Of a stretch of DNA of 41,016 bases, positions 1-41,016 are shown piece after piece. The stretch comes from Spirulina sp. (GTDB lineage Bacteria > Cyanobacteriota > Cyanobacteriia > Phormidesmidales > Phormidesmidaceae): NCBI GenBank assembly GCA_044070495.1, contig JBIPSI010000040.1:1-41016 (forward strand), read 5' to 3'. Each line of letters opens with the position of its first letter. Positions within the stretch are counted from its first letter, which is position 1. A program made the position numbers and the translations under genes. The notes beneath the pieces were generated by a model. It had not been told where the DNA came from and made no database searches. It was given only the letters and a program-made list of their open reading frames with translations.

Positions 1-140
1 CTGACATAACGCCGAAAAGCATTGATATCTCGTAGGTTGGGTGGCGCGATAGCAGAACCCAACAAGCCCACCATTCGCGGCGAGTGTTGGGTTCCGCTTC
101 GCTGCACCCAACCGACTTTGGAGATGTGTCAGGCAATCAG
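1..140. mobile_element. MITE with IS4-like terminal repeat and internal GTAG-type REP pair (left end cut by window edge)
   Basis: Right end GTCAGGCAATCAG (128-140); window opens with CTGACA, the inner part of the matching left TIR. Near-identical to 10928-11070. Interrupts the 5' end of the DUF3368-like gene. Confidence 0.75.
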
Positions 141-763
141 CAGCGACACATCAGCCATCACGAACTTGGCGGCAATAGACCTGCTAAATCTCCTACATCT
201 CCTCTATGGTCAAGTCATCATTCCAGAGGCCGTATATCGTGAACTAGTAGACATCGATCCACCTGTTCCAGGAGGTATCGAAATTCAAACAGCAACTTGG
301 TTAGAGGTCAAATTAATTGCGAACCGCAACACTGTTAAACGACTCCAAAATGAGGTGAGATTAGATCCTGGAGAGTCTGAAGCCATTGCGTTAGCCTTGG
401 AAATCGGAGCAGGTTTACTACTCATTGATGAGCGTCGTGGCAGAGCAGAAGCTGATCGATTGGGACTCAAAATTACTGGGCTACTGGGTATTTTGGCTGG
501 TTGACTGACAAAACTTGCGAGAACCCAAATCCACCAAAGGGTCAGGAGACCTGACCCCTACATTATCCAAATCCTGTAGGGGCGCGGTTTCCGCGTCCGG
601 CGCAGGATCTTTTGTCAGTCAACCAGGTATTTTGGTTGAGGCAAAACGAAAAAATCTCATTGTAGCCGTGAAACCCCTGATGGATACTTTGATTGCTACC
701 TCAGAATTTCTAGTATCTTCTACTTTGTATAATCAGGTTTTGAGTATAGCCAACGAAACTTAG
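141..763 (+). pseudogene. DUF3368 / PIN-domain (VapC-like) protein, disrupted by two MITEs
   Basis: Removing 497-626 and one TSD copy joins ORFs 22..504 and 515..763 into SDTSAITNL...IPEAVYREL...LDPGESEAIALA...LLIDERRGR...ITGLLGILVEAKRK, the DUF3368 pattern. True start lies upstream of the window. Confidence 0.85.
497..626. mobile_element. 130-bp MITE, 17-bp perfect TIR, 9-bp TSD
   Basis: CTGGTTGACTGACAAAA (497-513) / TTTTGTCAGTCAACCAG (610-626), flanked by GTATTTTGG at 488-496 and 627-635. Confidence 0.92.
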
Positions 764-921
764 GCCGTAAGATGGATAAGCACAGCATAATCCTTGTGGT
801 AGAGATAACGATGAGATCCTTGACCAGTGCCCTAGCGCTATTTACTCTGAATGTAATCACAAAGTCTTTTTCGGAAATTTAGTCGTAAGAGACAATCCAT
901 TCATAAAGAGAATAATCAAGT

Positions 922-1014
922 ATGCAACCCCAATCTCAGAGCTTGATTCAAAAACTAGAAGCACTTTCCTTAGAACACCGTGAAGCTGAAGCATGTCCCA
1001 AGTTATACCGATGA
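922..1014 (+). pseudogene. Possible truncated small antitoxin-like gene fragment
   Basis: 30-aa ORF MQPQSQSLIQKLEALSLEHREAE... resembling the N-terminus of DUF2281-type proteins; resemblance judged by eye only. Confidence 0.25.
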
Positions 1015-1192
1015 GGTCAGCCTCAGTCGTCAAAAATCCCGTAAATTTGTACCGATCTAGCGACCAACCGCACCTGAAGCAACCCTTTTCAAACGCCCTC
1101 CAAGTTTGGTGATGTCCCGGTTCCTGCGAGGTTTATCTCTTAATTCAGCAACGCCCATTATCCTAATGACGTTGGTCATGGTGCGGGAACGA

Positions 1193-2338
1193 TCAGCCCC
1201 ACACGGGCTCTGCCTGACAAGTGGCTAGCTGCTGGCGCAGGTCATCCGCGTCCAAATGGCGGCCAATGAAGACAATCTGATTGCCCGGAACCGCGCTATT
1301 CCACGGCTCGACATCCAGGGTGCAGCGTTTGCCGCTGAGCTGAAAGATATGCTTGTTGGGGCTTTCCTGGAACCACAGCAAACCCTTAGCGCGAAAGACA
1401 TTGCTGGGCAGGGTTTCGAGGAATTGCTCAAACTGGCGCAGGGCAAAGGGGCGATCACTGCGGTACGACACTGATACAAAGCCATCGTTTTCGAGGTGGT
1501 GGGAGTGGTGATGGTCGTGGCTGTGAGCGTGGTCGGGGTGACTCTGATGGGGGTGGCCATGATCATTGCTGTGATGATCGTGGCTGTGATGATTATGGCT
1601 GTGGTCATGGCCATGATCGTGACCGTGGGGATGTCCTGGGCTGTGGCTGTGGGGAGCCTCCGCCGATTCCAGGGAAATCATGGCGTCGTAGGCCATGGGG
1701 TCATTGAAGCCCACATCCAAAATCAGCGGCAGGGGCACAGCAGCCTTCTGGCTGCGAATAATGCGGGCTCCCTCCTTCAGGCTGTGGATTTGGGCCTCTA
1801 GCTTCTCCACGGTGGCCTCGGCTACCAAATCGGTTTTATTCAGCAAAATCATGTCGCCATAGGTAATCTGCTTGAAGGCAACTTCGCTATCAAATAAATC
1901 GGGGGCAAAGGCTGAGGCGTCTACCAGGGTAATCACCGAATCTAGCCGGGTAAGATCCCGCAGTTCTGTACCCAAAAAGGTTAGCAAAATGGGCAGTGGA
2001 TCGGCTACGCCCGTAGTTTCAATAACTAGATAATCGATATTGTCAGCCCGTTCTAGCACATTATAAACGGCCTCCACCAATCCATCATTGATGGTACAAC
2101 AAATACAGCCATTGCTGAGCTGCACCATATCTTGATCGACGGAGACCAGTAGCTGGCTATCAATGTCAATGTCGCCAAATTCATTAACCAGTACCGCCAC
2201 CTTTAGATTTTGGTTGTTGGTCAAAATGTGATTTAGAAGCGTTGTTTTTCCACTTCCCAAAAAGCCTGTAATGATGGTAACAGGCATACCTCGCTTGGGA
2301 ATGGCTAGTTGAGAAGGCTGGGACGTTGTACTAGGCAT
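1193..2338 (-). CDS. COG0523 (CobW-family) GTPase metallochaperone with His-rich insert
   Basis: GFLGSGKTT Walker A, VNEFG, GCICC, ETTG, NKTD, long His-rich tract, CobW_C-type FRAKG. Confidence 0.95.
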   Translation of the reverse strand: MPSTTSQPSQLAIPKRGMPVTIITGFLGSGKTTLLNHILTNNQNLKVAVLVNEFGDIDIDSQLLVSVDQDMVQLSNGCICCTINDGLVEAVYNVLERADNIDYLVIETTGVADPLPILLTFLGTELRDLTRLDSVITLVDASAFAPDLFDSEVAFKQITYGDMILLNKTDLVAEATVEKLEAQIHSLKEGARIIRSQKAAVPLPLILDVGFNDPMAYDAMISLESAEAPHSHSPGHPHGHDHGHDHSHNHHSHDHHSNDHGHPHQSHPDHAHSHDHHHSHHLENDGFVSVSYRSDRPFALRQFEQFLETLPSNVFRAKGLLWFQESPNKHIFQLSGKRCTLDVEPWNSAVPGNQIVFIGRHLDADDLRQQLATCQAEPVWG

Positions 2339-2411
2339 ACGAATTTATCAAGTCCTGAGGTAGATTGTCTGATAGCTGAAAGTCAAAATCGTTCACCTGA
2401 ATGCTTATCCT

Positions 2412-3242
2412 TTACACCGCCGATGGCTTGCTTCGAGGAATGACAATCGCCAGCAGAAAAATGGCAAGCTGCATGGTGACAATGGCAGGCCCAGAGGGCA
2501 AATTAAACACAGCCGACAGCACCATTCCCAACACAGCCCCCAGCGCCCCCAACAGGGCCGACAGAATGACATAGCCCGTAAAGGTACGACTGAGCAAGCG
2601 GGCCGCACAGGCGGGGATAACCACAAAGGCGCTAATCAGCAGTACGCCAATGGCCTGAATGGAGGTGCCCACCACCAGGGCCAGCAGCACAATAAAGGCC
2701 GTGCGGTGGGCCGAAGCCGAAATCCCCCGCGCAATGGCCAACGGCTCGTGCAGGGTCAGCAAAATCTGGGATCGCAGGGTTAACCCCACAAACGCCACAC
2801 ACACTAAAAGCAGTACCAAAGCCATGACCAAATTGCTCGGTCGCACCGCCAAAATGTCGCCAAACAAAATGCTGTTGATGCCGCCTCGATACTGCCCCAC
2901 AAAGGTCAGCAAAATTACCCCAATCGCCAGGGACGACGAGTAGACAATATTCAACAAAGCATCCGTCCACAGCCGAGTACGCTCTAGCAAATAGGCCACC
3001 CCCAGGGCAAACAACACCGCAAAGGGCAACAGCAACGACCCAGGACTTAGCCCCAACAACAGCCCCAAACTAATCCCCAACAGCGCCGAATGCCCCAGGG
3101 CATCACTAAAAAATGAGAGCTGCCGCAGAACGGTAAAACTACCCATCAACCCCCCCATGAGTCCGGTGAGAATGCCGCCTATGAGCGCCCGCTGCATGAA
3201 GGGGAGTTGGAAGAGTTCGAGGGTGTTGGTGAAGGAAAGCAT
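2412..3242 (-). CDS. znuB: Zn/Mn ABC transporter permease
   Basis: FMQRAL, DALGHSALLG, LFGDIL, PSGPAIV motifs; multiple TM helices; adjacent to ATPase and binding protein genes. Confidence 0.92.
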   Translation of the reverse strand: MLSFTNTLELFQLPFMQRALIGGILTGLMGGLMGSFTVLRQLSFFSDALGHSALLGISLGLLLGLSPGSLLLPFAVLFALGVAYLLERTRLWTDALLNIVYSSSLAIGVILLTFVGQYRGGINSILFGDILAVRPSNLVMALVLLLVCVAFVGLTLRSQILLTLHEPLAIARGISASAHRTAFIVLLALVVGTSIQAIGVLLISAFVVIPACAARLLSRTFTGYVILSALLGALGAVLGMVLSAVFNLPSGPAIVTMQLAIFLLAIVIPRSKPSAV

Positions 3243-3256
3243 GGAGAAAAAGTAAT

Positions 3257-4021
3257 TTAATGCCGATGGCGGTAGCGGACAAATTCTGACCCATAGACGG
3301 CGGCTAGATTATCCGGCGATAGGGCATAGTCGGGGGTGCCTTGGCAACGGATGGATTGGTTGAGGCAGAGGACGCGATCACAGTGTTTTCGCACCATGTC
3401 GAGGTCGTGGGAAATTTGCAAAATGGCCCAGCCCTGTTCCTGTTTGAGTTGGTAGAGTAGGCGATAGAATTCGGATTCGCTGCGGACATCGAGGCCAGCG
3501 GGGGCTTCGTCGAGGATTAACAGGCGGCGGGGGCGCACCAGGCAGTAGGCCAGCAGGGCGCGTTTCATTTCACCCCCAGACAGACGGGAAATGGGCTGGG
3601 GGCCGAGGTGAACGGCATCCACCCGATCTAGGGCTTGGCGGACGGCTAGGCGACGGGGCCGATGGTTGGCCCAGGGCAGTTGAGGGCCAAGATCATCCCA
3701 GCCCAGGGCCACCAGTTCGTTAACGGTGATGGGAATCCGGCGATCAAACAGAAAATTTTGGGGCAGATAGGCGATTTGATGCCGCACCGGGGCTGGTAAA
3801 TACCCCCGTCCACTGAGGGACTGGCCCATCACCGATACGGCTCCTGTCCGACGGGGCAGAATGCCTAGAATCGCCTGAATCAGGGTGCTTTTGCCTGCTC
3901 CATTGGGGCCGACAATCGCCATATCCGTCCCCTCAGCCAGGGAAAAGGAGACATCCCGCACCGCCGCATAGGTGTCGCGATACACGGTCAACCCATCAAC
4001 CACCAACACATCAACGCCCAC
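3257..4021 (-). CDS. znuC: Zn/Mn ABC transporter ATP-binding protein
   Basis: GPNGAGKST, LSGGE, LILDE, SHDL; C-terminal YRHRH. Confidence 0.92.
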   Translation of the reverse strand: MGVDVLVVDGLTVYRDTYAAVRDVSFSLAEGTDMAIVGPNGAGKSTLIQAILGILPRRTGAVSVMGQSLSGRGYLPAPVRHQIAYLPQNFLFDRRIPITVNELVALGWDDLGPQLPWANHRPRRLAVRQALDRVDAVHLGPQPISRLSGGEMKRALLAYCLVRPRRLLILDEAPAGLDVRSESEFYRLLYQLKQEQGWAILQISHDLDMVRKHCDRVLCLNQSIRCQGTPDYALSPDNLAAVYGSEFVRYRHRH

Positions 4022-4033
4022 GCTCCGATCCTC

Positions 4034-5158
4034 CTAAAACCGAAGACCCACGGGCTGGGGCACCAGGGCCACGGGCTGGGCGGGCCATACCGGACGCCAT
4101 GACTGTTGCTGGCTAAAGGATTCAAAGGAGGCCGCCAGATTCGCCGCATTCTGGCGCATGGCGTTGAGGTAATCCTCTGGCTGCACCGACTCCGGGCCAC
4201 CCACTTCAATCGGGTTAAAGACGCCCACATCCACGCCCATGTCCTTGGCTAGGGCCGCAAAGGCATTTGCGCCTGCCGAAGGCTCCGTCATGATGGCTTT
4301 CAGGTTGGAGGCTTGCACCGTATCCACCACCCGCTTAACGTCCTCCGGCGATGGGCTGATGGCGGGCACATCCACCAAAAATTCCGTCGTCAGGCCATAG
4401 CTCTCGGCAAAGTAGGGGGCAAAGTCGTGGAACACTACGAAGGACTGCCCCGCAAAGGGTGCAAGTTTTTCGCTAATCTCCGCGTCTAAAGCCTCCAGTT
4501 CGGCAATGAAGGCGGCGGCATTGGCGGTATAAATCTCTGCCCCCTGCGGATCTACGGCAATCATGCCATCGCGAATGTTCTCCACCTGCTGAATCGCCCG
4601 CTTGGGATCGAGCCAGATGTGGGGGTTAAACTCGCCATGGTGGTGATGGTGGTGCCCCGCCTCGGCGTGGTCGTGATCGTGGCTGTGGTCATGGTCGTGG
4701 CTGTGGTCGTGGTCGTGGCTGTGGTCGTGGTCATGATCGTGGCTGTGGTCTTCATTGGCCAACACGGCCACACCTTCGCTGGAGTCAATGATGACCAGAT
4801 CCGAGTTCTCGGCATTGGCGATCAGGTCATCCAAAAAGAACTCCATTTCCAGGCCATTTTTCACCAAAACATCCGCATTGGCCAACGCCTGTACATCCGC
4901 AGGCCGCGCCTGAAAATCGTGGGGATCCACATTGGTCGGCATCAGGGGAATCACCTCCGCCCGATCCCCCACAACGGCATTAGTGAACTGCGTAATCGGC
5001 AAAATCGTCGTCATCACCGTCAAATCCACGGTTTCCACGACTTCATCCGCCGTCCCGACCTCACTGGTTTCGGGAGCGCCCGCACAGCCCCCCAGAGCAA
5101 TGGCCACCGAGGAGGCCAGCAGTAGAGCGGTTCGACGAAAAGGGAAGAGGGTTGGCAT
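4034..5158 (-). CDS. znuA: Zn ABC transporter substrate-binding lipoprotein with His/Asp-rich loop
   Basis: Start reassigned to ATG 5158 (AAGGAG RBS just upstream); lipobox ALGGC; DPHDF, NPHIWLDP and HDF motifs; (DHSH/DHDH)n loop. Confidence 0.92.
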   Translation of the reverse strand: MPTLFPFRRTALLLASSVAIALGGCAGAPETSEVGTADEVVETVDLTVMTTILPITQFTNAVVGDRAEVIPLMPTNVDPHDFQARPADVQALANADVLVKNGLEMEFFLDDLIANAENSDLVIIDSSEGVAVLANEDHSHDHDHDHSHDHDHSHDHDHSHDHDHAEAGHHHHHHGEFNPHIWLDPKRAIQQVENIRDGMIAVDPQGAEIYTANAAAFIAELEALDAEISEKLAPFAGQSFVVFHDFAPYFAESYGLTTEFLVDVPAISPSPEDVKRVVDTVQASNLKAIMTEPSAGANAFAALAKDMGVDVGVFNPIEVGGPESVQPEDYLNAMRQNAANLAASFESFSQQQSWRPVWPAQPVALVPQPVGLRF

Positions 5159-5178
5159 GGGGGTCTCCTTTTTGTGAA

Positions 5179-5280
5179 GAGGTGGGGAGGTGGGGAGGTG
5201 GGGAAGTGGGGAGGTGATTGCAATCAGCGAAAAAATTTTCACCCATCACCCATCACCCATCACCCTTCACTCTTCACCCT

Positions 5281-5281
<1 letters not shown>
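5179..5281. repeat. Short tandem repeats (GAGGTGGG-type and CACCCAT/CACCCTT heptamers), STRR-like
   Basis: Visible tandem units between hemB and znuA. Confidence 0.7.
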
Positions 5282-6348
<1,067 letters not shown>

Positions 6349-6355
6349 TCAAGAA

Positions 6356-6370
6356 TGAGAATGATTATCA
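6356..6370. promoter_or_regulatory. Zur box upstream of hemB-znuACB-COG0523
   Basis: TGAGAATGATTATCA, one mismatch to cyanobacterial TGATAATnATTATCA; 25 bp before the hemB start. Confidence 0.85.
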
Positions 6371-6527
6371 TTCCTGAATATCTTAGCCTGCCCTGCCGGG
6401 AATTGCGATCCGTTGATGGAGAAAATTCTGTTCCGCCAAAAACCTTGGCCCCAAAAAATAGGGAAAAAATAGCGATATCCAACCATCGCCCCATCCCCAT
6501 TCGGCCACTGATCAGGAGTCTCGAACG

Positions 6528-7586
6528 CTAACCAAACCCCTGCCCTGAAAAGGTTCTGGCCCACACCACCACCTCCCCCCCACAGCCCCCTGCGGCCAGG
6601 TAGTTGCCCTGGGGCGACCAGGCTAGGCTGGAGAAGCCAGCCGCTACCCCCTCTAGGATTTGGGCGATCTGAGCGGCCCTGTGCCACAGACATACCCAGC
6701 CATCTTCCGAGGCCGAAGCCAATAGCCTAGATCGGGGTTGGAAGGCGAGGGCCGTTACCGTGGCGGCGTGCAGATCCAAAACCTGGGATGTCCAGCCCTG
6801 GTCGTCGCTGGGGGCTTTGGTCCACACCACCACGCCCTCGGCACTGCTAGAGGCGAGCAGCGGGGGCTTCTCCTGGGCCTCAGACCAGGCCAACTGCCGC
6901 ACCTTGCCGGGAAAGCCCTGCATTTGCCAGGGATAGGGGTTGTTCCAGGCCCACACCAGCAGCGTCCGGTCGTTGTTGCCCGAAGCCAAATACTGCCCAT
7001 CCGGGGACAGGGCAAGGGTTCCACTGGCTCCCCCCGTCTCCCGGATTTCAGGGTCGTTGTCCCAAGCTTCGCGTTGCCAGCTTTTGACCCCCTGGTTGCC
7101 CGCCAGCACCAAGGCGTTGCCACTGGGGTGCCAAGCCAAATCCAGCACCGATGAGGCTTCAAAATCAAGGGTTGTCACTACCTCCTGGGCAGCGGCATCC
7201 CACACCTGGGCATAGCGCCCCAGTCCTAGGGCCAATTCTGGCTGGTGGGGGTGCCATTGCAGGGTATCGACCCACACCCTAGGATGTTCTAGGGTGGTCA
7301 CCACCTGGGGGGCGGCGGCGGTGATCTGCCAAATCGACACCCGGCCCGTTTGTCCCCCAGCGGCAAGGAAGCTACCATCCGCCGAGAAGGCGAGGGCATC
7401 TATAGACTGGCCCTGGGGCGGCTGTAGTTCCACCGATACCCCTGTTTTTGCCTCAAACAAGACCACCTCCCCCGCCGCCGAAGCCACCGCCAGATGGGTA
7501 CCAGCGGGAGACCAGGCGAGGGCGGTGATGTAGTCGGTGAGGAGGGTTTGCCAGGTGGGGGTGAGGAGCGGCTTGGGTTTGGGCAT
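6528..7586 (-). CDS. WD40-repeat beta-propeller protein
   Basis: Repeated LAWSPxG / LASxxxDxxVxxW units; directly downstream of a COG0523 gene. Confidence 0.92.
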   Translation of the reverse strand: MPKPKPLLTPTWQTLLTDYITALAWSPAGTHLAVASAAGEVVLFEAKTGVSVELQPPQGQSIDALAFSADGSFLAAGGQTGRVSIWQITAAAPQVVTTLEHPRVWVDTLQWHPHQPELALGLGRYAQVWDAAAQEVVTTLDFEASSVLDLAWHPSGNALVLAGNQGVKSWQREAWDNDPEIRETGGASGTLALSPDGQYLASGNNDRTLLVWAWNNPYPWQMQGFPGKVRQLAWSEAQEKPPLLASSSAEGVVVWTKAPSDDQGWTSQVLDLHAATVTALAFQPRSRLLASASEDGWVCLWHRAAQIAQILEGVAAGFSSLAWSPQGNYLAAGGCGGEVVVWARTFSGQGFG

Positions 7587-7621
7587 AGGATTAGATGGGG
7601 TGTGAAATCAGTCCCAGGACA

Positions 7622-8593
7622 TTACGGCACTAAACAGGCCCGAAACCCGGCCTCCAACGCCATGGTTTCTAGGTTTCTGCCGATAAAGACCAGCTCGTTT
7701 TTACGGGTTTCATCGGGCTTCCACGGGCGATCTTGGCGACCTTCAAACAGCATGTGTACGCCCTGAAAAACCACCCGGCAGTCTTCGCCAGCGAGGTTGA
7801 GAATGCCCTTCATGCGAAAGATATCGGGGCCATGGTCGCGCAGCAGGGAGCCAATCCACTGGTTGAGTTGCTGGCCGTCCACTTCCCCCGCTGCCACCAG
7901 GGCGATGGATCCCACGGTTTCATCATGCTCGTGGGCGGTTTCGTTGAGAAACTCAGGGTCAAGGGTGAGGGCGTTGCCCAGGTCAAAGGCGTTCACCCCC
8001 AGGATGGCGTCCATGTCCACTTGGGCATCGCAGGTGCGGTAGATCTTGGCGAGGGCATTCATGCCGCGAATGCGATCTTCTAGGGCGGTTAGCTCGGCCT
8101 CGGTGACGAGATCGATTTTGTTGAGCAAGATCACATCGGCGAAGGCAATCTGCTCCAGGGCTTCCTCGGCGTCCCAATGCTGGGCAATGTGGGCCACATC
8201 CACCACCGTGACCACCGCATCGAGGCTGGCCTGGGTTTGCACCTCGTCATCCACAAAAAAGGTCTGAATCACCGGGGCGGGGTCGGCTAGCCCTGTGGTT
8301 TCGATCACCAAGTGGTCGAACCTGTCCCGGCGCTTCATTAGGTTGCCGATGATGCGGATCAGGTCGCCGCGCACGGTGCAGCAGATACAGCCGTTGTTCA
8401 TCTCAAAAATTTCTTCGTCGGCGTCGATCACAAGCTGGTTGTCGATGCCCACTTCACCAAACTCGTTGACGATCACCGCCACCTTCTTGCCGTGCTCATG
8501 GGTCAGGATTCGGTTCAACAGCGTCGTCTTCCCCGCCCCCAAGTAGCCCGTCAGCACGGTCACTGGCACCGCCCTCTGTCCGTCAGCAGCCAT
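7622..8593 (-). CDS. COG0523 (CobW-family) GTPase metallochaperone, second paralogue with minimal His tract
   Basis: GYLGAGKTT, VNEFG, GCICC, ETTGLADP, NKID, FRMKG, FQGVH. Confidence 0.95.
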   Translation of the reverse strand: MAADGQRAVPVTVLTGYLGAGKTTLLNRILTHEHGKKVAVIVNEFGEVGIDNQLVIDADEEIFEMNNGCICCTVRGDLIRIIGNLMKRRDRFDHLVIETTGLADPAPVIQTFFVDDEVQTQASLDAVVTVVDVAHIAQHWDAEEALEQIAFADVILLNKIDLVTEAELTALEDRIRGMNALAKIYRTCDAQVDMDAILGVNAFDLGNALTLDPEFLNETAHEHDETVGSIALVAAGEVDGQQLNQWIGSLLRDHGPDIFRMKGILNLAGEDCRVVFQGVHMLFEGRQDRPWKPDETRKNELVFIGRNLETMALEAGFRACLVP

Positions 8594-8639
8594 GGTTATC
8601 CCTCGCTTGCGTGGTTGATTTTGTGCTTAATTAGGATAA

Positions 8640-8654
8640 TGATAATCGTTTTCA
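8640..8654. promoter_or_regulatory. Zur box between COG0523 and the divergent oxidoreductase
   Basis: TGATAATCGTTTTCA (minus strand TGAAAACGATTATCA), two mismatches to consensus, with an overlapping GATAAT half-site. Confidence 0.75.
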
Positions 8655-8841
8655 TTGTCGAATTCATGGTCGAAATCAGTCGAGTTGGGCCGGGTTTTCT
8701 GGGGATGTTGCCCCTTGGTTAATGCCCATCCGGCGACCCCAGGGCAGGCGTGTGGCGAATCTTCAGTCACGATCTCCAGCCGCGATCTCCCCTGGGCTGC
8801 TCGACTTCCTCCTTCATTCCAGACCTCTCGTTATCCTTGCC

Positions 8842-10083
8842 ATGGTGCTTTCCACAGACCTCGCGATCATCGGTGCTGGCCCCCAGGCGCTCACCCTCGT
8901 CACCCACCTTCTTCAGAAAAAGGCCAACCTGCGGAACCGCTTTGTGGTGATCGACCCCGCCGGAGATTGGCTGCGCCAGTGGCACCACCAGTTTGCCGCC
9001 CTAGAGATTCCCCACCTCAGATCCCCCGCCGTCCACCACCCGGATCCCAATCCCCATGCCCTGCGCACCTTTGCGGAAGGTCGTCCTGATGAACTCTTGC
9101 CGCCCTATGCCCTACCCACGACGGGGCTGTTTCGTGACTTCTGCCAGTCGGTGATTGAGCGGTGGGACTTGGCGAATCGGGTGATGGCGGGAACCGTTCA
9201 GCATCTAACCCTGGGCCAGGGGCTAGGGCAACCGTCGTTTCGCCTGGGCCTAGCGGATGGTCGTCAGATCCGGGCGCGGCGGGTGGTGTTGGCCCAGGGC
9301 GGCGGTCGTCCTCAGCTTCCGGCTTGGGTGCGGCAGATCCCCCAGACTTACCCCAGCCATGTGCTGCGCCACTCTAGCCAGATCGATCTACGGGGGCTTT
9401 CCCTGGCGGGGGAGCGGATTTTAATTGTGGGGAGTGGGCTGACCGCTGGGCACTTGGCCCTGGGGGCGGTTAGGCGTGGGGCCACGGTGATTCTGATGGC
9501 GCGGCGACAGTTCTATGCCAAGCTGTTCGATGCCGATCCGGGTTGGCTTGGCCCCAAATACCTCAAGGGCTTCCAGGCCGAAACCAGTTGGCAACAGCGC
9601 TGGCAGATGATTCAGCAGGCCCGCAACGGTGGATCCCTGACCCCGGCCATGTGGCTGCACCTGCGGCGGCTAGAGCGCCAGGGCAAAATCAGCTTCTATG
9701 AGCAGTGCGAGGTACAACGGGCCGAGTGGAAGGGCGATGCTTGGCAAGTTCACTGTAAAACCGCAGCCGACCATGACTGTATCGCCCACCTACCCCTGGA
9801 TCGCCTCTGGTTGGCCACAGGCAGCCAGCTTGACGTCCCCCATTGGCCGCTCTTGGCGGAGGTGCAGGCCACCTATCCCGCTGAAATCGTGAACGGCTTG
9901 CCCGTCCTAGATCACCACCTGCGCTGGCCCGGTTGCAACCTCTTCGTGATGGGCGGTGCAGCGGCCCTACAATTGGGGCCAGTGGCCCGAAACCTGTTTG
10001 GCGGACGGTTGGCGAGCGACCGTATTGTGCCAGCTCTCGTCAAACCCAGCCGTCGGATCATCCACGCTGGTTTGACCGCCTAG
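8842..10083 (+). CDS. FAD/NAD(P)-binding oxidoreductase (lysine N6-hydroxylase-like fold)
   Basis: Two dinucleotide-binding motifs (IIGAGP, IVGSGLTA), HLRSP, LATG, GPVARNL. ATG 8842 preferred over 8722 because GxGxxA follows within about 10 aa. Confidence 0.85.
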   Translation: MVLSTDLAIIGAGPQALTLVTHLLQKKANLRNRFVVIDPAGDWLRQWHHQFAALEIPHLRSPAVHHPDPNPHALRTFAEGRPDELLPPYALPTTGLFRDFCQSVIERWDLANRVMAGTVQHLTLGQGLGQPSFRLGLADGRQIRARRVVLAQGGGRPQLPAWVRQIPQTYPSHVLRHSSQIDLRGLSLAGERILIVGSGLTAGHLALGAVRRGATVILMARRQFYAKLFDADPGWLGPKYLKGFQAETSWQQRWQMIQQARNGGSLTPAMWLHLRRLERQGKISFYEQCEVQRAEWKGDAWQVHCKTAADHDCIAHLPLDRLWLATGSQLDVPHWPLLAEVQATYPAEIVNGLPVLDHHLRWPGCNLFVMGGAAALQLGPVARNLFGGRLASDRIVPALVKPSRRIIHAGLTA

Positions 10084-10480
10084 TTTGGGTAGAGCACCGA
10101 TTCGTATAAAAATGGGCCACATCTCCTGAAGATCCTATGGCTAGGCCGTCTCAGGGGTTAAAAGCTGCCTATTGGCCCTAATCTGGCGAATGTGCGGTTT
10201 TGGCCCAGTTAAAGCTGAAATACCTACCGAATCAGGTTTTTAAGCGTAGACGGGTCTTGGACGAATTCAGACCCGTGAGCACAAACCTAGAGCCTGAGAC
10301 CCTTTCCACTATCCCGTGCAGGCCCAGGGGCACCGTTGGTTGCTCCCCCACAAACAGCAAGTAGCAATCTTGGCCCGATAGCCGATAATCCCCTTTGGGA
10401 ACGCCTACCCCTGGCCCAAAAGCTCCGTCTCCTGGTCGAGGAACGCCTAAAGGACATTGATATGAATTTGGGCGGCCTGC

Positions 10481-10513
10481 ATGACAAGCCATACACAGGT
10501 CTAGAACACTACC
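10481..10513. repeat. Solo IS1-like terminal repeat
   Basis: ATGACAAGCCATACACAGGTCTAGAACACTACC matches 11214-11246 at 32/33; reverse complement starts GGTAGTG. Confidence 0.6.
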
Positions 10514-10927
10514 CAATCCGGCAACAGCTAGACACGTATTCAGACAGTCTCACAGCAAGACCCATAAACCTCCCAATGAGTCTTACTATGAGACTTGTGA
10601 GTCCAAAATATCTTTGCCGAGCCAGCGATATTGCAACCCGGAGACCTATCGGGACACGACCCTTGAGCCATAAAGATCGGTCTTTTCGCGAAGGCGGTAG
10701 GCTTACGGTTGGGCAGCACATCTTCAATGGTTTCCCGTGGCAACGGGCGAATTACGTCATCGCCGCCGTCCCAACCAAGCTGCTACCGTCATAGCCGTAC
10801 AGGCGCACCCAAAAGTCTCATATTAAGACCTAACTATATTTTTATGAGTCCTGTCATGATACTGGCAAGTCTAAGGCTGCGCGGAATTAATGCTGTATTG
10901 TCCTAGACAGGCCTCTATTCATAGACC

Positions 10928-11070
10928 CTGGCTGCCTGACGCAACACAGCATTGATCGCTCGTAGGTTGGGTGGCGCGATAGCAGAACCCAACAAGTCCG
11001 AAGTCCTCGCCGAGGGTTGGGTTCTGTTTCGCTGCACCCAACCTACTTTGGAGATGTGTCAGGCAATCAG
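10928..11070. mobile_element. 143-bp MITE, second copy of the element at 1-140
   Basis: Ends CTGGCTGCCTGAC / GTCAGGCAATCAG; internal inverted pair GTAGGTTGGGT...ACCCAACCTAC; no TSD seen. Confidence 0.8.
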
Positions 11071-11191
11071 CGATGGGCCTAATATCTGTGCGCCTCACAG
11101 CGGGATCGCCAAGCCGCGATTTCAAGCTACCCAAATCAGTTTGGATCGATCTCTTGCCTCGAAGGCTGGTCTCACTATAAGTCTATGTAGC

Positions 11192-11247
11192 CGGTAATGT
11201 TCTAGACCTGTGTATGACAAGCCATACACAGGTCTAGAACATTACCG
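11192..11247. repeat. Perfect 25-bp-stem palindrome made of two IS1-like ends
   Basis: CGGTAATGTTCTAGACCTGTGTATG-acaagc-CATACACAGGTCTAGAACATTACCG. Confidence 0.85.
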
Positions 11248-11679
11248 TCGGATTGGCCAGGACAAACTGGACTCAATAGTCTTTTTGCAGGACTCAAAAA
11301 GGCACTTGTTGGTCTTGCAGTAAGACATGCTTGGTAAGTATGTGTTTGTCCTGCCGTGCTGGGAATAGTTGGCTTGGATTTGTCGCGAGGGCAGAGATTC
11401 TGTCCATTGGGCGGATTGATGATGTTCGGGGATGCCTGTGGAATGGACTGTGGCGGGCTGATGAATGATCGTCGCCGACACTTGTCGGGTCGGATCGTCC
11501 TGGGGCGGCGTCTTGGTGGAGTGGCTTGGCGCGAAAGGCGGTGACTTAGCGGCGGACCTTGGGAAGGGTCGTGGATGGACTCTAGGCAGGATTCCTGTGA
11601 TTTCGAGGATAATTTGTCCGATGAGTAAGGCATATTTTGTCCAAAGGGATCGCTGAAAGCCCTGATCATTCGTTGAACC

Positions 11680-12396
11680 CTAAAGCCTTTCACCCTCTTC
11701 GAGACGAGTGGCGACGACATAGACGCGACGGCCCCACACCCAACGCTTACCGGAAAGAATCCGCCGCTCGCCAACCGCTAAGTTGGCGAAGACGCGCTCC
11801 CCCTTCTGTCGCCGTTTGCCCGAGCGCGAGCTGATGCGGTCACTGTGGCGCAGCCTCAGGCGGAAGGGCATGGCCTTGGGCAACAGCAAAAAGCTACACC
11901 ACGCCTTGCCCACAAACTCTCGGTCACCGGTTAGGCAGTGAACCTGGGCATCGGGGAAGATGCGCTCAAAGCGCTCCAATAACGCCATCCGCTCGTCACT
12001 ACTGCTGTTGCCGCGCTTGTCTAACAGCGTCCACAGGAGGGGAAAGGCCACCCCTTCGTGGACAATGCCCAGCATTAGGATATTGAAATGCACAGTACCG
12101 AAGCTCCAGTTCGTGCGGTCCAGACTCAGGGGCCAGGGCTGTGGGATCTGACTCCAACTCACCACAGCTCGCGCAATGGCATCCAAATCCACGGCAAAGC
12201 CTCGAAAAAAGCGGGTCAGTCGTTTGTGGCTGGAGGCACTCTGAGCCCGATTGGCAAAGACGGAGGCGAGCTTGTCTAGGTTGACCGTTTCCACCCGAAA
12301 CACGGCCACCAGGAAAAGGGCCACAAAGGTCAGTCGGGCTCCATGCCACGGCAGATGGGGGCGCAGTGCCGCTTGAATTCGGGTAATCTCGTTCAT
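11680..12396 (-). pseudogene. IS4-family transposase, 3'-truncated
   Basis: WHGARL, LSLDRTNW, GVAFPLLW, GDREFVG (first two DDE aspartates); stops at 238 aa before the Y-x2-R-x3-E-x6-K signature. Confidence 0.88.
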
Positions 12397-12650
12397 GAGG
12401 GGGCAATGCTAAGGGGTGTGGTAATTCCTAGCTCACCTCCTCATCCCTCACCTTGTCAAATATCCACCAGTTCTAGCTTTCGGCTCTCCCTGTCATTTTT
12501 TGTCCCGGTACCTTGTCCCTTTCCATATCAGCATCCTTGATCTGAGTCACCCCCGCTGCACAAACGACAATCATGCCTTTTTATTACGATTAATAAATTT
12601 TTTGAAATGTTGACGGCAATTTCAGGAAGTTTGATTTTGGCTGCCATCAG

Positions 12651-12888
12651 CCGACATTCCGCAGGTTGACGATTATTTTTCCTTGTGCACTACCTGAATC
12701 GATAACTGAAAGTCCCTCCGGCAGAGGGTTTCAGGAGCAGAGCCATTTACTACCCTAAGCAGCAGCTTAACAATTCGCAATCATCCAAGCAGTGGGCTTC
12801 GAGAACTGAGATCGCTATCTCTCAAGGCTTTCGGGCAGCGCAAAATTCCTGCATATCGAAAATGATTTGTCAACCTGCGGGATGTCGG
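12651..12888. mobile_element. 238-bp IS1634-type MITE, 20-bp TIR, 5-bp TSD
   Basis: CCGACATTCCGCAGGTTGAC / GTCAACCTGCGGGATGTCGG (one mismatch), TSD ATCAG at 12646-12650 and 12889-12893. The same TIR precedes the IS1634-type transposase start at 40712. Confidence 0.88.
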
Positions 12889-12918
12889 ATCAGCTTTAGT
12901 TCTCAGAAACAAACGTTA

Positions 12919-13061
12919 GAGGATGTTTTAAAAGGGTCGGTTTGAAGATCAAAAGCTACCTGTACGGATCACATCTTTCCTTGAAACCCTCATTCCTTCG
13001 TAGCAGCTCCTCGGTAGTCTAGGTAGTTCAAGCTACCCCAAAGGACTTTTAAAACACTCTC
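12919..13061. mobile_element. 143-bp IS5(IS1031)-type MITE, 3-bp TTA TSD
   Basis: GAGGATGTTTTAAAAG / CTTTTAAAACACTCTC (two mismatches), TTA on both sides. Confidence 0.8.
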
Positions 13062-13428
13062 TTAGGCGCATAACTTAAGGCTTTATGCTTTTGAACCGAA
13101 GAAAGATGTTTGCATAATATTTCGTATAATAAATAATTACTTAACCTCCTAGCAATTCTCTGTAGATTGTGAGAGCCTGCAAAGCAAATGCTCCAATTGC
13201 GGATTGCATAGACATGATGCCTGTCCTATTTTTGTGAAACAGATTGGATCGCTATACTCGGATGAATGGGGTCGCTTCAGATTTGAATTGGCGTTGTTAT
13301 TATTTATTTTTAAGGCGGATTAATTGATCAAGCGATAGCTGCTTCATTAGTTGATTCAAAGAATCTTATTAACAATTTTACTATTTTCATGATTTGACTG
13401 TTTATGAGTAGTGGTGGATCGTTTCTGT

Positions 13429-13550
13429 GGCTCTTCCGGGTTCAGGGTGATAAGCCCAGCTAATATCTAGGCACAGCAAAGCTTTCAGCGAATGCAGGAA
13501 AAACAAAGTGTATCAACCAATACAGTTTCAACCACAGATCCGGAAGAGCC
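13429..13550. mobile_element. 122-bp ISL3-type MITE, 8-bp TSD
   Basis: GGCTCTTCCGG / CCGGAAGAGCC; TSD GTTTCTGT at 13421-13428 and 13551-13558. Confidence 0.88.
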
Positions 13551-13671
13551 GTTTCTGTTGATCTATAAGAAATGCAATTAGCTGTTTGCAGTTTCTCCGT
13601 AACATTTGCCAATAGGGTTGATAGAAGGTAAGAGGGACCGCATTTTGTTCATTCCTGGGAGGGTTTAACTA

Positions 13672-15606
13672 ATGACCGAAATGATTATTCCAGGCACCTA
13701 CATTGCGGTGCGATCTGAAGGTTTGATTTCTGCCGGGCGGGTGGCAACTGGCATTGTGGGGGTGGTGGGCACGGCGGCGAGTGGCCCCATTGGCCAGCCC
13801 ATTACCCTGGCAGGCTTTGCCCAGGCTCGCGAATTGTTTGGTCTGCCGGATGCCTTTGAGAACCCTGCGGATGGAATGTATCCATTGACGCTGGTGCGAT
13901 CACTGGAGCAAATCTATGGCAATGGGGCTTCCACCGTGGTGGCGGTACGGGTGGCGGGGGCCAGTCAATCCAAAGCGACCTATGGGGTACAAAACAACAG
14001 CGGTGATATTGTGGCTACCCTGGAAGCCCTGACCCCTGGCACCCGGGGCAACGATATTCAGGTTGTGATCGTGGTGGCGGAAGACCCTTGTCGGATTACG
14101 GGCGAGGTGCACAATAGCGACTTTGACCAATTGGGCTATGGGGGCGTAGTGCCCTCGCCAGAAAACCAACTGCGGGTGTATCGGGGGGTGACGAAACGAT
14201 CGCAACTGCTCGATATAGTCTATAAAGCCGTCGTGCAGGATGAAGACTTGGTGGCCACGGCAGATGGCCGTTTCTTTGTGACTAGCACTCCGGTGGAATC
14301 CGTCGCCAGCGTCAACCAGGTGGTGGTGCGCGGCAGCGATGGGACAGTGGTGCGTACCTACGGTGATGGGGCCATCCTCTACGGGGCGGGGAATCAGCCA
14401 GGAAGAGACGAAATCCGTATCAACACCGTGACGGGAGAGGTAACCTTTGAGGCCAGTCAAGTGCCTGTAGAGGGCCAAGCCGTGGTGACTACCTACGCCG
14501 TAGGCCATAAGGCACCGTTACCCGGTCAGGTGTTGGTGACCACCTGGAACGGTGAGCTAGACTACGCTACCGGGGAAGCGCCCAACCTTACCGATGGGGA
14601 CATCCTCACGGCAAGCTATCTAATTGACCCGGCAAGTTGCGTGCAGCTTACCCTCACCCACGACGCTACGAGCGAGGTGTACATCACCCCCGATGGTGAG
14701 CACTTGACCCGATCGGTGAATGCCACCTCCAGACTGGTGCGGGCGGTGACGACTACCCACAGTAACGACCAGCCACGCTCAGCTATAACCGCCTTTTTTG
14801 GCACAGGCAGCAACGTGCGTGGGAGTAACGGTGCAGAAGCCAGTCGCACCGAGTATGCGGCTGGCTTGGAAAGCCTTGCCAACCAGTTGATCAACATTGT
14901 GGTGCTGGCCGGTCAAGACGCTCAAGGGATGGGGTCGGTGCTGCTGGGTCATCTCAAGGCCACAGAGCAAACGGATGTCGAGCGCATTGGGGTGATTGGA
15001 GCCCCTGGTACCAAAGTAGAAGACTTTTTGGGACATAGGATGGCAGATGGGCGGGTGATTGTCGTCGGCCCCGGCATCCAGAATCCCGATGGTTCCGTAT
15101 TGCCCCCGGCGTATACCGCTGCTGCCGTTGCAGGGTTGATTGCGTCCCTCTCGGTGCAGACCAGCCTGACGAACAAACCCCTGAACGTACCCGGACTGGC
15201 GGTGAATGCCAATCGAGGGCAGCAAATTCAGCTCATTAAGCGCAACGTGCTAATGGTGGTACCTAAACTGGGCTATCGGGTGCTCAAGGGCATTACCACC
15301 GATGGCGAAGGCAACCCCTTCTCAGCCATTCCCACCCGGCGCATTGTGGACTATGCCAAATACGGGGTACGCTCTGCCGCCAACCCCTACATTGGGCGAC
15401 TGAACAATGCCCGCGTGCGGGGGGCGCTGAAGGCCACCCTGGATGCCTTTTTAACCCGCATGGTGGAAGACGAAGCCCTGACGGGCTATGCCCTAGAGGT
15501 CACGGCCACCCGCGCCCAGGAAATTGCGGGAGAGGTGAACGTCACCATGACTTTGCAACCCACCTTTAGCATCGACTTCATCCGCGTCACGATGAACCTC
15601 AAGTAA
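13672..15606 (+). CDS. Contractile tail sheath protein
   Basis: N-terminal PGTYI...GVVGTAASGP, ALTPGTRGNDI, C-terminal RRIVD...YIGRLNN...L-P-FSIDFIRVT sheath pattern; GGAGG RBS. Confidence 0.93.
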   Translation: MTEMIIPGTYIAVRSEGLISAGRVATGIVGVVGTAASGPIGQPITLAGFAQARELFGLPDAFENPADGMYPLTLVRSLEQIYGNGASTVVAVRVAGASQSKATYGVQNNSGDIVATLEALTPGTRGNDIQVVIVVAEDPCRITGEVHNSDFDQLGYGGVVPSPENQLRVYRGVTKRSQLLDIVYKAVVQDEDLVATADGRFFVTSTPVESVASVNQVVVRGSDGTVVRTYGDGAILYGAGNQPGRDEIRINTVTGEVTFEASQVPVEGQAVVTTYAVGHKAPLPGQVLVTTWNGELDYATGEAPNLTDGDILTASYLIDPASCVQLTLTHDATSEVYITPDGEHLTRSVNATSRLVRAVTTTHSNDQPRSAITAFFGTGSNVRGSNGAEASRTEYAAGLESLANQLINIVVLAGQDAQGMGSVLLGHLKATEQTDVERIGVIGAPGTKVEDFLGHRMADGRVIVVGPGIQNPDGSVLPPAYTAAAVAGLIASLSVQTSLTNKPLNVPGLAVNANRGQQIQLIKRNVLMVVPKLGYRVLKGITTDGEGNPFSAIPTRRIVDYAKYGVRSAANPYIGRLNNARVRGALKATLDAFLTRMVEDEALTGYALEVTATRAQEIAGEVNVTMTLQPTFSIDFIRVTMNLK

Positions 15607-15637
15607 CCCCTATCCGTCAAGCTTTTAGGAGACAACC

Positions 15638-16138
15638 ATGCCCAATGATGTGTTTCGCGCCATTGATGCCTCACTGGTAATGGGGGTAGAAGATGCCTCA
15701 TCTCCCGAAGGTGGTGCTGCCGATGCCCTGGTTACAGAATATGATCTGAGTAATGCGGTGGGGCGCTTGCGCAATGTGGCGATCACCGTCACCAGCGACC
15801 TCAAGCCCTTTTATGAAATTGGCAAGCGCTACCCCACCCACCTGCGCCCTGGCATCGTCCACGTTTCCGGTCGGGCTGATCGCGCCCACGTTAACGGGGC
15901 ACTACTGCGGCTGCTCCTTGGGGATGGGGCCGTCAGCCCCCCTTCCGGCCCCAACTTCGTGCAGCCCACCTTCAACATTATTGCCCGCCTCAACGACTCC
16001 GCCCGCCCAGAGCAGAGCAGCACCGTCACCGTGTTTGGTGTCAAGTTTGAAAGCTGGAATTACACTATTCCCGGCGACGACTTTGTGATGGAGTCAGTGG
16101 CGTTTCAGGCGCTGCGCATCGCGTTTGAAGAAACTTAG
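15638..16138 (+). CDS. Tail tube protein
   Basis: 166 aa directly after the sheath; beta-rich, YEIG motif, C-terminal GVKFESW...FVMESVAFQA; AGGAG RBS. Confidence 0.82.
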   Translation: MPNDVFRAIDASLVMGVEDASSPEGGAADALVTEYDLSNAVGRLRNVAITVTSDLKPFYEIGKRYPTHLRPGIVHVSGRADRAHVNGALLRLLLGDGAVSPPSGPNFVQPTFNIIARLNDSARPEQSSTVTVFGVKFESWNYTIPGDDFVMESVAFQALRIAFEET

Positions 16139-16205
16139 AAGAAAAGGATATTCAAAATTTTGAGTTTTGAATTTTGAATTGATCTCCCCCGTCTTCCCTC
16201 TCCCC

Positions 16206-16727
16206 ATGCCCCCACTAGAATCCCCCCCAACTACCCCCTACCTCGCTGCCGCTGACCTCCTGGCGGGCAGTCAGGTGGTGCATGATGTGGAGATTCCGCC
16301 GGAGGTGTTGCAGCCGGGGACGCGGGGCGTGGGCGGACGGGTGCAACTTCGGCCTTTGAACCTGGCGACGATGACCCTAATTGCACGGGCGGCGCGGGAG
16401 GATAGCAGTCTGGTACCGCTGTTGACCATTAAGGAAGCGGTGGTGGAGCCGACCCTGACCCTAGATCAGGTGCGGCAGATGCATGTGGGGTTAGTGCATT
16501 TTTTGGTGGGGCGCATCAATGTTATTTCCGGCTTGAGTGAAGATGGCTCGGCGATCGCCTCGGCCCTCAATTCCTCCCTGGGGCACACCCACCTGATGCT
16601 GGCCAAGCACTTTGGCTGGACGCCGGAACAGGTGAGCCAACTTACCCCCGGTCAGGTGGCGGTCTACCTGGCGGGGATCGAAAAACTGCTGGCCCTAGAA
16701 GCGGCTGAAGGGAGGGCAACCCCATGA
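16206..16727 (+). CDS. Tail assembly chaperone-like protein with fused gpE'/gpT-like C-terminal module
   Basis: Position after tube; VQLRPLN motif; C-terminal LAKHFGWTPEQVSQLT. ATG 16206 preferred over TTG 16167, which lies in a TTTTGAA repeat. Confidence 0.65.
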   Translation: MPPLESPPTTPYLAAADLLAGSQVVHDVEIPPEVLQPGTRGVGGRVQLRPLNLATMTLIARAAREDSSLVPLLTIKEAVVEPTLTLDQVRQMHVGLVHFLVGRINVISGLSEDGSAIASALNSSLGHTHLMLAKHFGWTPEQVSQLTPGQVAVYLAGIEKLLALEAAEGRATP

Positions 16728-17791
16728 CGCTGAATCCCACCCGGCAACTCTTGCAAACGGGCGATCACCTACTGCGCCTGACCCGCCAGTTACATCAAAG
16801 TACGCCCCCATCCGGCCTTCTGCACACCTACCAAGCCCTCACCCTAGATCCCCTCACCCGGCTGGAGTACCAGCTTCAGGGTCAAAATGCCGACGAGTTG
16901 ATCACCCTGGCCTCTGCCCGGTGGACGATGGGGGAGACAGGGGTGATCGCTCCTACCGCTCCGACGGTTCCTCCCGCTGCTCCAGCAGTTTCCCCGATGA
17001 GTCTCCCTGGAGCACAAAAGCACCTCGCCAACTCCGCCTTGGCTGATCAGGCTGGGTTTCCCTCCCTCCTTAGGCCCCAGCCCATTGGGCGTTCCCTGGA
17101 AAGCTTGGGTGGAGGCAATGAACCTGCTGTTGCCCCTTATCCTCTCTCACGGTCAGCAGGAACCGGAAGCCAAAGCCCCCTGCTGGCAAAACCCAAGGTA
17201 GACACGGCGGCATCCCCCCCAGCCCAGCCCCTTTCGGACGCTTTTCCCCATTCCCCTATCTCTCCCTCTCTCCATCCCCCATCCCCTTTATCTCCGTCCC
17301 CCCTCCGCTTGGTGCAGGGTCGCCACCAACTCGCTGCCCTACTCAATACTCACCTGCCGCCGCTGCCGACCGACCCTCCATCCCCGGCGTTCCCCGCCGC
17401 CTTCCCCGGCCATGAGGTCAATCCTGATGAGTTGCCTATCCAACCGGGTGTCCCCGCCTCTCCGTTACCCCCTCTGTCCAATGGCATCGCGGCAGCACCG
17501 ATTGCTGTCCCTATGCCCATGCGCCATTGGGAACCGATTGCCCCCACGGGGGTGGATCGTCCTTTTACAGATGGGGATGCAGTAATTGATCCATCTCTAG
17601 CCGGAGAAGCGAGCCAAGCGGGACTGGATGCGGGAGATCAACCCTATGAGGAGCACCCGCTGACCTCTCCCCTACCGACCCCGGCCTATGCACCGGATCA
17701 TCCGGCCACTCTGGAGGCGCTGGTGGCGGCGATCGCCGAGCGTCTGGAATATGACCACCTGCGACTCTACGGCACGGGAGGGGCACGCTGA
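16724..17791 (+). CDS. Pro-rich low-complexity protein in the tape-measure gene position
   Basis: Start and stop overlap both neighbours; helical N- and C-termini around a Pro/Ser/Ala-rich middle; function inferred from synteny only. Confidence 0.55.
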   Translation: MTLNPTRQLLQTGDHLLRLTRQLHQSTPPSGLLHTYQALTLDPLTRLEYQLQGQNADELITLASARWTMGETGVIAPTAPTVPPAAPAVSPMSLPGAQKHLANSALADQAGFPSLLRPQPIGRSLESLGGGNEPAVAPYPLSRSAGTGSQSPLLAKPKVDTAASPPAQPLSDAFPHSPISPSLHPPSPLSPSPLRLVQGRHQLAALLNTHLPPLPTDPPSPAFPAAFPGHEVNPDELPIQPGVPASPLPPLSNGIAAAPIAVPMPMRHWEPIAPTGVDRPFTDGDAVIDPSLAGEASQAGLDAGDQPYEEHPLTSPLPTPAYAPDHPATLEALVAAIAERLEYDHLRLYGTGGAR

Positions 17792-18387
17792 TGGCGGTCG
17801 AATTGGGGGGCGTCACCCTTTCATTATTGACGGGCATCACGGTGGCAGAGCAGGCTCGCATTGTGCATCACAGCGTGCCGGGGATGGCGGGCGATTTGGC
17901 CCAAACCCTGGGGAGGCCGTCGGTGGTGGTGACGCTGGAGGGCATTTTTTACGGGGCCACAGCAGCGGCGGATTTGGCGCAACTGCGGGCGGCACACCTG
18001 GCCCACGAACCGGTGGACTTTTTCACCGAGGCGATCGGTGAGGGCTACTTCACCCAGGTGCTCATCGCTCACTTGGCAGTGGCGCAGCGGGCCAACTTTC
18101 CCGATCAGTTCGACTTTTGTTGCCAGGTGGTGGAGTATGTGGAACCGCCAGAACCGGCCTTGGCCTCGCCCTTGGGGGGGATTGATGCCGATCTGTTGGC
18201 GGAGGCCGGAGCCTTTATGGACACGGTGCAAAACACTCTGGCCGAGGTATCGGCGCTGACGGACTTGATCGCCAACGTGCCGGATTTTGGCAACCCTACC
18301 GAAAACCTGAATCAAATGTTGGACGAATATACCAGCGTGGTGGATGGCGGAGTTGCGGTTCTGCAAGGCATTCGGAGTCTGTTTTAG
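17791..18387 (+). CDS. Baseplate-proximal tube initiator (Mu DNA-circularisation N-terminal / P2 gpU-like)
   Basis: RIVHHSVPGMAGDLAQTLGRPSVVVTLEG...F-VEY pattern followed by a helical tail. Confidence 0.7.
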   Translation: MAVELGGVTLSLLTGITVAEQARIVHHSVPGMAGDLAQTLGRPSVVVTLEGIFYGATAAADLAQLRAAHLAHEPVDFFTEAIGEGYFTQVLIAHLAVAQRANFPDQFDFCCQVVEYVEPPEPALASPLGGIDADLLAEAGAFMDTVQNTLAEVSALTDLIANVPDFGNPTENLNQMLDEYTSVVDGGVAVLQGIRSLF

Positions 18388-18415
18388 TCGGTTGTTGTAG
18401 AGTTGAGCGGTTGTT

Positions 18416-21400
18416 ATGGGAATTCTTCAAAGCCTACCCGATTCATCCCAACTCGCCACGATCGGCAGCGGGGCCACGCAGGATGTGGGCACGTTGTTGA
18501 GCAGCTTGGGCCGTCTGGCTGAAGGGGGCACCGATTCGCCCCTTGGGTCGGTGGTGCAAGCGTTGCAGTCCCTAACCACCCATCTGGATATTGATGTCAG
18601 CGGCCTCACGGAACAGTTGCCCCAAGCCATCACCGTGATCCAAAATGCGCTGCCCGCCGACACCCTGGAGTATGTCGAGGATTTGCAGACCGCCTACGAT
18701 ACCGCGCGGCAGTTTTTAGCGGAGAGCGCCATTGCCGAGCAAATTCAGGCGGGGGGTGATCTGCAAGCGGCGGCCCTGGCGGTGGTGGCCGATGCCCTGC
18801 GGCTGTTTGACGGTCGCCTGACACAGTTGACCACCCAATTGCTGCCCAGCGATGCCCTCACCCAGGTAGAAGCGGTGTTTGCCCAGTTGGAGGCGTTTCA
18901 GGCAGCGGTGCCCACCCAGCCAGAGGCGCTCCTGCCGTTTTTGACCGATAACCTGATTGGGGTGGCCCCTGACCTGTTGGCGGTGCCCCTCAGCCAGGTC
19001 AATGCCGTGTATGCCCTGGTTGGCCCCCTGAGCCAGCCGGAGCCGGTGGAGGCCGCCCAGGCGGTGATCGCTACCCACTTTGCCAGCGTGCTGGCCACCC
19101 TCAACGACTTTGATGCCACGGACACCGCCGCCTACACCCAACTGCAAACCCAGCTCACGGCGTTAGAGACCGCATTAGACCAGCAGGTGACGGCGATCAC
19201 CGCCCTCTATGATGCGGTCGAAACCCAAATCACCGAATTTGACGACACCGCCCTGCTCACCCTCTACCGGCAGAGCTTAGAGGCCATTACCCTACCACCC
19301 GTCTTTTCTCCGGCGCAGGCGATCAACAGCGTGGTGGCGGTGCTAGAGGAACTCATGGGTCGCCTGCACCTCTCCTTGGGGGTAGACGACCTGACCGATC
19401 GCGTCAACCACCTGAGCGACACCATTCGCCAGACCTTTCTCAATTCTGGGTTGGGGCAAATTCGCCAAACCCTGCGGGGCTACCTAGAGGAGATTCAAGG
19501 GGCCATCGAGAACATTCCCACGGAGGTCATCCAGGCAACCGTCGTGGGAATGTTAGAGCGGGTGCGCCAGGAACTCGATCACCTGGGTATTACCCAAATT
19601 GAGGCGCAAATCACCGCCGCCTTTACCGCCGCCGAAACCTTTGTCACCGATACCTTTAACGAGGGGCTGCAAGGCACCGTGCGCACTGCCTTGGCGCAGC
19701 TCCTCAGCGAAATTCGCAGTTTGCCCGTCGCCGACCTGATTAACGAACTGACCCGCATTCTCGACGAACTCAATCGCCTGATTCTGGAGTTCAAAGCGGC
19801 CCTCAGCGGCTACATGGAAGAATTCCGCACTTTTGTTGCCCAGCTCGATCAGCTCAGCTTCAAACCCCTGAGCGATGAGGTGGTGCAGGAAATTGAAGCC
19901 CTGAAGGCGCGACTGGCGGCGATGGATCCCACGGCGTTGTCAGATATTGAGAAGTTGGCCCTGAAAGCGGCACTGGTGGTGCTGGAAGAATTGGATCTTG
20001 ATGCCCAGGTAGTTACCTTGCTGAACCAAGGCTTTGGCGAGGCGCAAACTCAGGTGCGGGGGCTACTGGGGGATCTCACTGGGTTACTGAATCGCCTGCG
20101 AGATCAGGTGAACAATGTGAATCCGCAAACCCTACTGAAGCCTTTGTATGACCTGCTCGATCAGGGGGTGGCCCAGGTCAATCGCCTCAATGCCAATCTG
20201 CTGATGGGGCCGCTCTATACCCAGCTAGAGGAACAGGCGGCGCGACTGCAAACCCTGTCGCCAGGGCAGTTGCTCGACCCCTTGCAAAGTCCCTATGACC
20301 AAATGCTACAGGTGGTAAACCGCCTCAACCCCGATCAGTGGGTGGCCCCCCTGCACGACCTCTATGCCTACATCGACCAACTGATCAGCTATGTGGATAT
20401 CACGCCCCTGATGGAGCAGTTGGAAACCCAGCGTCAGGAATTGTTTGCCAAGGCCCGTGAGGCGATCTTGAGTGGGCTGGATGCAGTGAACTTGCCCGCC
20501 CCGCTCGATCAGTTTTGGGCAGCGATACGCACGGTGCTGGGGGGCTTTACCGATGCCATCTTTGGCGACCCCGAAACCGAGTTACGGCAACTGTCCATTG
20601 AGGTGCGATCGCAGTTCCGTCTGAGCAGCCTCTTCACCCCGCTGGATGCGGTGTTTGACCGCTTGATTGGCCTTTTGGATCAGGTGCCCCAAACTCCCCT
20701 GGTAGACACCCTCAACGCCATCCGCGAAGGGATCGGCATCGCCCTCCACAGCCTAGACCCGATGGTGGTGCAGCAACGGTTGCGCCAGGGCCAGCAATGG
20801 TTGGAAAGCTTGAACCCAGCCGGTCGCTTCAGCACCACCCTGCAACTGCCCCAAGTGCAGGCGCAATTTACCCTACAAGTGGCCGGGGCTCCGGCGGGGC
20901 AAGCCGCCGCGATCACCACCCTCACAGCTCAAATCACAACCCTGGCGGGCGAGTTTGGCCTGGGGCGAGCAGGCAGTCCCTTGAGCCGGCTGGCCCAGCG
21001 CCACCAGCAACTCATGACGACGCTGCGCCACAAAATCAACGGCCTCAACCTAGACGCCGTCAAACCCGCCTACGCCCGCCTAAAGGACAGCCTAGAGCAG
21101 CGCCTGCCCGACTTTTTGCGCCTGCCCACGCCCCTCACCTATGGCGATGTCAAAGCCGGACTCGCCAGCCTGCGCCCCGCCGCCCTCACCCAGCGCCTTG
21201 ATCGCGCGGTGGATCGCTTCCTACAGCAGTTGGCTCCGCTGGAGGCCGCCCTAGAACCTGCCGTCAACGGATTTTTTGCCGGACTGCGGGACACCCTGAT
21301 GCTGATTAATCCCCTCACACTGAAGGATGCGGTGGCCGATATTTACGCCACGGTGCGATCAAAGGTGCGCATTCTTGACCCGACGGCGCTGGCCGATGCC

Positions 21401-21793
21401 ATTCGCACCAATGCCCTAGAGCCGCTGTTGTCACCCCTGGAGGCGATCAATCCCACGGCTATCAAAGCTCGGTTGGATCACCTGTTCAGCATCATGGTGA
21501 ACACGGTCAAAACTGGCGTCAAAACCCTACTGGATGACATTGCCCAGGTGGTCGATCAACAACTCCAGGACATTCGCACCGCCATTGTCACCCTCATTGA
21601 AGGGGTGGAGGGCAGCATCGACACCGCCACCCAGACGATTCAAGCCATCATTGCCGAAGTAGAGCAGTTGATTTTTGTGGAGCTGTTAGAACGACTCAAC
21701 CGCGTGATTGACAACCTGGGGGTTAGCTTTGATGCCGAAACCCGGCGGGTGGTCAACGCCTTTGAAGCCATGCTCAATGCGGCCCCTGTGTAG
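18416..21793 (+). CDS. 1125-aa amphipathic alpha-helical repeat protein (tape measure or cargo)
   Basis: Leu/Ala/Gln/Asp-rich with recurring L-[NDS]-P-x-x-L-x-x-P-L units; no enzyme motif seen. Confidence 0.6.
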   Translation: MGILQSLPDSSQLATIGSGATQDVGTLLSSLGRLAEGGTDSPLGSVVQALQSLTTHLDIDVSGLTEQLPQAITVIQNALPADTLEYVEDLQTAYDTARQFLAESAIAEQIQAGGDLQAAALAVVADALRLFDGRLTQLTTQLLPSDALTQVEAVFAQLEAFQAAVPTQPEALLPFLTDNLIGVAPDLLAVPLSQVNAVYALVGPLSQPEPVEAAQAVIATHFASVLATLNDFDATDTAAYTQLQTQLTALETALDQQVTAITALYDAVETQITEFDDTALLTLYRQSLEAITLPPVFSPAQAINSVVAVLEELMGRLHLSLGVDDLTDRVNHLSDTIRQTFLNSGLGQIRQTLRGYLEEIQGAIENIPTEVIQATVVGMLERVRQELDHLGITQIEAQITAAFTAAETFVTDTFNEGLQGTVRTALAQLLSEIRSLPVADLINELTRILDELNRLILEFKAALSGYMEEFRTFVAQLDQLSFKPLSDEVVQEIEALKARLAAMDPTALSDIEKLALKAALVVLEELDLDAQVVTLLNQGFGEAQTQVRGLLGDLTGLLNRLRDQVNNVNPQTLLKPLYDLLDQGVAQVNRLNANLLMGPLYTQLEEQAARLQTLSPGQLLDPLQSPYDQMLQVVNRLNPDQWVAPLHDLYAYIDQLISYVDITPLMEQLETQRQELFAKAREAILSGLDAVNLPAPLDQFWAAIRTVLGGFTDAIFGDPETELRQLSIEVRSQFRLSSLFTPLDAVFDRLIGLLDQVPQTPLVDTLNAIREGIGIALHSLDPMVVQQRLRQGQQWLESLNPAGRFSTTLQLPQVQAQFTLQVAGAPAGQAAAITTLTAQITTLAGEFGLGRAGSPLSRLAQRHQQLMTTLRHKINGLNLDAVKPAYARLKDSLEQRLPDFLRLPTPLTYGDVKAGLASLRPAALTQRLDRAVDRFLQQLAPLEAALEPAVNGFFAGLRDTLMLINPLTLKDAVADIYATVRSKVRILDPTALADAIRTNALEPLLSPLEAINPTAIKARLDHLFSIMVNTVKTGVKTLLDDIAQVVDQQLQDIRTAIVTLIEGVEGSIDTATQTIQAIIAEVEQLIFVELLERLNRVIDNLGVSFDAETRRVVNAFEAMLNAAPV

Positions 21794-21804
21794 GAGAAAC
21801 CCCG

Positions 21805-24800
21805 ATGCCATCGCCCCCATCCCTCCCCCTCACACCGACCGATCGCTCCCCTTCGGAGTCGGCGGCCCTGACGCGGTTGACAGCCCTGTTGGCCCAGCAA
21901 CAGCGGATGCAGGTTGAGATGGCGGATGATCGCCGCCGCACGGTGACGGCCCCCGATGGTAGCCAGAGCACCTACGACTATGACGATCGCGGCAATCTGA
22001 TCCACCTCACAGAACCCAACGGCGAACAGCGCCACTTTGCCTATGATCGCCAAAACCGCCTGACCCAAGCCACCCACAGCGACGGTACCACCACTCACTA
22101 CACCTACAGCGATGGCCCCCACAGCCGCCTGATAGCCATCCAAAACGGGGCGCGCCGCTACACCTTCCGTCACGACGCTCAGGGGCGACTGGTGCAAGCC
22201 CAGCAGGGTAATGCGGGCACGGTGGTCTACCGCTACGATGACCAGGGCCATGGGATCGAGGCCCGGACAGATTGGGTGTCTACGCGCACCGTTGACCCTC
22301 ACCCCCAACTCGACCAGGGGGAGGAGTCCCACGCCATCCACCAGACGATCAACGGTGTCACCCTGACGGCTACCTATGGCTACAACGCTGCCGGACAACT
22401 CACCACCCTCACCCTGCCGGGTAGCGATCGCCCCTTCCGCTTTACCTGGACAGCGGCTGAAGGGTGGCCGCTGGCGGTTACGTGGGACGACCAGCCCCTC
22501 GCCCAGTTTGACTATGGGCGATCGCAGAAAACCACCCACCTCCACTTCGCGAATGGCCTCACCGAAACCACCCAGGCCGACCCGATAGACAACCGCCCGA
22601 TGCAGCGTCAGGTGCGGCGTGGGGACGAAATTCTGTGGCAACGCACCCTCACCTACACCGAGGTGGGGCAGATTGCAGCGGATGGGGATCGCATCTACCA
22701 CTACGACGACGATGGCCGCTTGGTTCAGGTCGAGGCTGACGTGATCTCTAGGAACAAAGAAACTGGTCTGGGGCTACAGGCCACCTATCGCTACGATGCC
22801 GTCGACAACCGCATCGAGCACACCGATGCCCAGGGAACCTGGCACTACACCTACGGTACGCAAAATCGCCTGCACAGCCTCACCGCCCCCGACGGTCGCC
22901 AGCAGCAGTTTCGCTACGATGGGGCAGGCCGCCTGCGGTATCGGCAACAGCCCACCGGGCAATGGAGCTACCGCTACGACGATGCCCATCAGTTGATTGA
23001 GGTGCAGTATAAGGGCGATCGCTTGGCCCACTTCACCTACGACCATAAGGGTCGCCTGGTGCTCAGCCAAACCCACCGGGGGCAGCGTCGCTACCTGTAC
23101 GGGGCCGATGATGCCCTCCTAGCGATCACCGATTCGCAGGGTCAACCGATCTCGACCTTTGTGCGCACCCCGCTAGGGCTGCTGGCCGAAATTCGCTGGC
23201 ACCACGGGCAACCGACGATTTACTACAGCCACCACGATGACCAAGGCAGCCGCCATCTCCTCACCGATGCGGAGGGCAACGTGGTGACCCAGTTCGCCTA
23301 TGGGGCCTACGGGAGGCCTGAGCCCTGGGGTGAAGTCGGCACCGAAACGGCCACCCCAGGATCATCTCCACCGCCTGCCGTGGGGGACGCCCTTTATACG
23401 GGGCATCTCTACTTTGCGGAAATCGGACTTTACTACTGCCGTGCCCGCTGGTACGACCCCACCCTAGGCCGCTTCCTCACCCCCGATACCTACACCGGCT
23501 GCCCCGACGATGAACGGCTGGTGAATCCCCTCACGCCGGCCCATCGTCAATTTGCCGCCAGAGCAGACATTCTAGACCGCTGGTTGCAGGATTTTCGTGA
23601 TCGCAACCGCTACACCTATTGCCGCAACGACCCGGTCAACCAGGTCGATCCCACCGGGCACTGGTCCTTTGGCGGGGTGCTGCTGTCTATTTTGGGAGCG
23701 ATTTGGACGTTGCCCAACACCCTGATTGGGCTGGTGCTGGAAATTACCTGCTTAATTGGCGAAGTGATTCGCTGGATTGTGTGGCTGTTTAGCGGCGGTA
23801 ACCTCACTTGGGAAACGGTGGGCTTCGATGCAGCGGCCTCCAGTCACCTCAATGCCTTTGCCCTGGTGTTTGAAGGGGGCTGGCTAGGCTCGATGCCAAA
23901 CCAGTTGTTGGGCATCACCTTTGGCAATGTCTTCTTTGTGTACAAAAAGTGGCGCGACGAACCCGCCTACCAGGGGGAAGCGTTAGTCTATCCACCCGCT
24001 TACCATGGCCGGGTGGGCATTCCCCGAAATCGCACCCTCTACGAACACGAACTGCGTCATACCAATCAGTACGGCTGGTTTGGGCCTTTCTTCTTAATTG
24101 GCCTGCCCATTTGGGGCGTGTACGTCTGGGACGTCATCGTCAATGGCTACTTTAATGCGTGGCTGGAGCGAGATGCCCGTGCCCATTCCCAAGGGCCAAC
24201 GACAACAACGGTGCCCCCGGAACTGACCACCACCACACCCCCACCGACCATTCCAGAGCCAGAATTACCCGAACCTGAGGAACCCGAACCTGAGGAACCC
24301 GAACCAGAAGAGCCCTTGGACGATCTGGATGCAGCCACGGTGTACGGCGGCTATGCCCTTCGCCGGGGCGATCGCGACACCGGATTCCTTTACGCTGGAG
24401 CCTCCCGCACCGCCGCCGCAGGCGACCCCCTACCCACCGCTGGAGCCATCGGCTTTGTCCAGGAACTCCAGCAGGATTTGATCACCCTCGGCTTTACCCT
24501 CGTTGGCACGGCGGATGGGGACTTTGGTCGAACGGTGGAATGGGCCGTGCGGGAGTTTCAGGCCTACGCCAAAATGCCCCAACTGGCCGAGGAAGCGGTT
24601 CCCCCACCAGGGGTAACCACCGCCTACGAAGACCGCCTCAGCGCTATTGCCAACCCCACCCCCTACTCCGGCCCCGTGAGCGGCGTGGTCAACGACCCTA
24701 CCCGCGTGCTGATTAAACGCTGGGTAGCCAATCGCTGGCGGTGTCCGGTAGTGATCAGTGCCCGCCAGGTGACGGCGGGCAACCCCGGCGCAATTTTCAA

Positions 24801-26001
24801 TAACCACGCCAACATCTGGCTCCATAACGAAGTCACCAGTTCCAGCCCCCGCATGTATGCCCGCGACTTCAGCGGCTACTATGCGCTGCCCCCAGGACGC
24901 AATGCCAATGATTTACAGGTGGTGGGCGACTATGTCACCTACCTCAGTTGGGATGGGCCGCGTTCCCTGCCACCTAACCACACCTGGACTGAGGCGGAAC
25001 TGCTGCCAGAGTCTCTGATGGGCCAGCCGCTCACCAGCCTAACCGCCGCCCAGCGCTCCACCTACAAGGTGATTCGGGCCGTATCGGAGGTGGAATGTAT
25101 CGGCTTTTTTGACAGCGTCAACGCCTATGACAACGCCTTCATTTCCGTTGGCCCCTGCCACTGGACCCTGGGCATTGTCTCCGCTACAGGGGTGATGTCC
25201 GAAGGGGAACTCTGCGGCTATTTAGCCTACCTGCGCCACCACGACCCCGCCACCTTCCAGCAGGCCTTTGAGCACTTTGGGATGCGGGTAGATGAGGATT
25301 GGGTCGCCGCCGATGGTACTGCCAATGGTGCCCCCCTGTTCCAGAGCAGTTCCCGCAAGTATGCCGGGTGGGTCGCCCTTCAACAGGAAGACGGCAGCTT
25401 TGCCCGTCTGGCTTTTACCGAAGCGGAGGGCAATTACTTCAAGACCTGGCATTGGTTCTACCGCTTTGTGATGGCGGGTCGCACCCTGGCGGGGTATCGC
25501 CGAGGCATGGGGGATATGGCCCGCATCCGCCTGCGCGACATTGCCAGCACCCCCTGGAGTGCTGCCGCTGGGGTGCCCGCTGTACCCGACGGCAGCGGTG
25601 GTACCCGCCCCGCCACCCTGGGGGATGTGTACACCTCCGAACGGGCGATGGCCTGGTTGCTGCGGTGGCACATTCGCTTTCCGGCCCATGTGGTGTCGGG
25701 CGGCCACGAAGGCACAACGCTGCGGAATGCCTACCAACGGGCGGCGATTCCCCTCAGTGCCGGAGATCCCTCCACCTGGGGGGAGGCCCAGGAAACCGCT
25801 CTCCTGCAAGGACTGATCGACCAGGTACAGGCGGTGGGCAACAGTGGCTTCACCGACACGATGGAATACGTCCGCGATTGGCCCCGCTGGGCCGGGGGCA
25901 GCAACCCACGGGGGTTTACCCTCGACCCCACCATCGGCACACTGGCCACCACCCGCCATTCCTTTACCTTTGACCCCACCGGATTGCCCCCACCCCCTTA
26001 A
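21805..26001 (+). CDS. RHS/YD-repeat protein with TM/HExxH region, peptidoglycan-binding domain and putative muramidase domain
   Basis: YD repeats to about aa 500; RHS core GLYYCRARWYDPTLGRFLTPD...NDPVNQVDPTG (DPTG aa 615-618); HELRH at aa 748; PEEPE linker; LQQDLITLGF...DGDFG...AVREFQ; SEVE...FDSVNAYD...SVGPCHWT. Confidence 0.88.
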   Translation: MPSPPSLPLTPTDRSPSESAALTRLTALLAQQQRMQVEMADDRRRTVTAPDGSQSTYDYDDRGNLIHLTEPNGEQRHFAYDRQNRLTQATHSDGTTTHYTYSDGPHSRLIAIQNGARRYTFRHDAQGRLVQAQQGNAGTVVYRYDDQGHGIEARTDWVSTRTVDPHPQLDQGEESHAIHQTINGVTLTATYGYNAAGQLTTLTLPGSDRPFRFTWTAAEGWPLAVTWDDQPLAQFDYGRSQKTTHLHFANGLTETTQADPIDNRPMQRQVRRGDEILWQRTLTYTEVGQIAADGDRIYHYDDDGRLVQVEADVISRNKETGLGLQATYRYDAVDNRIEHTDAQGTWHYTYGTQNRLHSLTAPDGRQQQFRYDGAGRLRYRQQPTGQWSYRYDDAHQLIEVQYKGDRLAHFTYDHKGRLVLSQTHRGQRRYLYGADDALLAITDSQGQPISTFVRTPLGLLAEIRWHHGQPTIYYSHHDDQGSRHLLTDAEGNVVTQFAYGAYGRPEPWGEVGTETATPGSSPPPAVGDALYTGHLYFAEIGLYYCRARWYDPTLGRFLTPDTYTGCPDDERLVNPLTPAHRQFAARADILDRWLQDFRDRNRYTYCRNDPVNQVDPTGHWSFGGVLLSILGAIWTLPNTLIGLVLEITCLIGEVIRWIVWLFSGGNLTWETVGFDAAASSHLNAFALVFEGGWLGSMPNQLLGITFGNVFFVYKKWRDEPAYQGEALVYPPAYHGRVGIPRNRTLYEHELRHTNQYGWFGPFFLIGLPIWGVYVWDVIVNGYFNAWLERDARAHSQGPTTTTVPPELTTTTPPPTIPEPELPEPEEPEPEEPEPEEPLDDLDAATVYGGYALRRGDRDTGFLYAGASRTAAAGDPLPTAGAIGFVQELQQDLITLGFTLVGTADGDFGRTVEWAVREFQAYAKMPQLAEEAVPPPGVTTAYEDRLSAIANPTPYSGPVSGVVNDPTRVLIKRWVANRWRCPVVISARQVTAGNPGAIFNNHANIWLHNEVTSSSPRMYARDFSGYYALPPGRNANDLQVVGDYVTYLSWDGPRSLPPNHTWTEAELLPESLMGQPLTSLTAAQRSTYKVIRAVSEVECIGFFDSVNAYDNAFISVGPCHWTLGIVSATGVMSEGELCGYLAYLRHHDPATFQQAFEHFGMRVDEDWVAADGTANGAPLFQSSSRKYAGWVALQQEDGSFARLAFTEAEGNYFKTWHWFYRFVMAGRTLAGYRRGMGDMARIRLRDIASTPWSAAAGVPAVPDGSGGTRPATLGDVYTSERAMAWLLRWHIRFPAHVVSGGHEGTTLRNAYQRAAIPLSAGDPSTWGEAQETALLQGLIDQVQAVGNSGFTDTMEYVRDWPRWAGGSNPRGFTLDPTIGTLATTRHSFTFDPTGLPPPP

Positions 26002-26046
26002 TCCGACTCACCCCCACCCCTACTCCCTATCCCCTACCCCCACCCC

Positions 26047-27090
26047 ATGCCCCCCCTCCGCCCCACCTTCACCCTCACCATCGGCACACTGCAAACCAGC
26101 AGTGATCGCCCCGTGGCCGGTCTCACCTACCTCACGGTTGATCGCGATATGGACAGCCCTGGCGATGGGCTGCGCCTAGGGCTGATGGCGCGATCTGGCA
26201 TCCAGGTTGGGGATGCGATCACCCTAGCCCTCGGCCACGATGGCGAGAATCAGGCGGTATTTGCGGGAACGGTGGCCCGCCTCCTACCCACCATTGCCGG
26301 GGTGCAGGTGCAGGGCATCGGCAAGCTCAACGCGTTGGCCACCTTCCACACCGCCCAGTTCTACGACAACCAAACCGCTGGCCACATTGCCCGCGACCTG
26401 ATTCAGCAAGCCGGGTTGACCGCAGGCACCCTCGATAGCGGGCCAACCCTGCCCCGCTACGCCGTTGATCGCCGCCTCAGTGTCTATGGCCATTTGCGCC
26501 AGTTGGCCCAGCGCCTCGGCTACGAGCTGTACGGCGATCGCAACGGGAACGTGATGTTCCACGGGCTGGGCGCTGCCGCCCAGTTGGACCGTGGCCTGGG
26601 GGGGGGCTTGGGGGGCTTGAGCAGCCTAGCCGGGGGGGCAACCCATTTGATGTTTGGGCACCATGTGCTCCAGGCCCAGGCCATCCAGCAACGGGCTCCT
26701 GCGGGCCAAGTCACCGTGGGGGGCGAAAGCCCCATGTCGCGCCAGGGAGACCCCACCGCCCACTGGCTCGCCACCGCCGACAACAGCCCCACGGGCACGG
26801 CGGGCCAGGGCCATCCCACCCGGCTGATCGTCGATGGGCTGGCGAGGACACGGGATTTGGCGGATCGCTTAGCCGCCGGAGTCAAGGCCACGGGGGATCG
26901 CACTACCCACCGTCTCCAGGTGCGCGTGCTGGGGCTACCCCGCCTTGACCTGGGAGACCCCCTGCAAACCCAAGCCCTACCGGATACAGGACTTAACGGC
27001 AGCGGCTATGTGCGATCGTTATGCCACCGCTTCGGCGAGGGCAGCGGCTTTACCACCGATCTCACCCTGGTGGTAGGAGGAGGGGCATGA
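26047..27090 (+). CDS. Baseplate hub (gp27 / P2 gpD-like)
   Basis: LGHDGENQAVFAGTV, LRQLAQRLGYELY, LGLPRLDLGD, GYVRSLCHRF...GFTT pattern. Confidence 0.85.
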   Translation: MPPLRPTFTLTIGTLQTSSDRPVAGLTYLTVDRDMDSPGDGLRLGLMARSGIQVGDAITLALGHDGENQAVFAGTVARLLPTIAGVQVQGIGKLNALATFHTAQFYDNQTAGHIARDLIQQAGLTAGTLDSGPTLPRYAVDRRLSVYGHLRQLAQRLGYELYGDRNGNVMFHGLGAAAQLDRGLGGGLGGLSSLAGGATHLMFGHHVLQAQAIQQRAPAGQVTVGGESPMSRQGDPTAHWLATADNSPTGTAGQGHPTRLIVDGLARTRDLADRLAAGVKATGDRTTHRLQVRVLGLPRLDLGDPLQTQALPDTGLNGSGYVRSLCHRFGEGSGFTTDLTLVVGGGA

Positions 27091-27761
27091 CCAACCTGGC
27101 CGCCATCATTCAGCGCATCGTGCAGCAGGAGCTCGCCCACCAGCGATCCAGTGAGTTGGGGGTGGTCACCGAGCTTTTTCCCCACACCACTGCCGATGAT
27201 AACCACAACTACGAGGCCAGTGTGCGCCTCAAACACGACGGATTAGACCTACCCAAGGTGGCCATCGCCGTCAACCATCTGGGGGTGGCCACCCCGCCCA
27301 ACGTGGGGGATTTGGTACTGGTGCAGTTCATCAATGGCGACCTCAATCAGCCCGTGATTACCGGACGCTTTTACCACAGCGATGCAGCCCCCCCCCTCCA
27401 CACCGCCGATGATCTGTTGTGGGAGCAGCGCGTTGCCAACGACAACACCCTCAACCACCTGCGCTTCACGGCGGACGGTACCATCTGGCTGCAACGGGAC
27501 GTAACCAAGCCCGAAGACAACAGCGAGGCCAAAACCAGCCTCAAAATCGATGGGGCTACGGGGGATATCGAACTCAAATCGGGAGCCGTCACCGTCGCCA
27601 TCACCCATGATCAGTCGATTGTGATTACGGATAAAAGCGGTAACTCGATTGAAATGAGCGACGCAGCATTCACCTTAACGTCCAAAGTGCCTTTCAAAAT
27701 CGATGCCTCCGGCCAATCGTTAGAAATCAAGGCCAACACCATTGACTTCAACAAGGGGTAG
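27087..27761 (+). CDS. Central spike (gp5 / gpV OB-fold plus short beta-helix)
   Basis: ATG 27087 overlaps the hub stop; LGVVT, PPNVGDLVLVQFINGDLNQPVITGRFY; ends IDFN. Confidence 0.9.
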   Translation: MTNLAAIIQRIVQQELAHQRSSELGVVTELFPHTTADDNHNYEASVRLKHDGLDLPKVAIAVNHLGVATPPNVGDLVLVQFINGDLNQPVITGRFYHSDAAPPLHTADDLLWEQRVANDNTLNHLRFTADGTIWLQRDVTKPEDNSEAKTSLKIDGATGDIELKSGAVTVAITHDQSIVITDKSGNSIEMSDAAFTLTSKVPFKIDASGQSLEIKANTIDFNKG

Positions 27762-27765
27762 CGAC

Positions 27766-28272
27766 ATGGGCAAAAAAATTGTGGTGCAAAACGATGCGGT
27801 GGAAGGGACGGATAAGCATAACGTCATGGGTGATGCGACGAATCCATCGCCGCCGCCGCCCAGTATCCCAAGTACGGTCTGGGTGGCCGACTTTGACTAT
27901 GTGGGCAAAATGACCGATGGCCTCAGCGATTTCGTCCACATTAACGGGCAAGCCATTGCGTTGAAAACCAGCAAAAGCTCCCTCAACCCTGGGGAAGATG
28001 TCGCCCCCACGGGAAAACACAGTGGCGCTCAAGGCAAAACCTTTGTGCCGCCTGCCCCGCCCCCCTTTCCGGCAACCCAAGCCAATTTGACCATCACCGA
28101 TCCCATTGGTGATGGAAAACCCAATCTGGGGGCTGGCAGCAGGTTTGTGTCCATCGGGGGCACGGCGATTTTGCTAGATGGGGATCGCATCGATACCTGC
28201 GACGGGCTCAGCGTACCCGGTAACTCAACAGTCTCAGCGGCCAATCAAGATTTTGTGTCCTGTTCAGAGTGA
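27766..28272 (+). CDS. PAAR-like spike tip protein
   Basis: Follows the spike; SDFVHING, GSRFVSIGG...LLDGD...TC, QDFV repeats like PAAR strands; His and Cys candidates for a metal site; Pro-rich loops. Confidence 0.65.
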   Translation: MGKKIVVQNDAVEGTDKHNVMGDATNPSPPPPSIPSTVWVADFDYVGKMTDGLSDFVHINGQAIALKTSKSSLNPGEDVAPTGKHSGAQGKTFVPPAPPPFPATQANLTITDPIGDGKPNLGAGSRFVSIGGTAILLDGDRIDTCDGLSVPGNSTVSAANQDFVSCSE

Positions 28273-28308
28273 GTGTCCTATTCGGAGTCAGTGTCCTATT
28301 CGGAGTCA
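28273..28308. repeat. 18-bp tandem duplication covering the RBS of the gp25 gene
   Basis: GTGTCCTATTCGGAGTCA twice (28273-28290, 28291-28308). Confidence 0.9.
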
Positions 28309-28314
28309 GTATTT

Positions 28315-28737
28315 ATGGAACGTGACGTCCTCTTTGGCCAAGACCTGCTGCTGCACAATCGCTTCGGTGGCCTAGATCTGGGTAGCGACGGCAATCGCGA
28401 CCTGGGTTTGGCCACGGGTTACGACAACGCCATCCAAGCCCTCACCCTGCGGCTCCGGGTGCGCCAGGGAGAACTAGCCCCCCTGGGCTGGCCCACCTAT
28501 GGCTCGCGGCTACACGAACTGATTGGCACCCCCAACACCCCACCCACCCACCTCAAGCTGATGGCCTATGCTCGCGCAGCAATCACCGCCGACCCTCGCG
28601 TTGCCGAAATTGTGGACATCCAAACCCAAGTCATCCCTGGCGAACGAAACACCGTGCGCCTACTGATGGACATTCGCCTGATAGATAGCCCGACCCCTCT
28701 CAACCTGGTGTTTGACCTCAACCTGGAGGCAGCATGA
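28315..28737 (+). CDS. gp25/gpW-like baseplate wedge (sheath initiator)
   Basis: NAIQALTLRLRVRQGEL...YGSRLHELIG...DPRV; ATG 28315 has GGAG RBS. Confidence 0.9.
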   Translation: MERDVLFGQDLLLHNRFGGLDLGSDGNRDLGLATGYDNAIQALTLRLRVRQGELAPLGWPTYGSRLHELIGTPNTPPTHLKLMAYARAAITADPRVAEIVDIQTQVIPGERNTVRLLMDIRLIDSPTPLNLVFDLNLEAA

Positions 28738-30458
28738 TTGACCCCGGCTTTCCCTTTTCCGACACCCATTCCTACCAAAGCCTGATCGAATCCCTAGAAG
28801 ATCAACTGCGGCTGGGGGTTGAACAACCGGCCCAGCACACCTTTGTGGTGAATGCCAACGCCACCTATGAGTTTCCTCAGACCGTCGAAGCCATCCAGGA
28901 AGTGCGGGAAAACAAACTGATCCAACCCCGCATTTTTCTGCCCGATGAAGACTATCGCCTTGTGAACCAGCGCCGCCTCGTCTGGCAAAACCCCCCGGCG
29001 GATGGCACCCGCCTAATCGTGCGCTATACCTACCGAGAACTGCCCGCTGGCCTCACCGACTTCAACCCTGGCAGCGTTGTCGGCACCCTGGTACGCGCCT
29101 TTGCCCGCGAACTCAAGCTGCTCTACGGGCAGATGGACGAAGCCTACCGCCGCGCCTTCATCGACACCGCCGAAGGGGTCGCCTTAGATAATGTGGTGCG
29201 GCTGCTGGACGTAGAACGTAAGCGGGCCGAAAAGGCCCAGGGCCACGTGGTGTTTACCCGCAAAGACACCACCCAGGCCGTCACCATTCCCCAGGGCACC
29301 CGCCTAGCCGATACCCAAAGCCAGGAGTTTCTCACCCGGCACAACACCCTGTTCCCAGCGGGGGAAACCACCCTAGCGGTGGCCATCGAAGCGGCAACCC
29401 CAGGGCCAGCGGGCAATGTCGCCGCCCATACCATCACCATCATGCCCACCCCCCTACCAGCCCTAGGCAGCGTGGAAGTCACCAACCCTAACCGCCTGCA
29501 AGGGGGGCAAAACCCTGAGGCCGATGGCCCCCTACGGGAACGGGCCAAATTTGCCGTCGAGCGATCGGGCAACGCCACCCTCAACGCCATCAAATATGCC
29601 GTCCTGGAACTCGAAGGGGTGGATGAAGTCGATGTGCTGGATCAGAGCATGGATGCGGCCATTCCCCTGGGCGAAATTCGAGTCCGCTACGCCAGCGACC
29701 ACAACACCCCTGAACTCCAACGGGCGGTGGAGAGCGTTGTCCAAGACACCCGTGCAGCGGGCATTTTGGCCCAAGTGGGCAGTATCAGCCGCATTTTGGT
29801 GTCCGGCAGCTTCTATCTCATCCCTGAGTCTGGGTTGGTGGAGGGTGCGCCCAATCGCTTTATGCAGCAGGTACAACAAACCATCAACGGTCTGGCCATC
29901 GGCGAACCCCTATCTGTTCGCCGTCTGATGGCTCTGGTATACGGCATTCCAGGACTAGCCGAGGTCGCCGATGCCCAACTCGACGCCATCCGTGACGGCA
30001 GTCCTGCCGCCATTACCGACCCATGGCTGACCGCCCCCACCGAACTGCTGCGGGTGGGCGATGTGACGGTCAAGCTACTGACGGGTCTTTCCGTCACTCA
30101 GTCCGTGCGCGAAGGCACCGACAACAAAATTACCCTGCAAGTGCTGGAACCCCCCGAAACTCCGGTGTTGTTTCGCAACTTCACCCTCGACCTCAGCCTC
30201 ACCTTTATGGCCACCCTCCGCCGCGCCCCCGACCAACCCCCCGAACGGTTCCTCACCCTGCCCCAGTCCCTCTCTTTTCGTAATCACCGCAACCGCACCC
30301 TCACCCTGCCCGACAGCGCCCTCCTGTTCAACCCCGAAACCGGACGCGGCTTTCGTCCTAATGACCACGCAGCCACCGTTACCGTCACCCTAAGCGCCGC
30401 CGCCTACCCCGGCTTAGCCACCACCACCACCACCATCACCCTACCCATCACCCCCTAA
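28734..30458 (+). CDS. Baseplate J/gp47-like wedge protein
   Basis: TDFNPGSVVGTL, FIDTAEGVALD, IPQGT, PGPAGNV, GGQNPEADGPLRER. Confidence 0.92.
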   Translation: MIDPGFPFSDTHSYQSLIESLEDQLRLGVEQPAQHTFVVNANATYEFPQTVEAIQEVRENKLIQPRIFLPDEDYRLVNQRRLVWQNPPADGTRLIVRYTYRELPAGLTDFNPGSVVGTLVRAFARELKLLYGQMDEAYRRAFIDTAEGVALDNVVRLLDVERKRAEKAQGHVVFTRKDTTQAVTIPQGTRLADTQSQEFLTRHNTLFPAGETTLAVAIEAATPGPAGNVAAHTITIMPTPLPALGSVEVTNPNRLQGGQNPEADGPLRERAKFAVERSGNATLNAIKYAVLELEGVDEVDVLDQSMDAAIPLGEIRVRYASDHNTPELQRAVESVVQDTRAAGILAQVGSISRILVSGSFYLIPESGLVEGAPNRFMQQVQQTINGLAIGEPLSVRRLMALVYGIPGLAEVADAQLDAIRDGSPAAITDPWLTAPTELLRVGDVTVKLLTGLSVTQSVREGTDNKITLQVLEPPETPVLFRNFTLDLSLTFMATLRRAPDQPPERFLTLPQSLSFRNHRNRTLTLPDSALLFNPETGRGFRPNDHAATVTVTLSAAAYPGLATTTTTITLPITP

Positions 30459-30463
30459 CCCCC

Positions 30464-30490
30464 CACCCTTCACCCTTCACCCTTCACCCC
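30464..30490. repeat. CACCCTT heptamer tandem repeat (STRR-like)
   Basis: Three full units plus one partial unit between the two wedge genes. Confidence 0.75.
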
Positions 30491-32005
30491 ATGCACTACA
30501 AAACCGCCAAACTCCTCAACCTCTTCCCCGATGCCTACGCCACAGGAGATTCGGCGGCGACGCTTTACCAGCTCTTAGATGCCCTGGGGGCAGAGCTGAT
30601 GGAGGCGGATGATGCTATCAAGGTGCTGCTGAAATCCCACTGGGTGGGCTACGCCGAGGGCCGATCGCTGGATGGATTAGGATCCGCCTTTGGGGTGCAG
30701 CGGCGACGGTTGCGGCGGGGGTTGCGGCTGTTTAGCCAGGGCCTAGGCTGGGTGCCGTTCCTCGACCGCAGGGAAATGCCCGACCGCCTCTTAGGCTATT
30801 TTCGTGATCGCCAATATCCCCTCTCCAGTCAGATCCAAGTCGTGGTGCAAGAACCCAGCTTTCGCTGGCTGGTGGAAGATGCCGGGGATCTTCGCGCCTA
30901 CGCCATCCGTCGGGAAACCGATGCCACCAGCGGCGACGAACGGTTGCAGGTGTATCTGGTCAGCGAAACCGACGAGGCCTTTCGGTTGCGGCTCAAATCC
31001 ATTATTCGGATGCTGGCGGGGGGTGGCACACGATCAGCCATTCGCGGCGCAGTACGGGCGGCCCTGGGGATGCCCTACGACTTGGCACAGCTCAACATTC
31101 CCCCTCGGTTTAAGGCGTTGCAGGAGGCCATCGACCAACTCATTCGCATCGAAGAATTCTCCCCAGAAGTAGACCGCCTGATTGGCAATCAGATCGTTGA
31201 AGTAGACCAAGCCAGCCAGATCACCCTTGCCGTCGAGCCGGATTCGGTGTTGCAGGTAGTGCCCCAAATTCGCTGGACCTTCACCCAAGGGGGCGGCAGA
31301 TTGCTCAGCCTAGAACGGCTCGGTTCAGGAGGAGCCGGGGTCAGAACCCTCGAAACCTTCCTGATGCCCGAAGGCTCTACCCTGGTGCTGTCCCCCGAAG
31401 CCGATGGTACCCTTAGCGCCCGCCTAGATGGCTACAGCGTGAAAGACGCCTTCACCAACCTCGATGGCAGCACCCCGGCTCGGCTGCCGGAAATTCCCCG
31501 CGAACGCAGTGAATGGCGGTTTCGGGCGGCTGGGGGGCAGTGGGATATCAGCACCTTTGACGATGGCGACATCTTTGAGCTACCCACCTTCATCGTCGAG
31601 CTGCGGTGGGAACGACGACAACCCCTCACCTTTGATGTGTTCGTCCCCTATTTCTTTGAGGCGGCGGTGCAGCAGATCCAGGAACAATACGGCTACCAGC
31701 AGGACATTTTTATCTTTGAAGGGCTACCCCGCGAACATCTTCAGGCCGTTGTCAACCAAACCAAAGCCGCTGGGGTGCGGGGAAATGTGCAGTTTTCCCT
31801 CAACTTTTTTGACACCCACGATCAACAGGAACGGTTCCGCCTTGAGGGAATCCATACCACCACAGAAAACCAAACCCTTGCCGACACCCTGGAAGTGGGC
31901 AGCTTTAATCGCGAAATGGAGAATCATGAAATGGTCGAGACTTTTGTGATTGGCGGTGTTTTTGATGTATCTACCTTTGACGGCTCCTTTGGCTTTCAAG
32001 AGTGA
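30491..32005 (+). CDS. Second baseplate wedge protein (gpI/gp7-like)
   Basis: LLNLFPDAY...LLDALG, AEGRSLDGLG...ETDEAFRLRL...GGT, TKAAGV, and two D-x-STFD motifs. Confidence 0.75.
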   Translation: MHYKTAKLLNLFPDAYATGDSAATLYQLLDALGAELMEADDAIKVLLKSHWVGYAEGRSLDGLGSAFGVQRRRLRRGLRLFSQGLGWVPFLDRREMPDRLLGYFRDRQYPLSSQIQVVVQEPSFRWLVEDAGDLRAYAIRRETDATSGDERLQVYLVSETDEAFRLRLKSIIRMLAGGGTRSAIRGAVRAALGMPYDLAQLNIPPRFKALQEAIDQLIRIEEFSPEVDRLIGNQIVEVDQASQITLAVEPDSVLQVVPQIRWTFTQGGGRLLSLERLGSGGAGVRTLETFLMPEGSTLVLSPEADGTLSARLDGYSVKDAFTNLDGSTPARLPEIPRERSEWRFRAAGGQWDISTFDDGDIFELPTFIVELRWERRQPLTFDVFVPYFFEAAVQQIQEQYGYQQDIFIFEGLPREHLQAVVNQTKAAGVRGNVQFSLNFFDTHDQQERFRLEGIHTTTENQTLADTLEVGSFNREMENHEMVETFVIGGVFDVSTFDGSFGFQE

Positions 32006-32092
32006 GAAGGGATAGCGTTATTTGTAAAAATTAATGTGAGTTTTTGGATATTTTCTGGAAAGGTATTGAGTTTTTAGGTAGGAGTTATCACA

Positions 32093-32161
32093 ATGACAGA
32101 AATCATCCTTGATATTACCAATTCTGACTTTGATACCCTAAGTGCAGAGGAGTATTTTTGA
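32093..32161 (+). CDS. Possible 22-aa small ORF (MTEIILDITNSDFDTLSAEEYF)
   Basis: AGGAG 8 nt upstream of the ATG; same strand as the operon; sits in the only large intra-locus gap. Confidence 0.35.
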   Translation: MTEIILDITNSDFDTLSAEEYF

Positions 32162-32231
32162 GTGTTACTTTACTCCTATCTATACATGATTTTCTGATTT
32201 TAGTGATTTCCCGATTTAGAGGATATTTCCC

Positions 32232-32717
32232 ATGCAAGAAACTATCAATATGAGAGGTCAACTGCGCCTCATCCTCACCGATGCTTCTGGTCAGATTGTC
32301 CATAGTCAAGCCCCGAAAAATCGCATTGTAACCTCAGGACGACAGTTAGTGGCACAATTGTTTGGTGGGGTGACGGGTACTCCCCCCACCAAAGTGACCC
32401 AAATGGCCGTGGGCACCAATGCCACCCCCACCCATGATGATCAAACCAATCTATTGGCCATGCGGGAACCCCGCAAGCCGATCAGTAATATTCTCTATCA
32501 GGAATTCATCGAAAATGAGGGGACGGCCAATGCCATTAAACGCATTCGCACCCAACTCACGGCTGAATTTGATTTTGCCGATGCCAATGGCACAGCCCCA
32601 CTCACCGAGGCGGGAATTTTTAATGATGCTTTGGTAATGTATAACCGGGTGGTATTTGAACCCGTTACAAAAACCGATGCGTTTAAGCTCACCTTGCTCT
32701 GGGAAATTATTTTTTAA
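32232..32717 (+). CDS. Tail collar / fibre-attachment protein
   Basis: NRIVTSGRQLVA, MAVGT, ANG...LTEAGIF, NRVVFEPVTK...LLWEI pattern of collar-fibre domains. Confidence 0.75.
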   Translation: MQETINMRGQLRLILTDASGQIVHSQAPKNRIVTSGRQLVAQLFGGVTGTPPTKVTQMAVGTNATPTHDDQTNLLAMREPRKPISNILYQEFIENEGTANAIKRIRTQLTAEFDFADANGTAPLTEAGIFNDALVMYNRVVFEPVTKTDAFKLTLLWEIIF

Positions 32718-32776
32718 CTCCACACTCCTTCGCCAGCTTCGACATCACGCTACCCTTTATTGTCTAGGAGTCCGCC

Positions 32777-34165
32777 ATGCCCATCACCCCCGATCCTCCT
32801 TTTCCTAAGGAAAAAGGACATCCCCTACGCTCTAGAGATTGGAATCAATTAGTCAACGAGGTGCAGCGTTTAGATACCAGCAAAGTCAACCGCAATGGGC
32901 GCGATTTTGTCCAAGGCCCTCTCAGCATTGCCAGCAGCCTAGGGGTGGGCATTGGCAACACGGTGCCGCGTGCGCCCCTACACCTTGCAGGCGGGAATTG
33001 GGATGTCTCCAATACCGAAGGGGATCTCCGCATTGGCAGCGATACCCTACGGCTGAAGATTGGGGTAGCGCTAGGGGGCGGTGGTGCAGGCGATGCGCGC
33101 ATTCGGGCCGTAGGTGGGACTAATCGCTTAATGTTAGGGAGCGGCAACGTCGATACACTGACACTTCAAAATGAAAATGCCAGTATTAACAGCAACCTGA
33201 GTGTTTCGGGGCAACTTAGTTTTGGAGCCCAGACCCGACAGATGGTAAATCTGTGGAATACCAGCTATGGGATTGGTGTGCAAAGCAGCACAACCTATTT
33301 TCGGACTGGTGGTAACTTTGCCTGGTATCGGGGAGGCAGTCACAGTGATAACGCCTTGAACTCAGGGGGAGGAACCGCACAAATGATCCTCCGAAATGGT
33401 CTTTTAGAGGTCGCAGGTGACCTTCAGACTAACGCTGGACTGATCAGCGATAAGCCCCATGGAAGTAGCTATGTCGCTTTCTCCCATCGCAATCAGAGTA
33501 CAGCCGGAGGCTATGCTCTATTACAACATAACAACGGTACCACCTATCTCAATGCGGCATCTGATCGAAGCATACACTTCAGAGTCAATAATTCTGAAAG
33601 AATGACTTTAAATGATTCACTCTCCGTGCGTGTACCCTTAGTCATCTCAGGTGCTCAGAGCATCAGTATTGGTGTGGTACGGAGTGGTACCTACGGCAAT
33701 GATGGCATTCGTGGTGAACCTAACCTATGGTTAGATGCCAGAAATTCTGTACTGATTAAATCAGGCTTTCAGACGAGAGCTTTGGATGTTGCAGAGCGCT
33801 TCCATGCCATCGAAAAAGTTGAGAAGGGCGATGTTGTTGTTTTAGGTGGAGATGGCGACACGGTACTTAAATGTCGTCAAGCCTGTGACAGCGCAGCGAT
33901 TGGGATTGTTTCCGAAGATCCAGGCTTTATTCTAGGCATGAATTCAAGTCATCCTCCTGTGGCATTGTGCGGGCGTGTTCCCTGTAAGGTCGATGCCGAT
34001 ATTGCTCCCATTCAAGTGGGTGATCTATTAACTACGAGCGCGACACCAGGTCATGCTCAAAAGATATTGGATCAGTCCATCGTCCCTGGAGCAATTATTG
34101 GTAAGGCCATGGCTTCATTAGAGGGAGGAAAGGGCGAAATTCTAGTCTTTGTCATGATGCGCTAA
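32777..34165 (+). CDS. Tail fibre with C-terminal intramolecular-chaperone (peptidase G2/S74-like) domain
   Basis: N-terminal attachment segment (KGHPLRSRDWN), LGVGIG-P-APLH fibre motif, Gly/Asn/Ser-rich shaft, DVAERF...GDVV...GIVS...VALCGRVPCKV...GDLLTTS...IIGKA. Confidence 0.82.
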   Translation: MPITPDPPFPKEKGHPLRSRDWNQLVNEVQRLDTSKVNRNGRDFVQGPLSIASSLGVGIGNTVPRAPLHLAGGNWDVSNTEGDLRIGSDTLRLKIGVALGGGGAGDARIRAVGGTNRLMLGSGNVDTLTLQNENASINSNLSVSGQLSFGAQTRQMVNLWNTSYGIGVQSSTTYFRTGGNFAWYRGGSHSDNALNSGGGTAQMILRNGLLEVAGDLQTNAGLISDKPHGSSYVAFSHRNQSTAGGYALLQHNNGTTYLNAASDRSIHFRVNNSERMTLNDSLSVRVPLVISGAQSISIGVVRSGTYGNDGIRGEPNLWLDARNSVLIKSGFQTRALDVAERFHAIEKVEKGDVVVLGGDGDTVLKCRQACDSAAIGIVSEDPGFILGMNSSHPPVALCGRVPCKVDADIAPIQVGDLLTTSATPGHAQKILDQSIVPGAIIGKAMASLEGGKGEILVFVMMR

Positions 34166-34199
34166 TCGTACAAGTTTGTCTTAATATCGAACCAATTCC

Positions 34200-34445
34200 A
34201 TGAAAGAACAACTAGAACAACGGCTACAAAGTCTAAAGGCTGAATTTGAATCTGGCCAAACCCTACTGCGAGATTTGGAACAAAAACAGTCGCATCTGCG
34301 AGAAACCTTGCTGCGCATCAGTGGCGCAATTCAAGTACTAGAAGAAATGTTAGAGCCGGTTGATGATCAAGCCTCTGGCGATGACCTGATCGCCCCCTCC
34401 CCCAATGGTCATCCCTCACCCACGGCAACGGCACTTACCCCCTAG
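34200..34445 (+). CDS. Small coiled-coil protein (possible fibre chaperone)
   Basis: Heptad Leu/Glu/Gln pattern, LLRISGAIQVLEE; directly after the fibre gene. Confidence 0.7.
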   Translation: MKEQLEQRLQSLKAEFESGQTLLRDLEQKQSHLRETLLRISGAIQVLEEMLEPVDDQASGDDLIAPSPNGHPSPTATALTP

Positions 34446-34496
34446 CGCCCAACCCTCTCTGACCCTACGGACCGCCCCACCCGGAGACCTCTGGCT

Positions 34497-35276
34497 ATGC
34501 TGGGAAATGTCGTCACTGTATTGAATACCGAGTTAAGACGGGCCTTTCCCCAGTTATTTGGCGGGCCGTCGCCCATGGTGCAACTCAGTCTATTGCGGGC
34601 CGAATTTCGGGTCGATCCTGAGTCTGCTGAGGCCCTTGCCAGCGCCCCCCGATCCGATGATCGCCGCGATCTTCTTCCCTTTAACCCAGCCGCCCCGATG
34701 GGGCCATACCAACTCAGCCAGCCGCCCTACCCCGGCCCTCGCAAGCTATGGCTCACCACCACGGCGGGTGATCGGGTGACGCTATCCACTGAGGAAGTGC
34801 GGTGGGAGGCTGCGGATACCCAGGGATTTTCCCTGGCCCTGCGCCCCAGCCGCGACCCCAGGGGCTTTTCTGGGCTGGAGGTGCTGTACGGTGTCACCGC
34901 CATTTTTACCAAACTGAAGCTGCTCCACACCCTCACCCTCACCCTCACCAGCCGCGACCCCAATCAGCTTGAGCAGGCCGAGGCCCTCCTGGTGGGGTGG
35001 GTTGCCCTCCACCGCCAAACCCTAATTGAGGCGACCGCCATGGCCCACACCGGCGGCGACTACGGCACAGCCCTAGACCTGAAAACCCTGCTCCTCACCC
35101 ACGGCGAGCAGGTCGGCTCCGATCATCGCACCCTCACCCTCACCGCCGAAAGCGAACTCAAGGCCACCCGCGCCCTCCGCGACGACGAAGGCCAACCCAT
35201 CGAGCGCATCCTCACCAACGGTCGCCCCGGATCTGCCGAAGGGAGGATTGACATTCACATCGACGTTCAGGCCTGA
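34497..35276 (+). CDS. Hypothetical protein, candidate tail cap/terminator
   Basis: 259-aa ORF with GGAG RBS in the operon; function inferred only because no other cap gene is present. Confidence 0.5.
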   Translation: MLGNVVTVLNTELRRAFPQLFGGPSPMVQLSLLRAEFRVDPESAEALASAPRSDDRRDLLPFNPAAPMGPYQLSQPPYPGPRKLWLTTTAGDRVTLSTEEVRWEAADTQGFSLALRPSRDPRGFSGLEVLYGVTAIFTKLKLLHTLTLTLTSRDPNQLEQAEALLVGWVALHRQTLIEATAMAHTGGDYGTALDLKTLLLTHGEQVGSDHRTLTLTAESELKATRALRDDEGQPIERILTNGRPGSAEGRIDIHIDVQA

Positions 35277-35294
35277 CCCACTCCCCCGACGCCC

Positions 35295-38200
35295 ATGCCC
35301 CGCCAAACCGCCCTGCTTCACCTCCATCCCCACCGCCGCCCCGAACAACTCGCCTACATCCAGGCGCGCACCGAGGTGGTGTATGCCATGGGGGATGCCC
35401 TCTGGGCCGCAATCACCGAGGAACAGATAGATCGCTTCATGGCCCAGGGCATTGGGGTGCAGATCCAGACCACGGCGGCGTTGATTGAATTGCCCTCGGT
35501 GGTCTTCAACCCCGCCGAGGGCGTGCCTATCCCGGCGGCCAATCTGCGGGTTTCCCCCCCCACCGGGGAAACCACGGCCTACTACTTGGTGCAGGTGGGG
35601 GCACCGCTGGGGGATGAGGCGATTACCCCCATTGAGGCGCTGGGGGGCGTCTATGTGCAATCCCTGCCGGAATATGCCCTGGTGTTTCGGCTAACGGTGG
35701 CCCAGGCGACGGCGGCGGCGGCCCTGCCCTGGGTGAGTTGGGTGGGGCTCTATCATCCCGGCTATGCCCTAAGCTATGACCTGGTGAATCGGGAGGAACC
35801 CTACCCCATTTCTGCGTTGCAACACCTGGCGCGGGATGTGACCCAAGGGTTGATAGAAGGGCCATTGATGTTCACCCCCTTTGAGGATCGGGTGCCGGAT
35901 GACCTGCGGGAGGCCATCGCGGCGACGGGGGCCTCCCTACGCCAAAACAGTCGCTATGGCTTGGTGGGCGAGGCGACGGCAGATCATGTGCTGGCCATCG
36001 CCCACATTCCGGGCATCCAGGCCATCGAACCCTATCAAGATCCCGCCCTGGGCAATCAGCGGGCGGGCATCATTGTGGGGGTGAATCAGGTGCGCAGCGG
36101 CGGCAATGTTGATTTTTTGATCAACCTAGATGGACAGGGCGAAATAGTCGGCGTCATTGACAGCGGCATTGACCACCATCATCCCGATTTACGCCAGTCC
36201 AATGCCGCTACCCCAACCTCTCGCATCATCTACCGCTGGAACCTAAACGCCGACCCCGCCCTCGACACCTTAATCCCCCCCGTTGCCACTGGCGATACCC
36301 CCCCGGTACCAGACTTTTCCAACATTCCCGCAAGCGGCATCATTCCAATCATCAAAGGCCCCCACGGCACCCATGTGACGGGCACCCTGGTTGGCAATGG
36401 CACCTGGGCCGCCGCCGATACCGATCCGACCCATTCCACCCAGCCCCAGGGGATGGCTCCGGCGGCCCAGGTAATTTTTCATGCGGCCCAAGAGGATCTA
36501 TACCGGATTAGCGGTAAAGCGAATTTCACTAACTTTTTGCAGGGCTGGTTAGAGGCCCATCAGCGGGGTGCCCGTGTTCACAACAACTCGTGGGGAGGCA
36601 TTCGGTTCGGCAGTAGTGGTCATCACAATGCCTATACCCAGGCTATTTCGGCTGTCATTGATAGCTTTGCCTATTGCCACCCCGAAAGTCTGGTGGTGTT
36701 TGCCGCTGGCAATGATGAGGGCGACTACAACGGCAACGGCGTTTTAGATATGAACCGTCTGTCCCAGGAAGTGGTCGCCAAAAATATTCTGTGCGTGGGA
36801 GCCAGTGAAAATGTGACGCGGACCGATGGCTCTGACCGCACCTATCAACAGCGGGCCGCCAGTGCTGGCAAGACTCCCCAAGAACGGCGGCGATTTGACC
36901 ACGGTAACTTTACCGCGTTAGCAGGCACACCACCGATCCCCCTTGAGTTTCCCATCTCTGATAATGCCGATCAGGTGGCTCTCTTTAGCAGTCGGGGACG
37001 GGTGCGGGGAAGCCAACGGGTGCGCCCCGATCTGGTCGCGCCGGGGACTAATGTGGTTTCTCTGCGGCCCCAGGATGGCACCTTGCCCATGGCTTTGGGA
37101 GAGACTGGCCTAGCGGCGGTGAGTGCCGATGGCGACGTTTACTATGCGGCGTCGGGCACCAGTATGGCGGCTCCGGTGGTGTCGGGGGCGGCGGTGCTGA
37201 CGCGGCAATTTTATCGGTCACGCTTTGGCCAGTTACGCCGTCCGGTCTGGCTTGATGCGGTGAGTCAGTTCATGGCCCACCAGCTTGCCATCGCCGCTAC
37301 CCCCACCAGCGTCGCCATCGTCTGGGTCCGCCCTGAAGGCGGTCACGTCCACCTGGTGGGGGCCACCTACAGCCACACCCTTCAGCAACGGGGCGATACG
37401 GTGTTGGCGCGCCAAAGCCCGATTCAGATCCTCCAGCCCCAGGGGGGTGATCAGCCCTTTCCCCGGTTGGCGGTGCATGGTGATCGCTGGTTGCTGCTGT
37501 ATCGCACCCCGGATCATCACCTGCACCTGCAACGCTACAACGCCGATCTCAGCCGCGATACCCGCTTTGGTTCGGGGGGCAATGTCCCTCTGGGGGCAGC
37601 GGTGCGACCGGAGCCTAATCGCCTAGCCAGCCTGGCGGTACAGGGAGATACGGCCTTTGTGGTTTGGCCTGAGGCGGGGAGCGAAACCCTACAATTTGGC
37701 CGCTTTCGGGCCACCTCTGGGGAACCCATGGGTACGGTGGAGGCGATCGGCACGGTCACCGAAACGACGATCCACAACAACCTGGTGTTTACGGGCAGCC
37801 ACTATGCCACGGTGTGGGTGCAGCAAACGGGCGACACCTACACCCTACAAGCCCGCCGGATCAACCCTCGCGGCCAGGTGTTGGGGGCCGCCGCCACGGA
37901 GCTAGTGACCCAAACCGATCCCCTACAGGCCCCCCACCTCGCTTGGCAGCCGACCACCCAAACCTATCGCGTTGTTTGGGTCACACCCCAAGCCGCAGGG
38001 GATACCCTGCACACCCTGGCCCTGCAAGCCGATCTGACCCCCATCGGCACACCCCAGATCGTGTCCCTGCCGCCAGAGCCCTCCACCTTGGGGCCGCTCA
38101 CCCGCCCGCCGCAGCGCCTACGCCACCCCCATCTGGCCCCCCATCCCCGCAGCGGCTACGTCCTCACCTGGGAAGACAATAGCCAGCTATTTTGGTCCCA

Positions 38201-40445
38201 CGACAGCCGCCCCGATCCGGCTGGCCCCCACTGGCAACCCCGCTACGACAGCTACCTGGCTTTTCTAGATGATCAAGGTCAGCCCCACCGGGAGGTCGCC
38301 CGCCTGCGCCTCTCCGACACGCCCGCCGATACCCAGGGCTTCACCAGCCTCACCCAAGCGGGGGGCAGCGTGGTGGTATGGCTCAGCGACGACGAGGGCA
38401 ACTCGGATCAAAAGGGGATCTACGCGGTCAACGTCACCGAGCAGGGGGCGTTTCAGGCCCAGGTCGATCCCTACAGGCCGCTACTGCACAGTGGGCGATA
38501 CCAAAGCCATACCCTCAGTCAGTTTGCGCCCCCCGCCGCCCCCGCCATCCCCACCGTGGCCATGGCCTGGACTGGGGGTACCTATGCCTTACTCTGGGGC
38601 AGTGTGAACACCCAATGGCAGCTCATCCTCGCCAATGGAGATGGCTTACCCGATGGGCCCTTGGAGAACTTTACCCGCCAGTCCCTCGCCTTTGAGAATA
38701 GTCTGAACAGCAGCTTGCATTGGGCTGGCACCCATTTAGTGGCGACCCACGCGACGGCACTGACGGTGCAAACAATACTCATGGACGGGTTGGGACAACG
38801 GGTAGACAGCTTTGGCACCCAGGGGATCCATACGATCGCGGCAGTCCCCAACCCTGCCGTTGCCCCCCAGATCGCCACCGTGGGCAGCGATCACCACTTG
38901 CAGGTCATCCTCGTCTATGGCACCGTCCGCGACGGGGAAAACCACCTGCGGTATACCGTGCTCAATCGCCAGGGCAATGCCGATGTGAGCCTGCGGGATT
39001 TAGCCCGCGCCGATGGCACCGCCCACCACGGCTGGTACCACTACATCGCCGCCGAAGGTCACAGCATTGCCGCTTGGCATGGGCCACAGGGCGGTCACAC
39101 CGGGGTGTACCTCAATCGCTTTCGGCTGAATGGCCAAGGGCAGCACCGCCAGCCCATTGCGTTAACCGACTTACCAGGCACCTCCCGCCAAGCGGTGATT
39201 GCCCCCCGTCCGGTGTTGTTTGGCCTCGGTCTGCAACGGCGGCAGGAGGGCCATAAAATCCGGTGGCGTCCGGTGGCAGAGGCCTCCCAAAAACGCCGTC
39301 AGCGGGAATACGGCATTGCCTGGGAATATCGCCCTCTGGCCACCGCCCCGACCGAAATTCGCTTTAGCCGACTCAACCGCGATGGCTCGGTGGGATCGGT
39401 GCGGGATATCGTCGTTGTTGCTGGCCCCCAGCCCGCCACCGAACCCCAACTGATTTGGCACAACGATGGCTATGGTCTGGCGTGGTTGCAACCCGATACC
39501 GCAGATGGCCCTCGCCGCCTGCGATTTACCGTGCTCGATGAAGACGGTCGCCGCGTCAACCTGGCCCCCCAAGGTGCAGGGACGCCGATTCCGGCCCCAG
39601 ACGCTATCGTCAGTGGCCCTGGCGATGTCCAACGGTTCCATCTCGTGTGGAATGGTCGCACGGTGCGGCTCCTCTGGGTCGAGCAAGTCAACGGAAACCT
39701 GCTCCATCGCCAAGGGGCGATCGCCCTGCCTGGCCCAGGCGATCCGCCCACTTACGATCACCCTTACCAGCACCCCAGTGCGGCGCTGCTGCGGGCCACC
39801 CTGATCAACGGTGCCACAAACCTGCGCTGCACTAACTTACCTAACCTCAGCAACCATCCCCTCGATGGCTATGGCTGGGGCCGTCTGAACCTACGGCAAG
39901 CCCTAGCCCCATCGCCCCCGGTCACGTTTCAGGTGCGGGATGACAACGCGATCGCCAGCGGTACCACCATTACCTACCAGTTTTCACTGCCCCCCAATAC
40001 GCGCCTACTGCGAGTGACCCTAGCCTGGACAGATCCCCCTGGTGCCCGGTTAGTGAACTCCCTACACCTACGCCTCACTACTCCCACCGCTGGCTCCATC
40101 CCCGCCCAAACCTATGTGGGCAACCGCTGGCATCCCGCCCCCGCTGGGTTAGACCCTAACCGCCCCTGCCAGGATGCCCAGGGCAATTCCTCCTCGGCCC
40201 AGTACAGCGCCCCCGTGCCTACCCCGCCCCCCAGCAACCTATTCCAAGATATCCACAACGTCGAACAAATTGTCTTACCCGATCCACCGCCAGGGGTCTA
40301 TCGGGTGGAAGTCATTGGCGGGGCATTCCGTCCTCATGCTTTTCAGCAGTTCCCTGGTCAGCCCTTTGCCCTGGTATTTGTTGGCAGCGGAGCCGAAGTT
40401 CGCTTTGGCACTCCTCCCATGCCCGCCAATCTGCCTTATTTCTAA
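35295..40445 (+). CDS. S8 subtilase, 1716 aa, with ~850-aa insertion in the catalytic domain
   Basis: D289 (VIDSG), H357 (HGTHVTG), NNSWG, AAGN, FSSRG, PDLVAPG, S623 (GTSMAAP); PSAALLRATLINGA only at aa 1494, then GWGRLNL and C-terminal VTLAWTD...NVEQI jelly-roll. No signal peptide evident. Confidence 0.92.
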   Translation: MPRQTALLHLHPHRRPEQLAYIQARTEVVYAMGDALWAAITEEQIDRFMAQGIGVQIQTTAALIELPSVVFNPAEGVPIPAANLRVSPPTGETTAYYLVQVGAPLGDEAITPIEALGGVYVQSLPEYALVFRLTVAQATAAAALPWVSWVGLYHPGYALSYDLVNREEPYPISALQHLARDVTQGLIEGPLMFTPFEDRVPDDLREAIAATGASLRQNSRYGLVGEATADHVLAIAHIPGIQAIEPYQDPALGNQRAGIIVGVNQVRSGGNVDFLINLDGQGEIVGVIDSGIDHHHPDLRQSNAATPTSRIIYRWNLNADPALDTLIPPVATGDTPPVPDFSNIPASGIIPIIKGPHGTHVTGTLVGNGTWAAADTDPTHSTQPQGMAPAAQVIFHAAQEDLYRISGKANFTNFLQGWLEAHQRGARVHNNSWGGIRFGSSGHHNAYTQAISAVIDSFAYCHPESLVVFAAGNDEGDYNGNGVLDMNRLSQEVVAKNILCVGASENVTRTDGSDRTYQQRAASAGKTPQERRRFDHGNFTALAGTPPIPLEFPISDNADQVALFSSRGRVRGSQRVRPDLVAPGTNVVSLRPQDGTLPMALGETGLAAVSADGDVYYAASGTSMAAPVVSGAAVLTRQFYRSRFGQLRRPVWLDAVSQFMAHQLAIAATPTSVAIVWVRPEGGHVHLVGATYSHTLQQRGDTVLARQSPIQILQPQGGDQPFPRLAVHGDRWLLLYRTPDHHLHLQRYNADLSRDTRFGSGGNVPLGAAVRPEPNRLASLAVQGDTAFVVWPEAGSETLQFGRFRATSGEPMGTVEAIGTVTETTIHNNLVFTGSHYATVWVQQTGDTYTLQARRINPRGQVLGAAATELVTQTDPLQAPHLAWQPTTQTYRVVWVTPQAAGDTLHTLALQADLTPIGTPQIVSLPPEPSTLGPLTRPPQRLRHPHLAPHPRSGYVLTWEDNSQLFWSHDSRPDPAGPHWQPRYDSYLAFLDDQGQPHREVARLRLSDTPADTQGFTSLTQAGGSVVVWLSDDEGNSDQKGIYAVNVTEQGAFQAQVDPYRPLLHSGRYQSHTLSQFAPPAAPAIPTVAMAWTGGTYALLWGSVNTQWQLILANGDGLPDGPLENFTRQSLAFENSLNSSLHWAGTHLVATHATALTVQTILMDGLGQRVDSFGTQGIHTIAAVPNPAVAPQIATVGSDHHLQVILVYGTVRDGENHLRYTVLNRQGNADVSLRDLARADGTAHHGWYHYIAAEGHSIAAWHGPQGGHTGVYLNRFRLNGQGQHRQPIALTDLPGTSRQAVIAPRPVLFGLGLQRRQEGHKIRWRPVAEASQKRRQREYGIAWEYRPLATAPTEIRFSRLNRDGSVGSVRDIVVVAGPQPATEPQLIWHNDGYGLAWLQPDTADGPRRLRFTVLDEDGRRVNLAPQGAGTPIPAPDAIVSGPGDVQRFHLVWNGRTVRLLWVEQVNGNLLHRQGAIALPGPGDPPTYDHPYQHPSAALLRATLINGATNLRCTNLPNLSNHPLDGYGWGRLNLRQALAPSPPVTFQVRDDNAIASGTTITYQFSLPPNTRLLRVTLAWTDPPGARLVNSLHLRLTTPTAGSIPAQTYVGNRWHPAPAGLDPNRPCQDAQGNSSSAQYSAPVPTPPPSNLFQDIHNVEQIVLPDPPPGVYRVEVIGGAFRPHAFQQFPGQPFALVFVGSGAEVRFGTPPMPANLPYF

Positions 40446-40473
40446 ACCAAGGGCAACCTCTAGTGAGTGAAAC

Positions 40474-40492
40474 CTGGTTGACTGACAAAACT
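40474..40492. repeat. Solo TIR of the 497-626 MITE family
   Basis: CTGGTTGACTGACAAAACT identical to 497-515. Confidence 0.8.
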
Positions 40493-40623
40493 AATCGGTA
40501 ATACGGCAGTATGTGAATATAGTAGTACATACGTATTTTAAACTCGATTCGATTGGTGCGCTGGTCATGCTGTTTCTGAGACGCCATAGCAGGTTCCTGA
40601 AGTTAGGTTGACCTAACTTATAT

Positions 40624-40711
40624 GGCTCTTCCGGTCGGATCATGCAAATATAGAAGGCCGAAAGGTTTCAAACCCTTACATAGCAATGCTTACAAGGTTT
40701 ACTCCTTGGAG
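40624..40711. mobile_element. ISL3-type end, apparently interrupted by the IS1634-type element
   Basis: GGCTCTTCCGG at 40624-40634, identical to the TIR at 13429. Confidence 0.55.
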
Positions 40712-40876
40712 CCGACATTCCGCAGGTTGACAAAAAGAATATTGGGGGTGGCTAAGTTAAGCTCAGGACAAGGATTGGGGTTGCGCCTTGGAGATAGAAA
40801 ACCTGGATCATTTGGGCTTGGTGGCGGCGTTAGTGGACGAGATTGGCCTGGTCGAGCTCACCAACGAGGTTCTGGC
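40712..40876 (+). mobile_element. IS1634-family element left end with transposase 5' fragment
   Basis: TIR CCGACATTCCGCAGGTTGAC (40712-40731); frame from 40788 reads LEIENLDHLGLVAALVDEIGLVELTNEVL, the IS1634 N-terminal DHLG motif; cut at 40876. Confidence 0.85.
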
Positions 40877-41016
40877 CTGACTGCCTGACAGAAGTGGGTG
40901 AAAGGCTTGAAACCTCGTAGAGCGAGGGGGAAAAGGTGAGGTGACATGAGACGCTGGAATTTGCGTATCTCAGGGTCTTTGCCATGCCAGCCCCCACCTG
41001 TCTTTATGATCAAGTG
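40877..41016 (+). mobile_element. Left end of a probable IS4-family element inserted in the IS1634 transposase
   Basis: CTGACTGCCTGACAGAA resembles the MITE TIRs; an ORF starts at 40984 (MPAPTCLYDQV) and runs off the window. Confidence 0.55.

Follow-up and report, generated by a model that had tools for sequence, protein, structure and literature searches.

How can an Rhs shell of half the usual size carry a C-terminal region larger than itself, and what might such a protein do among tail structural genes? The question is raised by a protein of Spirulina sp. (GCA_044070495.1) encoded in the 41,016-nt stretch analysed here, contig JBIPSI010000040.1, positions 1 to 41,016 (hereafter, the window). 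A preliminary description had placed the end of its RHS part at the DPTG motif (residues 615-618), with about 780 residues following, and both points are confirmed in the 1398-residue open reading frame. The other part of its premise fares less well: a cargo exceeding the shell is a minority feature, and at 70 of 90 loci the protein stops directly behind a domain of 20 kDa.

The tail operon and the place of the Rhs gene

The window contains the following genes:

13672..15606, + strand, tail sheath (family matches)
15638..16138, + strand, tail tube, not of the T4-gp19/Afp1 type (without a PF06841 match)
16167..16727, + strand, probable tail assembly chaperone (assigned by position; conserved in 50 loci; no family match)
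16724..17791, + strand, low-complexity protein with a conserved C-terminal helix, possibly plug-like
17791..18387, + strand, tube-initiator-like protein (weak DNA_circ_N match)
18416..21793, + strand, all-helical tape-measure-like protein, 1125 aa (weak PHROG tape-measure matches, E 5e-8 to 1e-5)
21805..26001, + strand, half-shell Rhs protein P0001, 1398 aa, 156 kDa
26047..27090, + strand, baseplate hub, gp27-like (VgrG_rel, E 1.7e-8)
27087..27761, + strand, spike, OB fold and short beta-helix (domain matches)
27766..28272, + strand, PAAR-like tip of a type common to only one other locus (L004)
28273..32005, + strand, gp25-like, Baseplate J and gpI-like wedge genes
32232..35276, + strand, conserved fibre-region genes and a conserved unknown gene of 259 aa (the latter in 26 of 27 carrier genomes)
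35295..40445, + strand, 1716-aa subtilase (S8), last gene of the operon

The product of 16167..16727 we take, partly from a motif, to be a probable chaperone. The sheath has no close solved relative (best E 2e-4). The tail tube has a median identity of 72% across loci, and a homologue of it matches Phage_tube_2 weakly (E 4e-4). The helical protein is 1128-1146 residues long in 48 complete copies and has a 23-residue proline period, a conserved C-terminal helix and no transmembrane segment. The subtilase is present in 8 of the 12 downstream regions fetched, and the contig ends 570 nt past its gene.

The RHS gene, with AGGAG 8 nt 5′ of its ATG, lies between the helical-protein gene and the hub gene, as the preliminary description had stated, and this order recurs across nine phyla, in 72 of 73 testable loci on the upstream side and in 83 of 83 on the downstream side. 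The gene closely adjoins the hub gene in most loci, with a papain-like open reading frame between the two in four of 83. Named isolates among the carriers are Pyxidicoccus caerfyrddinensis, Actinopolymorpha pittospori, Humibacillus xanthopallidus, Pelomonas candidula and Azohydromonas aeria.

The operon resembles eCIS (Afp, PVC, MAC, AlgoCIS; dbeCIS lineages) and R-type tailocins in having sheath, tube, hub, spike, PAAR, gp25, Baseplate J and fibres and in being capsid-less. In particular, no capsid, portal or terminase was found in the window or among 39 flanking open reading frames of four carrier genomes; a single locus has an integrase, roughly 2 kb ahead of it. A T6SS membrane complex and ClpV were likewise not seen in the window, no operon gene matches a holin or endolysin, and PADLOC gives no match for the Rhs protein or the helical protein. 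Unlike canonical eCIS and tailocins, the operon has a split hub and spike, a fixed Rhs gene, a terminal subtilase of about 1700 residues and a non-PF06841 tube, PF06841 having no match at the window locus and being matched only on contig C7 of the source genome. Moreover, the window has no Afp15 AAA ATPase and no match to Afp16 (DUF4255/Pvc16_N), although its remote counterpart may be gene 34497. Twelve regions downstream and two upstream likewise showed no conserved ATPase family; the Walker-A pattern is a weak test for an ATPase, finding none in the eCIS region on C7 either.

A full-text literature search, covering journals outside subscription, gave among the matches listed no paper describing a family of tail operons with a half-shell Rhs protein, and the word Rhs is absent from the main text of PMC8213781, PMC11297309, PMC12210884, PMC6899500, PMC11126660 and PMC13277306. 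The accessible part of one survey (PMC12210884) states that clusters were explicitly excluded if they had a fibre and a tape measure and lacked an ATPase; the operon would thus belong to a lineage of tail particles that eCIS surveys can overlook.

Extent, fold and cleavage signature of the half-shell

The Rhs protein is organized as follows:

21850..21900, + strand, N-terminal amphipathic helix, aa 16-32 (homologue alignment; helix 16-32 in the AF2 model)
21901..23661, + strand, YD-repeat half-shell and RHS core, aa 33-619, 46 strands (AF2 model, structure superposition)
23497..23604, + strand, family-specific insert of about 35 aa, PDDxRL...Q...R...WL (D568, D569, R571 and W593 invariant in 81 of 81; helix 581-595 in the model)
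23647..23658, + strand, DPTG motif, aa 615-618
23662..24189, + strand, constant post-cleavage domain, aa 620-795, 20 kDa (family conservation; zincin-like)
24190..24342, + strand, Thr/Pro/Glu-rich linker, aa 796-846 (sequence; variable in the homologue alignment)
24343..25998, + strand, optional add-on, aa 847-1398, peptidoglycan-binding domain and predicted lysozyme-superfamily fold (PF01471, AF2 model, structure search)

Pfam and NCBIfam match RHS repeats, Rhs_assc_core (507-619) and PG_binding_1 (885-925), and detect neither PAAR nor VgrG nor any other trafficking domain at the N-terminus; the N-terminus also has no transmembrane segment or cork and, judged by eye, no signal-peptide pattern, in agreement with the preliminary description. 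All complete homologues begin, in the alignment, with the helix at residues 16-32 (consensus EAxxRxExWL).

The half-shell is a conserved, genuine and intact unit across nine phyla. A lost 5′ part, which would have refuted the preliminary reading by its own criterion, was not found in homologous loci: ahead of the post-DPxG domain, 82 related proteins never have over 649 residues, and 507-659 codons separate the upstream stop from DPxG in 68 of 70 loci. A search among longer proteins yielded one orthologue, P0175, in which the extension is C-terminal. The modelled shell (residues 26-619) superposes on YenC2 residues 4-690 (Z 32.2, rmsd 3.2, 522 aligned) and on Salmonella bongori Rhs residues 788-1420 (Z 35.9, rmsd 2.7, 528 aligned), and therefore corresponds to the whole of TcC, or to roughly the last 60% of a cage of the T6SS Rhs type. 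The statement that Tc cages use twice as many residues accordingly holds for TcB and TcC together, but not for TcC alone. In sequence, the RHS protein is nearer to the Rhs proteins of T6SS than it is to TcC. In the FastTree tree the window's protein sits on long branches, and we therefore claim no donor.

With TcC (YenC2, 4igl; TccC3) the protein shares the shell extent, an RHS core with an aspartate pair, and cargo behind DPxG. It differs in having a constant cargo, hypervariable in TcC, and in its N-terminal helix, core insert and contractile-tail setting; no TcA translocator is present among the window genes. With T6SS Rhs effectors (RhsA 7q97, RhsP, Tse5, Tse15, VgrG-Rhs 8qja) it shares the YD shell (Z 27-37), the autoprotease motif and the tie to a contractile machine. 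Unlike them, it has 46 strands, versus 76 in RhsA, without the complete cocoon of about 1000 residues and its N-terminal plug; it also has a constant C-terminus, and no PAAR, VgrG, TMD, cork or immunity gene.

The residues of the proposed autoproteolytic signature are invariant in 81 of 81 homologues: specifically, R548, D561 and D615 are the putative aspartyl autoprotease residues, and D561, P610, D615 and G618 belong to the aspartate pair and PxxxxDPxG motif. In superpositions, residue 619 coincides with the point where the modelled shell ends in YenC2 (690), Tse5 (1168), RhsP (1131) and Tse15 (1395), and the cut is predicted between H619 and W620. Two features would count against self-cleavage: the residue directly after DPxG is H in 79 of 81, versus the usual W/L/F, and the ~35-aa insert sits between the two putative catalytic aspartates. 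Some structure alignments extend to model residue ~680, which hints that the constant domain lies near the shell cavity.

The constant domain and the optional add-on

The region behind the motif, previously treated as a single cargo of about 780 residues, comprises three separable parts, of which only the first 176 residues are constant in the family. This constant domain is the most conserved part of the protein in 81 homologues (mean identity 67%, versus 39% for the shell). It is hydrophobic, with helices at 623-663 and 761-780, and its HExxHxxQ motif (748-755) and E788 suggest a zincin-like domain: H748, E749, H752, Q755 and E788 are each present in 76-78 of 81. Some small proteins that stand alone are homologues of this domain (hhalign 99.5%). 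It has no match in Pfam, PHROGs, PDB sequences, or annotated phages or plasmids, and only unnamed Atlas matches, with scores under 0.9. In structure searches with the RHS model, the shell took up the matches; among viral folds, a single phage protein of 152 aa, unnamed, came up (TMt 0.61), which may match the constant domain and serves as a lead only. No immunity gene accompanies the RHS gene at the operon loci, and with a constant C-terminus this fits poorly with a polymorphic-toxin role.

According to the accessible part of PMC3482391, HExxHxxQ-E is the signature of the DUF4157 (PF13699)/PVC-metallopeptidase family, and membership in this family was first favoured. Profile comparison did not support it: hmmscan gives no PF13699 match of the constant domain at E<=5, two small homologues match at only E~0.1, and hhalign against 26 DUF4157 regions reaches 30% over 16 columns, versus up to 34% for shuffles. 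The likeness to DUF4157 eCIS cargo (Sle1-Sle2 and Tme of Streptomyces) nevertheless extends beyond the signature to a constant peptidase with a variable enzyme, here after the predicted cleavage, and to adjacency to a tape-measure-like gene. The differences are the hydrophobic helices, the missing PF13699 profile match, an Rhs half-shell in place of a disordered loading sequence, and an operon without Afp15 ATPase and T4-gp19 tube. One protein with RHS and a C-terminal PVC-metallopeptidase is noted in the available part of Zhang 2012.

Of 90 loci, 70 lack the add-on, and 17 have it in three unrelated kinds. C-terminal extensions span 400-820 aa; that of the window's protein, about 600 aa with its Pro linker, is replaced by other enzymes in some relatives. 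Add-ons differ even between close relatives: L053 differs from the Rubrobacter group, and L035 has none, though it lies within a clade with 99% support with L039 and L042. The AF2 model of the add-on (pLDDT 97) points to a lysozyme-superfamily fold. In particular, the add-on has VIA matches to the SleB N-domain (Z 11.8) and a GH46 chitosanase (Z 8.8, rmsd 4.1, 194 aligned), with many lysozyme-family entries below; resemblance to the lysozyme fold is of intermediate strength (Z 7-9; best Foldseek E 0.25), and Pfam has no match for this part. The candidate catalytic acid, E1095, is conserved in at least 90% of 68 sequences. The add-on also occurs on 66 of 79 proteins without the Rhs-linked domain.

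Possible roles of the half-shell

The reading we favour, with about an even chance of being right, is that the protein is a cargo cartridge, an Rhs shell in the form of an open cup, conserved and dedicated to a contractile tail that has no capsid and works without a loader ATPase. The cup would shield the hydrophobic helices of the constant domain inside the producer. With upper half and cork missing, the C-terminus would be exposed, and the 60-kDa wall hydrolase, where present, would hang outside and would therefore need no enclosure. Self-cleavage at H619|W620 would release the constant domain, plus the enzyme if present, as a product with the classic eCIS cargo layout: a constant HExxH domain, and behind it a variable enzyme, in some lineages a swappable module joined through a Pro-rich linker. 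The constant domain would attach to the tape-measure-like protein or the baseplate core and be delivered upon contraction, the lysozyme-like module opening the target peptidoglycan. Against this, a cup of RhsA dimensions, 65 Å wide, should not fit a tail-tube lumen of about 40 Å, which makes the proposed attachment site less certain. There are partial precedents. The accessible text of PMC13277306 describes a small DUF4157 protein that joins tape-measure-like cargo to the tube initiator, and that of PMC9935623 describes would-be membrane helices shielded within the Rhs shell of mosquito SGS1. SGS1 has, as here, an Rhs/YD shell followed by hydrophobic helices, and teneurins have such a shell followed by an external domain; unlike the present protein, both are full-size eukaryotic shells with no tie to tail particles.

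A wider claim, which we advance tentatively, is that of an undescribed multi-phylum lineage of contractile particles in which the Rhs half-shell replaces loading by AAA ATPase and disordered signal, the open cup being a chaperone that cleaves itself, brings a membrane-active metallopeptidase, with any enzyme fused to it, onto the particle, and lifts the size limit of a closed cage. The structure searches returned Rhs shells that form closed cages by themselves or with a partner, and incomplete Rhs genes have been read as remnants; an intact half-shell with constant cargo in nine phyla challenges both views. Its fixed slot in a tail operon points to an uncharacterised mode of particle loading. 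If the cup is the loader, it would offer a testable, ATPase-free way to attach large folded enzymes to a contractile particle.

The alternatives follow in decreasing order of probability. It is unlikely that the half-shell is completed to a closed cage, as TcC is by TcB, through a head-to-head homodimer, the helical protein or the hub. The shell does end where TcC begins, TcC requires TcB, the N-terminal helix is conserved, the hub gene is a close neighbour in most loci, and the accessible part of a preprint describes RhsP and RhsA dimers. A TcB-like second subunit, one of the options raised earlier, is nonetheless not found: the 97%-complete source genome contains no second RHS, full-length rhs or SpvB match, SpvB is absent from these loci and occurs in only 6 of 27 carrier genomes, and the window-type protein is the only Rhs-core match in 11 of 27. 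A closed cage would also give extensions of 400-820 residues no easy exit. Moreover, two 20-kDa domains are unlikely to fit one T6SS-size cage, because such a cage, in the available part of its description, has ~25,000 Å3 and encloses a toxin of ~16 kDa.

Quite unlikely is a teneurin-like structural role, in which the protein would stay uncleaved on the baseplate or spike as an appendage and present the protease and optional wall hydrolase at the business end. Teneurin plugs are uncleaved, the unusual H after DPxG would fit, the RHS gene lies among structural genes in all testable loci but one, and its median identity to homologues (44%) resembles that of hub (43%) and Baseplate J (39%). The invariance of both aspartates and the arginine speaks against it, as does distance correlation over 14 loci, where RHS tracks the structural genes less closely (Spearman 0.49-0.62) than these track each other (0.78-0.90).

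We see little probability that the released zincin is a maturation protease kept in the producer, where it would process the producer's envelope or tail parts such as the tape-measure-like protein, with the hydrolase add-on aiding particle release. A constant domain is expected if the substrate is a fixed protein of the same system, and the missing immunity gene, the missing holin and endolysin and the second conserved protease (S8) at the operon end are in keeping with this. The need for an Rhs cup and the swapping of add-ons among close relatives would, however, be left unexplained.

Finally, a 5′-truncated or orphan rhs remnant is very improbable: short Rhs genes unable to envelop an effector are described as diversification cassettes in the accessible part of 10.1101/2024.02.26.582050, but here the start is shared and the frame intact across nine phyla, the extents are fixed, the sole longer orthologue is extended C-terminally, no full rhs exists in the source genome, and variable 5′ truncation behind a full-length rhs, as in an orphan cassette, is not what we find.

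A half-shell Rhs family in a tail operon

The ORF at 21805–26001, with a ribosome-binding site ahead of its ATG, encodes a 1398-aa protein. Family scans identify RHS repeats, an Rhs core (residues 507–619), and a peptidoglycan-binding domain (885–925), and no PAAR or VgrG; DPTG occupies residues 615–618. The gene belongs to a tail operon, in which neither head genes nor an AAA ATPase were seen, with the order:

sheath, tube, chaperone-like, low-complexity, tube-initiator-like, 1125-aa helical protein, Rhs, hub, spike
then PAAR-like tip, gp25, Baseplate J, gpI-like gene, fibre-region genes, 1716-aa subtilase

A protein search reveals homologues at 39–57% identity that start at the same N-terminal helix, and scans yield 95 loci (31 genomes, 62 metagenome contigs, and 2 IMG/VR contigs), many of them near-duplicates, such that locus counts are not independent. 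Named records come from Actinomycetota, Chloroflexota, KSB1, Acidobacteriota, Thermodesulfobacteriota, Myxococcota, Pseudomonadota, and Eremiobacterota, with one Cyanothece protein. The helical gene lies immediately 5′ of Rhs in 72 of 73 testable loci (the exception, L088, resembles a fragment), and the hub gene lies 3′ of Rhs in 83 of 83. In 68 of 70 loci, 507–659 codons separate the helical stop from DPxG; the exceptions are L029 (frameshifted) and L042 (788). At most 649 residues precede the post-DPxG domain in 82 collected proteins having it, and the only orthologue from a search of longer proteins, P0175, is extended C-terminally. Judged from these sequences, the half-shell Rhs is a family, not a remnant.

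A search of 24 same-genus genomes found no orthologue, and family scans place an IS4 remnant upstream of the operon, which thus seems patchily distributed and is probably mobile. The upstream DNA (1193–8593 and 11202–12396) contains, with this transposase remnant, a zinc-starvation-type cluster: two CobW GTPases, a ZnuABC-like transporter, porphobilinogen synthase, and a WD40 protein.

Shell, predicted cleavage site, and bipartite cargo

An AlphaFold2 model of residues 1–795, built with 81 sequences (pLDDT 89.8, pTM 0.80), has 46 strands before the end of the core, compared with 76 in RhsA (accessible text of PMC8765631). Residues 26–619 superpose on YenC2 4–690 (Z 32.2), and residues 16–619 superpose on S. 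bongori Rhs 788–1420 (Z 35.9). Strand count and superpositions together indicate that the modelled shell is a TcC-sized half-shell; the short shell of the preliminary description is thus borne out, its TcC size having gone unremarked. R548, D561, P610, D615, and G618 are invariant (81/81). The model predicts a cut at H619|W620, because residue 619 superposes on the position where the modelled shell ends in several Rhs and TcC structures. Two features speak against this cut: the +1 residue is H in 79 of 81 sequences, versus W/L/F in the published consensus as far as accessible, and the aspartates are separated by a family-specific insert.

The cargo behind DPTG is two separate things, a constant domain (residues 620–795) and an add-on (residues 847–1398). 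The constant domain is the best conserved part of the protein, with mean identity of 67%, versus 39% for the shell, the reverse of the pattern in polymorphic toxins. It comprises hydrophobic helices and HExxHxxQ...E (76–78 of 81), the signature given for PVC-metallopeptidase (PMC3482391). When its profile was compared with 26 DUF4157 regions, the motif alone matched, no better than shuffles did, and small stand-alone proteins matched at 99.5%; we therefore did not adopt DUF4157 membership and call the domain zincin-like. P0169, P0170, P0172, and P0174 are homologous stand-alone hydrophobic HExxH proteins (128–147 aa) with no family above cut-off. Five DUF4157 proteins are encoded elsewhere in the window's genome.

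The 3′ end is complete in 90 loci, of which 70 end after the constant domain, 3 extend 40–150 aa, and 17 carry a long module. The long modules comprise 4 window-type, 9 SH3 plus papain-like, and 4 whose motif is transglycosylase-like; weak Pfam matches and characteristic motifs underlie the latter two labels. Close relatives have differing add-ons. Cargo larger than its shell, as first described, thus holds for a minority of members, the window's protein among them, and the size paradox concerns an accessory part and not the family. The model of the window's add-on (pLDDT 97) pairs a PG-binding domain (Z 11.8) with a putative lysozyme-superfamily fold, whose match to GH46 chitosanase has Z 8.8 (Foldseek E 0.25). 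The add-on also occurs, nearly always C-terminally, on 66 of 79 collected proteins without the Rhs-linked domain. Present on many unrelated proteins, this module (24343–25998; related proteins P0015–P0090) is a mobile unit of the C-terminus, and no Pfam family matches its catalytic part. The SH3/papain-like module is fused to Rhs in Rubrobacter loci, is a separate ORF between Rhs and hub in four others (L013:14758–16134, L014, L017, and L040), and follows a degenerate zincin-like domain in P0165.

Proposed mechanism and novelty

The reading that we prefer, at about even chances, is an open-cup Rhs that shields a domain, cleaves itself, and hands a fragment to the particle; past the anatomy, we infer every step. 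In particular, the cup would shield the hydrophobic constant domain and leave its C-terminus free, the wall hydrolase would hang outside, and the self-cleaved fragment would pass to the particle. Analogues, as accessible texts describe them, are SGS1 (PMC9935623), Sle1–Sle2 (PMC13277306), and Tme (PMC11126660). The accessible text on AlgoCIS (10.64898/2026.05.27.728243) reports that loading requires a disordered N-terminus, with DUF4157 dispensable, and proposes use of an ATPase; no such ATPase is seen in the window operon, and the two Walker-A proteins in the 12 downstream and 2 upstream regions examined are an ABC exporter and RecD. Loading may occur in trans, since 24 of 28 carrier genomes (G000–G027) have a T4-gp19-type tube elsewhere.

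A cage completed by a partner is unlikely. TcC has a B subunit, whereas this Rhs has none; the window's genome (97% complete) has no SpvB and no other RHS repeat, 6 of 27 carrier genomes have an SpvB match, and the family's Rhs is the sole Rhs-core match in 11 of 27. An uncleaved structural appendage is less likely still; no test here separates these two from the open cup. A producer-side maturation protease, with the zincin-like domain acting inside the producer, is rather improbable, and a remnant is scarcely credible given the 649-residue limit and shared N-terminal helix.

The individual parts are known: TcC-sized shells, short Rhs genes (10.1101/2024.02.26.582050) and orphan TcC (PMC7861908), these two from accessible text, and an RHS–metallopeptidase fusion (PMC3482391). 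Their combination, in which a tail operon has as a fixed gene a conserved half-shell Rhs whose cargo is constant, is apparently new: we found no description in full-text searches (supplements and subscription papers may differ) or in the accessible parts of surveys PMC8213781, PMC11297309, PMC12210884, PMC6899500, PMC4122934, PMC8651086, and PMC11566945.

The particle

The window operon does not count as a canonical eCIS under the eight-gene core of PMC6899500 (accessible text); its tube has no T4-gp19 match, and its locus has no Pvc16_N match. It seems to represent a lineage of its own, tailocin-like in character. A separate canonical eCIS, with T4-gp19 tubes, Pvc16_N, and sheath, lies on contig C7 of the same genome (48000–58200). 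T4-gp19-type tubes occur in 17 of 40 relatives of the window's genome and 9 of 60 genomes in one carrier's family, versus 24 of 28 carriers, a comparison that uses stricter E cut-offs for the former two and ignores genome size and kinship.

The length of the helical protein (18416–21793) is tightly held, at 1128–1146 aa in 48 copies from different phyla; it has a proline period of 23 residues, conserved last 25 residues, and no membrane segment. It is consistent with a tape measure and could also be tape-measure-like cargo. The 12 downstream regions examined have in common only the 259-aa gene and, in 8 of them, the subtilase. This protein (35295–40445 in the window; 1630–1716 aa) is the last of the operon in those 8, and it was not found in the three actinobacterial regions and the one Eremiobacterota region; its long non-catalytic part matches no family. 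No head genes occur among 39 flanking ORFs in four genomes. The PAAR-like tip type (27766–28272) is common to the window and L004; in the eight other loci inspected (as at L003:14273–15516), the tip gene is of another kind and precedes an ~260-aa PKD/Ig-like gene, which the window lacks. An endolysin-like gene (L103:16228–17199) follows the last conserved gene of the Actinopolymorpha locus, and an integrase (L100:9150–10544) lies ~2 kb upstream of the Eremiobacterota region.
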